DNA from: Malacoraja senta
Taxonomy: Eukaryota
NCBI GenBank assembly: GCA_038087875.1
Contig: CM075988.1
Coordinates: 7,194,001-7,258,000 of the forward strand
Length of the DNA stretch: 64,000 nt
Direction of reading: 5' to 3'
Positions 1-64,000 of the stretch are shown one piece after another (the first letter of the stretch is position 1; every line of letters begins with the position of its first letter). The position numbers were made by a program, and so were the translations under genes. The notes below the pieces were generated by a model, which saw only the letters and a program-made list of their open reading frames with translations, was not told the origin of the DNA and searched no databases.

Positions 1-149
1 CAATCTATCTGGATTAAACAATGTTGATATAAGAAATAGCAGCAGTTGGTTATTGAGCTCTTTGAGTGTACGCTGCCATTTAATAAGCCAACAGCTTAAA
101 GGAATTTCACATAACTGCAATAAAATGATATATTTGAAATCTAAGAGGT

Positions 150-370
150 GCAGAGATAGAGTTGCTGCCTTACAGCGCCAGAGACCCAGGTTTGTTCCTA
201 TCTACTGGTGCTGTCTGTACAGTGTTTGCATATTCTCCCTGTGACCGCTTGGGTTTTCTCTGGATGCTCTGGTTTCCCCCAACATTTCAAAGATGGGTAG
301 GTTTGTAGGTTAATTGGCTTCTGTAAAATTGTTCCTAGAGTTTAAGATAGAAATAGTCTACGGAGTGATT
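150..370 (+). mobile_element. tRNA-derived SINE (V-SINE/HE1-like)
   Basis: agagttgctgccttacagcgccagagaccc head and a core shared with many copies in the window. Confidence 0.7.
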
Positions 371-569
371 GCAGTTCTATTCAATCTCTACTTGTAATTT
401 ACCCATCCCATCCCAGGAATCTATTGATTTTTTTTGTCAACCTTTCCAGCCTAAAAATATATGTGTATAAAATATGTATATAAAAATATATATCTCTGCC
501 GACTGGATAGCACGCAAACAAAGCTTTTCACTGTACCTGGTGACAATAAACGAAACAAAATATATCCCG

Positions 570-2520
570 CGATAGACACAAAATGCTGGAGTAACTCAGC
601 GGAACATGCAGCATCTCTGGAGAGAAGGAATGGGTGACTATTCGGGTCGAGACCCTTCTCCAGACTGACGTCAGGGGGGAGGGAGATAGATAGATAAGGA
701 AGTGTGAAGGTGTGAAAACAGGGCAAAGGGAATGGAGATCAAGGAAAATGTAGAATAGATCATTGTTAGCTGGGAGAAGGTAACAGCAAAGCAAACAGAG
801 ACAAAATGTAGTCGGAGACAGTAAAACTGGTCGGAGAACTGGGAAGGGGAAGGGATGGAGAGAGAGGGAAAGCAAGGGTTACTTGAATACAATACAATAC
901 AATACAATACAATTTATTTGTCATTTGGACCCCGTTGAGGTCCAAACGAAATGTCGTTTCTGCAGCCATACATTCCAAAATGAAAAGACCTGAGACACAA
1001 CACAATTTACACATACATCCATCACAGCACTGTGATGGAAGGCAAAAAAAACCGTATCTCTCCACTGCACTCCCCCCCCCCCCCCCCCAATGTCAGAGTC
1101 AAAATCAAAGCCCCCGGCGGGCGATGGTGATTGTCCCACGGCCATTAAAGCCACGCCGGATGATGCAAGGTCGCGCACCGGGTCTTGAAGTTAGAGAAGA
1201 CAATGTTCATACCGCTGGGGGTAAGCTACCCAAGCGAAATATGAGGTGCTGTTCCTCCAATTTGCACTGGGCCTCACTCTGACAATGGAGGAGGCCCAGG
1301 ACAGAAAGGTCAATGTGGGTAAGGGAGGGGGAGTTAAAGTGTCCAGTAACCGGGAGATCAGATAGGTTTCAAGTGGATTGAGCGGAGATATTCAGCGAAA
1401 CAATCGTCGAGCCTGCGTTTGCTCTCGCCGATAGACAGGAGTCCACACCTAGAACAGCGAATACAGTAGAACCTCTGCTTCACCTAAAAGATGGTTGGGG
1501 TCCTTGGACGGAGTCGAGGGGGGAGGTATAGGAACAGGTGTTCTCTTGCGGTTGCAGGGGAAAGTGCCTGGGGAGACCGTGCTTTGAGTGGGAAGGGACG
1601 AGTTGACCAGGGAGTTGCGGAGGGAACGGTCTCTGCGGAAAGGGGTGGAGATGAGAAGATGTGGAGGTGGGATCCTGTTGAAGGTGGCGAAAATGTCGGA
1701 GGATTATGTGACAGCTGATGGGGTGGAAAGTGAGGACCAGGGGGACACTCTCCCTGTTACGACTGGAGGGATGGGGAGCAAGAGCGGAGCTGCGGGATAT
1801 CGAGGATGGCCTAGTGAGGGCCTTGTCTATGACGGAAGAGGGGAACCTCAGATGTCCTGGTATGGAACACCTCATCTTGGGCACAGATGCGGGGTAGACG
1901 GAAGAATTGGGAGTATGGGATAGAGTCTTTACAGGAAGCAGGGTGGGAAGATGTGTAGTCTAGATAGCTGTGGGAGTCAGTGGGTTTAGAGTAGATGTCA
2001 CTTGATAGTCTGTCTCCTGTGATGGAAACGGTGAGATCAAGAAATGGTAGGGAGGCGTCAGAGATGGTCCAAATGAATTTGAGTGTAGGATGGAAATTAG
2101 TAGTAAAGTTAATGAAGTCAGTGTGTTCTGCATGGGTGCAGGAGGTAGCACTGATGCAGTTTTCAATGTAGCGGAGGTAGAGTTCGGGGATAGGGCCAGT
2201 GTACGCCTGGAACAGTGATTATTAGACATACCCTACAAAGAGGCAGGCATAGCCTGGGCCCATGCGAGTGCCTTGGATTTGCAGGAAGTGGGAGGAGTCG
2301 AAGGAGAAGTTGTTGAGGATAAGGACCAGCTCTGCTAGGCGGAGGAGAGTGTTGGTAGAGGGAAATTGGCTGGTTCTGCAGTCGAGGACTTTTAGACCTT
2401 CCTGGTGGGGGATGGAGGTGTAGAGTGACTGAAGATCCATAGTAAAGATGAGGGAGTGGGGGCCTGGAAAACGGAAGTCATTGAAGAGACGAAGGGCGTG
2501 TGAGGTGTCTTGGACATGTT
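570..2520 (-). mobile_element. Penelope-like retroelement fragment (RT and GIY-YIG remnants plus pseudo-LTR), decayed
   Basis: Minus ORF pieces MDLQSLYTSIPH, GTRMGPGYACLFVGYV and VPLVLTFHP; pLTR at ~570-670; interrupted at ~890-1195 by a (CAATA)n-tailed LINE 3' fragment. Confidence 0.8.
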
Positions 2521-2804
2521 TGTGTCCATCTTTGTGTCTATCTTAGATTTAAACCAGCATCTGCAGTTCCTTTATATGTTCAAGGCACCTGCTCAGTCTC
2601 ACTAGAGGTGAGTGTTTAGTTATAGATCGGTGAATATTAATCGGGCAGCTTCTTGAATATTGTCGTATCAAATCTACTTATGAATGCATTTTAAAAATTT
2701 ATCTCAGGAATAGATGACAGCATGGCCTGTGTCTGTGGCATGACTTATACATTAATGGTGAAACCTTAAGTGAAGTTGGTATCTGTGTTCCAAATACTGT
2801 GCAG

Positions 2805-2961
2805 GTATCAGATCAATGCCCGCACTGATCTTGCTGTCCGATACAATGACATTTCCCCACTGGAGAATCATCACTGTGCTGTCGCCTTCCAGATTCTTTC
2901 CCAGCCAGAATGTAACATCTTCGCTAATGTGAATCCGGATGCCTTTAAACAGATCAGACAG
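2805..2961 (+). CDS. PDE9A: PDE9 coding exon ([52 protein letters not shown])
   Basis: PDE catalytic-domain motif YND.S.LENHH; AG acceptor at 2803-2804, GT donor at 2962; 157 nt. Upstream exons lie outside the window. Orthologue versus paralogue is not resolvable here. Confidence 0.93.
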
Positions 2962-4194
2962 GTCAGAGATCACAGTAATTAGTAATTATCAATCGATGAA
3001 TAAAGATGAAACAAAAGGCTAACTTCTTGCAAATCTTTCTGATCTAATGTAATTTTCCAGTTTTGGCTCTGTGCACTCAAATTCTTTCTTTACATTGAAA
3101 TAGTAACTGCAGATGCTGATTTACAAAAAAAAAGACAAAGTGACGGAGTAACAACGTCACAGACAGATCTCTGGAGAATACGAATAGGTGACATTTTGGG
3201 TTGGGACATTTTGGGTTCAGTCTGAAGGAGGGTCCTGACCCGAAATGTCACCTATCCCTGTTCTCCTGGAATGCTGAGTTACTCCAGCACTTTGTGCCTT
3301 TTTTTTGGTCTTATTTAAGGAAGGATGTTAATGTGTTGGGAAAGATTAACAATATGTTTAGTAAACTAATACCTGGAATGGGTGGGTTATCTAATAAGAA
3401 AATGTTTGATGTGCTAGGCTTGAATTAGCCAGGATGACAAGCAGAATAGAGGTACAAATAATGTTATAGAATGTTATTTTTATTAATTACTAGCATAAAA
3501 GTAGGGATGTTGTGTTTTAGTTATCTTGGGTAATGGTGAGACCTCTGCTGGAACAATGTAAACAGTGGATAGACACAAAAAGCTGGAGTAACTCAGTGGG
3601 ACAGGCAGCATCTCTGGAGAGAAGGAATGGGTGACGTTTCGGATCGAGACTCTTTTTCAGAAGTTCCTTCCTAAACAATGTAAACAGTATTGGTCTTATT
3701 TAAGATATCGAAACAAAGAACTGCAGAGATGCTGCTTTTCATAGTGCCGGATTAACGCAGTTGCAAGCAGCACATCTCTCTAGAACATGGATAGGTAATG
3801 TATCGGCTTGGGATCCTTCTTCAGTCAGAAGGGGTTCCCGACCTGAAACATCACCTATCTATGTTCTCCAGAGATGCTGCCTGACCCACTCACTGAGTTA
3901 CATAGCGTCCTTTTTTCATTCTTTATAGAATCTTTATCATTCAATCCTTTTCTATGCATCTGGATTTTATTTCATGACTTTTTCATTACTTACCCAATAC
4001 ACATTCACTGTTGTCTTTTAATCTAAATTTGTTTTCTGCATAATCCCATGCTTTATTGTTTGTGACACTGAACAATAAAACATATATTGAGATAGTTCAA
4101 CATACTGCTGTTCTAGATTAAATCTAAGTTTGGTTTAATGAAATCTTGTCTTTATTTACTTTTTAACTCCCTGACCGTTCTTTCTTCCTTAAAG

Positions 4195-4308
4195 GGAATT
4201 ATTACACTTATTCTAGCGACTGACATGGCTCGACATGGAGAGATACTGGACAAGTTCAAGCCAAAGGTTGATACTTTTGATTTCTCGAATGAAGAACATA
4301 AAATTAGT
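4195..4308 (+). CDS. PDE9A: PDE9 coding exon ([38 protein letters not shown])
   Basis: LILATDM motif; pyrimidine tract plus AAAG acceptor; GTAAGT donor at 4309; 114 nt, phase 0. Confidence 0.94.
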
Positions 4309-4696
4309 GTAAGTAAAATAAACAAACTTCAGAGCAATTATGGACTTTTTAGTTTGTAAATTGAGAGTTATTGGCATAGAATTGTCTTCCTTTTTACTAC
4401 TGCTATAAATCAGCTACAATTTAAAATGCTACAAAAATGTCAAACTTCAATTGCGACATTCTCAGAATAATATAAAAGCACGTGTCATTATCAGCAAACA
4501 TTTCATTGATCTGCTGCAAGACCTCATAGTATTAAGCGAGGATTGATGGTGCTTAAAACTTTGGTGCCTCGAATCTACAAAATTGTGTTTTAAAGTGAGC
4601 TGAAAGTTGAGGGAGAAGACTGTTGAACTCAAAGTTGTGACAATGCAGAAATGTAAATATTGACCTGTACAAAATGTACATTTCTTCGTTCCGCAG

Positions 4697-4801
4697 CTGA
4701 AAATGCTCCTTATTAAATGCTGCGATATTTCCAATGAAGTGCGGCCAACAGAGGTGGCAGACCCTTGGGTGGACTGCTTGCTTGAAGAGTACTTCACACA
4801 G
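4697..4801 (+). CDS. PDE9A: PDE9 coding exon ([35 protein letters not shown])
   Basis: KCCDISNE carries the metal-binding Asp; EEYF is PDE9-typical; ttccgcag acceptor, GTAAAT donor; 105 nt. Not in the ORF track. Confidence 0.95.
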
Positions 4802-5274
4802 GTAAATGACATTTAGTTGCATCATCAAGGCACGTTATGGTGTGGGTCAAGTATAAAGCCCATCATCACAGTCACAGGGCAATGATGAGAAGTATCCAGT
4901 TGGGTTGTGGGTCCCTGGAATGCTCTGCCAGGGGTGGCAATGCCAGGATAGAATATTGCCATTTAAGAGGTTTTTAGATAGATGCATGGATTATGCAGGG
5001 ATGGAGAGATCTGGATTACATGCAGGCAGTAGAGATTTGTTTAACTTGGCATCATGTTTGGCATAGACATTATGGGCCGAAGGGCTCATTCCTGTGCTGT
5101 AGTATGTTCTACATTCTATCTCACTGAACTTCCTCCTTCTCCTAGTTGCCTCTTGTTGTAATGTCTGCCTGCCTTTCAGCCTCTGTTTTGGTTTTTTACT
5201 ACCTCATCTAGCATATTGCTCCTTACACTTATCATGCTTTGCTTTACCTAAAAAATAGTTTCTAAATGTATCTG

Positions 5275-5973
5275 TTTAAGAAGGAACTGCAGATGCTGGA
5301 AAATTGAAGGTAGACAAAAGTGCTGGAGAAAGTCAGCGGGTGTGGCAGCATCTATGGTGCGAAGGAAATAGGCAACGTTTCGGGCCGAAACCCTCCTTCA
5401 GACTGATGTAGGGTGGGGGAGGGGCGGGAAGAAGAAAGGAAGAGGAGGAGCCAGAGGGCTGAGGGAGAGCTGAGAAGGGGAGGAGACAATAAGGGCTACC
5501 GGAAATTGGAGAAATCAATGTTCATGCCGCTGGGTTATAAACTGCCCAAGCGAAATATGAGGTGCTGCTCCTCCAATTTCCGGTGGTGCTCAGTTTGGCC
5601 ATGGAGGAGGCCCAGGACAGAAAGGTCGGATTCGGAATGGGAAGGGGAGTTGAAGTGCTGAGCCACTGGGAGATCAGGTTGGTTATTGCGAACCGAGCAG
5701 AGGTGTTCGGCGAAACGATGGCCAAGCCTCCGCTTGGTCTCACCGATATAGATCAGCTGACATCTAGAGCAGCAGATGCAATAGATGAGGTTGGAGGAGG
5801 TGCAGGCGAACCTCTGCCGCACCTGGAACGACTGCTTGGGTCCTTGAATGGAGTCGAGGGGGGAGGTAAAGCGACAATTGTAGCATTTCTTGTGAGGGGG
5901 GGAGGTAAAGCGACAAGTGTAGCATTTCTTGTGAGGGGGGAGGCAAAGCGACAAGTGTAGAATTTCTTGTGAG
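5275..5973 (-). mobile_element. Penelope-like element 3' part (GIY-YIG endonuclease plus pLTR)
   Basis: ORF 5535-5954 NLIYCICCSRCQLIYIGETKRRLGHRFAEH is a PLE-type GIY-YIG with the Cys insert. Confidence 0.88.
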
Positions 5974-6074
5974 TTGGCTATATCATCTCAAAACCTTGTT
6001 GATAAATTCAAGGCCCAGCACTTGTGTTCATTCATAATCTACCACGTTCTTCCATATACTTCAGACATAATAAG

Positions 6075-6350
6075 GCGGCACAGTGGCACAGCTGGTAGAG
6101 CTGTTGTCACACAGTGTTGGAGACCTGGGTTTGACCCTGACCTCTGATGCTGTGTGTTGAATTTGCACTTACTCCTTGTGACTGTGTGGGTTTCCTCCAG
6201 GTACTCCCGCATCACAAAGCTGGGATTGTAGGTTAATTAGCCCTTGTGCGTGGATCCAAAAGTGGGGTAAAATAAAACTAGTGTGGATAAGTGATCGATG
6301 GTCGGCGTGGACTCAGTGGGCTGAATAGCCTATTTCCCTGCTGTATCTTT
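6075..6350 (+). mobile_element. tRNA-derived SINE
   Basis: Box A-like ggcacagtggcacagctggtagag, box B-like gggtttgaccc, LINE-like tail. Confidence 0.7.
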
Positions 6351-7081
6351 CAATCAACGAATCTTTCCTTTCAGCTTTTTCCTTTAACTTTGTAAATTAC
6401 AGTCAGCTAACATCTTTGGAATATCTCTGGGAGAGCACATCACTTTGTCCAATCCATTATTTTTCTGATTTTAAATGAAATTGATAGGAAAGAAAGAAGC
6501 CATCCTGATGTTTATCCTCCATCTGAATTTTTTCCCATTCTCCCTCTTCCAATCACATCTGGATGTATTTAACAACAAATTATCATTCTTCTGCACCATT
6601 TCCCTTGGAATGATGAGTTCCAATTACAGTACAGTATTTACCTAGTGTGCTAGTTGTCTCTTCTAGGAATGCATTTTTGGCATCTTTCTCTAAAAGATAA
6701 TCAAAACTCGTTAGTATTTTTTAGATTGATGTGAGGTTTGGATTAAAATTCATGGAGCTGTTGATCTTTTGCGTTGGTTGAAGCTCTGCTTTAGCTCTGA
6801 AACATACATGCAGTTAAAGTGAAGGGTTGTGTTTTGTCAATTTAGAGCTTATATTAAGGTTGTATCCTAAACTAAGATTCAAACCCGATTATGTTCAGAT
6901 TGAAATTATGTTATGGGTTAGCCAGTTTTGGTTTAGATCAAAGTTTAGTTGGTTTGAGGGTAAAAAGTTTATAGTCGGCTTGGTATTTAAAATTAACTGC
7001 ATTAAAACCTGTCTTGAGAACGTCTTACCTTAACTTCTCTCTGAAAGCATCTGTAATATTGTCACTGGCGTTTCACTGCAG

Positions 7082-7210
7082 AGTGACAGAGAGAAATCTG
7101 AAGGTCTCCCAGTTGCCCCATTCATGGATCGGGATAAGGTCACCAAGCCCACAGCCCAGATTGGTTTCATCAAGTTCGTCCTCATACCAACATTTGAAAC
7201 GCTGATGAAG
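7082..7210 (+). CDS. PDE9A: PDE9 coding exon ([43 protein letters not shown])
   Basis: Invariant purine-binding Gln in AQIGF; ctgcag acceptor, GTAAGC donor; 129 nt. Confidence 0.95.
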
Positions 7211-8838
7211 GTAAGCTAAATAATAAATGCAAAAGTCTCTCTCACCTTCATCAAGATGGGAGATGGATGGCAATTTATTTTTGCCACTCAGCAGTATTTC
7301 CAGGTGAGTTAAGCTACGGTCATTTGATATTTGTCTATTTCTCATACAGCCCATTCTGAGAGTAGGTTTGCCAGCATAGTACAAATAGTTATTGCTGTGG
7401 GCCCACCTCCAACTAGATTAAAACTAACCAACCTTATTTCAGCTGGTACATCCTATCAGACTGGAAAGGGAACCAATATCTAAACCCTCTACAGCAATCA
7501 TTTCATGGGGAACTGCACTTTTGTTCTAATCAACCCAAAGATCGCTCTGAGTTGAATTTCCACAAGTTTTATTCTTCTCTTTTGGTTGGGTAGTTTGCAA
7601 TAAGCAGACTCTTGCTTTTCCTTTTCCGAATAAAGATCCTGACCCGAAACGTCACCTATTCCATGTTCTCCTGAGATATGGCCTGACGTGCTACGTTACT
7701 CCAGCATTTTGTGTCCTTTTGTGTAAACCATCATCTGCAGTTCGTTATTTCTACAACGAGTCTGTTTCTGGCCACTTCCATTGTATTTTGAGGATTTAGT
7801 TACAACAGAAAATCTGGACAATATCACAATGGCCATTCAAAAAGTTGCATTTATGCATATTCAAACTAATAACTAGGCAATTATGGGTGTTGGTTACATG
7901 AATAGATGTCATGGGCACACACCGTCAAAGAAAATGTTTTAAACTGCTTCCAGTCAAAGTATTTATTCAAACCATGCAACATTAAATCTGGAAAAATGTA
8001 TTTTTATCTCACTATCGCACATCCTTCTACTACTCTGGAGATCTTCTGAATTCTTGTACAATACTGCACGATGCTGGAAGCAATAGCTAAATTTGTGCTA
8101 AAGTTGTGAAGAATCCACTGCAATTCTGACTTTGTAACAAATCTTCTTTAAGGGAGGTTGGAATGTCCAGTTCATGAATCATAAGCTCTTTAAATTTTAC
8201 CCTTCGTCTATGGCATGTAAAAGCTGAGATTAGGAAATCTGGGTAATTCTAACAAAAATATTGGTAAATGGGGATACATTGCATAAAATTATCAATAATT
8301 GGATAAACGATTCCCCTAAATGTTCAATATTGGTCACAGGAAATGTGGTCAAGAACTTAAATCAAGTAGCGTTGTTTATTTTAGAGCAAAGACAAAAAAA
8401 ATGTACTTAATGCAAATTAAACCCAATAATGCCCATTTCCGAGCCATTTGCTTCACCCCAGAGTATGACTGGCATTTATTGGCATGAGTGATGTTTGTAT
8501 CTCTGAAGGCTCTGCATCATGAAGGGAGTGTGGTTGATGAGCATGGTATGAGGAGGGGATGATGGAATGTAAACTGCAGAGGTGTGCTTGCTTAAAATTA
8601 GACCCAATGCATGTTTTAAAGATTGGGCAAAAGAAATTTAGTCAGCATTACAAATGTGTAATAATAGATTATACAATATAAGAGGAAAGGAAAAATACTT
8701 TCAAATATCTTTGGAAGTCAATAGCTTAAATTACTTGGCATGCATTACTTTACAATGGCTGTGTGACCATTACTGGTCACTGTACCACATTTATAATGTG
8801 AATTACATTGCACCAATCATTGTATATTCTGCTGCTAG

Positions 8839-8934
8839 TTATTCCCACAGATTGAAGAAGCTACAGTACAGCCACTGCGGGATTCCAGGGATCGTTATGA
8901 GGAGCTGAAGCAGATTGATGATGTTATGAACGAG
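8839..8934 (+). CDS. PDE9A: PDE9 coding exon (LFPQIEEATVQPLRDSRDRYEELKQIDDVMNE)
   Basis: Matches the PDE9 C-terminal helix (SRDRYEELK); gctag acceptor, GTAAAT donor; 96 nt. Confidence 0.9.
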
Positions 8935-9029
8935 GTAAATGGATACAGACACTGATTTGTAGTTATTGAAAATACATTGTAATCTGAACGCCACAACTGA
9001 CATTTTCTCTGCACCAGTTACATATGTAG

Positions 9030-9325
9030 TTTAGTTTGGTTTAGAGATACAGCATGGAAACAGGCCCTTCGGCCCACCGAGTCCACGCCGACCAGTGATC
9101 CCCGCACACTAACACTATCCTACACACACTAGGGACAATTTACAATTTTACCAAGCCAATTAAGCTACAAACCTGTACGTCTTTGGAGTGTGGGAGGAAA
9201 CCCAGTGAAAACCCATGCTGCCATGCGGAGAGCGTACAAACTCCTTACAGACAGCACCCGTAGTCAGGATCGAACCTGGGTCTCTGGTGCTGTAAGACAG
9301 CAGCTCTACCACCGTGCCACCATGT
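9030..9325 (-). mobile_element. tRNA-derived SINE, near full length
   Basis: Reverse complement has ggtggcacggtggtagagctg...ccaggttcgatcctg and a gggccgaagggcctgtttcc...ctctaaac tail. Confidence 0.8.
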
Positions 9326-9379
9326 AAGTAATTCAAATTGTAGATTTTGTTTCTGATGCTCCTTTCAAAGGGCAATCCT

Positions 9380-9990
9380 AGTCCTTTGTGGATAGGACAG
9401 GTTTGGAGGGACATGGACCAAAAGCGAGCAGGTGGGAGTAGTATAGCTGGAACATGTTGGCCGGTGTGGGCTAGTTGGGCCGAGGAGCCTGTTTCCACAC
9501 TGTATCACTCTATGACTCTTGTCCCATGTGAGAAGAGGTTGATCAGAATGCTGCCTGGATAGAAGGTGTTTGCCGTAAGAAGAGGTTGGACATACATATA
9601 TTGCTTTCTCTGCAATGATGGGGGCTGAGGGAAGGCCTGATAGAAATGTATAAAATCATGAGAGGTACAAATACAGGCAGAATGTTTATCCCAGGTTGGA
9701 AATATCAATGTCTATAGGGCATAGCTTTAAGGTGAGAGAGGCAAAATTTCAAGGATGTATGGAGCAAGTTTTTTTGCACAGAGATTGGTGGATATCCACA
9801 ACGCACTGCCAGGGTGGCAGTGTAGACAGATACAAAAGTGACATTTAAGTGGCTTTTAAATATGCACATGGATAAGCAGCGCATGGAGGAATATGGGTCA
9901 TATGCAGGCAGAGATTTGTTTAACTTGACATCATGTTCGGCACAGACACTGTCGGCCTGTTTCTGTGCTGTACTGTTCTCTGTTCAATGT
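9380..9990 (+). mobile_element. Old CR1 3' fragments
   Basis: Decayed RRLIRMLPG and KIMRG motifs plus a CR1-type 3'UTR. Confidence 0.6.
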
Positions 9991-10848
9991 TCTATTAGCA
10001 TCTTTTGGTAATTCCATCATTGCTTCCAATACTGCCCAGCTTTGTGTCACTGGTACTCACAGCGACCTAACCCACCAAATCATGAATACATGTGGCAAAT
10101 CATCGATGCTGCAATACAGATTTGACTCGATACCAATAATCCCACCTGTCAGTTGGAATACCTGCTCATTATTCCTGCTTCCTTTTTTCCACCCTCAGCA
10201 AATGCCCTAACCATCTTAATAGATGGTTTCTTGTGAAAGATGTTGGCTTCCAGAAGTCCCTTGTGGCTAAACGTTCATAAAACAATATCTTGTCAAGTCC
10301 CATTTTCCATTACATTTGACGTCACCTCAGAATATTCGGTCAGGTTTTCCACAATCTCTTCTTCGCATTTCCATTATTGCCCTCTGAAAATTGTCCAGTG
10401 GTCAGCATACCTAACCATAATTATGGATCCAAGTAATATCCTGACTGCAGATTTCTGGCTAAATTGTACATAATAACCCAATTTTTCTCCTTCATCTCTC
10501 CCAAACTGAAGGGTGACGTAAGATTTTCAAACAAAAAATGAATTGTTCTCAAATCAAGACAACTTGGAAAGTTTATAACCTGAGCATTTCAAATACACTC
10601 AAAGCTACTTCCGTTACACCCTTGAGATTTGTCATGCGTTGGTTAAGTCTTCTGCTTCATTTCAGATAGATTACTTCTGTTGCTTTCCTATCTTTGATTC
10701 GGTGTTAGTTTCCTTGGGATGTCTAGAATTTTATCCTCTTCCTTTATTTAAGTTACAATGTAATACCATGTTTCAATGCTTGATTTATTACATTCAAGTA
10801 TTTGCATGCCAATTACTACAATAACTTTTCTTTGTTTATCTTTAAAAG

Positions 10849-10896
10849 TTGCGGAAGAAAACAGAAAATATTCCTCTTGGATGGAAGAAGAACTAA
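10849..10896 (+). CDS. PDE9A: PDE9 last coding exon (LRKKTENIPLGWKKN-stop)
   Basis: Pyrimidine tract plus AAAG acceptor; LRKKTE resembles the mammalian LQKKTD tail; TAA at 10894-10896; GTAAGT donor at 10905. Confidence 0.75.
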   Translation: MRKKTENIPLGWKKN

Positions 10897-11264
10897 ATTT
10901 CATAGTAAGTAAATTTCTACGATCCTGGAGTTCTGATACATATCAATCAGAAAGCAAAAGGAAACCATGAGATGATATTAGTTTAAATACTTTTGTTGTA
11001 TTATGGTATTTGAAACAAAGTTTTGCATTTACAATTGTTATGGATCAGTCTGTAACAATTATTGGTATTATGGGAATCATTTATGATGGATGGAACCAGA
11101 CATGGTCTGTTAACCAGAAAAGGACTCTCATCTTGATTGATGAGAGGAGATTTGCTGATAGGGATGAGATAATTGCTCCTCACAGTTTGATCTTCACAAA
11201 TAAAGAGAAATAGCATGAGCAATAAAGATGTGAATTAATAGTAATACCAACAAGATAATGAACA

Positions 11265-11650
11265 GTTTAGTTTAGAGATACAGCGTGGGAACAGGTCCTT
11301 TGGACCACCGGGTCCGCGCCAACCAGCGATCCCCGCATATTAACACTATCCTACACACACTAGGGACAATGATTACATTTACCTAGTCAATTTACCTACA
11401 TACCTGTACGTCTTTGGAGTGTAGGAAGGAACTGCAGATGCTGGTTTATACTGAAGATAGACATAAAATGCTGGAGTAACTCAGCGGGTCAGGCAGCATC
11501 TTGGTGAAAAGGAATCGGTGACGTTTTGGGTAGAGACCCTTCTTCAGACTGCGGTCAGCCGTCTTCAGATTGCAGTCTGAAGAAGGGCTCGGACTCAAAA
11601 CGTCACCTTTTTTTTTTTTCTCCAGAGATGACCCGCTGAGTTACTGCTGC
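11265..11650. mobile_element. SINE 3' half (minus) joined to a palindromic Penelope pLTR pair
   Basis: SINE tail at 11265-11421; inverted pLTR arms meeting near cttcagactg...cagtctgaag. Confidence 0.65.
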
Positions 11651-12891
11651 TTTGTCAATCTTCAAGATCTTCTTCTTATCGAGTCCACACACAAGATTAG
11701 AGGTTGTTTAGCCAGAGCTGAACACACTTCTTGGCATCTACATACAATGGTGTCTGTCTTGCGCTTCTTGTGCGTGTAATGGAAAGATTGGTGAAAACAG
11801 GGCCGCGACATGAACGCTCTTTCTTTGACACCCCCCCACCCCCCATCTTCAAGACAATGAATCAATACCAGAAGGGCAGAATATTGGACTTTGCAATACA
11901 CTCCCAGGTTCAGCATTGGCTTCTTCTTCTTCTTCTTTCGTGTGGCGTGCACAGCCTAAAGTTGTTGGACAACTTGTTCTATTTGATCTTCCGTTTGTGC
12001 ACGTTGAGTTGATTGCATTAGTCGAAACAGGGCAGACCACGTGAAGGTTGCAATCTTCCACCCTAGCATTGGCTTCAGTAGCAGCTATTAATTCTATCGA
12101 GCTGAGGGTCTAGATACACGTTATAGTGTTAATATTTTAACAGCTTCTTAATTATCCCTATAATTTGTCCAAAAAGCTTTGGAAATTTATTCTTCACAAA
12201 TATACAGTCAGGTCCCGAGGAAATTAATATGTACAAATGCTTCAAAAAGGTTATCAAAATAATTATGTTGTCTTCCTGGGACTCAGTTACTAGATTTACA
12301 AAATGCACAATACCAGGGTAATGTTGTGCAGTAAGGAAGGTCTTGGGTATAGATAGGATCCTGTTACTTAATCTTCCTAGAATGGTATTAAGGAATATTA
12401 CATTGGCTAGAGAGTCCCTGGAGTGGTGTGCGAAATACATCAGCCCAGAGTCCTGATCAAGAACCAGTGTCCCCTGCTGGGCATAATTGCTTTGAACAAA
12501 TATTTAACATCACCCAAATAAGGACACCAAAGGATACGGGGAGAAGGCAGGAGAATGGGGTTAACATGTAAAAATAGATCAGCCAGGGCCTAATTCTGCT
12601 CCTATGTCTTAAGGGGTCTTAGAATATTGGCCAGATTTGGCTCTTGACACTCTCACAGATGAATGCCCTGCTCCATTTACTCTGTGATACCATAATTGGG
12701 ACTGGTCATTGGACAAATGCCCAGAAGCTGGTTAGCACCAACTGAACCAAGACCATGGAAAATATTGAGGTCCTTCAGCACAGGAAATTGGGGAAGGAAA
12801 GCAGGGCAATCAAACAGAACTAAAATTGGGTTGTTTTCTTGTTTCAATTATCCAAAGCTAAATAGGTTTTTTTTAACATTCTCCTTTATAG

Positions 12892-14045
12892 GTGTACAAC
12901 CCACAAATACGGCTTTGGACCCACAGCTTTTGACTTGAAGAAAAGGTTGGCTGCCAATGGTGTATAATCTATCATGTGGAGTGAAGTTACGTCAATCTGC
13001 CCTTAACCTCCATGGACAGTGCATCAGAGTCTGATCTCAAGTTGTTTCAGCAAACAGCATCTATGTTTTCCCTGTTTGAAGCACATAATTACTTTTGCAC
13101 TGTACATTTTAGAGCCCTCATATCTTTTTAACTGTGCTGACGTCAGATTGTGTTGCTCAAATTTTTGCTCTCTTTTTTAACACTGGAAACACAAAAAACG
13201 AGACTTGGAATTTATGAAATTCATTATTTTTCAGTAGAGAGAATTCGGTCATTTTAATTCAACGCCATTGAAAGAGATTTTTTTTTTTCACTTGTGTATG
13301 GCACTGAAATAATGTAAGAATTCAAACAACTTTTCCACGAGTTAAATATTCATAACAAATAGTACCTTGCCTGGTACTATCTGGTCTTGACTCTATCTGG
13401 TCCAGTCCCTTTCCCCAAATCTAACATACAACAACAGTTATTCAAACTCCAGGAGAAGACACTGAGTGCTGGAGTAACTCAGCGGGTCAGGCAGCATCTC
13501 AGGAGAACATTATTAGGCAAAGGTTGGGTCAGGGCTCTTCTTCAAACTCTAGAGATGGTCTGGAAAAAGACGCAAAATGCTGGAGTAACTCAGCGGGTCT
13601 GGCGGCATACCTGGAGATCACGGATGGGGGACGATTCGGGACGGGACCCTTCTTCAGTCTGATTAGGATCCAGACTCCAGGGATAATCTGTTTGACAACA
13701 CCATTAAATGTTTGCAATGTCTTTCTTATTTCTGAGAGAGACAGAACCACTTGATAACTTTAAACACAGCAAGTAAAGAGCCCATTTTCTCTACCACCTG
13801 CATTGAAAACATAGCACAGTGAAACCAGTTGCTCAACATCTAAAAATTACATTCATTAATACACTTCCTAAACCAATACTTAATTTATTAATAGTTCTTG
13901 CAATTCAAAGATTTTTGAGCCGATCAGTACAGATGGAATTAATGTTGATATATTTAGATTTGTTTTGATTTTAGATATGACAGGCATTTGTTTCCAGGAC
14001 ATTGTTGTAGAAAGTAACACAATAAATGATGTTCTAAATGCACAA
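12892..14045 (+). other. Probable terminal non-coding (3'UTR) exon of the PDE9 gene
   Basis: Strong acceptor ttctcctttatag ending 12891; mostly unique AT-rich sequence; AATAAA at 14021. The end point is a guess. Confidence 0.4.
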
Positions 14046-14166
14046 AATGTCTTGTTCTGAATACGGGCATCACTATAATTCATACTGCATGTTCTATAAA
14101 ACATACACCCACATTACAGTCCACTCTCAGCTGATGTGAGGAAGGGGAGTAATGGAAAAACCAGTA

Positions 14167-14553
14167 CAGTAAATCTTGCAATAACAGACCGCTACCTAGC
14201 GGATTTCGGTTGCAGTGGACCAAGACTCCCCCTGCACCACGCCCCCACTTCCGCAAGTTACCCAGTGAGCTGACGTCAACTGAGCGTGCTTCCGGTTGTG
14301 TGAACGGAGAGAGTGAGCAGCATGAAGACTGCATGTGTATTGGACCCGTTCTTGGTGCACTGCATGTGGGGCCGAGGGCTCTGTGCCCCCCCCCCCCATG
14401 AATTCCTGCTTGTTTAATTCCCCCCACCCAACGGCGCATTTCTTCCCTCCCGGCCTTCGGTTTACCCCCCTCACTCAGTTATAGCGAATAATTGGCAATA
14501 ATGGACACCACCCCCACCGTCCCTCCTGTGGTCCATTATTGCGTGGGTTTTTC
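14167..14553. mobile_element. Tc1/mariner (Tigger/pogo-like) MITE remnant with a CpG-rich interior
   Basis: TA followed by CAGTAAATCTTGCAATAACAGACC on the left; imperfect inverted match GGTCCATTATTGCGTGGGTTTT on the right. Confidence 0.45.
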
Positions 14554-14571
14554 TAACCCTAACCCTAACCC
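14553..14571 (+). repeat. (CCCTAA)3 telomere-type repeat
   Basis: ctaaccctaaccctaaccc. Confidence 0.7.
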
Positions 14572-15906
14572 AATCCAGTTACAAATTGCGCTGCAATATA
14601 TTGACGAAACAGTAGTTTGACCCATGTCAGCCTCTTCAGAAGAGGAAGGTTAAATTGAGATGAAAAAATTGATTAAGATGAAGAGAAGGAATTTATCTAA
14701 TACAGTTACGTGGAATAAGAATTATATTTGAGGAAAGACTCTAAATATGCAATATTTCAAAATAAAATGTTGAAGTCTCATACAATGTGGAATTATAATG
14801 TATTTCTTTGTTAATAATGTAGATTGGAGAGATTATTTTTACACACAACACAGAAAATTGGGAGTTCCACGAATTTGGCTCTCTGCCATAGTTTCTGTTT
14901 AGTAATCAAATTTGACTGCATATCGTATGTAGAGATTTGTGATCAGAGTTGCTGCTTAACTTTTTGCATTTTTTTTAAATGTTCACAATGTTTTATTGCA
15001 AGGCACAGCCTTTGTAATACCATTTTTTTCCTTGAGGAAGGAACCCCTCCATTACAGAATGGCTCCTGAAAGACACAATGCCATGATTGTTCACAGTTAC
15101 CAAGGAGATGGGAATGATGTACCTTAGCAATGACCGAACCAGTCTTTCAGATTTAAACTGTACTGCAAGAAATCGCAGAACCATTGCTCAAAAGGTTAAA
15201 TATCCAGTTTTAAGAAACTTCAAGCCTTGTTTGCTAATCCTAATTAACAGTAAAGACGTGTGTTGCTGGAGAAATGGCATTGAACTGTTCCTCTGTCTCC
15301 ATTATCGTTCAGGATTCTTGCTGCTGGAAATAAGTTTCCAGAAGTTAGTAAACCAGTTCTTAATAAGGCAGCATTTTTCTTGTTCATGGTCTTATTGAAA
15401 GTTTTTCAGCATCAATTCTGTATAAGCAGGGAAAGATGATTAAGGGAAAATATGAAACCTGACCACAGCACTCCAAGGTGGATCCTATGCTCCTTGGACT
15501 TTCGTCAGTTGACCAACGACCTGAACGAGTTCTGCAGGTTCAATAGACCGAAACATAACCCTGGTGCCCCCTTCCCCCTCTCCCCTCCCCCCCCCCCCCC
15601 CCCCCCCGCTGCCTCCCCCACCACTCCTCCCCAATCACCACTTCACACCTAATTACAGCCTGATTCCAGTCTGCAAAGACTGGGCCCTCCTCCACTACCC
15701 ACCCCCTGCTTGCTGCCCAACACCAGTTGGCCACTTCTGCATCACTAACAACAGATATTGAGGAGGTGGAAAAGCTATTCTGGAGACAGAAAAAACAGAA
15801 ATCGCCAGGACCGGACAATGTTTCCCCGTCTACCCTCAAGCTCTGTGCCGAACAACTGGCACCAGTCTACACAGACATTTTCAATCGGTCCCTGCAAACC
15901 TGCACA

Positions 15907-16001
15907 GTCTGAAGAAGGGTTTCGGCCCGAAACGTTGCCTATTTCCTTCGCTCCATAGATGCTGCTGCGCCCGCTGAGTTTCTCCAGCATTTTTGTGTAC
16001 C
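15907..16001 (+). mobile_element. Solo Penelope pLTR insertion with hammerhead-like core
   Basis: gtCTGAAGAagggtttcggcccGAAACgtt; flanked by duplicated acctgcacagtc, which overlaps the element ends. Confidence 0.8.
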
Positions 16002-16367
16002 TGCACAGTCCCTGCCTGCTTAAAAGCCTCCACTATTGTTCCTGTACCCAAAAAACCAAGGTCATAATGACTACAGGCCTGTCGGACTGTCCTCTGAAGT
16101 CATGAAGACCCTTGAAAGACCTGTGCTGACCCACCTGAAAAATATCACAACCCCCCTGCTGGACCCCATGCAGTTTGCACGTTGGGCCAATAGATCTGTG
16201 GATGATGCAGTCAACCTAGGCCTGCACTTCATCCTCCAGCACCTAGACCACCAGGGGACCTATGCAAGAGTTTTGTTTGTGGATTTTATCTCTGCATTCA
16301 ACACCATTGTGCCAGAGCTACTATACCCCAAACTCTCCCAGTTGACTGTGCCTGAACCCCTCTGTCA

Positions 16368-19300
16368 TAGATACATAGATACATAGAAAATAGGTGCAGG
16401 AGTAGGCCATTCGGCCCTTCGAGCCTGCACCGCCATTCAATATGATCATGGCTGATCATCCAACTCAGTATCCCGTACCTGCCTTCTCTCCATACCCCCT
16501 GATCCCTTTAGCCACAAGGGCCACATCTAACTCCCTCTTAAATATAGCCAATGAACTGGCCTCAACTACCCTCTGTGGCAGAGAGTTCCAGAGATTCACC
16601 ACTCTCTGTGTGAAAAAGTTTTTCCTCATCTCGGTCTTAAAGGATTTCCCCCTTATCCTTAAGCTGTGACCCCTTGTCCTGGACTTCCCCAACATCGGGA
16701 ACAATCTTCCTGCATCTAGCCTGTCCAACCCCATAAGAATTTTGTACGTTTCTATAAGATCCCCTCTCAATCTCCTAAATTCTAGCGAGTATAAGCCAAG
16801 TCTATCCAGTCTTTCTTCATATGAAAGTCCTGACATCCCAGGAATCAGTCTGGTGAACCTTCTCTGCACTCCCTCTATGGCTATAATGTCCTTCCTCAGA
16901 TTTGGAGACCAAAACTGTACGCAATACTCCAGGTGTGGTCTCACCAAGACCCTGTACAACTGCAGTAGAACCTCCCTGCTCCTATACTCAAATCCTCTTG
17001 CTATGAAGGCCACCATACCATTGGCTTTCTTCACTGCCTGCTGCACCTGCATGCCTACTTTCAATGACTGGTGTACCATGACACCCAGGTCTCACTGCAC
17101 CTCCCCATTTCCTAATCGGCCACCATTTAGATAATAGTCTGCCTTCCTGTTTTTGCCACCAAAGTGGATAACCTCACATTTATCCACATTATACTGCATC
17201 TGCCAAACATTTGCCCACTCACCCAGCCTATCCAAGTCACCTTGCAGTCTCCTAGCATCCTCCTCACAGCTAACACTGCCCCCCAGCTTAGTGTCATCCG
17301 CAAACTTGGAGATGTTGCTTTCAATTCCCTTGTCCAGATCATTAATATAAATTGTAAATAGCTGGGGTCCCAGCACTGAGCCTTGCGGTACCCCACTAGT
17401 CACTGCCTGCCATTGTGAAAAGGACCCGTTTACTCCTACTCTTTGCTTCCTGTTTGCCAGCCAGTTCTCTATCCACATCAATACTGAACCCCCAATACCG
17501 TGTGATTTCAGTTTGTATCCTAATCTCTTATGTGGTACCTTGTCGAAAGCCTTCTGAATGTCCAGATACAACACATCCACTGGTTCTCCCCTATCCACTC
17601 TACTAGTTACATCCTCGAAAAATTCTATAAGATTCGTCAGACACGATTTACCTTTCGTAAATCCATGCTGACTTTGTCCAATGATTTCACCACTTTCCAA
17701 ATGTGCTGCTATCCCATCTTTAATAACTGACTCTAGCAGTTTCCCCACTACCGATGTTAGACTAACTGGTCTGTAATTCCCCGTTTTCTCTCTCCCTCCC
17801 TTCTTAAAAAGTGGGGTTACGTTTGCTACCCTCCAATCCTCAGGAACTACTCCAGAATCTAAAGAATTTTGAAAAATTATCACTAATGCATCCACTATTT
17901 CTGGAGCTACTTCCTTAAGTACTCTGGGATGCAGCCTATCTGGCCCTGGTGATTTATCGGCCTTTAATCCATTCAATTTACCCAACACCACTTCCCGACT
18001 AACCTGGATTTCACTCAGTTCCTCCATCTCCTTTGACCCGCGGCCCCCTGCTATTTCCGGCAAATTATTTATGTCTTCCTTAGTGAAGACGGAACCAAAG
18101 TAGTTATTCAATTGGTCCGCCATATCCTTGTTCCCCATGATCAATTCACCTGTTTCTGACTGCAAGGGACCTACATTTGTTTTAACTAATCTCTTTCTCT
18201 TCACATATCTATAAAAACTTTTGCAGTCAGTTTTTATGTTCCCTGCCAGTTTCCTTTCATAATCTATTTTCCCTTTCCTAATTAAGCCCTTTGTCCTCCT
18301 CTGCTGGTCTCTGAATTTCTCCCAGTCCTCTGGTATGCTGCTTTTTCTGGCTAATTTGTACGCAACATCTTTTGCTTTGATACTATCCCTGATTTCCCTT
18401 GTTATCCACGGATGCACTACCTTCCCTGATTTATTCTTTTGCCAAACTGGGATGAACATTTTTTGTAGTTCATCCATGCAGTCTTTAAATGCCTTCCATT
18501 GCATATCCACCGTCAACCCTTTTAGAACTAATTGCCAGTCAATCTTGGCCAATTCACGTCTCATACCCTCAAAGTTGCCTTTCTTTAAGTTCAGAACCGT
18601 TGTTTCTGAATTAACAATGTCACTCTCCATCCTAATGAAGAACTCAACCATATTATGGTCACTCTTGCCCAAGGGGGCACGCACAACAAGTCTGCTAACT
18701 AACCCTTCCTCATTACTCAATACCCAGTCTAGAATAGCCTGCTCTCTCGTTGGTTCCTCTACATGTTGGTTTAGATAACTATCCCTCATACATTCCAAGA
18801 AATCCTCTTCCTCAGCACCCCTGCCAATTTGATTCACCCAATCTATATGTAGATTGAAGTCACCCATTATAACTGTTTTGCCTTTGTTGCACGCATTTCT
18901 AATTTCCTGTTTGATGCCATCCCCAACTTCACTACTACTGCTAGGTGGCCTGTACACAACACCCACCAGCGTTTTCTGCCCCATAGTGTTTCGTAGCTCT
19001 ACCCATACCGATTCCACATCCTCCAAGCTAATGTCCTTCCTTTCCACTGCGTTAATCTCCTCTCTAACCAGCAACGCTACCCCACCTCCTTTTCCTTTCT
19101 CTCTATCCCTCCTGAATATTGAATATCCCTGGATGTTCAGCTCCCAGCCTTGGTCACCCTGGAGCCATGTCTCCGTGATCCCAACTATATCATAATCATT
19201 AATTGCTATCTGCACGTTCAACTCATCGACCTTATTACGAATGCTCCTTGCATTGAGACACAAAGCCTTCAGGCTTGTTTTTACAACGCTCTTACCCCTT

Positions 19301-19595
19301 ATACAATTATGTTGGAAAGTGGCTCTTTTTGATTTTTGCCCTGGATTTGTCTGCCTGCCACTTTTACTTTTCACCTTGCTACCTATTGCTTCCACCCGCA
19401 TTTTGCACCCCTCTGTTTCTCTGCTCACCCATTTAAGAACCCCACCACCTCTTATTCTCCGTTTATTATTGTTTTCTTCTTTCCCCCCTACATGTTGGGT
19501 CTGAGTGCTTTCCTTCTCTGCCTCCTGCCTCACACACTGTCTAATAGCATTCTCTATTTGAGTCCCTCCCCCCAACCATTCTAGTTTAAAGTCTC
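16368..19595 (-). mobile_element. Young CR1 LINE, 5'-truncated near the ORF1/ORF2 boundary
   Basis: Flanked by ctgtca at 16362-16367 and 19596-19601; short tandem-repeat tail (catagata) at its 3' end; carries the endonuclease and RT. Confidence 0.95.
16465..19590 (-). pseudogene. CR1 ORF2 (APE endonuclease plus RT), in frame throughout except one TGA at 17092-17094
   Basis: LNARSIRNK, GITETWL, MGDFN, SDHN, YRPVSLTS, GVPQGSVLGP, FADD; the 204-aa ORF continues in the same frame after the stop. Confidence 0.92.
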
Positions 19596-20589
19596 CTGTC
19601 AGTGGATCACCAACTTCCTGACATACAGGAAGCAGCATGTGAGGCTGGGAAAGCACATCTCGGACCCATTGACCCTCAGCATAGGAGCACCACAAGGCTG
19701 CGTACTCTCCCCTCTCCTTTACACTCTCTACACCAACAACTGCACCTCCACAGACTCCTCTGTCAAGCTTCTCAAGTTTGCGGATGACACAACCCTGATT
19801 GGACTCATCAAGGATGGGGAGGAATCTGCCTACAGACAGGAAGTGACACCACTGGCGTCCTGGTGCCATTGCATCAACCTGGAGCTCAATGCTCTTAAGA
19901 CAGTGGAATTGATTGTAGACTTTAGGAGAGCTCCCCCTCCCCTCACCCCACTCACCATCAACAACACCACAGTCACATCTGTGGAGTCTTTTAAGTTTCT
20001 TGGAACCATCATCTCCAGGGACTTTAAATGGGGGGGGGGGGGGGGCCACCATCGACTCCACTGCCAAAATGACCCAACAGATGATGTACTTCCTGCGGCA
20101 GCTGACAAAACACAATCTGCCACAGGCAATGTTGGTCTAGTTTTATACGGCCATCATAGAGTCTGTCCTCACCTTCTCCATTATGGTCTGGTTTGGTTCA
20201 GCCACCAAGCATGACATCCGGAGACTGCAGCGCATCGTTCGGTCAGCCGAGAAGGTTGTTGGCTGCAACCTTCCCTCCATCGACGAACTGTACACTGCAA
20301 GGGCCAGGAAGCGGGCGGGTAAGATAATCTCTGACACCTCTCACCCTGGCCACAAACTCTTTGAAGGCGGCTCCGGACTGTCAAAGCTGCCACAGACATA
20401 AAAGAGAGCTGAGAGACATATAATTTCTTTGGAAAAGTGAAGTGGCGGATGTGCCTGGTGGTGGCATTGTGTTGGAGCCATTGGCCAACAACTTACCTCA
20501 AGATAACTACTCAAAAAGCTCAATCTCTTATCAAAGAACTTGCTCAATAAATAATTGTACACAACAAAAATAATATACCTTTAATTCGA

Positions 20590-20800
20590 GATAGCCACAA
20601 AGTGCTGGAGTAACTCAGGTGGATCAGGCAGCATCTCTGGAGAAAAAGGACCGGTGATGTTTCGGGTTGGGATCCTTATTCAGTCTGCCTCGAAACGTCA
20701 ATGATCCTTTTTCTCCAGAGATGCTGCCTGACCCACTGAGTTACTCAAGCAGTTTGTGCCTATCTGAGGTAAAAAACAGCTTCTGCCGATCTTTGTTTCT
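20590..20800. repeat. Palindromic Penelope pLTR pair
   Basis: cacaaagtgctggagtaactcag...ctgagttactcaagcagtttgtg inverted arms. Confidence 0.7.
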
Positions 20801-21209
20801 ACCTTATACCTTTAATTAGTACATCATATAACCTCTGGATGTCCTATAGTGTTTCACAGAAAATTAAGTGCTATTGAAATGTCACAACGTCGTATAACAC
20901 CTCTACTAATTTGCATGCAATAAGATTCCACAAACAGAGAGGCACATAGGATCAAATCATTATTTCTCTGCAGTCATTTGAGGATTAAAGGCAGCTTTGG
21001 TTTCCTTGAAGTATTGTTGTGATCTTTTTTATATCCACCTGGATGTGTTTTAATGATTCACCAGGAAACAACACTTTCAGCAGCGCAGTATTCCCTCAGT
21101 AATACACTGCAGAATCTTCACAGATTACATTATTCAACTTGTGGGTTAGGACTCAAAATCACAGCCTGCTGACTCAGATAAGAAACTGTGCAATATCTCT
21201 TTGACTATG

Positions 21210-21990
21210 GTTTAGTTAAATTTAGTTTATTGTCGCGTGTACCAAGGTACTGTGAAACGCTTGTTTTTATTGCGTACTATCCAGTCAGGGGGAAGGCTGG
21301 ACATTGTTGCATTCAAGACACCCACAAGGAATAATGTTTAGTGCAAGATAAAGCCCAGTAAAAGTCTGATTAAAGGTAGTCCAAGGGTCTCCAATGAGGT
21401 AGATGGAATAGCAGGACCTCTCTAGTTGACGATATGATGATTAATTTGCCTTATAACAGCTGGGAAGAAACTGTCCCTGAATTTCGAGGTATGCGTTTTC
21501 ACATTTCTGTACCTCTTGCCTGATGGGAGTAGGGAGACAAAAATGCTGGAGAAACTCAGCGGGTGAGGCAGCATCTATGGAGCGAAGGAAACGGGAGTGT
21601 CCGGGGTGAAACACGTCTTTGATTATGCCGGTGGCCTTGCTCAGGCAACGTGAGGTGAAGAAGAAGTCAATGAAAAGGAGGATGGTTTGCCTGATGGCCC
21701 GGGCTGCATCCACAATTCTCTGCAATTTCTTGTGGTCTTGGACAGAGCTCTTCCCAATGATGGTGGTGGTTGGATGGGTGGTGGGAATTTGGAACGAGCT
21801 GCGAGAGGAGGTAGTTAGGGCAGGTACTATAATAACATTTAAAAGACATTTGGAGAGGTACATGGATAAGAAAGGTTTAGAGGGATATGGGCCAAATGCA
21901 GGCAGGTGGGACTAGTGTAGATGGGGCATCTTGGTCAGCATCATTAAGTTAGGCCGCAAAGTCTGTTTCCAAACTGTATGATTCTATGAC
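21210..21990. mobile_element. Rex1-type LINE 3' fragment (minus) with a pLTR piece inserted at ~21535-21590, joined to a CR1 3' end (plus)
   Basis: QDHKKLQRIVDAA and IIKDVFHPGH on the minus strand; WNELREEVVRAGTIITFKRHL on the plus strand. Confidence 0.7.
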
Positions 21991-22325
21991 TCCATACACA
22001 ATAACTAATTCTATCTCATACCTCCATCCTCCCACTCTTTCCATCCTGATTAAGTCATCCAATATCTCAATCACTCCACAAATAACTAACCATTTTCACA
22101 ATAACTCAATCGTTCAATTCATCAAGCCTCTGTTCAGCATTATTCGTGGAGACACAAGAGACTGCAGATGCTGGAATCTGGAACAAAAAATAAACTGCTG
22201 AAGGAATTCAAGGGCCTAGCAGAATCTGTGGAGGCACTGGGATGGCTGAGGTTTCAAGGCCTTGCATTAGGAGCCATGCCCTGATTAAGTTTCTCAGTAC
22301 CACAAGCTAGCACCACATAAGCAAT

Positions 22326-22454
22326 GTCTGAAGAAGGGTTTCGGCCCGAAACGTTGCCTATTTCCTTCGCTCCATAGATGCTGCTACACCCGCTGAGTTT
22401 CTCCAGCATTTTTGTGTACCTTCGATTTTCCAGCATCTGCAGTTCCTTCTTTAA
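22326..22454 (+). mobile_element. Solo Penelope pLTR insertion with hammerhead-like core
   Basis: Starts gtCTGAAGAagggtttcggcccGAAACgtt; flanked by caccacataagcaat and caccacataaccaat. Confidence 0.8.
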
Positions 22455-24329
22455 CACCACATAACCAATACCTACTTGTGTAGGAAGGAACTGCAGATGC
22501 TGGTTTAAACCAAAGATAGACACAAAAAAGCCAGAGTAACTCTGCAGGACAGGCAGCATCTCTGGAGAAAAGGAATGGGTGACATTTCGGGTCGAAACCC
22601 TTCTATAGATTCACAACAATACTTACTTACTCATTTAATCACTCACTGAACCACTTTCCTCTCGACTAACTCACACTATAGATTCATAACTGAATTATCA
22701 ACGTTATAAAAAGCTTTAATCCTTACCATTGCTCCCTATCTTGTTTCACCTGAAAGTGTTCACTGTTGCTGAAATGGAGTTCAAGAATGCCGCTCGCCTT
22801 CTTTAGCTGGCCCACTGTGGATCATTTATGCCTTGGCATAACCTTGTGCGTAAGCCTTGCAGGAAAAGTTGGTAGACCATTGAACTGCTGACAGCATCAT
22901 AACTGAGCTGAATCCTGTCATCACTGAATGCCCACACAAGCACAGTTTCAGCAGGGGTCACTGATTAGCAATTTGGCACAGGAATTTCTTAGTGCTCAGA
23001 GGTACCAACGGCACCCCTGGTGCCTCAATTGCTCCCCTTGCTCTGTTCATTTTGAAATTTTTCCTTTAAAGTTTCAACTAAAACAGGCAATAACCCCAAT
23101 CACATTGTTCCTAAATTACTGGCATCCGGGAGCGATTTGCCTATTTTCCGCAGTAATATCTGTAAAACGGTTAATGATGTGCATGGAACACTACTGGGAC
23201 ATCTGTGGTGAATTATAGAATTATAGTTTCACTGGTCTTTTTCCATGGTACTTCATTCATAATGTGAAATCTCCTTGTGGGTGTAATAACTCTGAAAACA
23301 TAATGGAATCGGAAATAAGGTAATCAAAGTGTTACCCCGTACACTATCCAGAGCTTAATTTGGATTAAAGTGGGAGTTTTTTTCAATGTTGTTGACATTG
23401 AAGTGGATTAGATATAAATGATGTTGAGCTCTATCATTTCTCAGTAATATGATGAGATCAAAGTCCAATACCTCCACCAATAGAATAGACAACTGATTTC
23501 TAATGGAGACACAATCCTTTCTATGAAATGTGCTTTCACGTTACCAAGATTAATGAGATTTTTGCAAAGTTTATGCTGCCATCTTTAAGTCAAATGGATG
23601 CATTTTCCAAATTGACTTTAAGTCTCAGTTTTGGCTTGTGGGGCTCCAATATTTTTCAAATCTAACTGGTCAATTACGACATTGAAGTCATTTAACAATT
23701 CCAAATGTAGAATGCATTTGCAAGAATCTGTGCCAGCAATAGATGTGAAGTTGCATTTTGTGAGCCTTTGATAATTTAGCCAATTTGAAAATCTGATGAC
23801 ATACTTTGAATTTCTATCAGGTAATTAAAACAAACCATGTACTTTGATGATGGTAAAATGGCTTCCCTGTGGCAAGAAGAAACAAATTACACCAGGGATT
23901 TTGCAAACAAAATCAAAAAGTATGTCCCTGTCATGATGGGCGCAGAGCAGCAGTAAGTTTTTAGTGCAAGACATTCATATTTCACATTTTGAAATTAGAT
24001 ATTGGCAATTCACATACTGAACAGAATGTACTAACTAGCTGCCATCATTAACTGCTCATTAATTTTCCAGTGTTATCCCTCAACATCTTCTTTTCCCAAA
24101 CCAGGCACCGTGACTGACTGATAACATCTGCCCCTATTGCTGCAGGTATTAGCTTAATAACTGGCTTGCAATTTGTGTTTAAAATGGAATATATCATGAT
24201 TACAGCACACTTAACAAAAGCCTACTGATTATTATGTTTATTATTTCCTCCACCAAAGTCCTCTTTAACTCCACAATAAAAACTATATTTTTTAACAAAA
24301 GATTGAAAACATGCCTTTCAATCCTAGCT

Positions 24330-24972
24330 AGACAAAAATGCTGGAGAAACTCAGCGGGTGAGGCAGCATCTATGAAGAGAAGGAAATAGGCAAAATTTCG
24401 GGTCGAGACCCTTCTTCAGACTGATGTGAGGTTGGGGGGGCGGGAAGAAGAAAGGAAGAGGTGGAGCTAGTGGGCTGAGGGAGAGCTGAGAAGGGGAGGG
24501 GAAAGTGAGGACTACCTGAAATTAGAGAAGTCAATGTTCATACCGCTGGGGTGCAAACTGCCCAAGCGAAATATGAGGTGCTGCTCCTCCAATTTACGGT
24601 GGTCCTCACTCTGGCCATGGAGGAGGCCCAGGACAGAAAGGTCGGATTCGGAATGAAAGGGGGAGGTGAAGCGCTAAGCCACCAGGAGATCAGGTTGGTT
24701 ATTGCAAACCGAGCGGTGGTGTTAGGCGAAGCGATCGCAAAGCCTACGCTTGGTCTCACCGATATAGAGCAGTTGACATCTAGAGCAGCGGATGCAATAG
24801 ATGAGGTTGGAGGAGGTGCAGGTGAACCTCTGCCGCACCTGGAAAGACTGCTTGGGTCCTTGAATGGAGTCAAGAGGGGAGGTAAAGTGACAAATGTAGC
24901 ATTTCCTGTGGTTGCAAGGGAAAGTGCCCGGAGAGGGGGTGGTTCGGGTGGGAAGGGACGAATTGACCAGGG
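24330..24972 (-). mobile_element. Penelope-like element 3' part (GIY-YIG plus pLTR)
   Basis: NLIYCIRCSRCQLLYIGETKRRL in ORF 24722-24997. Confidence 0.88.
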
Positions 24973-25565
24973 AAATCCTACATTTACTTTGCAACAATGC
25001 AACCTTTGTTTCAAGTTAGCTAAGTTCCTCAAAATGACGTGAAATAGACCAAGCTTCGCAGGAATTTTAGAGTGAAGATAAAGATTTGGAAAGCAGAGAC
25101 TTGGGAGTTTGGGACTTGGGGAGTCACTCTGACTTGGAGATTAGAGGCAGGGCATACCGGTAAAGTTAGCAATTTCTTCTGGATGAGTTGCAGTATTAAA
25201 CCGGTGGAGGATGAAAGTTTGCAGTTGACACCAGCAAAAGCAAAGCACACCATGTCATCAGTGGTAGAGAGATTGGTTGATGCCGGATTAACACATAGAA
25301 AGACAACTACAGTTAATCCAGTCTGTGATGAAGGATCTAAAATCATCACAGAAAATTGCTCACAAAGACCAGTGGTTCTGTGGTGTGGAGTTCCCTTTTT
25401 CCTGACAGAAGTTCTGGTGTTTGTGTTTGAATGCAAAGGTTCAGTGGCTCTTCGGTCCTGGTTTTGGACATTAAGGGAATCAAGAGATAGTGCTGGAAAG
25501 CGGTTCTGAAGTAAAAGATCAGCTGTGAATTTACTGAATGGTGGAGCATGTACAAGGGATTGAAT

Positions 25566-28240
25566 GGCAGGCAGGTTTGCTAGTGCTACACCGGTGGGTT
25601 TAAACTAAATAGCGGGGGCAGGGGTTGACAAATTGGGAGTATAAGGATGTAGTTAAAGGGGAAGAAAATACAGGAAAAGTTACGAAAGTCACCCAAATTA
25701 ATGGGAGGGAAAGTTCAAGAAGGGATAAGAAAGTAAGATCAGGTGAAATAGGAACCGGTGTGAGAGGGGAGGTGAATACCAAATTAAAAATGTTATTTTT
25801 GAATACGCAAAGTATAAGAAATAAAGTGGATGAGCTTGAGGCTCAGTTAGAAATTGGTAAGTATGATGTTGTGGGAATTGCAGAGACATGGTTGCAAAAG
25901 GATCAGAGCTGGGAACTGAATATTCAGGGGAAAACATCCTATTGAAAAGATAGACAGGTGGGCAGATGGGGTAGGGTGGCTCTGTTGGTAAGGAATTAAA
26001 TTCAGTCCCTTGCGGGGGGTGACATAGAATCAGAAGATGTAGTCATTGTGGATAGAACTAAGCAATTGTAAGGGTAAAAGGACCCTAATAGGAGTTATCT
26101 ACAGGCCCCCAAATAGTAGCCTGGAGTTAGGGTGTAAGTTGCATCAGGAGTAACAAATGGTTATGGGAGATTTCACCATGAGGGCAGACTGGGAAAATCA
26201 GGTTTGTACTGGACCCCAAGAAATGAGTTTGTAGAGTGCCTCCGAGATGGATTCTGAGAGCAGCTTGTACTGGAGCCTACCAGGGAGAAGGCAATTCTGG
26301 ATTTAGTGTTGTGAAATGAACCGGATTTGGTAAGGGAACTCACGGTAATGGAACCATTAGGAGGTAGTGACCATAATATGATGTTTTAATCTTATATTTG
26401 AGAGGGAGAAGGTAAAATTGGAAGTGTCAGTATTGAAGTTGAACAAAGGAGACATTGTAGGCATGAGGAAAGAGCTGGCCAAAGTTGACTGGAAAGGGAC
26501 CCTAGCAGGGATGATGGTGGAACAGCAATGGCAGGTATTTCTGGGAATAATCCAGAAGATGCAGGATCATTTCATTCCAAAGAGGAAGAAATAATCTAAG
26601 GGGAGTAAGAGGTGACCGTGGCTGACAAGGGAAGTCAAGGACAGTACAAAAATAAAAGAGAAGGCGTATAACATTGAAAAGATGAGCGGGAAGCCAGAGG
26701 ATTGGGCAACCTTTAAAGATCAACAGAAGGTAACTAAAAAGGCAATACGGGGAGAAAAGATGAAGTACGAAGGTAAGCTAGCCAACAATATCAAGGAGGA
26801 CAGTAAAAGCTTCTTTAGGTATGTGAAGAGGAAAAAATTAGTTACGACAAATGTGGGTCCCTTGAAGACAGAACCGGGTGAATTTATTATGGGGAACAAG
26901 CAAATAAATGGCAGGTGAGCTGAACAGTGACTTTGGTTCTGTCTTCACTAAGGAAGGCGCAAACAATCTCCCAGATGTACTAGGGGACAGAGGACCTAGG
27001 GTGACGGAGGAACTGAAAGAAATTTACATTAGTCAGAAAATGGTTGGGTAGACTGATGGGACTGAAGACAGATAAATCCACAGGGCCTCATGGTCTGCAT
27101 CCCAGGTACTCAAGGAGGTGGCTCTAGAAATCGTGAACACATTGGTGCTCATTTTCCAATGTTCTATAGATTCTGGATCAGTTGCTGTGGATTAGAGGGT
27201 AGCTAATGTTATCCCACTTTTTAAGAAAGGAGGGAGAGAGAAAGCTGTGAATTATAGACCAGTTAGTCTGACATCGGTGGTGGGGAAGATGCTGCAGTCG
27301 ATGATTAAAGATGTAATAGCGGCGCATTTGCATTGGAGTAACAGGATCGGTCCAAGTCAGCATGGATTACAAAGGGGAAATCATGCTTGACATATCTTTT
27401 GGAATTTTTTGAGGATGTAACAACTAAAATGGACAAGGGAGAGCCAGTGGGTGTAGTGTAGCTGGACTTTCAGAAAGCCTTAAAGTCCCACACAGGAGAT
27501 TAGTGGGCAGTGAAGAAAGCTAATGGCATGTTGGCCTTCATAACAAGAGGAGTTGAGTATAGGAGCAAAGAGGTCCTTCTGCAGTTGTACACGGCCCCGG
27601 TGAGACCACACCTGGTGTATTGTGTGCAGGTTTGGTCTCCTAATTTGAGGAAGGACATTCTTGCCATTGAGAAAGCGCAGCGTAGGTTCACGAGGTTAAT
27701 TCCCGGGGTGGTGGGACTGTCATATGATGAAAGAATGGTGTGACTGGGTTTGTCTTCACTGGAATTTAGAAGGATGAGAGGTTATCTTATAGAAACATAT
27801 CAAATTATTGAGGGATTGGACTTGCTAGATGCAGGAAACATGTTCCCGATGTTGAGAGAGTCCAGAACCAGGGACCACAGTTTAAGAATAAGGAGTAAGC
27901 CATTTAGAACTGAGATGAGGAAAAACCTGTTCACACGGAGAGTTGTGGAATTCTCTGCCTCAGAAGGCAGTGGAGGCCGATTCACTGGATGCATTCAAAA
28001 GAGAGTTAGATAGAGCTCTTAGGGCTAGCGGAATGAAGGGATATGGGGAGAAGGCAGGAACGGGGTACTGATTGTGGATGATCAGCCATGATCACATTGA
28101 ATGGCGGCACTGTCATTTGATGAAAGAATGGAGTGACTGGGCTTGTCTTCACTGGAATTTAGAAGGATGAGAGGATATCTTATGGAAACATATCAAATTA
28201 TGTTTCTCCTGCACCTATTATCTGTGTATCTATGAATGGT
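25566..28240 (+). mobile_element. Decayed CR1 LINE (ORF2 with stops, frameshifts and an internal RT deletion near 27500)
   Basis: LNTQSIRNKVDELE, KSFFRYVKRK, VRPHLVYCVQVWSP; partly duplicated 3' end at 28110-28200. Confidence 0.9.
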
Positions 28241-29279
28241 CAATGTTTGCATCTACTTACATTGCAGAAATGAGGAGGAAACCTGCTCAGAGACTCCGAA
28301 GATCTGTGGGGTGAAACATTGGGTTTTATCATAGTCCCGAGAGGTCACCTATCCATGTTCTCCTGAGATGTTGCCTGACCCACTGAGCTACTCCAGTACT
28401 GTGGTTCTTCTTTAATAAACCAGCATTTCCAGTTCCATGTTTCTATCAAATTATTACATTTATTATAAAGCACAGGGCCAACCTGGGATGTAAAATGCAG
28501 GGTATATTTTAGTCTGTCAATATTCCAAATTGGGGAAACAATAATTTACAGATTTCCATTGTTTCGGAATCGAATAAAATGGAATTGTTACATATTTATT
28601 TTGTTTCCAGTCTTCAGGTTGAAAAATATTTAGTTCCCGGTGACGCAGTTATGCACTTATTTAATTTTAATATTATCTTCCACCTCCCTATTTGCTTTGC
28701 CTGCAGCCACCACTCTCTTTCGCCCAACATACACATGATATAATAACCACGAGTAAATAATAGGGGAAATCATATCCTTCTCTTTCTATAACTAAGCATC
28801 ATAAGGTTGAGTACAGTAGACTTGGTTGGTTCATCTTTTGGTAGTTCTCACTTGCAGTTCCATAGTGCAAAACACAAAGTGCTGGAGGTACCACTAGGCC
28901 TTGTGGATGGAATGGAAAAACAACGTTTCGGTCGAAGCGAATCTGAGGAGCAGTCCTGACCCAAAACATCATCTTTCCATTCCCTCCACAGATGCTGCCT
29001 GACCCGTTGATTTCTTCTAGCACGTTGTGTTTTGTTCAAGAGTCCAGCATCCATAATTTCTTGTGTCTGCGTTGTTACACAGTGTTGCACTGCTGGCTGA
29101 GATGAGGGTCAATTTTCCTGCTTATCTTCACATTTCAACTTTTTACCCTGAGCCTTTTCACCTGATGACCTGGTGCCATTGCACTGACTCTTATTGATAT
29201 ATTTTAGTTATATATAATTATACAGAACCAAAAAACTGCATTCAATTCTGAAGAAGGACCCTCAACCTACTGTCTACAG

Positions 29280-29905
29280 GGCAGCACAGTGGCACAGTGG
29301 TAGAGCTGCAGCCTAATTTAATAGCCCTGTCCCACGGTACGAGTTCATTCCAAGAGCTATCCCGAGTAAAAAAAAAATCAAACTCGTGGTAAGCACGGAG
29401 AATGAACGTAGCGGGTACGTCGGCGCTCGGGGACATCTCTTAGCGCTAACGGCAGGTACTCGGGAAGACTCGCTAACGGCAGGTAAGCACGGGAAGACTC
29501 GTGAAGATTTTTCAACATGATGAAAAATGTCCACGAGTACCGACGAGTGGCCATTACCGTAAATCTCAGAGTTCGAATCAGGGCAAACTCGGGAGAACTC
29601 TTGGAATGAACTCGTACCGTGGGACAGGGGTTTTACAGCGCCAGAGACCCGGGTTCGATCCTGGCTACTGGTGCTGTCGGTACGGAGTTTGTACGTTCTT
29701 CCTGGGACCATGTGGGTTTTCTTCAGGTGCTCCGTTTCCTCCCACACTCCAAAGACGTACAGGTTGTCGGTCAATTGGCTTTGATAAAAATCGTAAACTG
29801 TGTCTAGGGTGTAGGATGGTGCTAGTATATGGGGGGTCGCTGGTCGGCACAGACTCGGTGGGCTGAAGGGCCATTTTCTGTGCCGTATCTCTAAAGTCTA
29901 AAGTC
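29280..29905 (+). mobile_element. tRNA-derived SINE interrupted by a Harbinger MITE
   Basis: SINE head gtggtagagctgcagcc resumes as ttacagcgccagagacccgggttcgatcc after the MITE. Confidence 0.8.
29323..29631. mobile_element. PIF/Harbinger MITE
   Basis: ~33-bp TIRs gccctgtcccacggtacgagttcattccaagag and ctcttggaatgaactcgtaccgtgggacaggg, at a TTA-type site. Confidence 0.85.
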
Positions 29906-32254
29906 TAAAGATGCTTCCTGACTTGCTTACTGCTTCCAGTATATCCTGCCTTAATATTGCTTTCATGCTAACTTGTCTGTGTTGTGATTTATACTTCATA
30001 TGAACCTTTTCCTACTGCATTTCATCTTACTTTATCAGTATAACCTTCTGCTTTCTCCCTTGTGTTTATTTAATTATCCTTTATATCATGTAATATCTTG
30101 TATAATACAATGTTCCCAAAGCATATCACGTCCAATAATTTACTTGATGGTACCTCACTGTGGCAGCCAATTTGCTTTAATTAACCAATGTTGTAACTGT
30201 AGCAACCCTTCCTTAAAAGTAGCTCTTACATTAGGTTGATCACTAGCAGTTCTGAGTGTTTCAAACAGATTGTAACCTCAGCTCTAACAACATGCATTAC
30301 TGACAAAGAAGAGATTAGTAATTACATAATGCTTTCACATCACAACTGCAGTCACAGTGATACTTTCGAAATACGCTCACTGTTGTAATGAAAAGAATCA
30401 AAGGAGCAAATGGGGAAACATTATCCTACAGGAGGTTATGGCGATGCTAATCAGGAGACTGGAAAAAATGCGATAAACTCAAAAATCAAATAAATAACTT
30501 TCATGGGAATGGAGGTGGAGAACAAAGCAAACTGGTTTGGGGAGAAGAAAGATCAAAGGTAGGGGGGGGGGAGCATGTTTGGGAGCAGTTCATGATGGAG
30601 GATAAGGTTACAAATACTGAGGCAACGTTGAACGAAATTATTTTAGAGTGAGGTAAATGAGGGGTGTCGAGTAAAAGTTGATAACATTGCTCCAAAACAA
30701 ACAGAACCTCCTTTCAGCACATAATATTCCATGAGTTGCTGTGTTAAACAATCTGAGATACTGCCTTAAGGCCATACAGAAGCAGTGGCATTTTTAATGA
30801 GAGGTGATTCCCATAATGATACAATAAATCAGAACAAAAACTGTGTCTGTGAAAACTTCACAGCAGTACAAATGTGATCCCTGCCCTCTTAGTGGCGTAT
30901 AAAATATCTAACATACCCAATTAATGAAAACAGGAATTTTGAACGCAACTCAGAGAGTGGGGACTTGGGGCTTATCACTCCACAGCTAAATTCGGTGCTC
31001 AGCAGATTGTGGTTTTTTAATATATCTTGCAGCTAGTCACTGCTATACCTTAGCAAAAGGACACCATGGTTTCCAAGGTTTCTTGAATTAATTGTTTCTT
31101 CGTTTAGTAAACTTCTGCATCCTTGCATGATAACGTACAATATCCATGCCCTTTAGCTGAAGTTGATGGAAATTATGTCATTACATTTTGGTCTTTTACC
31201 CGGATGGTGGTCCTATTCAACTTCGCAGGGGCAAAAATGATTAATGAGTTGGGATAATAAGCCTGCAAAAGGCAGAACTGAATAGGTATGTTTTGAGAAA
31301 GCACTTAAAAGTTGGGATTAATTATTTGGAGGGAGCGACAGACATAACAGAAGACCAACAGAGGTTAGGTCAAGATATCGAAGGTTCTACAACCAATTCA
31401 AGAATGGAGAGAATGGGCCAATACTGTAGATGCTGGAAATTCTCAACAAGTCTGCCGTTACCTATAAAGAGAAAAAGAGAGGTAATGTTGTAGACTGATG
31501 TTATTACTGGAACTGGAGTGAATGCATTGGAAGATAAAACTCAAACAATGATGGGCAAAAGAGCTGGGGCTGTTGGTGGCATGATAGGTGGAGACTGTAC
31601 AACTCCTCCCCCTTCTGTCATGGGGTAGACTGACTCCCCTGCCCGCCCCTCCCCAATCATTGCACATCCCCAATCCTGGACTTTCCACTCGTCACTTTAA
31701 TTTCAAGTTTCATGTATCTTGTTGTGTTTTATGACCAATTTCCCTCCTGGGATAAATAAAGTTCTATTGTATCGTATCATATATATCAAAAAAGGATTTT
31801 GAAATTGAAGCACTGAGAATAAGCAAATCAGTCTCACTCTATGGGCCACGAAAATAACAAGCATCAGATGTTTTGCACGTACTGCTTAGCTCCAGAATCC
31901 CTGTGGAATACTTCACTGTGTCTGATCTGTCTTTTACAATACCTTCCCCCAAAATAGGGATGGAATCGTTTTACGATTGGCTGTGAAGGATGCATATTTT
32001 TTCATAGTTAAAGAAAGAGGAAAGGATCTGGAATTCCCCCCCAAAAGTGAATCCTTTGAGGGAAATGGTTGCAGGAAACATGTAGAGCTTTATCTTGATT
32101 AAGTGCAAGCCAAACTGGTTTATGGGATAGTCAGATGCTGCAGCAAAAGCAACAAGAGGTGGGCATGGGGAAGGAATCATAACGAGTCATTAAACTCTGC
32201 CAATTGATGTAAAGGGAGAGAACAATGAATAGCTCATGGGATTCAAGAGGGAAC

Positions 32255-34670
32255 CAATGTTCTCTTGATTCAGGATCAGTTCCTGTGGATTGGAGGGTAG
32301 CTAATATTATCCAACTTTTTAAGAAAGGCGGGAGAGAGAAAGCAGGGAATTATAGACCAGTTAGCCTGACATCGGTGGTGGGGAAGATGCTGGAGGCAAT
32401 AATAAAAGATGAAATAGCGGCACATTTGGATACCAGTAACAGGATCGGTCCGGGTCAGCATGGATTTACGAAGGGGAAATCATGCTTGACTAATTTTCTG
32501 GAATGTTTTCTAGGATGTAACTAGGAAAATGGACAAGGGAGAGCCAGTGGATGCAGTGTACCTGGACTTTCGTAAAGCATTTGATAAGGTCCCACATTGG
32601 AGATTACTGGGAAAAATTAGAGCACGTGGTATTGGGGGTAGGTTATTGACATGGAGAGAGAACTGGTTGGCAGACAGGAAACAAAGGGTAGGGATTAACG
32701 GGTCCTTTTCAGAATGGCAGGCAGTGACTAGTGGGGTACCGCAAGGATCGGTGCTGGGACCGCAGCTGTTTACAATCTTAGGCCCCCTTAGGCTGACCAT
32801 GGGTGTCTCCAGGGTGCTATTCCCTATATGGAGGATGCCTGTGCGTGACTATGTTTAACGTGGGGAGACTGGTGCACAGACAGCCACTCCATGGTCCTTG
32901 ACAGATCTGGGTCAGGATCCAGTGGCATGGAGTCCAAGACGACCGGTGACCTTTTTCTGCTGCAGCCTTCATCCGCCTTCCCAGCCGTTGTGATGCTCCA
33001 CTAAGATCAGCCATCGTCCTCCGCCTGTTCCACCGTTGAGGTCTTGATGGATTGCTCTGTCAGAGACCTCCCCCTCGACCTTACCGCCATGGGTGGCCCT
33101 ACCAGGAGCATAGCTCCAGACGGCATCACTCTCAGGATCTCATGTCCACATAAGCTTCTCCACCACGACAAGGTGACAATGCATGGATAAGTTATTTACA
33201 ATATACATCAATGATTTAGATGAAGGGATTCAAAGTAACATTAGCAAATTTGCAGATGACACAAAGCTGGGTGTCAGTGTGAACTGTGAGGAGGATGCTA
33301 TGAGGATGCAGGGTGACTTGAACAGGTTGGGTGAGTGGGCGGATGCATGGCAGATGCAGTTTAATGTGGATAAATGTGAGGTTATCCACTTTGGTGGCAA
33401 AAACAGGATGGCAGGTTATTATGATCTGAATGGTGTCAGGTTGGGAAAAGGGTAAGTACAAAGAGATCTGGGGGGGTCCATGTTCATCACTCGCTGAAAG
33501 TATGCATGCAGGTACAGCAGACAGTGAAGAAAACTAATGGCATGTTGGCCTTCATAACAAGAGGAGCAAAGAGGAGCAAAGGGCCCTAGTGAGACCACAC
33601 CTGGAGTATTGTGTGCAGTTTTGGTCTCCAAATTTGAGGAAGGACATTCTTGCTATTGAGGGAGTGCAGCGTAGGTTCACAAGTTTAATTCCCGGGATGG
33701 CGGAACTGTCATATGTTGATAGAATGGCGCGGCTAAGCTTGTATACTCTGGAATTTAAAAGGATGAGAGGATATCTTATTGAAACATATAAGATTAATAA
33801 GGGATTGGACACGCTGGAGGCAGGAAACATGTTCCCGACGTTGGGGGAGTCCAGAACCAGGGGCCACAGTTTAAGAATAAGGGATAGACCATTTAGAACG
33901 GAGACGAGGAAAAACGTTTTCACCCAGAGAGTTGTGAATCTGTGGAATTCTCTGCCTCAGAAGAATAGAGAGAGTACAGAGGAGATTTACTAGAATGTTG
34001 CCTGGGTTTCAGCAACTAAGTTACAGAGAAAGGTTGAACAAGTTAGGTCTTTATTCTTTGGAGCGCAGAAGGTTAAGAGGGGACTTGATAGAGGTCTTTA
34101 AAATTATGAGCGGGTTAGACAGAGTGGACGTGGATAAGCTTTTCCCATTGAGAGTAGGGAAGATTCAAACAAGGGGACATGACTTGACAATTAAGGGACA
34201 GAAGTTTAGGGGGAACATTAGGGGGAACTTCTTTACTCAGAGAGTGGTAGCTGTGTGGAATGAGCTTCCAGTGGAAGTGGTGGAGGCAGGTTCGATGTTA
34301 TCCTTTAAAAATAGATTGGATGGGTATATGGACGGGAAAGGAATGGAGGGTTATGGTCTGAGTGCAGGTAGATGGGACTAGGAGGAAGTATTTATTTTTA
34401 ATTTATAAAAAGAAAAAAAAAAATTTAATGTTCGGCACGGACTTGAAGGGCCGAGATGGCCTGTTTCCGTGCTGTTATGGTTATATGGTTATGTAGTTAT
34501 ATAGAAGGCAGTGGAGGCCAATTCTCTGGATGCTTTCAAGAGAGAGTTAGATAAAGCTCTTAAAGATAACGGAGTCAGGGGATATGGTGAGAAGACAGGA
34601 ACGGGGTACTGATTATGGATGATCAGCCATGATCACATTGAATGGCGGTGCTGGCTCAAAGGGCCAAACT
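32255..34670 (+). mobile_element. Decayed CR1 RT region with two nested insertions
   Basis: YRPVSLTS, YLDFRKAFD, FADD, RPHLEYC; nested inserts at 32777-33194 and a second CR1-subfamily 3' piece at ~33964-34503. Confidence 0.9.
32777..33194. mobile_element. Short non-coding retroposon insertion resembling an RTE-clade 5'UTR derivative
   Basis: Flanked by tttacaat at 32769-32776 and 33195-33202, splitting the CR1 motif QLFTI. The family call rests on recalled similarity only. Confidence 0.55.
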
Positions 34671-36393
34671 CCTGCCTAATCCATTGACTAATATGAGGAG
34701 TATCAGAAGAGAGGAGAAAACAGGTATGTAGACATTTTTCTTCACCTTGTCAAGTCCCTGAAATGCTCAGTGTGCTGGAGTTGTAATGTTCGGATCACAA
34801 TCTTACAGCTCAATTCTCTTTTCCAGGCTTCTTTATTGGAACAAATTTCTCTCATCTTTGACAATCGGTTATACCTAGACTGTATGGTTCCCTGGATATT
34901 GAGAAGATATTGAATGGACAAACTTTGTGTCACCTGCAGTTCCAAGTGCCACAAGGGGTGGGGTAATTGGAAACAGAACACTGGGGCAGGGAAAACGCTG
35001 TGAGAGGAGCATATGGTACGATATGTCTGGTGGTGGTGTCTTTTATCGAGGGGGTTTAGAAATGATAGCACAAAATACATGTAAATTAATATTTAGCTAA
35101 TTCAATATGTCAAAACAATATAAAACCAAAAATTCTAAAACCTAAAAGTGTTGATTTGCCAATCACTTCTATACAGCTATATATATACATATAAAATGAT
35201 TCAGACCTACCTGGAACCAGCACAAAAACTGGGATTTAACCAGATTCCTAGCTAAATTGGCAGTAGCATCATCTAATCTGCTGCCTGTACTATAGTCTGC
35301 TCCTGTGTTCCTCTGATCATCTTGTCATATCATCCACAGGACAGCATGATTTACCACTGATTTCCCAGCTCGCAGGCCGGGACACCTGCCCTCGGCCTGT
35401 GCCCAGTTAAGCCTGTGCAAGCACGCACGTCCCCATTCAATTGATAAGGAAATATTGAAGCAAGGTAATTAGCTATGTTTTTCTTATTTACAATTTAGCT
35501 CTAATGATTTTAATTGACACCCCTACGTTGCAATCTTTTATGTGAAGATACAAAGCAAATTTAACTTTTTAACAAATATTATATTTTTTAAGTGCCTCTA
35601 AATGTTTGTGAATGCCAATTTTAGAGTCATGGAGTTATACAACTTGGTAACTAGTCCTTCAGTCAAACTCATCTGTGCCGAACAAGCTGCTTGTTTAAGC
35701 TAGTACTATTTGCTGCCATTGGGCTATCCAATATACCTGTCCAAATGTCCTTTAAATGTTATAAATGTACATGCAGGGCTGCCAACATTGGGTGAGAGTT
35801 GGGAGTGAGAAATTGCGAGAGACCAAGCCCGAGGGAGCGTAGCGACCGGGGGGGGGGGGGGGGGGAGGAGGGTGTCCCCCTCCCATTGGTACGGAACATT
35901 TGCATTTTCAGCTTGAAATTGTGCAATATGGTTCATACTGTAGTGAGTCTTTTAACTTACACTTGAATACAATATATATGCTTTAAATTGGATTGGAGCG
36001 TTTTTGGATGGGAGGGGGGAGGCTGTGCGATCACTGATCACTGGCCTTGGGGGTACCCGGTGAGGGAGTGGAGCAACCGAGTGGGGAGAGGGTGTGGAAG
36101 AAGGGTGTCATCCCTCCCAGGGTAGGAACTTTTTGAAATTTGATGTATTAAAATCATGTTTTAGTGCACTGTGGAAGTATGATTTCAATGTTTTTTGTAT
36201 GAAGTATTTTTAAGACGTAACTTTATAAGAGGTAACTTTATCCACACAAAGGGTGATGGGTGTATGCAACAAGCTGCCAGAGGAGGTAGTTGAGGCAGGG
36301 ACCATCCCAACATTTAAGAAAAAGTTAGACTGATACATGGATAGGACAGGTTTGGAGGTATGGACCAAAAGCAGGTAGCGTAGCTGGGACATG

Positions 36394-37070
36394 TCAAGTC
36401 AAGTTTATTTGTCACATACACATATGAGATGTGCAGTGAAATGAAAAGTGGCAATGCTCGCGGACTTTGTGCAAATAACAAACAAACAAACAAACAAACT
36501 ACAAACAGAATGGAACAGAATCACATATTCTTTTACATATTAAATATTGTGGGCGGAAGGAAAAAGGGGGAAAAAAACAGCAATTAAAAAAAACACAGTA
36601 GAATGGTACAGTAAAGTTAGTCCCTGGTGAGATAGGAGTTTACAGTCCTAATGGCCTCTGGGAAGAAACTCCTTCTCAACTTCTCCGTTTTCACAGCATG
36701 GCAACGGAGGCGTTTGCCTGACCGGAGCAGCTGGAACAGTCCGTTGCTGGGGTGGAAGGGGTCTCCCATGATCTTATTGGCTCTGGAGTTGCACTTCCTG
36801 ATGTATAATTCCTGCAGGGGGGCGAGTGAAGTTCCCATAGTGCGTTCGGCCGAACGCACTACTCTCTGCAGAGCCTTCTTGTCCTGGGCAGAGCAATTTC
36901 CAAACCAGATTGCAATATTTACCGGACAAGATGCTTTCCACAGCCGCTGAGTAGAAGCACTGGAGGACCCTCGGAGACACTCTGAATTTCCTCAATTGCC
37001 TGAGGTGGTAAAGGCGCTGCCTTGCCTTACTCACGAGTGCTGCAGCGTGTGATGTCCATGTCATATCCAT
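36394..37070 (-). mobile_element. Rex1-type LINE 3' fragment nested in a CR1 3' fragment
   Basis: KARQRLYHLRQLRKF, YSAAVESIL, DPFHPSNGLFQLL, RRSFFPEAIR. Confidence 0.85.
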
Positions 37071-37481
37071 GTTGGTGGGTGTGGGCAAGTTGTGCCGAAG
37101 GGCCTGTTTTCACATTGTATCACTCTATGACTACATTATCCCTCCACCATGCATGAATGCTTCAAAATCAAGTGATCGAGTTTTATTGCCATATACTCAA
37201 GCATAGAAACATAGAAAATAGGTGCAGGAATAGGCCATTGGCCCTTCGAGCCAGCACTGCTATTCATCTAAAACCAGTACCTCTCTGCGTGAAGAAAGTT
37301 TGTCCTCATCTCAGTCCTAACTGGCCCCCCCTTTATTCTTAAACTGTGACCCATGGTTCTGAACGCCCCCAACATCGGGAACATTTTTCCTGCAGTTACA
37401 GTAAGTGAAAATCTAGCAGGCAAGCACCCCCATTTGAAGTCCACTATCTTCCACCGTTTCTACCCAGTGCTTGGTACTTAC

Positions 37482-37627
37482 TTCCAGCAGCCACTGGTTG
37501 TCCTCCAGGATGCACCGAGCCGCAGCCTGATCCATGCAGGTCACCTGGGCGAATTCGGCACAGAGACTTTCACGGCAGCGGCGCAACGCTTCGACGGCCC
37601 GGGACTCTTGCACTGAGGCTGCTCCAT
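37482..37627 (-). pseudogene. TDP2: Captured TDP2-like exon 1 (UBA-like domain), frameshifted
   Basis: RESLCAEFAQVTCMDQAAARCILEDNQWLLE followed by a GTAAGT donor (37481-37476); GCCATGG start at 37627; resembles human TDP2 RRLLCVEFASVASCDAAVAQCFLAENDWEME as recalled. Confidence 0.72.
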
Positions 37628-37871
37628 GGCCGGAGTTGCAGTGAGCGACTCGCCAGCCCGGCAAACCCTCGCCAGCCCCGCTCCCCGTCCGCATCTGTCC
37701 CCGCCGCTGCTTCTGCTTCCAACACCCGCGGCCCATGCAGTTGATATGAGTTTTGAAATTTTCGTTGATCACAGAATTTCTCACAACAGAGCGTAAGAAA
37801 TTTGTGATCAGCGTGAGAATTTGGTGAAATGCGTGATTCTCACGCTCAATGCATGGGAGTTGGCAGCCCTG

Positions 37872-38840
37872 CCTCTCTATCAAACTATCCCCCTCTCCCC
37901 CTCTCTCTCTCTCTCCCCCTCTCTCTCTCTCCCTCTCCCTCTCTCTCTCCCCCTCTCTCTCCTCTCTCGGTCCCCCTCTCTCTTTCCTCTCTCTCTCCCA
38001 CTATCTCCCTCCCCTCTCTCTCCACCTCTCTTTCTCTCCCCTCTCTCTCTCTCTCCCTCCCACCTCACTCCTCTCTCTCCCCCTCTCTTCCGCTCTCTCC
38101 CCCTCTATCTCTCCCTTCCCCCTCTTTCTCCTCTCTCCCTCTGTCTCTCCTCTCACCCCCTCTCTCCCCTCTCCCCCTCTCACTCTCCCCCTTCCATCTC
38201 TCTTCTCTCTCCCCCCTCTCTCTCCCCCCTCTCTCTCCTCTCTCTCCCCCTCTCTCTCCCTCCTCTCTCCCTCTCCCCCTCTGTCTCCTCTCTCTCTCCC
38301 CCCTTTCCCCTAACTCTCTCTCCCCTCTCTTTCCCCTAACTCTCTCTCCCCCTCTCTCTCCTCTCTCTCCCCCTCGCTTCCCCCTCTCTCCCCCTCTCTC
38401 TTTCTCCCTCCCTCTCTATCTCCCCCTCTCTCTCCCTCTCCACACACTCTCTCCTCTCTCTCTCTCTCTTCCCCCCCTCTCTCATCTCTCTCCTCTCTCT
38501 CCCTCTCTATCCCCCATTTCTCCCTCCCACCTCACTCTCCCCCTTGCTCTCTCCCCTCTCTCTTTCTCCTCTGTCTCTATCTCCTCTTTCTCTTTGCCCC
38601 CCCATCTCTCTCTCTTTCCCCCTCTCTCTTTTACCACCCTCTCCCATTCTCTCCTACCCTCTCCACCCCCTCTCTTCCCTCTCACCCCTCTCTCTTCCCC
38701 CCACTCTCCCCCCTCTCTCTCCCCCCCTCTCCCTCTTCTCTCTCTCCATTCACACCCCCTCTGTCTCTCCCCTCTCTCTCCTCTCACCCCCCTCTCACTC
38801 CCCCCTGTCTTCTTCCCCCCTCTCTCTCTCCACCTCCCTT
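37872..38840 (+). repeat. ~1 kb polypyrimidine (CT/CCCT) low-complexity tract
   Basis: Almost entirely C and T; the source of the spurious Leu/Ser/Pro and Arg/Glu/Gly ORFs. Confidence 0.95.
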
Positions 38841-38854
38841 TGAGAGTCTGTCCC

Positions 38855-38928
38855 TTCGGCACAGACTCTCACGGCAGCGGCGCAACGCTTCCGACGCCTC
38901 CGACGGCCCAGGACTTGCACTGCTCCAT
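38855..38928 (-). pseudogene. TDP2: Second, truncated copy of the TDP2-like exon 1 start
   Basis: Aligns to 37554-37627 (SPGPSEASEALRRCRESLC), then breaks into the CT tract. Confidence 0.65.
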
Positions 38929-40346
38929 GGCCGGAACTGCAGCGAGCCACTCGCCAACTCCGCAAACACTCGCCAGCCCCGCAAATACTCGCCAGCCCCG
39001 CAAACACTCGCAGCCCAGCAAACACTCGCCAGTCCCGGTTCCCCGGATCAGTTCCCGCCGCTGGTTCTGCTCCCATCCCTTCCTCAGCCCCTGCTCTCCA
39101 ACAACCGCGGACCATGCAGTTTATCCGAGTTTTGAAATTTTCGTTGATCACAGAATTTCTCACCACAGAGCGCGAGAAATTTCTGATCAGCGTGAGGGCG
39201 TGAGAGTTTGCTTGAGGGCGTGATTCTCACGCTCAAAGCGTGAGAGTTGGCAGTCCTGGTACGTGGCTCTACCACTTTGTTAACAGCACATTTCATATAC
39301 CCACCACTCTCTCTCTTAAAAACTTGCCCTCAGTTCCCTTTAAGTCTTTTCCTTCTCACCATAAACCAATGTCTGCTAGTTTTACACTTCCATACCCTGA
39401 AAAAAGACTTCCAGTATCTACGTTTTATGACCTCATAATTTTATAATCCTCTGACGTCACCTCTCAACCTCATTAGCTCCTTAGGCCTCTCAGCTGGCCT
39501 ACTCATAATTCAAGCGCTGAAGTCAGGGAACATCCTTGTAACTCTTTTCTGCACCCTCTCTAACTTAATCACATCCTTCCTATAGCATGACAACCAGAAC
39601 GGCACACAATAGGCCAAGTGAGGCCTAACCAATGTTTTGTACAAGTGTAACATGACATCCCAACTGCTGTAGCCAAAGAAGGTAGCAATGACATATGCCA
39701 TCATCACCATCCTGTCTACCTGTGTTGCTACTTTCATGGAACTATGTACTTGTATCCCTACATCTCTGTTCAGCAACACTCCCCAGGGCCATGCCATTCG
39801 TCCTGCCCTGGTTTAACTTCCCAAAATGTATCATTTTACACTTAAGTTAAATTCCATCTGCCATTCCTCTGCCCACTTTCCCAACTATTCAATACCCCAA
39901 TATAATCTTGGAAAATCTTCATTGTCCACTATGTCATCGATTTGGTGTCATCTGGAAACACGTTAATTGCCACCATTGTTGTACAAATCATTAATATGGA
40001 TAACCAACAGGAGACCAAGCATACCTTGTAGCACACCTCTGGTCACAGGGCTTCAATGCAACTCTCTACTACCACCCCCTGCCTCCTGCCACCGTTAACA
40101 TTGTATCCAGTCGGCTAGCTCACCTTGGGTTCTAATCCTCTAACTCTGACCGTAATGCGGGACCTAGTCAAAATCCTGCCAAAGTATAAGTAGACAACGC
40201 CTTGTCTTTGTCAATATTGTTGGTCACCTTTTAAATAAAATCATGAGACATGATTTCCTATGCTTTGTTGACTATCCCCAATCAATCTTTGCCTTTTCAA
40301 ATGCAAATTGAACCCTGTGTCTCAGAAATGCCCTCCATCAGATTTA

Positions 40347-41043
40347 AGGGCCTGTCCCACTTAAATGTCCTTGGCACGCTAATTACGCGACCTCGTGGTC
40401 GCGTTGAGGCGCGACGGTCCCGCGAAGGTCGCACGCGACTTCATTCGACCGCACAGCTGTCTGGAGCGCGTGACGTCATTTGAAGATGGACGCAAAATGC
40501 AGGAGTAACTCAGCGGGACCGGCAGCATCTCTGAAGAGAAGCAATGGGTGATGTTTCGTGTCGAGACTCTTCTTCAGTCCGAAAGAATGGTCTTGACCCG
40601 AAATGTCACCCATTGCTTCTCTCCAGAGATTCTGCCGGTCCCGCTGAGTTACTCCTGCATTTTGTGTCTATCTTCAATTTTCTTGGCCCCGCTCTGGGAG
40701 TAGGAGTGGGGGCGGATCCGGATCCGCAACGGCCGTGAGCCCCAGGCCGAGCTCGGCGATCGTTTGCCTGCATCTGCTGCTGTTGAAGGTGAGACGTTGC
40801 GTCGCGCCAGGGTCTTGGGCCTGTCCCACTTTAGCCGTCAGTTCCGCGACAGGCCGTTGGCGCGCAAAGATTTCATTCGCTACAGAAATTTCGGAGCCCC
40901 ACGCGATGCCGCGCACAACTACATACCTCTCTACGCTTCTCACCGGGACCGGCCCCACGTGGCCATATGATGCTCGTGCGCCTCAACGCGACCACGAGGT
41001 CACGTAATTTGCGTGCCAAGGACATGTAAGTGGGACAGGCCCT
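40347..41043. mobile_element. PIF/Harbinger MITE containing a palindromic pLTR pair
   Basis: ~65-bp TIRs AGGGCCTGTCCCACTTA...TAAGTGGGACAGGCCCT; TTA TSD at 40344-40346 and 41044-41046; pLTR hairpin at 40482-40676. Confidence 0.9.
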
Positions 41044-41169
41044 TTACCACCATGGTTGATAGGTTCACAAACCTATAGTTTCCTGGCTTGTTCTTGCAGC
41101 CCTTCCGAAATAAAGATATTAAATTAGCCAATAGATGATCTACTCTCACAAAACTCAAATAAAATTCTT

Positions 41170-41730
41170 GTCGCAGTCGTACAACATTGGTTACACCTCA
41201 CTTTGAGTGTTATGTACTTTTCTAGTTGCCACGCTATAATGTGTAGCAATGGAGAGAGTACAGAAAAAAACTCACCAGGCTGTTGACTAGATTGGATGGC
41301 TGTAGTTATTAGGAGAGATTGAATAGGCTGAGTTTATTCCCACATTGGAGACTGAGGGGTGACCATCATAATGTTATGAGGGGCATAGATAGGATAGATG
41401 GCTATATTCTATCTCCCATTACAATGGAGTCTCGAACTAGAGGGCATGGTTTAAGATGTGAGAAGAGAAATTTAAAGGGAATCTGGGTACGTTTTTTCAC
41501 ATATTGAGTGGTGAATATCTGGATCAAGTAGCCAATGGATATGGTAGTAGCATATACAATTTCAATGTATTAAAGGTATTTAGACAGGTAGTTGCAGAGG
41601 AAAGTAGTAGTCATGGAGGAAAGGAGGATACAAGTCCAATGAAGGCAAATGGGATGAGCATATATAAGCATCACAGTCGGTATGGATGAGCTGAGCTGAG
41701 AGTATTTCTGTGATATAGATTTTATGATTC
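41170..41730 (+). mobile_element. Very old CR1 3' fragment
   Basis: RLNRLSLF, RLRGD and ESRTRGH remnants. Confidence 0.6.
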
Positions 41731-42092
41731 TTTGATTTTGTTTTTCTACCAATTTACTGTTTATCTACCTGGTTTACAAGGTTTTAACACAATTATTGTA
41801 ATGGATACCAATTAAACCACAGAATAAGCACTGAGGTGGAAAAAAAAAGTGATTTGATTTGGTTTATGAGCCAGTGGTTTATAAAAGTTAATCATTAACT
41901 GGAAAGATCAAGTGCTCCATCTCGGGATTGAGGCTTGAAGTCACTCTTGTCCGAGTGTCAAATGCACAAACAACTGAGCCATAACTGACACCTTTTACAT
42001 GTATAGTTATAGAATCAATACTGTATTCATTATGGAAAACAAAGGGAAACAATTGGCTGGTGGATCTTGAACCAAGTTCAGTAAGTAGAACT

Positions 42093-42378
42093 GGGCAGCA
42101 GAGTGGTAGAGTTGCTGCCTTACAGTGCCAGAGACCCGGTTTCGATCCTGACCATGGGTGCTGTCCATACGGAGTTTGTACATTTCCCCCCATTACCGTG
42201 TGGGTTTTCTTCTGCAGCTTCGGTTTCCTCCCAAATTCCAAAAACGTACAGGACATACAGGTTTGCAGGTTAATTGGCCATGGAAAAAAAAAAGTAAATT
42301 GTCCCATGTGTGTAGGATAGTGCTAGTGTACGTTGATCGCTGGTCGGCCTGTTTCCACGCTGTAGCTCTAAAACTAAA
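42093..42378 (+). mobile_element. tRNA-derived SINE
   Basis: gtggtagagttgctgccttacagtgccagagacccggtttcgatcc head. Confidence 0.8.
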
Positions 42379-43469
42379 ATGATGTGCCCAATGTGAAGCA
42401 AAACTAATAGCCTGGCCATCTTCCAGGTTCAATAGACTCAAGTATAAAAATCTAGATGTACACTTTTATTGTATGCTACAAAGGCAATGTCATTTAGGTG
42501 AAATATTAAACCAAAGATTCTGCCAGCTATCCCCAAGGAGGATATCACTAAAAATATTGTCATGAAAACAATGCTGTCAGTGGGAGCGTGCTGTGCACAA
42601 ATTGGCTACGTTGCCATTGCGATTACATGTCATAAATACCAAAATGGGTCGGGACATCCAGAGGTTGTCAAAGATGGCATATAATACAAGGTTTCTTTTT
42701 TTTTATATTTAAAAAATAGCTGCAAAACTAGACCCACTTGTGCCTGCATTACCATTCAATGATCACAACTGACATTCTATCTTCTCAGCTTTCCCACATT
42801 AACCCTCTATCTATAATGTCAGATCTCATTTATTTCCATTTATAAAGGTCAAGGGAATATTTAACGATGTTTTAAATTAGGTTGTGTTTGATGGCGTGAA
42901 TCAAACTATGTCTCCTGGTTGGAGAATCAGTAACGGGTGACTATTCATTTTAAACTGTTACTAAATAAGTGAGGGAAGGTTAGTAGAGTTTTCTTTCTGC
43001 ACAGTAAGTAAGAGCATGAAATCCTTGCCATGGGTACGTCGAGCAAGAGAATATTGCATCTTTGAAAGGAAAAGTCTATCAATATTTTAAACAGTGCATA
43101 ATAAATATGCAGTGAATAGACTACTGGGCAGTAGAATTACATCTGGATTGTTTTAACTATGATTGACAGACATATGAAGGGTTTAATGTCCTCATAAATG
43201 TTTCAGATCACTTTCTATAATTTACCTTGAAATGCAATGACTGCTGTAATGCAGGCCAAACTGCAAACAAGACAATGCAAACTGGAATGTGATCACGGAA
43301 CAATAATCTTGGCTTTAATTGCTCTCTCTACAGATGCTGCCCGACATTTTGAGGATTTCCAGCATCTTGTGCTTTATTTCAAATTTCCAACATCTGAGGC
43401 ATTTTGTTTTACAATTTTTTGCATTGGTTGCAGGAGTAATATTGCATGTGACATCAGGAAAACATATTG

Positions 43470-43765
43470 TTTAGTTTAGGAATACTGGATGGAAACAGGC
43501 TCTTTGGCCCACTGAGATCACACTGACTATTGATCACCAATTCACAATAGTTCTCTGTTATTCCACTTTCTCATCCACTCCCTGCACATTCGGGGCAATT
43601 TTACAGAGGCTAATTAACCTACAAGCCCGCACATCTTTGGGATGTGAAAGGAAACCTGAGCACCCGGAGCAAACCCACATAGTCACAAGGAGAACATTGT
43701 GAAAGACTCCACAGACAGCACTCAAGGTCTGGATTGAACCCAGGTCTCTGGCGCTGTGAGAAATG
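43470..43765 (-). mobile_element. tRNA-derived SINE
   Basis: Reverse complement of the same head, core and tail. Confidence 0.7.
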
Positions 43766-46700
43766 GCACCCATCCAATATCCTAGCAGCTCAATTTAAAT
43801 TTTGATCCATCATCAAAAAGATTGCAACAATGCTATATTGACTCAGATACCCTCAGGCAACAACCTGGTGATAAACTCCAGCATTCACATGTTTCTAATG
43901 TGAAAGCAGCAGCCTTAAACTTCAAGCAAAAATGACAGAACACAAGATAGTAGGCCACCTGCCCACTATTCAATATAAGCATGGCTGATCTGCCCCAGGC
44001 CACAGCTCCTCTTCTGTGCTAGTTACACTGCTCCTCGGGTTCTGCCTTATTTACGTCCTCTTTAAATGTCTCCAGTGATCTAGCAGTCCTCCAGGGGAGT
44101 TCTAGAATTCCAGAGAAAATAAATTCCTATGTTCCTCAATTATCTTCTAGCCATTATTATTCCTCATTTGAGACCCTCCACTGTGGAAACATTTCAACAT
44201 CTGTCTGTCATAGCCCCTTTGGATCTTATATTTCAATAAGATCACTAATTCTAGACAACCCTCTCTTGTTAAGAAGGGTCACGACCCAAAACGTCACCTA
44301 TCCATGTTCTCCAAAGATGCTTCAGTGTAAACCAGCATCTACAGTTCCTTCCTACACATGCTGCCTGACGCTGCTGAGTTACTCCAACACTTTGTGTCCT
44401 TTTCTATATTTAGCTCCGTTTGCCAGTTTTTTTTCCCCATCCACTCAAACTAACTTTATCTTGCTGCACGGTTCAAACATCTTTGATGAAAGGTTATTTC
44501 CAACCCCCCGATCCATTTAATTAGACCATGGCTAATCTGTACATCAAGTCCATTTACATTACCGTTTATGTGTCAAAGAAGGGAAAAAATTGGAAAACTG
44601 AATTATACATAGAAGATTAATGTAGTTTAATATACAATTTGTTTCCAGAAAAACTTAGAGGTTAGGTATTATCTACATTACATTTAACTTTGTGGTATTC
44701 AATTGTATCCTGTTTGATTTAAATTAGTTTGTGGAACTCGTGAGAAAGGGCATATTAGGGAAGAGGATTAATCATTCAAGAAGAATACCTAATCACATAC
44801 AGCAGAATAAATCTGTCTCGTCTAGATTAAATTTAACTATAATTATTATACAGAATTGTTATAATGTACGACAGCACAACATATGCATTATATTGCTTTA
44901 CCTTGATTTTTTTTTTCATAGTCCATTTACTTTTATGGCCTTCATTTAGAAATTTCTTTCCATTCCTCCCATTTTTCATCAACAACTGCACAATATTATA
45001 CAAGTACAGTTCATAATTTTGGTCTCTAGGTGGCAATGCAATGCCACCTGGTGTCAAATTCTTCATTGAACGTCAATGAATCTACACGGAAAGAGCTGCA
45101 AATCCCACCCTATTCACAAGTTCCAGGCTCAGATATGGGAGTTGAAACAGCTTTTTTATTTTAAAAATTTTACTGAATTTTCATTTTTTAATAAGCATAT
45201 TTAAAGCTGTAAAGGAAGGCAAATAAAACTGCAGATGTTGGAAACCAAAACAAAAACATAAATGCTGGAAGAACTCTGCCAGTGAAACTGAATTTGTGGA
45301 AAGAAAAAACAATTAATATTCAAAGTCGATGACCCTTTCTCGGAACAATTTTAAGAGTTACTGACCCAAAGTGTTAACTGGTGTCTCTTCACACTGATGC
45401 TGCTTGATGGTTGAGATCTTCCACCATTTATTTGTGATATAAAACTTTATATTTACAGAATTTAAAAAATATTATTTATAATGGATACAAAATATTAAGT
45501 CTCAAACCTAAAATAATCGTAATATACAGAAAGTCACGTTAAATAGTTAATCGCAAAAAATCTTGAAGGTGGGGTGGCTGGTTGGTCCCTCGGAGTGATT
45601 CATGTTTGTTCAGCCAGCCATTCCTAACACGGCCCCTTTGTTATAGGGGAACAGCATCCAGTAAAGCCAGAGACCTTTTCCCCACAAAGTGCAGGAAGGG
45701 TTAAAATACTACATGGGAACAAGGCTGTCCAGCCCAATCTGTTCACAACTCACTCCAACTCCACATGCATGCTCCACTTCATAGAATCATAGAATTGTAC
45801 AGCATGAAAACAGGCCATTGGACCCACACTAACTAATGGACACCTCTCCTATATTAACCCCCTTTCTCAGCACTTGGTCCATAGTCCTCTATGCCTAAAC
45901 AACTGAAATGTTAATCGACACACTTCTTAAATGCTGTCGTGACCCTACTTTCCACTTATAACTCTTCAGCTGCAATTCTCAAATGTTGCCACAATCTTTG
46001 TTTCAATCAGACTCTTAGAATCCCAACTCTTGTTATATTTCCCACCCTAGGATCCTTACAAATTATACATGCCGTAGTGCAACAGCTTCATCTTAAAAGT
46101 TCCCATCCTCATTTTCAATTCCAATACTTTCACCCTTCCAATGTTCCATAATTGGTATCCGCGCCTTCAAGTTCATAAATTCACTCCCTAAACCACTCTA
46201 CCTCCTTACCTCTCCCAGAGTACATTTATAACCTGTCTCTTTGGCGAAGCTTTTGGTCTATTAGCTCTTGTTTTAGTGTCAATTGTTTGTGGAAACATAT
46301 ATCTGAAGAACCTTGAGACATTTGACTAGATTCAGGTCACTTTATAAATGTAAGTACCTCTTCTAATGGAAACAGTCTAGTTCTGTTTAATCTAATCAGT
46401 TCAGTCATAATTTTAAACCAGTAAATAACCTGCTCTATTCCAACAATCTAATGTTGTAGCCTTTTGTTTAGATACCAGTCATAACAGGAAATCTGTACTG
46501 TATTCTCTTCTATTGCCTCAAGATATCTAAAAGTTGAAGGTACACAAAAATGCTGGAGAAACTCAGCGGGTGCAGCAGCATCTATGGAGCGAAGGAATTG
46601 TGCAGGTCAAAATTGCAAAATGTCTGTGGCAAATATAGATTCACTGGGTTAGTCCCTTTGGTCGAAATTCACAAGTGAATCGGAATCAGGCTTGTGAGAA

Positions 46701-48721
46701 GTCAAGATGAGACATGAATATCTATTTATTGTGCCTCATATGCATGTTCAGGTTTTTTATGTACATCGCCACATCTTATTTTACATAGATATTTGGAATT
46801 TGCAGTGTGGGAAACAAAGGATATTGCTCATTTTTCCAGTATTCTCAAACAGAAAGCAGAAATGGTTTTAGGTCTGGTCTCTATATTCATCACCCTTGGA
46901 AAAATATACCGCAATGCCAACATCTGATCACTATTCAGTGACGCTGCTTGAATGTGCACATGAACCCTTGATAAAGTAAATAATATTTATTGTTGAAACC
47001 CAACTACACTTGGCCAGAATTGCTCAGGTAAGTATCACGTGGCCACTAGGTATGAAAAGACAACATGGATTTATGGATGAGAAGAAAAAGGACAAATTAG
47101 GCTGAAAATGTCTGCATATCAACCAAGAATGGCCTTATTTTGCGCTGACATTTCTATGATTTCGGTCCTTCTCTTCTATTTAATACATGTCCTCAATACT
47201 AATCTTTTTTCACTACGTGCTGCTCAATTCAAAGAAAATCTTTTCATTTCCTTTTTCAACAGAAACCACGGACCCTTGGGAATTGGCAGAAAAATAAAAA
47301 CAAACAATTCATTTCGACTTTTCTTTTAAAGAAGGTTTGGCATTTAAATTAATGCTTGTCTGCCGTTCCTCAACAGATATTGCAATATCCACTCAATGTT
47401 TTTCTCAAAAATAAACTCAGGTAAGTTACAAATGCTGCTTTTGCACACAGACGGAGTCCAGGGACTGTGGATTGCTTCTCAGAAGCTTCGAAGGGGTTTT
47501 GCTTCTATATGCTCCACAAGATAATGAGGGAATAGTAGAATCAAGCCTGCCAGGAATCCCACAATCAATATACACAGCAGACAATAGCGGCCAATGAAGA
47601 AATTGTCGAAAATCTGAAAGATAAAGAAAAGAGGAATGGATCCAACTTTCAATACATTCTCCCTCCAAGGGAGAAAGCAAGCAAGTTGCAAATATATTTA
47701 AAGCAAACAGCTTAGTAAGCAACAAGCAGATATTCTTAGCAACTTGTTTTCCTCTCTTTATGGGAAACCCTCGGCTGCAACCAAGTGCATCCCTTTATCA
47801 AGATCTCATTGATTATCAACTGAGCTGGTGAACAAAATCAAAAATGGCAATCTGAATATTACATCTAATAATGCTCATCTGAATCAGACAAAGCAGAAAT
47901 GCTGCGATAATACTTTGTCAAATATAAACTTTCCCCGAGGACCTGAGGTGCTCAAATTAAAAGGCCATGGTTTTGATTACCAATGTGTGCTGAATTGGCT
48001 TATATGACTCAGGTTGATGGAAGCATCGGTGAAAATGGACTCAGTACTCTAAACTATGAATGAGAAACAAACAGAGCTCCCAGTCTTGAGTGCTGTCTAC
48101 AAATATCCAACATTGCAGAGAAAGGATAGTGCCAGTGGTAATTTTACCCTAGAAAGAAACGACACTGTAAGGAGTACAAAGATAGGTTGTTTAATTCTAC
48201 GCAGCCGATTGTAAAATGAACGGAATATTGAATGTAAATTTTCTTCACGATGTAACAAAATTATGGACCGACTCCAAGCAAGCTTTATACAGTTGTTTTG
48301 TTATTTCCCTCCCCATTGAGTACAGAAGGGGAATTATTCATGTTCTGTTGTATCTGAAGTAATATTTTAATAACAGAAACTGATAAAAGCAAATTTAAAA
48401 GGCATATAAGTACAACATTTGTCTGCAGAGCTTATGCCATTTTGGTGTTTGGGTGCTGATTTGTTTCCAATAAAATATGTAATACGTACACATATTTACA
48501 GGATGTCATCACATTGGAAAGGGTGTTACCTAGTTAATAATGTCTGCTGTACATAAGCAGACCAGGCAAATAATGTACCAGTGTGCAATGTTGATTTGAT
48601 TAATGCAGGAAAGTTCTGTACCGGAAACCGCAGCTCTCTGTAATAACCAGTTAAGGGTCCTTTAGTTGGCATTTGCGAGGAGTGCCTCATGACAGGACGA
48701 ATAAGGAAGACACCAAGCAGT

Positions 48722-48905
48722 CGCAGACACAAAGTGCTGAAGTAACTCAGCGGGTCAGGCAGCATGTCTGTAGAAAAAGGATGGGTAACGTTTTGGGTTG
48801 GAACACTTCTTCAGACAGTCTGAAGGGTCCCAACCCGAAATGTAACTCATCCTTTTTCTCCAGAAATGCTGCCTGACATGCTGAGGTACCCCAGCACTTT
48901 GTGCC
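48722..48905. repeat. Palindromic Penelope pLTR pair
   Basis: Arms meet at ttcagac-a-gtctgaa (~48810-48824). Confidence 0.75.
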
Positions 48906-49299
48906 TAATTTTGGTATAAACCAGCATTCCTTTCTACACGCAAGACAACAAGCAGATATCTTAGCAACATCTTTTCCTCGTGTTATGAGACAACCCCAGC
49001 TGCAGCTAAATACCTCCCTTTAACAAGATGTCATAGATTAGGAACAATGATGATGATGAGCAGATGGACTCTCATTGGGAGGTCATACCCATTCAATATC
49101 TTCAAGAACAAATTCTCCTGAACTGGAGGAGGTATTTATGTCAGACAAAAGGAACTGCAGATGTTAGAATCTTGAGCAAAAAATACAAAGTGTTGGATTA
49201 ACACGGTGGATTCGGCAGCATCTCTTGAAAACATGGATAGGAGATCTGGTCGGGACCCTTCAAACTTTCTTCAGGTGGTTATGCTTCAGTAAGGTCAAT

Positions 49300-51080
49300 T
49301 CAGTGGGAACTGCCAAGTATCTCAGCCGCAACTTTGATTACAATGTGTGCCTAGGTTGCGGCATCCAAGAAATTCTACAGGTTGTGATACATCCCAGGTA
49401 CGCTGAAGATCTGGCAATCTGCAGTATGCTCTTCCTTGGAGACACAAGAGACCGCAAATGCTGGAATCTGGAGCAAACAATAAATAGCTGGGGGAACTCA
49501 GCAAGTAGGCAGCAGCTGTGGAGGAAATGTGAAAATGGCGTTTCGGGTCAGGACCCCTCTTCAGGCTCATTACACTGTTGCTTAATGTATAAAGGAGTAG
49601 GGGGGAGGGGGGCAGAGGGATGGATGGAAGCTACAGACGTGTTCCAAGGTAATTAAACAGACGTCATTCACTTGCTAAAAACCTGCAGATGGAATGAGGA
49701 GACAGCTCTGTGACAATTGGTGACTTCCCTATAATATAGGAAGCTATGAACCTCACTGGATATCAGCACAGTTGCATTACAAATGGAAGATATATCACTC
49801 CTTTCATGACCAGTTGGTATGTGACCACATGCACAGAGATGTGCAGTTATTGCTTGGTATTCTTGCAGCATCCATGATCTTTCATTTTATGGCAGTGCAC
49901 ATAATGTTCATGTACAGTGTAGGAAGGAACTGCAGATGCTGGTTCATGTACACGTATATCAAGACTGACCCTTATACTATATATATGGAAGACTTGTATT
50001 CTCTCCAGGCTGCCTCTGCCACAGAACTACCCCAAACAATCAAACTCTCGGTGAAGCTCTGTAAAACATGGATCACATTCCACCTCAGGAGAACTTGCTA
50101 GCAAAGACAGAGATCAATGACAAAATTTCAACTATCTCCAGTGCCCTCGCATATTTGGAGAATGGAAAATACTATTTGAAGACTAATGGGCCTGTCCCAC
50201 TTACGCATCTTTTTCGGCAACTGCCGGCACCCGTCATAGGTCGTCGAAAATTTTCAACATGTTGAAAATTCAACGGCAACCAGAAAGACGCTATGACTCT
50301 TTGGGCGACTGAGACTACTCACGACCATACAGGCGACACACTGGCGACATGTCCGCGGGGTGAAGCCTGTATGGTCGTGAATGGTCGCCCAAAGAGTCGT
50401 ACCTTGTTCTGGTCGCCGCTGCATTTTCAACATGTTGAACATTTTTGGCGACCTGCAACGACCTATGACAGGTGCCTGCAGTCACCGAAAAAGTCCCGTA
50501 AGTGGGACAGGGCCATAAAGCTCACTGACTACTGAACAACAGTAATCTCCACCCTCTTATGTTTCAGAGACTTTTGCAGTTAGCACCACTCTGCAACATA
50601 GAAGTACTACACATGCTGCCTCTGTAAAATCCTTAAATCCATTTTTTGGAATAGATGAAACTTCAAGCAAGTAATTTCCGACTCTGAGGGTCTGAATCTT
50701 TGTTTTTTCATTTGTTGGTGACCCTCAGATATGGATAGCAGAATGGCTACTGGGTGAGAAAGGCCATCCTCTCACCACATTGCACTTGACTGTGCTGTTT
50801 AACTCACACACAGAGGAGAGCCGCATGTTGCCATGATGCCACACATAATGTGATAGCAGTGACCATCAGTGCGCTCAAATAATGGTTGCTTTAGCATTGA
50901 TCAATAGAGCAGGTCCCATGACAGTTGACAGACTGCTGTACATACACCAAGCTCATAACCATGAAGATTAAACTCCTGTTATAAGCGTGGAGTGGAGGAG
51001 GTGATGGTGGAGAGATTATGGTGGAGGAGCAGGAGGAAGAGGTGGAGGAGTATGAAAATGTGGAAAAGGAGGATGATACA
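49300..51080 (+). pseudogene. Decayed PIF/Harbinger (HARBI1-like DDE) transposase
   Basis: Ordered remnants YHSFHDQLVCDH (~49795), VIAWYSCSIHD, EWLLGEKGHPL (50741), HDATHNVIAVTISALK and an acidic tail match HARBI1-family motifs HSINVQ.VCD, WPGS.HD, WLLGD.GYPL and H..TR.VIE.T.G.LK. Confidence 0.65.
50187..50515. mobile_element. PIF/Harbinger MITE
   Basis: TIRs TGGGCCTGTCCCACTTACG...CGTAAGTGGGACAGGGCCA; TAA TSD at 50184-50186 and 50516-50518; internally palindromic. Confidence 0.9.
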
Positions 51081-51185
51081 TTCCAGATAGTCCTTCCTGA
51101 TCAGGCTGCCTAAGACAACTTAAATGATTCTGTTATCAATAAACACTATCCTATTTCCCCATAAATCAACACTGTCATACTTTAC

Positions 51186-51455
51186 GGTGGCCTGAACGTT
51201 CAGTCTACATCCTGGTGGCCTGAACGTTGAATTCTCCCAATTCTGCTAGCCCTGGCTGTCCCCTCCCCTTCATCAGCCATCTGGTTGTCTCCTCCCCTCC
51301 CCCAGCCCTCGGGCTCCTCCTCCTCCTTTTCCTTTTTTCCTTTCTTCTCCCCACCCCCTATCAGTCTGAAGAAGGGTTTCGGCCCGAAACGTTACCTATT
51401 TCCTTCGCTCCATAGATGCTGCTGCACCCGCTGAGTTTCTCCAGCATTTTTGTGT
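51186..51455 (+). mobile_element. Penelope 3' end/pLTR insertion with hammerhead-like core at 51366
   Basis: Flanked by a 15-bp duplication actgtcatactttac; CTGAAGAagggtttcggcccGAAACgtt. Confidence 0.82.
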
Positions 51456-51857
51456 ACTGTCATACTTTACTTTGAAGTTGACTGTCATGGCTTGATCATT
51501 ATGTCAAAATAAATGTTGATGGAAATTTAAGAAACAAAATCAAATTTATAAACAAAATCACACATGGTACCATACAAATCATATCTCAGTTGTCACATTG
51601 CCCAGTATTTGCAACTTAGAACTACAGTATCTTCACAAACTCCCTGAAATTGATGAATGTAGCTTGCATCGGAATGATCTTAATGCTACTTCTGAATGTG
51701 GACAGTGAGGATTCAAACTCCAACTACTTGCTCATAGCTTTAGGCTTTCTTCTTTTGGGTAATATGTAGGAGGAGCATACTCACATTTACATACATGGAA
51801 AGACTATCATATATTGGAATCTGTTAGAACAAGTATCCTAACAGTTGACTTTATAAT

Positions 51858-52382
51858 TGTCACATGTACCAAGGTACAGTGAAAAGCTTTTTGTTGCGTG
51901 CTATCCAGTCAATAAAAAGAAGATACATGCTTACAATCAAACTGTCCACAGTGTACGGAGACGGGATAAAGGGTATAATGTTTAATGCAAGATAAATCCA
52001 ATAAAGTCTGATTAAAGATAGTTTGAAGGTGTCCAATGAGGTAGATGGGAGGTCAGGACTGTTCTCTAGCAGGTGAGAGGACAGTTCAGTTGCCTGATAA
52101 CAGCTGGGAAAAAACTGTCCCTGAATCTGGAGGTATGCGTCTTCAAAATTCTGTACCTCTTGCCTGATGTAAGAGGGGAGAAGAGGAAGTGACCGAGGTG
52201 ACTGGTCCTTGATCCCGAGGCAGCGTGGTGTAAATGGAGTCAATGGAAGGGGGGCTAGTTTGCATGATGGTCTGGGCTACATCCACAACTCTCTACAATT
52301 CCTTGTGGCCTTGGTTGGAGTTGTTCCCAAACCATGCTGTGATGCATCAGGATAAAATCCTTTCGACGGGGCATCTGTAGAA
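51858..52382 (-). mobile_element. Rex1-type LINE 3' fragment
   Basis: Same family as the fragment at 21210-21760 (cagctgggaaaaaactgtccctgaatctggaggt). Confidence 0.7.
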
Positions 52383-52894
52383 TAGAACCATAGCTGCATG
52401 GTTTCATTGTAGGAAACAATGCTGAACACCTAAAGATTCAGCTGCGAGAAAGATAGAGCAAGAAGAATGCAGACCATACACCAATGTGTACTAGATAACA
52501 AGCAACACAGTGGTGCAATAAGCATTGGTGCTACCCTACACCTCCAGCAAACTGGTTTCAATCTTCACCTCTGGTACAATCTGTGTAGAGTTTGCACTTC
52601 TCACTGTAATCGTATGTGTTTCCCCATATGCTCTTGGTTCCTCCCACATCACAAATTTATGTTAGTTGGTAGGTAAGTTGGCCACAGTAAATTGCCTCTA
52701 GTGTGTGGGCGTGTGGCAGAATCTATGAGGGAGTTGATATGACTGTTGGGAAAGAAATTACTCGATGGGCCAATTTGACTTCCTTCTCTGTCATGAGAAA
52801 ATATGGAAAAACATAATTGAATATAGAGTGCTTCCAACAGCTGGAACAGATGGATAGTTGAGATCAGGAGACTGCCCTTTAAAAAAAAAGGAAC

Positions 52895-53490
52895 ATAGAT
52901 TCATAGAGTAGTACTGCACGAAAACAGGCCTATCGTCCCAAGTTACCCATGCCGATCAAGTTGCCCCATCTATACTAGTCCCACCTGCCTGCTTTTGGCC
53001 CATATCCCTCTAAACCTTTCCTGACCATGTATGTGTCCAAATGTATTTTAAGTATTGTTATAGTATCTGCCTCAACTACCTTCTCTGGCAGTTCATTCCA
53101 TATATCCACCACCCTCTGTGTGAGTAGGTTGCTCCTCAGATTCCAATTAAATCTTTCACCTCACCTTAAACATATGCCCTCTGCTTCTTGATTCCCCTGC
53201 TCTGGATAAAAGACGCTGTGCATCTACTCAATCTATTCCTCTCATGATCTTATATATCTCTATAAGATCACCCCTCATCCTCTTGTGCTCCAAGGAATAA
53301 AGTCCTATCCTGCCTATCCTCTCCCTATAGCTCAGGCCCTCAAGTCCTGCAAACATCCTCGTAAATCTTAAATCCTGGCAACATCCTCTTAAATCTTCTC
53401 AGCACTCTTTCCAGCTTAACAATGTCTTGCCTATAGCAGGGTGACCAAAGCTGAACATGATACTCTAAATTTAGCCTCATCAACATCTTG
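52895..53490 (-). mobile_element. CR1 3' fragment
   Basis: RLNLEYHVQLWSPCYRQDIVKLERV motif plus a CR1 3'UTR. Confidence 0.8.
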
Positions 53491-53520
53491 AATAATGAAA
53501 GGAGTCTAGATTTCATGTTG

Positions 53521-54220
53521 GCGAATGGCATGTTGGCCTTTATAACAGCGAATGGCATGTTGGCCTTTATAACAGCGAATGGCATGTTGGTCTTTATAAC
53601 AAGAGGAGTCGAGTATAGGAGCAAAGAGGTCCTTCTGCAGTTGTACAGAGCCCTAGTGAGACCACACCTGGAGTATTGTGTGCAGTTTTGGTCACTTAAT
53701 TTGAGGAAGGACATTCTTGCTATTGAGGGAGTGCAGCGTAGGTTTACAAGGTTAATTCCCGGGATGGCGGGACTGTCATATGCTGAGATAATGAAGCAGC
53801 TGGGCTTGTACACTCTGGAGTTTAGAAGGATGAGAGGGCATCTTATTGAAACATGTAAGATTAAGGGTTTGGACACGCTGGAGGCAGGAAACATGTTCCC
53901 GATGTTGGGGGAGTCCAGAACCAGGTGCCACAGTTTAAGAATAAGGAGTAAGCCATTTAGAACTGAGACGAGGAAACACTTTTTCTCAGAGAGTTGTGAG
54001 TGTGTGGAATTCTCTGCCTCAGAGGACAGTGGAGGCAGGTTCTCTGGATGCTTTCAAGAGCGAGCTGGATAGGGCTCTTAAAGATAGCGGAGTCAGGGGA
54101 TATGGGGAAAAGGCAGGAAAGGGGTATTGATTGGGGATGATCAGCCATGATCACATTGAATGGCGGTGCTGGCTCAAAGGGCTGAATGGCCTACTCCTGC
54201 ACCTATTGTCTATTGTCTAT
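53521..54220 (+). mobile_element. CR1 3' fragment with a triplicated 27-bp 5' end
   Basis: (ANGMLAFIT)x3, then RGVEYRSKEVLLQLY...RPHLEYC. Confidence 0.9.
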
Positions 54221-55544
54221 TTCAGAATAATGAGAAAAAATGAGTGGATGAGCTTCAGATATTCAGAAATAGCATGACAAAATAGAAGCAAATTTTCTCT
54301 ACAAATGTTAATAATTTTTTGAAGCAACTTTTCACAAATCCTAACAACCTAAATGAAATTTAACAAGGAATCATCAATGCCCAGATACCTGCGCCATCCT
54401 GATCATCTACCGTTTATGAGTGACAAGTACAGATTTCTATAACCATGCACTATTTACATGCGCTCGACGAAGAAAATTAGTGCCATGCTTGCAATCCAGT
54501 TTTAAAGAATACTTTATCTCAAATATCTAAGTAATGTTAACATGCAAATCTGCAACTTCATGTGCGGTCTAAAATATTAATCAGGTTTGAGAGGAAAACA
54601 GCCAAAAAGAGACAGAGACAGAATGCTAACGAATGGTAATCATTGCCCCTCCAGGAGTGTTTGGCTGTGTACTCTATTCCAGCAATACAAGGAGCTTGAT
54701 TCACTACAAAGATGTTGAGGAAGAATAAACTCCACATCAGCGGCAGTACAAAATCTCCTGTGGACTAGCAGGGTGCTCGTTTAACACACCTCATTCTTTA
54801 ATGAGCCAATTAGTGGGGCCTGGTACTGTGAGTACTGGCCTGGCCTGGTACACAGAGCTTGGGCCATGTAATATTAATAGTTCATTGGTTCATGAGCAGA
54901 GGTCCTGCCCTGTGCCCTGCTAATTGGTATCCTGGTAGTTATTATTTGATCATAGGTGGAAGTTAGCCGACGCTCACTGCAACACAGTTCCGTTTTAATG
55001 TCAAGTTTGTAAAATCTCACATCTAATCAGCTGGGGGTGGTGTTGCAGTCATCTAGTGAACTATATAAGCCCAGCTAAATTATTCCCAAATTAGGGGACT
55101 ATCATTTTTAAGATCTTGCGTATTTTTCTATGACATCCTGTTCCTAACTCGTTATTAATCGAAGGACACCAATACCAAACAGAAACAATCAATAAGCAAG
55201 GCAAACGTGCACATTTCCTTCCATACAGCTGCAGCTAGCCCAGATGCAGTATATATCTTTATATTGCCTCCCTGAAATCAGCACCTATAACGTGTCAGAA
55301 GGTGGGTTTCTGAACCTCCTCTGAGGAAGCAAACTGCTGGAACTCTCAGTGAACGGAGACCACTGGAAGTACTGACTACAAAAATGGCTATACAAGTTCA
55401 TGTCACACTCACCTTTTGAAAAATGTTATTTTTCAATTAATACCATTGGTCTAAATTCTATTCCAAAATGCAACTCTGATCCCAAAGCAATACCAGCCCA
55501 AAAAAGTAATTTAAGCAGCGTGCTTAAAATAGAGGGTGGTATTG

Positions 55545-55840
55545 GTGGCGCAGTGACTAGAGTTGCTACCTTACAGCGCCAGAGACCATGGTTCAGTCCT
55601 GATTACGGATGCCATCTGTATGGATTTTTTATGTTCTCCCTGTGACCGCGTGAGTTTGCTAAAGGTGCTCTGGTTTCCTCCCACACTCCAAAGCTGTGCA
55701 GGATTGTAGGTTAAATGGCTTTGGTAAAATTGTACAAAATTGTCCCTAATGTGTACGATAGTGCTTGTGTACAGAGATCGCTGGTCGGTGCGGATTCGGT
55801 GGGCCGAAGGGCCTTTTTCTACACTATCACTAAACTGAGC
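55545..55840 (+). mobile_element. tRNA-derived SINE followed by an old CR1 3' fragment to ~56280
   Basis: ggtggcgcagtgactagagttgctaccttacagcgccagagacc head. Confidence 0.75.
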
Positions 55841-58800
55841 TTAACTAAAATATTCTCCTGAGAATGTTGCATGGATTGGAGAACTTTAGTTGTAGGTAAA
55901 GATTATAGTCTGGGCTGGCTTTTCCTGGAGCGATAGAGACGAAAGGGTTATCTGATAAAAAGTATTTCAGATTATGAGAGACTTAGATAGGTAGATAGCT
56001 ACAATCTCATCCCATGGTAGGGTATCAAAAACTAGAGGGCATAGTTTTAAGGTGAGAAGTAGAAGGTTTAAAGGGGATCTGAGGAGCAAAATTTTATTTT
56101 ACGCCAGAGAACCAGAGGTGGTGACGGAGTCAGATACAATCACTATGTTTAAGAGACATTTAGACATGTAGTTAAATAGGCAAGGAATAGAAGAGTACAA
56201 ACCTAATGCATACAATGGTATTAGTGTGGATGGGCAAAAAGGTCAGCATGGATGTGGTGGGCTGAGCATTTTTGTGCAGTCCAACAATGACTGAAATAAT
56301 TCTGCTAAAAAGTGCTAGAGACCATTAGGACTCGAATCTCTCAAAGGCAGCTAGCTTGGAACTCATGCATTGCATTACAGAAACATGATTACCAAGATTT
56401 GTTTTAGCACAACCACACCATTAGTCACATTCTGCAATTTTCTTAATACATCTGGAAAAGCGCTCACAAACACTATGTTAATTCCACTGTCATCAACTTG
56501 AACAACTCCAGTGTTTCATAACATAGCCTACAGTTGAGTATTTCCAAGTTCTCTTGTCTGGATTTCCTCTCAAAGAAATTCTATATCTGTTGTACAATTG
56601 GCTTTCAGTCCTCAGACTATATTAGCTCAGATATTCCTCCAGGCTCTGTCACGTTGTTCCTTTTCAACACCAATGAGCTCTACTCATTATGCAACCTAAT
56701 CTTATGCTTCTGATTCGACTCGAGGTTCATCGGCTTCTTTCAAACCACATACCCTCAGGCAACCATCCTCATTCCTCTGCAGTGTAATTAAATTAACATT
56801 TAATTTTTGAATTCCAGCAAATTAATGAGTTAATAAAATTGTTGATTCTTTCATTTCTTTACAAACAGTTTGTTCACCTTACTCATATCAATAAATAACT
56901 TCATCCTCTTTGATTTCTTGACTCTTTATATACATTGTTGAAAATGATCTCTACTCTGACCTCAGATGAAATTCTACACTTGATCTTATTCCTTGCTAAC
57001 TTCATATATTCTCCTCAATGGTCATTAATTATTTATAGTCATGTTTTAAAATTGAGATTCTGCAATGAGATTCCAACACTGTCAGACTTATCTCAGTATT
57101 TCATTGTATTTCATCATCTTTTTTCTTGTTCACTCAGACTTAAAAAAAACCTATCTTCATTAAATATGTTTTTTACAATCATAAGGCAATTTTTTTTCCT
57201 TAGCTGACAATTTATATCAAACTAGAAGTGGGAGGTGCTACCATGGGAATAGTAACACTTTTTGGAGATGCAAAAATTTGAAAAGAAAAAGGGTTGGGGA
57301 GAAGGCAGGAGGATGGGGTTGAGAGGGAAAGGTAGATCAGCCATGATTGAATGGCGGAGTAGACTTGATGGGCTGAATGGCCTAATTCTGACCTTCTGCT
57401 CCACTGGAGGTTTCTGTCCTCCTTACGACACATGCGTTATGATGTTACATGCTTCTCATCTAATATGTGAATCCCACCTCATCCTGATTGCACTTTCACA
57501 ACCCCCCCACCCACCACCAACTTCCTACTTTGTTAATGCTTCTACAATCATTGCCCCTCTAAACATTACTTGTAAACTTAACTTTACATACTCTGTGCCT
57601 TTCTTCCTCTTTTCTGCGCCACACTCGTTTTGGAACTTTGTATTTATTCTCACTTTTTCCCTTCCTATGATTTATTAACAAAAACAGTGTGACATCACCT
57701 AAACTAAACTTCTTATTTTGCCTTTGCTCTCTTTTTCCATTTTTCTTTTCCTGCAACATAAGCATGGTCCAATTTTCACAATTTTAGAAACTGAAAATCA
57801 TTTGAGAAAAATTTAATGACAATAAAATTTAGATCCTAATACGAGGCTCTAGTATGCGGACATAATTTATAAATCAAAGATCAGAGGTCACATCAACTCA
57901 GGTGACCTCAATAAGTGAGCCTTGATTCTTTGACCAGAGGATGACATGGGAGCCCAAAATCATTCTCTGTAATTAAATGGATTGAGTGAACTTGTGATAT
58001 AGTGAAGGGAATTTATTTTACTGCTGGGGTTTATTGTGTTTTTACTTTAAACCTTTGATTTATTCTTCTGGGAGTTTTCCTGGATTTATGCTGTAGGTAC
58101 AGTACTTCATCTCACACTGAAATCAATATGTTGTGCACTGCATATGTGAAAAATGAGGTTGCCCGAGGCTTGATAAAGTTCTGTTGCTTGCACACAGTTC
58201 ATTGTTTTTAATAAAAGCTCAGAGGCAGGTTATAAAACTACAGACACAAACACTGTTCTTACCACTTCTTCTGTCACTGGTTCAGGTGTTTCCTTAGCTC
58301 GAGGAAAAAAGATGAGGATCATGGTGATTATCAATGCCAGGTGGAAAACCAATACAATCGAAAGCCAGCTGCATACAATAACACATCGATTCCTTATTAC
58401 AGAACAGACAATATTGCAGAAGCCATTTTATTTCAGAGGTTTCTCAACTACCTAGCAATGCAAGGTACTCGGAGACCAAAATTATTGAGTGGAAGACAAA
58501 TTTACTTCAAACAAATGTAAACTTGCACTGGTGCACTGATTCTTGCTAATTAATACATTTCGCTGCTCATTTGTACAATATATACAATCCTACTTTAATA
58601 TTTTGTGCAATTATTGCTCTATTTGTAATGCAAAATTGTGCCTGTGGATTTGTATGCACTCATGTGTGCATGCAATATAGCTAGATAGATCATTGCAAGC
58701 AATTTACTTCTTGAATATTGAACAGTGGCAAATGTGTGAAACAAAATGCAAGTACTTAACAAGTATTCTGAGAGTGTATTAAGGAGCTTTTCTAAAAAAA

Positions 58801-59286
58801 TAATACAAACAGCCAGAACAGTGTTGAGTAGCCATGTTTTCCGCTAGTTAGCAATATTTAGTGACCTGACCCATTGTCACCCATGCTCCATCCGTAATCT
58901 GTGGCCTGACCTATTCTCTTGGGCTCACTATGCTCCTTGTTCTGTAACGTGACCTACTTACTCCCACTCTCCATGCTCCTTGTTTCGTGACTAGAACCAT
59001 TCACTATTGCTCGTCGAGTGTAACTTATGCAGCATGCAACATCATTACACAAAAGACAAATGAAAAAGAGAGATCTGACTGAAGGAAGAAAGAATGTTTG
59101 TTTTGCCTTGTGCCTCAAAAAAAGTTTAAAATAGCTTAAAAATAGATTCATGATGAATAATCATTGGCCATTTAGAATGAATCTGATTTGGTGCAAAAAG
59201 TTGAACTTGGTTCATGATCTCAGCCTTGGACAAATCAGCTATTTTGGACAGGTGTCTCAATAACCTAATAAAAACGGTTAGCCTAA

Positions 59287-59850
59287 TGGGCCTGTCCCAC
59301 TTTAGCCGACTTTTTAGGCGACTATGTAGTCGCCACATGTTCGCGGGTGGTTGCCGGGGAGTCATCTTCATGGTAGTGAGGAATTCCCGGATTCTGGGAA
59401 CTAGTCACGGCCTCATTATGGTCGCCGTGAATTTTTCAGCATGTTGAAAAATTAGCGGCGACTAGAATGAAACCGCCATGGAGAGTAGCGAGAATTCTCA
59501 AGCCGTAGGTGGGTCGCCAGGAGGTCGTAGAGTCTCGGAGGTTCTCGTAGGTTGTAGTCGGTGCTGACCGGTGAATTTCATTGGTTCATTGGGAAGAAAA
59601 AAGTAAGCAGTAGTTTTCAGAACCAAGGATAACTGACTGGTAATATTAAATGTCCGCCAAGCTTCACAACTGTGTATCTCTGGCTTCTTAAAAGTTGTCT
59701 CCACTCCTTCTCCCCCCTCTTTTAAAGGACTCACTGTGCCTTTGCACCATCATGATTTATTTAGACAGCACTCCCCCCGCTTGCCCTGTCCCCCGCCTGC
59801 ATAACTGTGTGTGCTTGCCCTGTCCCCCGCCTGCATAACTCTCTCTCTCT
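59287..59850. mobile_element. Harbinger non-autonomous element, left end only
   Basis: TAA followed by TGGGCCTGTCCCACTT TIR; shares the ttttcagcatgttgaaaa motif with the 50187 MITE; no right TIR seen. Confidence 0.65.
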
Positions 59851-59851
59851 C

Positions 59852-59996
<145 letters not shown>

Positions 59997-61706
59997 GTGA
60001 TTTGTCTGGAAGGTTTGAGCAGTAAATAGTGTCTTACCTGACCACGCCTCCTGATCGAGACAGCAGGTTACATATCAAAAAAGACAAAACCCAAATGACA
60101 GCAAGGATAAAAATCCCTGGTCCTACCCCCATCACGATACCAGCCATTGTGAAGATTGCTGCAAGCAAAATAAAAGAGCTTTAGCTCAAGAAAGAAATTA
60201 AAAATGTCAGTACATAAATGTTTATGGTCCAGCCTCACATAATTCATAGTCCATCCTTTCAGTGGCTTCCTTAGATTTTCCACCCAATTGTTTTTTAATT
60301 AAATGTTTTCTCTTTCCTCAAATTATTTTATGCAATGCACCGTTAACTAACACAGAGGTATCAAAGAATATTGAGAAGGCTATGAGTGGTGCATGAAACT
60401 AGCCAGGTATGTCTCCTCATCTTCTGATCTTTCAGAAGCTTTAAACTAGCAGTTCGCCTGAAGGAAAATATGTTTACAATGTTGACATCATCCTAACAGG
60501 AAGGAACTTAGTTACATAGATTTTAAGGAAAATATATCTTGATCCTAGCAACTTTGGACTGGTAGATTTTCCAGACTACTGGATATTACTCTTATTAATA
60601 CATTAAGACATTTTTAATTCCTATTTATAAATGTGGCACAGTGAAATAATATTTTTTCCAGTGAATCAGATGTTTAAAGAGAGCTCAGTAAACAGGTCCC
60701 TGGGGAGTATTTAAGGCATGGATAGACAGATTCTTGATTAGTAGGGGTGTCAGGGGTTTATGGGGAGAAAGCAGGACAATTGGGTTGGGAGGGAGATAGA
60801 TCAGCCATGATTGAATGGCGGAGTAGACGATGGTCCGAATGGCCTAATTCTGCTCCTATCATATATGATCTTATGAGTTTAAAGCTAAGGGGGAACAGGG
60901 CCAAGGTGAGTCTAATATGTATATGGGAATCAGGAATGTGGTGTATTTAAAGGGAACATGGGAAACAAGGCCCAAGTGTGTTTAAAAGAGGCACAAGAAC
61001 ATGGTCCTCATTGTCTTTAAAGGGAGCATTGAAACAGGACCCAGGGATGAGTTTAAAAGCAGTAGGCAAACAAAACTAGATGAGGCAGATGCTGAGGCAT
61101 TGGGATTTCCAAAAAGGGCTACTATTAATGGATTGTTACTGTATTTCTAAACTGAATAGAACTTGATTACCCAGGTTTGCAAATATACAAAGAAATAAAT
61201 AGATACAAGAAATTGCAGATGGTTGAATCCGGACCAAAAAACAAATTGGTGGGAGGACTCAGCAGGTCAGGTAACATGGGTGGAGGCAAAGGGGTAGTCA
61301 TGTTTTGACTCAAAGGTATGAAGGGAAGATAGCCAGCATAAAGAGGTGTGAGGGAAGGGCAAGGCAGGAGCTGGCAAGCAACAAATGTATCCAGGTGAGA
61401 AGTGGTTGATGGGAAGATGGCACAAGGCAGGGTGGAAGTAGATACAGAGACTGGGTGGTGATAAGGTGATAACCAAATTGATTTGTGTAAAAAAAAGACT
61501 GGCTAATTTTAACTGCCTCCAGTTTATCTTGACATCATTTTCCACATTCCTCCATTGTCTGCCTATCCATTTGCCTATCTAAAAGCCTCTTAAATCCCAC
61601 TACTGCATCTGCTCTGACACCTCTGACAGCACGTTCTGGGCATCCATCACCCTGTGTAAACAGCTTGCCCCGCAGATCTTTTTTAAACTTTACCCCTCTC
61701 ATCTTA

Positions 61707-62674
61707 GAAACATAGAAACATAGAAAATAGGTACAGGAGTAGGCCATTCGGCCCTTCGAGCCTGCTTCGCCATTCAATATGATCATGGCTGATCATCCAA
61801 CTCAGTACCCTGTACCTGCCTTCTCTCCATACCCCCTGATCCCTTTAGCCACAAGGGCCACATCTAACTCCCTCTTAAATATAGCCAATGAACTGGCCTC
61901 AACTACATTCTGTGGCAGAGAATTCCACAGATTCACCACTCTCTGTGTGAAAAATGTTTTTCTCATCTCAGTCCTACAAGATTTCCCCTTTATCCTTAAA
62001 CTGTGACCCTTTGTTCTGGACTCCCCCAACATCGGGAACAATCTTCCTGCATCTAGCCTGTCCAACCCCTTAAGAATTTTGTAAGTTTCTATAAGATCCC
62101 CCCTCAATCTTCTAAATTCTAGCGAGTACAAGCCGAGTCTATCCAGTCTTTCTTCATATGAAAGTCCTGACATCCCAGGAATCAGTCTGGTGAACCTTCG
62201 CTGTACTCCCTCAATGGCAAGAATGTATTTCCTCAGATTTGGAGACCAAAACTGTACGCAATACTCCAGGTGTGGTCTCACCAAGACCCTGTTGAACTGC
62301 AGTAGAACCTCCCTGCTCCTATACTCAAATCCTTTTGCTATGAATGCTAACATACCATTCGCTTTCTTCACTGCCTGCTGCACCTGCATGTCTACTTTCA
62401 ATGACTGGTGTACCATGACACCCAGGTCTCGTTGCATCTCCCCTTTTCCTAATCGGCCACCATTTAGATAATAGTCTACTTTCCTGTTTTTGCCACCAAA
62501 GTGGATAACCTCACATTTATCCACATTATACTGCATCTGCCATGCATTTGCCCACTCACCCAGCCTATCCAAGTCACCTTGCAGCCTCCTAGCATCCTCC
62601 TCACAGCTAACACTGCCCCCCAGCTTCGTGTCATCTGCAAACATGGAGATGTTGCATTCAATTCCCTCGTCCAA
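61707..62674 (-). mobile_element. Young 5'-truncated CR1 (uninterrupted 290-aa RT C-terminus) inserted in an older CR1 fragment
   Basis: FADD through YGEKAGTGY; flanked by atctta at 61701-61706 and 62675-62680; very similar to 16368-17340. Confidence 0.93.
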
Positions 62675-62901
62675 ATCTTAAATCTATGCCCTCTAGTCTT
62701 TTGCCATGTCCACCTTTGGAAAAAGGTTCTGAATGTCTATTCACTCTATACCACTCATAATTTTATATACTTCTATCGGGTCTTCCCTTTAACCTTTAGC
62801 ATTCCAAAGAAAACAATCTTTGTAGACACTGTGTTATCTGAATAATCTCAAGCCTATTTAGAAATTAATTAATTTTAATACTTTAAAAATGAATAAGCTA
62901 T

Positions 62902-63305
62902 ATGAAAACACTAGTTACATTAATATGATTAAGAATGACCCCATAGCAGAAGCGTCCACGTCGCGGGGCTGGAAACTGGAAGTATCCTGAGCTAATTCTG
63001 GTACCACCATCATCTATTGCGACAAGTGATGGCTTCCACTGATCATTGCGGAAGCTTGCATCCTTTTCAGGACAGACGATGACAGCGAGGTCAACATTTG
63101 TGTAGATGACATGTGCATGTACCTTTAACATAGTGACCTCACCACTACTAACCACTCCCCACATCACTAGTATAATTACAACCTTCCCACCCAGTGCTCT
63201 CCCTCTCTGGTTCCGGTGACAGACCACGAACAGCTAGGGCAGTAAAGTATGTGTATCATGAATAAACAGTAGTAAAGACACAGTGTGTTATGACTCCTCT
63301 TTACA
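62902..63305 (+). mobile_element. 5' LTR of a Gypsy-type retrotransposon (start approximate)
   Basis: AATAAA at 63261; ends ...TTTACA directly before PBS TGGTGTCAG (63306-63314); gag follows. Confidence 0.7.
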
Positions 63306-63396
63306 TGGTGTCAGCATCGTACCTTTGCGCCTCCAGTTTATCGGGTTTTCTTTCCTTTGACCCGTTTCCCCATTGTGTTTTTTTATTTCCCGTGCC

Positions 63397-64000
63397 ATGG
63401 CTACTTCTTGCCGTAAACCCGATATGCTTGTCTTCGACTCGGACATTGCCCATCGGTGGGGTGTCTTTAGACATGACTTCCAACACTACGTCACGATCGC
63501 CCATCCTGCTGCCACCCGTGCTACACGGGCTTCTCTGCTTCTCAACCTGGCTGGTCCTGATGCCCTGGAACGGGCTGAGTCGTTTGTCTATGGTGCAGGT
63601 GAAGATGCTCGGGACCCGGTATGTCTTATGGCTAAGTTTACAGCAATGTGCGACATCCCCACTAACTGCATTCTAGAGCGTTTTAAAATGTTCACCCGGC
63701 GTCAGATCCCTGGAGAGTCAATCGATAACTATATCGCCGCATTGTGTCACCTGGCCAGGCGTTGCAGCCTGGACACGCTGACCCCCGATCAACTGACCCG
63801 GGACATTTTAGTGTATGGTCATCAAGATGAAAAACTAAGGGCTGAACTTCTGCAGACGCACGACCTGTCTTTAGCCGAGGCTCTGCACGCCTCCCGCATG
63901 GCTGAGGCTGTCGCCTCGGCGGTGTCGTCTGCTGACCATGACATTAACTTTGCCAGTGTTGCTGGCCGCCGGCGGAACGTTGGCCCGCAATGGCAACGGG
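63397..64000 (+). CDS. Gypsy gag ORF, open to the window edge
   Basis: GCCATGG start; W..F...F..Y, LLLNLAGPDA, ERFKMFTRRQIPGESIDNYIAALCHLARRC, RDILVYG...LRAELL...LSLAEA; no stop in 201 codons. Missing from the ORF track. Confidence 0.88.
   Translation, partial: MATSCRKPDMLVFDSDIAHRWGVFRHDFQHYVTIAHPAATRATRASLLLNLAGPDALERAESFVYGAGEDARDPVCLMAKFTAMCDIPTNCILERFKMFTRRQIPGESIDNYIAALCHLARRCSLDTLTPDQLTRDILVYGHQDEKLRAELLQTHDLSLAEALHASRMAEAVASAVSSADHDINFASVAGRRRNVGPQWQR

Follow-up and report, generated by a model that had tools for sequence, protein, structure and literature searches.

A high-copy Pack-type TIR transposon family carrying the 5' end of TDP2 in the skate Malacoraja senta

We analysed a 64-kb stretch of M. 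senta DNA (the window), and positions 35774-39258 are, very probably, a decayed copy of a high-copy, non-autonomous cut-and-paste TIR transposon of the Pack type that carries the 5' end of TDP2. TDP2 is a DNA-repair gene, and its start has been spread by this transposon to at least 1,000 sites in the skate genome. Such spread of a gene start is very unusual for TIR elements in a vertebrate.

Boundaries and target site of the element

The window contains a single copy of the non-autonomous transposon, with 13-bp TIRs and TSDs of the 6-7-bp kind. The left TIR (CAGGGCTGCCAAC, plus strand, 35774-35786), placed by comparison of ends and by genome-wide 34-mer counts, matches the outer right TIR (GTTGGCAGTCCTG, 39246-39258) at 12 of 13 positions; the first-pass annotation had likewise described a 3.5-kb element bounded by matching TIRs. 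An inner right TIR (37860-37872) is the exact complement of CAGGGCTGCCAAC, and the match is perfect over 14 nt when the neighbouring base is included. The sequence gtacatg (35767-35773) pairs with gtacgtg (39259-39265), so that the TSDs flank the left TIR and the outer right end, indicating that the latter (39258) is the end used in transposition. The element indeed splits an older repeat, as had been proposed, which is putatively a CR1-type LINE tail, to judge by a motif. In uninterrupted paralogues of this host repeat the two flanks meet without a gap and share the 7-bp gtac[a/g]tg, and these paralogous empty sites agree with the TSD.

Comparison of copies showed that the same TIR ends recur at other loci. 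Both ends were recovered for 13 copies, and all of these had TSDs (five of 6 bp and eight of 7 bp), no two of which were the same. Transposase was sought in 35774-39258 by ORF inspection, with Pfam run on part of the small ORFs, and none was found; the ORFs of at least 100 aa were exon read-through, a nested LINE fragment and CT-tract translations only.

Identity of the cargo and the donor locus

On the minus strand, a GC-rich leader, GCCATGG (ATG at 37627-37625), a peptide ending in ...RESLCAEFAQVTCMDQAAARCILEDNQWLLE at 37482 and a GTAAGT donor (37481-37476) follow one another, just where the first-pass annotation had read them. The best matches of the exon peptide were TDP2 proteins, in line with its proposed TDP2-like nature. 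It aligned to ...LCVEFASVASCDAAVAQCFLAENDWEME of the human TDP2 UBA chain 6q00_B, a solved structure, with an E value of 1.6e-4, and 70% of its length aligned to Leucoraja erinacea TDP2 at 95% identity (E 1.1e-12). The Pfam UBA_4 model scored 19 bits, under its cut-off of 21.8.

The real TDP2 gene, with its exons in order, lies on the minus strand of contig C19, and the window is on C12. Exon 1 at C19 is intact, with 60 codons followed by GTAGGT. In another copy of the transposon (L003), positions 446-1433 are collinear with 3827-5102 of the C19 TDP2 locus (L041) at 81-85% identity, in blocks of 454 bp at 85% and 570 bp at 81% that span leader, exon 1, donor and intron 1. The captured stretch of ~1.3 kb thus starts ~145 bp before the ATG, runs through exon 1 and the splice donor and takes in ~1 kb of intron 1, together with two older repeats that lay in that intron. 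Because the leader, exon, donor and ~1 kb of intron are collinear with the C19 gene, the interior of the element is a DNA-level copy of the host TDP2 5' end; it is neither a retrocopy nor the gene itself, as the retained donor had been taken to mean.

Architecture of the window copy

The left arm of the transposon proper (35774-36218, plus strand, ~445 bp) contains internal repeat units of ~130 bp and a G run. It corresponds to 1-445 of L003 at 94.7% identity and has no match in the TDP2 locus. A tandem duplication of ~14 bp marks the left junction of the captured DNA, which begins with the distal part of TDP2 intron 1 (36219-36394, minus strand), a LINE 3' tail formerly in the intron; this region is in one piece in L003 (446-881), which aligns with 3827-4258 of the C19 locus at 85%. 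A later, nested LINE fragment (36395-37067, minus strand) is private to the window copy. It is missing from L003, reads and contigs from other runs jump over 36358-37068, and its minus-strand ORFs presumably include a LINE-like C-terminal tail, to judge by a motif. The proximal part of the intron (37068-37481, minus strand), delimited by alignment to the C19 locus and L003, includes a SINE-like repeat and the GTAAGT donor (37476-37481). Compared with L003, it has lost 163 bp near 37266/37281. The ~80 nt of intron-like DNA noted at first are therefore really part of ~1 kb of TDP2 intron 1, broken here by the nested LINE and the deletion.

The copy of TDP2 exon 1, with its UBA-like domain, occupies 37482-37627 on the minus strand, as defined by protein and nucleotide matches. 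The GCCATGG and the UBA peptide claimed at first are both present, but in the window copy the ATG and the peptide lie in different frames, and the frame of the ATG stops after 32 codons. The GC-rich 5' leader and upstream DNA of TDP2 follow (37628-37750, minus strand), and homology with the gene stops between ~37734 and 37750. The inner copy of the right arm (37751-37872, plus strand), with GTGAGA-type subterminal motifs and the inner TIR, belongs to the transposon proper and has no match in the TDP2 locus.

A CT-rich low-complexity tract (37873-38841), recognised by composition and copy comparison, lies between the two right ends. It is joined to a truncated exon by a fold-back palindrome (38842-38870, GAGAGTCTGT ... 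ACAGACTCTC), which was found, variably mutated, at this junction in all 19 loci in which the anchor was found. The second copy of exon 1 (38855-38928, minus strand), detected by tblastn, starts with an ATG at 38928 and is truncated at its 3' side within the LCAEF codons. The leader copy beside it (38929-39126, minus strand) is the longer one; it keeps ~35 bp of gene sequence (5104-5138 of the C19 locus) lost from the inner copy, and has extra CAAACACTCGCCAGCC repeats. The outer copy of the right arm (39127-39258, plus strand) ends with the outer TIR, as fixed by the TSD pairing. The inner right end is family-wide rather than peculiar to this locus: an exact pattern detected 25 inner ends among 30 loci, and a CT-rich tract followed each of them, with the second truncated exon, leader and end. 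The distance between the two right TIRs varied by copy from 211 to ~1,430 bp.

Copy number and relatives

The family is large, with at least 1,000 cargo-carrying copies. A first look at the genome with a 473-bp query gave 2,896 candidates. The 41 matches listed were the window's own sequence, one partial match and 39 further copies, near-full-length and at 90-94% identity. With L. erinacea TDP2 as the query, 107 of 113 scored matches were exon-1-only and lay outside C19. A 34-mer across the donor and exon end occurred 1,010 times (529 + 481) with at most three mismatches, and a left-end 34-mer starting at 35774 occurred 1,647 times in the genome under the same threshold; the reversed controls gave no occurrence in either case. 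Since the left end is 1.6 times commoner than the exon 34-mer, other family members exist. One relative (L077) has no cargo and its own 7-bp TSD, and another (L079) has one right end and its own 6-bp TSD.

The first-pass annotation had named a best match other than TDP2, downstream TDP2 exons at this place and a lack of other TIR-bounded copies as findings that would speak against it. All three were looked for, and none was found; other TIR-bounded copies were many, each with its own TSD.

Sequence evolution and expression of the cargo

Differences from the family majority were 3.9, 2.7 and 2.5% at the three codon positions, and 1.7, 1.9 and 2.1% when CpG sites were left out; the sampled copies were the best-scoring ones, so these and the other divergence values are lower bounds. 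CpG sites differed at 8.6% as opposed to 1.7% elsewhere, a ~5-fold faster decay that fits germline methylation. The observed/expected CpG ratio of the leader was 0.83 in the gene and 0.79 in the family majority. When 29 sampled copies were read from the ATG, 14 met a stop before the donor (13 of them with one common frameshift), 13 were open through the donor, and two had no ATG by pattern. The gene and the transposon majority are ~13.5-14.6% different, whereas copies differ by ~2% from their own subfamily majority, suggesting that the capture took place long before the burst or in another lineage.

One could suppose that the family is a dispersed module of promoter, first exon and splice donor, an exon trap like HelibatN3, in which transcripts start in the captured leader, GTAAGT is spliced to host exons, and UBA-tagged or 5'-altered chimeric mRNAs result. 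We consider this unlikely. The parts are indeed present, with a CpG-island-like GC-rich leader, an ATG and a consensus-like donor in the 1,010 copies counted above; the open frames in 13 of 29 copies also favour it, and an analogous Helitron cargo is described as acting in this manner (PMC4778049). However, the captured upstream DNA extends just ~145 bp before the ATG and need not include the promoter, the codon positions evolve alike, and the CpG decay suggests that the copies are methylated and silenced. In polyA RNA of a related organism, read depth showed no excess over the rest of the element (8-17 reads in the exon bins versus 10-33 in the left transposon arm). Transcript starts did not cluster in the leader, and the rows listed from ~6% of one polyA run included neither a joint nor a loose end at 37481/37482. 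The idea that the element spreads an active promoter was not borne out in these data. This lack of spliced transcripts is weak evidence, because the RNA is from a different organism and covers ~6% of one run and the listed rows. The cargo looks like a passive passenger in neutrally evolving copies, given the even changes at codon positions, the frameshifts in about half of the sampled copies, the CpG decay and the background-level RNA. Single insertions could nevertheless serve as a portable first exon, because copies carry the CpG-island-like leader, the ATG and a good donor.

Origin of the exon

Reversal of the direction, with the UBA-like exon native to the transposon and a nearby copy recruited by skate TDP2 as its first exon, is very unlikely. 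At three positions (SPGP, AQVT and LLE) the transposon copies are closer to the exon-1 protein of L. erinacea TDP2 than the TDP2 gene of their own genome is, and repeat-derived first exons can be borrowed by gene models. However, human TDP2 has the same N-terminal UBA segment, and the C. elegans enzyme shows it more weakly. Neither arm has a match within 20 kb of the C19 TDP2 gene (L041 and L042), nor does a TIR occur there. Furthermore, the shared DNA takes in the intron with its older repeats, and similarity stops exactly at the transposon arms.

It is equally improbable that the exon opens a transposase gene belonging to the element itself, with an N-terminal UBA-like domain encoded by an autonomous form of which the copies are internally deleted derivatives. 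The excess of left ends over exon 34-mers, which indicates other family members, agrees with such a gene, and no autonomous partner was found that would give its structure. Collinearity with ~1 kb of TDP2 intron 1 and the leader, however, is unexpected for a transposase gene. Five extra left-end loci were all non-coding, and the additional 1.7 kb of the longer relatives contained no ORF longer than 98 aa. A right subterminal 16-mer occurred at 15 places without the usual leader junction; three of these were examined, of which one was a chance match and two were ordinary copies that carry insertions.

That this locus is the TDP2 gene proper, a segmental duplicate of it or a retrocopy can be dismissed despite the exon-1 coding similarity. 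In the 64 kb, tblastn with two skate TDP2 proteins matched nothing beyond the copy of exon 1 and its truncated second copy (other hits, E > 0.9), with the catalytic endonuclease/exonuclease/phosphatase exons and every other downstream exon absent. The intron and donor are retained, and dispersed copies occur in large numbers with TIRs and individual TSDs.

Classification

Capture of the TDP2 5' end by a Pack-TIR agrees with the TIRs at both ends, the copy-specific TSDs, the host fragment copied at the DNA level, the unflanked parental locus elsewhere and the lack of a transposase of its own. The 6-7-bp TSDs fit no TIR superfamily cleanly. None of the 13 copies had the 8-bp TSD of hAT elements. 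The 5'-CAGGG end agrees with the YARNG rule for hAT ends, and none of the best 20 of 1,648 candidate loci for the hAT dimerisation domain (PF05699) had the TIR (at most two substitutions) or arm similarity. The P superfamily has 7-8-bp TSDs, and those of its members Galileo and 1360 are 7 bp; here eight of 13 TSDs were 7 bp, five were 6 bp and none was 8 bp. P-like transposase is abundant in this genome, with 300 candidates, of which 150 were scored (E 4e-38 to 2e-32), and open frames of up to 790 aa. The single P-like copy examined (L074) had four P-transposase Pfam domains, no arm similarity and no clear TIR.

Other classes were considered and rejected. Mutator-type ends, as in Pack-MULEs, have long TIRs and 9-10-bp TSDs, as opposed to the 13-bp TIR and 6-7-bp TSDs here. 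Helitrons have rolling-circle ends with no TIRs and no TSD; TIRs and TSDs are present here, and the element is HelibatN3-like in its cargo only. Dada elements, described as having 6-7-bp TSDs, no TIRs and insertion into specific small-RNA genes (PMC3706591), fit in TSD length, but the skate element has clear TIRs and its 13 target sites are unrelated. IS3EU/GingerRoot elements are reported with 6-bp TSDs and TA..TA (or TG..CA) termini (PMC10045372); the termini here are CA..TG, and eight of 13 TSDs are 7 bp.

Proposed history

The TDP2 fragment may have been acquired once, by template switching in repair or replication. The short tandem duplication on the left, a possible microhomology on the right (GATAYGAG) and the fold-back palindrome at the second junction would be traces of such events. 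The series would have begun with a cargo-less member (compare L077), passed through a simple Pack form (compare L079) and led to the composite form of the window copy, with its duplicated right end and CT-rich tract. Amplification to 1,000 or more copies would have been driven by transposase supplied in trans, which we infer because no autonomous partner was found.

Comparison with known systems

The family joins the Pack-TIR kind, with an exceptionally high copy number. Plant Pack-MULE families are many and mostly low-copy, whereas the skate family has amplified a single cargo to a very high copy number. Those of rice and other plants resemble it in being non-autonomous TIR elements that amplify intron-bearing gene fragments (PMC8277862). 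Among animals, Tan et al. (2021) reported 370 Pack-TIRs, of which four were multicopy, including an example with three copies (PMC8277862), in agreement with the rarity in vertebrates assumed at first. Animal Pack-TIRs, for which a template-switch origin has been proposed, likewise show an internal host-gene fragment, an unflanked parental locus and distinct TSDs; Pack-hAT-N8_XT, which carries the CAPSL 5' UTR in the western clawed frog, is an example (PMC8277862). The frog element has three copies (PMC8277862), compared with at least 1,010 cargo copies and a composite double right end in the skate family. Ssk-FB4 of Drosophila melanogaster is also a multicopy Pack-TIR from one host gene, for which template switching at a fork and then transposition were proposed; it has four copies and evidence of a translated, positively selected product (PMC8277862), as opposed to 1,000 or more neutral copies in the skate.

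The closest functional analogue of the skate family is the Helitron HelibatN3 of vespertilionid bats, which carries the promoter, first coding bases and splice donor of NUBPL (PMC4778049). Its original description reportedly dates from 2007. As in HelibatN3 (PMC4778049), the skate cargo is the start of a housekeeping-type gene captured as DNA, with upstream region, start codon, first-exon coding sequence and donor. The HelibatN3 cargo was amplified to thousands of vertebrate copies that form a potential exon trap (PMC4778049), and likewise in the skate family. However, HelibatN3 is a rolling-circle Helitron with no TIRs or TSD, whereas the skate element has TIRs and 6-7-bp TSDs. Promoter and exon-trap activity were shown experimentally for HelibatN3 (PMC4778049), whereas the skate element is known from sequence and the RNA reads of a relative. 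The skate cargo is also the larger in coding content, with a whole UBA exon of 50-60 codons and ~1 kb of intron, compared with the six codons reported for HelibatN3 (PMC4778049).

TDP2 origin of the captured exon

We compared the peptide encoded by the exon within the transposon (window 35774-39258) with known proteins. It aligned with the solved UBA domain of human TDP2 (6q00_B, E 1.6e-4) and weakly with the C. elegans enzyme, and its Pfam UBA_4 score was slightly below the cut-off. The best agreement was with the TDP2 proteins of Leucoraja erinacea (95% identity over 70% of the query, E 1.1e-12) and Rhinoraja longicauda (81%), and the first-pass annotation of a TDP2-like exon 1 was thus borne out. 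Further TDP2 exons, which downstream of exon 1 would indicate the real gene, were not found in the 64-kb window. The gene itself is located on another contig (C19), where its exons are in order on the minus strand, with exon 1 at 4712337-4712516, exon 2 at 4701845-4701940 and the last exon at 4674572-4674850. Exon 1 of the gene is intact, with 60 codons followed by GTAGGT. The final two TDP2 exons were matched once more on the same strand, ~65-70 kb from the gene (G000:C19:4603402-4611049, loci L032 and L033). These matches cover amino acids 205-270 and 268-360 at ~80-85% identity, one with a TAA, and may represent a partial tandem duplicate or a pseudogene.

Positions 446-1433 of L003, a clean reference copy of the element, were collinear with the TDP2 locus on C19 in two pieces (454 bp at 85% and 570 bp at 81%), and the outer right end contributed 35 bp more of upstream gene DNA. 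The captured DNA reaches from ~145 bp upstream of the ATG through exon 1 and its donor into intron 1, of which it takes in ~1 kb. This collinearity agrees with the earlier proposal of DNA-level capture including the splice donor, but the captured intron is much longer than the ~80 nt of intron-like DNA described at first. It holds a LINE 3' tail and a SINE-like repeat, both of which were also found elsewhere in the TDP2 locus. The arms of the element (left, ~445 bp; right, ~120-135 bp) had no match within 20 kb around the gene, and 24 bp are missing from the family exon compared to the gene exon. The transposon has thus captured genomic DNA of TDP2, and the conservation of the UBA exon in human TDP2 shows that the transfer ran from gene to transposon. 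The annotated R. longicauda protein (P0004) has 36 additional residues ahead of the MEQPQCK start, and these aligned to the captured leader (window 37595-37678; 76% over 29 aa); some species or models may thus use part of the leader as coding sequence.

Layout of the window copy

The left TIR (CAGGGCTGCCAAC, 35774-35786) has a perfect partner at the inner right end (37860-37872) and a 12/13 partner at the outer right end (39246-39258), confirming the matching TIRs noted previously. The terminus pair of the family is CAGGGCTGCCAAC / GTTGGCAGCCCTG, and target-site duplications bracket the left TIR and the outer right end. Inward from the inner right end, the minus strand carries a GC-rich leader, then GCCATGG (ATG at 37627) and an open frame closing with ...RESLCAEFAQVTCMDQAAARCILEDNQWLLE at 37482, immediately before GTAAGT. 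The order given in the first-pass annotation therefore holds, but the ATG of the window copy is not in the frame of the UBA peptide and meets a stop.

Comparison with L003 showed that 35774-36394 and 37068-37872 are the equivalent portions, whereas the nested LINE fragment at 36395-37067 is private to the window copy, which also has 163 bp deleted from its SINE-like part. A CT-rich tract (37873-38841) directly follows the inner right end. Next are a fold-back palindrome and a second exon 1, truncated at its 3' end (38855-38928), and the copy closes with a longer leader and the outer right end. At 37424, ~18 bp of intron-like DNA that the other copies and the gene possess (GCAGGATGCTTTC... region) are absent from the window copy; RNA reads from another organism carry 8 additional bases at this position. 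Fragments of LINE reverse-transcriptase and C-terminal ORFs flank the element at 32213-34381 (+) and 39510-39812 (-), the latter ORF running on into the repeat split by the transposon. A sequence motif suggests that these LINE fragments may be CR1.

Family size and composite form

A search of the 1.94-Gb genome with a 473-bp query, spanning intron-like DNA and everything up to the inner TIR, returned 2,896 first-look candidates, and the 41 matches listed were the window itself, 39 near-full-length other copies at 90-94% identity and one partial match. With the L. erinacea TDP2 protein as the query, 107 of 113 scored matches were exon 1 alone, outside C19. A 34-mer across the donor and exon end occurred 1,010 times with up to 3 mismatches (reversed control, 0), and a left-end 34-mer occurred 1,647 times (control, 0). 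Other TIR-bounded copies do exist, and each of the 13 copies with both ends recovered carries its own duplication.

The composite with two right ends is the family norm. In 30 loci searched with an exact pattern, the CT tract followed all 25 inner ends, and coverage over the right end was doubled in the reference loci; the inner right end, initially noted as an internal right end, is therefore family-wide. L079 is a simple form with one right end, a long leader, an additional 1.7-kb non-coding segment and its own duplication, and L077 is a 1.23-kb member without TDP2 DNA, also with its own duplication. At the left capture junction, located in 18 loci, ~14 bp of captured sequence are tandemly duplicated, and the CT-tract/exon junction, located in 19 loci, is an inverted copy of neighbouring exon bases. 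We interpret these structures as traces of template switching and snap-back synthesis.

Several individual loci deviated from this pattern. In L072, an otherwise ordinary composite, ~640 bp of unrelated GC-rich DNA (4430-5065) precede the outer right arm in place of the truncated exon and its leader; this DNA had no match in the window or among the loci compared and could be a second capture or an insertion. The left ends of L075 and L076 (G000:C1:7527100-7531100 and 7536500-7540500) are 9.4 kb apart and share 1,434 bp at 100% identity, one with a run of N, and the pair is a local duplication or an assembly artefact. At L074:2760-2963, just downstream of a LINE reverse-transcriptase ORF, a CT-rich tract adjoins GTGTGAGAGTTGGCAACCCTG, a terminus resembling the right end but lacking both the TDP2 leader and the 120-bp arm; this may be a further relative with the CT tract abutting the TIR.

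Target-site duplications and superfamily assignment

Of the 13 copies, 5 had duplications of 6 bp and 8 had duplications of 7 bp. The duplicated sequences were unrelated to one another, and the 7-bp overlap at the window site was confirmed in paralogous uninterrupted copies of the host repeat. By duplication length, the nearest fit is the P superfamily, with duplications of 7-8 bp. P-like transposase is abundant in this genome (300 first-look candidates for PF21787; 150 scored, E 4e-38 to 2e-32), with open frames up to 790 aa and, in one example (L074:3935-6211, +), four P-transposase Pfam domains. It is apparently young, and to our knowledge high-copy P-like elements are uncommon in vertebrates. 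The one P-like copy examined (L074) had no sequence in common with the arms of the element.

Duplication length also made Dada and IS3EU candidates. Dada fits in length, but according to PMC3706591 it is target-specific and has no TIRs, whereas our element has TIRs and 13 unrelated duplication sequences. IS3EU termini are TA..TA (PMC10045372), as opposed to the CA..TG ends found here, and both candidates were rejected. The PF12596 profile had no match anywhere, and its controls were likewise silent. Typical hAT, with duplications of 8 bp, and Mutator are excluded by the 6-7-bp duplications, and the TIR was absent from the best 20 hAT-domain loci.

Two further searches for an autonomous partner were likewise negative. 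A right subterminal 16-mer without the usual leader junction gave 15 matches; of the 3 different-looking ones, two proved to be ordinary copies carrying insertions and the third matched by chance. Five left-end loci with no perfect exon match nearby contained only non-coding relatives, long or short.

Cargo evolution and expression

Conceptual translation from the ATG reaches a stop before the donor in 14 of the 29 copies sampled, 13 of which (the window's subfamily) have one common 1-bp frameshift; another 13 are open through the donor, and in 2 no ATG was detected by pattern. Differences from the majority at codon positions 1, 2 and 3 were 3.9, 2.7 and 2.5%, and 1.7, 1.9 and 2.1% without CpG sites, which differ at 8.6% compared to 1.7% at other sites. 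The similar values after CpG removal give no sign of purifying selection on the cargo. Copies differed pairwise by 4.6% (range 1.3-7.3%) and by ~2% from the subfamily majority, and these are lower bounds because the sample consists of the best-scoring copies. The gene differed from the majority by 13.5-14.6%.

In polyA RNA from a related organism (~6% of the run read, likeness of at least 90%), depth was 8-17 reads in the exon bins versus 10-33 in the left arm. This RNA showed no transcription start cluster in the leader, and neither a donor joint nor a loose end was seen among the rows shown. The data lend no support to promoter or exon-trap activity and are weak evidence against it. None of the listed sequencing runs that contain window sequence is recorded as RNA. 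The coded organisms A-H contain 0.32-0.63 of the sampled words of window 35000-40000, fractions that are no measure of species range because this region is mostly repeats. Runs X15 and X19 (organisms G and H) gave contigs over the exon bins at a likeness of at least 90%, and X17 gave none there. When a read-through ORF was searched against protein databases, the matches were confined to three predicted proteins, all small.

Comparison with known gene-capturing transposons

The element has every defining feature of a Pack-TIR, and the TDP2-carrying skate family is well supported as a real, new and unusually successful Pack element, with no published description of a skate transposon with TDP2 cargo in the literature searched. 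Its biological role is most likely none beyond repeat DNA. In skate genome annotation, copies can be called 'TDP2-like' first exons or small ORFs, which calls for caution; two ENA predicted proteins and one from Logan already originate from copies of this kind. In this vertebrate family, a single captured 5' gene end, comprising the start codon, an exon for a folded domain and the splice donor, has been multiplied to at least 1,000 sites. Whether host genes ever recruit such dispersed first exons is the question that this natural experiment poses. The family-wide capture junctions (tandem duplication and fold-back palindrome) and the simple, composite and cargo-free relatives also inform the origin of Pack elements. 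We consider it improbable that the family is a recently active thousand-copy Pack element from an undescribed TIR group, one with CA..TG ends, duplications of 6-7 bp and neither a hAT nor a P partner that can be recognised. On this reading, its insertions would seed skate genomes with a CpG-island leader, a UBA-coding first exon and a strong donor, and some would serve as alternative first exons, yielding chimeric or UBA-tagged proteins confined to certain lineages.

Cut-and-paste transposons that have captured gene fragments are well known from plants. The one broad survey of animals found such captures to be almost always single-copy; it gives 4 of 370 Pack-TIRs as multicopy, with an example of three copies (PMC8277862), and the skate family differs from these in copy number. 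The cargo design is nearly a twin of that of the bat HelibatN3/NUBPL element (PMC4778049). The carriers differ, the skate element being cut-and-paste and HelibatN3 a Helitron (PMC4778049). If copies were recruited as alternative first exons, the skate family would be the first cut-and-paste counterpart of HelibatN3.

Follow-up and report, generated by a model that had tools for sequence, protein, structure and literature searches.

Two copies of a captured tdp2 first exon within a terminal-inverted-repeat transposon of the skate Malacoraja senta

The locus and its transposon

The window (the whole 64,000-nucleotide stretch analysed here, positions 7,194,001 to 7,258,000 of Malacoraja senta contig CM075988.1) contains two convergent genes and, in the gap between them, the element described below. 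A Pfam scan of 221 of the 268 listed non-repeat frames, together with a hydrophobicity scan, identifies the neighbours as a cyclic-nucleotide phosphodiesterase (PDE) gene, represented by four catalytic-domain exons (PF00233; 2770-7216, plus strand), and TMEM218, represented by three exons (47482-60180, minus strand), one recognised by a Pfam match and two from hydrophobic frames that we take, on known features of the protein, to belong to it. Elsewhere in the window, an open frame of 1,013 residues (17092-20136, minus strand), encoding both an endonuclease and a reverse transcriptase domain, marks a young, largely intact LINE, and 67-nt inverted arms (96% complementary, 565 nt apart; 40346-41044) mark another MITE-like element, which encloses a 95-nt palindromic SINE pair (40480-40677).

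Both exon copies noted in the initial annotation read along the minus strand and have their ATGs where it placed them, at 37627 (copy 1) and 38928 (copy 2), and both lie inside a single non-autonomous terminal-inverted-repeat (TIR) transposon of 3,485 bp (35774-39258) with 13-bp TIRs (Table 1). The interval 37482..38928 previously given for the whole feature leaves out the 5′ part of the exon and the ends of the element. The element has a single left end but two right-end modules, and is interrupted by ~1.2 kb of nested LINE/SINE fragments, presumably of CR1-like families. Specifically, the 13-mer at the start of each module recurs in inverted orientation at 35774, matching the inner end (37871) at 13/13 positions and the outer end (39258) at 12/13, and a subterminal 6-mer occurs 2, 3, and 4 times in the three ends, vs 0.13 expected per 150 nt. 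The 7-mers flanking 35774 and 39258 agree at 6/7 positions, at one locus, with a background of 0.0019 per test and 0.034 over 18 tests, which is weak after correction; the flank at the inner right end (37871) does not match the left flank. A 7-bp TSD at the element ends is probable. An 866-letter contig (run X5 record 17, depth 24) tracks the left flank over 35500-35768 and then gives way to 285 letters foreign to the element, marking a possible empty site in a related skate. No transposase family was found among the window frames scanned with Pfam, and Rfam gave 0 matches over 34000-42000. Within the nested repeats, the segment 36380-37067 is a high-depth repeat with strongly strand-biased polyA reads (~1,500-2,100 vs 190-390) and a Pfam ALKBH8_N match, which we take to be a retroelement 3′ region.

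Table 1. Features of the element and its immediate flanks, in window coordinates
Feature	Positions	Strand	Remarks
Left copy of probable 7-bp TSD	35767..35773	+	6/7 letters identical to 39259-39265; the mismatch is a CpG-type transition
Left 13-bp TIR	35774..35786	+	13/13 to inner right end, 12/13 to outer right end; jump in read depth
Left arm	35787..36233	+	2 copies of subterminal 6-mer; summed depth mostly ~1e5, as on exon
Nested LINE/SINE fragments interrupting the element	36234..37394	.	Match other repeats in the window; depth up to 10-40x that of the element
Captured start of tdp2 intron 1	37395..37481	-	Opens with GTAAGT donor (37481-37476); same intron read by P0002, P0005, P0010
Copy 1, second ATG to donor	37482..37627	-	146 nt, with 10-nt deletion; encodes approximately the first 30 of 43 UBA_4 positions
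Copy 1, upstream part of exon 1	37628..37720	-	1-nt deletion near 37680; upstream ATG lost in 25-nt deletion at 37718
Fortuitous 85-codon open frame, copy 1	37482..37736	-	ATG 37736 to donor
Inner right arm and inner right TIR (37859-37871)	37721..37871	-	Flank unlike left flank
CT-rich low-complexity tract between modules	37873..38840	+	~1 kb
Copy 2, exon 1	38855..39076	-	Upstream ATG 39076, second ATG 38928, ends 38855; 6-, 2-, and 2-nt deletions; 19-nt tandem expansion 38948-39037
Outer right arm and outer right TIR (39246-39258)	39077..39258	-	
Right copy of probable 7-bp TSD	39259..39265	+	6/7 match to left flank

Helitrons are not known to have TIRs or TSDs, and typically begin with a 5′ TC and end with a 3′ hairpin followed by CTRR. 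The element carries a 9-bp hairpin near its outer right end (-9.6 kcal/mol), followed by CTGG and a T, and bat Helitrons have captured first exons (PMC4224331), so a Helitron or Helentron was weighed. The termini, however, are perfect 13-bp inverted repeats with a flanking 7-mer duplication, the hairpin is built of the subterminal 6-mer in inverted order, and the left end opens with CA rather than TC, which makes that assignment highly improbable.

Identity, reconstruction, and decay of the exon

The exon derives from tdp2. Its 3′ 36 codons match the UBA chain of human TDP2 (6q00_B, E 5.2e-05) and positions 2-30 of the 43 positions of Pfam UBA_4 (E 0.00037, just under the curated cut-off), and the 52 residues obtained by merging the two copies align with TDP2 of Leucoraja erinacea, Amblyraja radiata, and Rhinoraja longicauda in 46/54, 44/54, and 41/54 columns, respectively, with 2 gap columns at the junction. 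Because the exon both matches the human UBA domain and aligns to three skate TDP2 proteins, the likeness is not a chance one. A protein search yielded 3 matches among 66 candidates (the Leucoraja and Rhinoraja TDP2 proteins and an unnamed 112-residue protein), and the Amblyraja protein was added through a cluster look-up; the parent gene was compared only as protein, from these other skates. The Leucoraja protein, annotated from the second ATG, opens with the same first 11 residues as the merged sequence, the Amblyraja and Rhinoraja proteins begin 37 and 32 residues earlier, and similarity to the host proteins stops at the donor, in line with the original proposal that a real first coding exon of tdp2 was captured. 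The captured exon is CpG-island-like (GC 0.66-0.67, CpG o/e 0.82-0.99 vs 0.39) and lacks the last third of the UBA domain. Human TDP2 residues R56 and F62 have been examined for ubiquitin binding (PMC5137425); judged by spacing, their skate equivalents appear to sit in the next exon.

An intact donor and a frame open from ATG 37736 are also what would be seen if copy 1 belonged to the tdp2 gene itself, as an exon 1 followed by a long intron, or had arisen from it by segmental duplication nearby. Against this, a tblastn search with three query proteins, including two full-length TDP2 sequences, found no tdp2 exon beyond exon 1 within the 64-kb window, so that no further tdp2 exon follows in the 37 kb downstream, the catalytic-domain exons expected of a functional gene are absent from the window, and the neighbouring genes are unrelated. 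In addition, the junction is of the transposon-family type, unlike that of the three host genes, and read depth is high, with copy 1 carrying private changes relative to most reads (for example at 37538, where 47,829 of a depth of 49,109 differs in run X1). The probability of this reading is close to negligible.

The deletions of the two copies are complementary. Pairwise alignment confirms that copy 1 lacks 10 nt held by copy 2 (38892-38901), and that copy 2 lacks 6 nt (37616-37621) and 2 nt (37607-37608) kept in copy 1; a third gap in copy 2, of 2 nt (37565-37566), had been overlooked. As the initial annotation stated, the union of the copies is a stop-free frame of 156 nt (52 codons) with the identical peptide, running from ATG 37627, a second ATG in a strong Kozak context (G at -3 and +4), to the donor GTAAGT. 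It is, however, not a joint product as far as the donor: copy 2 ends at 38855, in mid-exon, and copy 1 alone supplies the final 72 nt of the merged sequence. Alignment over the full length of the module common to both copies covers 307 sites, 32 of which differ. Their deletions do not overlap and hence arose after the copies separated, which bears out the idea of independent decay. Within the captured exon of copy 2, a 19-nt unit is expanded to 4.8 copies (38948-39037).

Two elements of the earlier description do not hold. Firstly, copy 1 does not have a broken frame: it runs for 146 nt from the second ATG to the exon end at 37482, followed by GTAAGT, and the 25, 1, and 10 nt that it has lost add up to 36 nt, leaving 85 codons open from ATG 37736 to the donor. 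This open frame is fortuitous, a one-in-three event, and carries no weight as evidence. Secondly, the merged 52 codons are not the whole exon but the 3′ part of a probable exon of ~84-86 codons, of which they form the last 52: all four family proteins (see below), like the host proteins of Amblyraja and Rhinoraja but not that of Leucoraja, start 32-61 residues upstream in the same frame. In particular, since all four family proteins have an upstream in-frame start and copy 2 keeps an upstream ATG at 39076 (G at -3 and +4; in copy 1 this ATG falls inside the 25-nt deletion), the captured exon would be ~84 codons long. Use of the second ATG may nevertheless occur, the Leucoraja-type start being the annotated start in one of the three hosts. 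The host genes carry two extra residues in the junction region, from which it follows, at the level of sequence, that the merge rebuilds the transposon family's version of the exon and not the host's. The merge itself is a modest one, an ordinary sign of a coding passenger that is expected from any two decayed copies.

Natural copies with an open frame exist. Four unnamed in-frame proteins in public assemblies match the merge at 49/52 (P0002), 46/52 (P0005), 40/52 (P0010), and 34/36 (P0011) residues. All four have an in-frame start at least 32 residues upstream of the second ATG; P0002, P0005, and P0011 have the junction of the merge, answering the earlier call for copies that keep the frame open; P0002, P0005, and P0010 continue into the same intron sequence as copy 1; and the P0005 frame extends into the right arm of the element. 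In wider searches, 50%-representative proteins returned 2 matches (one known family member and one unrelated repeat protein), the ESM Atlas returned UBA-like clusters only (≤0.85), as a lead, an exact pattern scan for other copies as DNA in JGI metagenomes returned 0 matches, and a protein scan returned 596 pattern matches with 0 confirmed.

Four family proteins open through the exon, together with the 85-codon frame retained by copy 1, could suggest that selection keeps the exon in frame in some copies, yielding short UBA-like peptides or decoys. The family proteins, however, were found by virtue of being open, and the changes that they carry do not have the pattern of a selected frame. CpG-type changes account for 9 of 20 distinct residue changes in five family proteins vs 1 of the 19 seen among the three host genes (Fisher p 0.008), the share by opportunity being 17 of 344 possible changes, and 12 of 19 family changes fall at host-invariant sites vs 36/51 expected (p 0.31), as expected without constraint; position 14, in the indel region, was left out of this count, which changed it from 13/20 to 12/19. 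The comparison is an indirect one and not equivalent to dN/dS, in that codons from the window serve as proxy ancestor and the proteins were picked for being open. The excess of CpG-type changes among family copies favours neutral decay, and the changes as a whole point to methylated, unconstrained copies in which conserved sites are not spared. Together with coverage of only positions 2-30 of UBA_4 and the apparent location of the R56 and F62 equivalents in the next exon, this makes a selected frame very unlikely, and the hope of a frame kept by selection is not borne out.

Copy number, dispersal, and possible splicing

Public reads reveal that the exon is multi-copy. Half or more of 49 words sampled from copy 1 are present in 14 of 22 listed runs, which come from six coded organisms and six studies. 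Contig depth was read over 35500-37875 in runs X1 and X5, with runs X19-X21 (share ≤0.06) left out. Summed contig depth is 1.0-1.1e5 (X1) and 0.75-1.7e5 (X5) on the exon and 0-72 (X1) and 37-804 (X5) on the flank at 35500-35659; the left arm and the exon have similar summed depth (~1e5), and the nested LINE/SINE pieces have ~1e6. Among the positions listed, 98-124 contigs cover each exon position in X1 and X5, under a ceiling of 128. Division of summed depth by the median depth of the long contigs among those listed gives estimates of 9,744 and 6,345 copies, and further division by 31 (an assumed contig overlap) gives 314 and 205, summed depth not being copy number and any count depending on normalisation. 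The family is therefore a high-copy one, of roughly hundreds to thousands of copies. In Amblyraja, a family-type copy is located on a 193-Mb contig and tdp2 on a 151.6-Mb contig, indicating that the copy is dispersed. The linkage of exon and TIRs in other copies is suggested by their equal read depth and by the P0005 frame entering the right arm; no other full-length member of the family turned up as DNA, and no left arm-to-intron joint was present among the 15 of 554 joints listed.

We estimate at roughly 85% the probability that both pieces are decayed modules of a skate family of non-autonomous cut-and-paste DNA transposons (a Pack-TIR) that carries the tdp2 5′ end and has spread to hundreds or thousands of sites. 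A founder element would have captured the tdp2 5′ end, comprising the CpG-rich ~84-codon exon 1 together with its donor site and the first 87 nt or more of intron 1. The element would then have been amplified by a transposase supplied in trans, acting on the 13-bp TIRs and subterminal repeats, with the exon carried along as a passenger to hundreds or thousands of sites, and the copies would have undergone methylation-driven neutral decay. The present locus probably became a composite in which two right-end modules share a single left end, whether through a nested insertion, through duplication within the element, or because a more distant right end was used, and LINE/SINE insertions would later have broken the composite element. 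Lying between convergent genes, the locus most likely has no function here.

A further question is whether some family copies work, as portable first exons, and perhaps promoters, whose captured donor is joined by splicing to host genes lying downstream, giving chimeric transcripts. A search of longer proteins with the exon as query gave 3 matches among 1,118 candidates: two TDP2 proteins and the RefSeq granzyme K-like protein XP_032892111.1 (P0013) of Amblyraja radiata. The first 46 residues of XP_032892111.1 are of the family type, unlike Amblyraja's own tdp2 type; these residues follow the frame of copy 1 with a single shift and end at the captured donor, at which point the window, read without splicing, runs into a stop. 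This protein model suggests that an element copy can be spliced onto another gene, and represents either a real exonisation or an annotation artefact. Being an XP_ record, it is presumably an automated model. The CpG-island-like composition of the exon, and bat Helitrons whose captured first exons behave in this way (PMC4224331), also argue for portable exons. On the other side, the protein evidence is one automated model among 1,118 candidates, frameshifted, with an element piece that encodes no UBA. PolyA reads on the exon (one polyA run, ~6% of it read) are thin and on both strands (7.5-16.5 vs 4.1-15.4), with no transcription start or loose end on the exon among those listed, which does not favour promoter activity, and no same-strand acceptor gene was found in the window downstream of the donor at 37481. 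Working copies of this kind are, on balance, doubtful.

The fullest form of this proposal, which we likewise regard as tentative and rather unlikely, is that a P-like MITE family spread a CpG-island first exon with a working donor to thousands of skate sites, and that host genes now use a subset of these copies as alternative first exons, as at the thorny-skate granzyme K-like locus. If true, the family would constitute a natural promoter and first-exon trap operating throughout the genome in a vertebrate lineage that evolves slowly, at a copy number far above that of any multicopy animal Pack-TIR in the survey reported in PMC8277862.

Comparison with known systems

The element works like a Pack-TIR, having TIRs at both ends, a host-gene fragment with an identifiable parent, and several dispersed copies. 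As in the animal Pack-TIRs described by Tan et al. 2021 (PMC8277862), a host gene fragment resides in a non-autonomous TIR transposon and is moved by transposition. That survey reports 370 animal cases in 100 genomes, four of them multicopy, so multicopy gene capture by cut-and-paste transposons in animals is reported as rare (4/370) and low-copy; its multicopy example has three copies, vs an estimated hundreds to thousands here. The pipeline was aimed at young cases, with 90% identity to the parent, and old high-copy families could therefore have been missed (PMC8277862). The words "shark", "skate", and "TDP2" are absent from the main text of PMC8277862, and "DNA transposon" is absent from the text consulted of the Squalomix preprint. 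Our literature search found no paper on a tdp2-exon TIR family, on tdp2 in cartilaginous fish, or on skate transposons of this kind, and no match to the TIR strings with "terminal inverted repeat"; the search covered the literature and not repeat libraries, and Repbase or Dfam may already catalogue the family.

A short TIR starting with CA, combined with a 7-bp TSD, fits the P superfamily and hAT alike. Termini of the hAT-Tip100 type are short TIRs starting with CA, accompanied by subterminal repeats. The element here resembles hAT families in its short CA-starting TIRs, its subterminal repeats, and possibly its 7-bp TSD. hAT families with a 7-bp TSD exist (PMC4455052), and the P-superfamily elements Galileo and 1360 make 7-bp TSDs (PMC3698922). 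The P-superfamily element compared, zebrafish Pdre2, also has a 13-bp TIR, and by eye 9/13 letters agree with its printed TIR, but its TSD is 8 bp rather than the probable 7 bp here, and the first 11 positions contain 4 mismatches (bioRxiv 10.1101/2024.03.22.586318). The Repbase rule for assignment asks for the same TSD length and at most 1 mismatch in aligned terminal positions 1-11 (PMC4455052); the element does not qualify under that rule when set against Pdre2, the sole P-superfamily element compared. No THAP transposase was found for the element among the window frames. We put the chance that the transposase came from the P superfamily at about even, and consider a hAT source a substantial but lesser prospect.

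The host TDP2 proteins of Leucoraja, Amblyraja, and Rhinoraja share the exon 1 sequence and have two more residues at the junction, as well as the full UBA and the catalytic domain, which are missing from the element. Copies of the element will attract tdp2 reads and can enter automated gene models, a practical trap for annotation. The weight of the finding lies in the carrier, a TIR family of high copy number with exon 1 of tdp2 and its donor as cargo. Among vertebrates, HelibatN3 of vesper bats comes closest in what it carries and in its scale: it captured the NUBPL promoter and 5′ UTR along with the first exon and some of the intron that follows, is present in about a thousand copies, and through one of them contributes a splice site to an SGSM3 transcript (PMC4224331). 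HelibatN3 is a rolling-circle Helitron of a mammal (PMC4224331), whereas the element here has TIRs and a probable TSD and is from a cartilaginous fish. At hundreds to thousands of copies, a first-exon family would be to TIR elements what the bat case is to Helitrons, and would provide a large replicated test of whether host genes come to use a captured first exon and its donor, the known parent gene serving as control.
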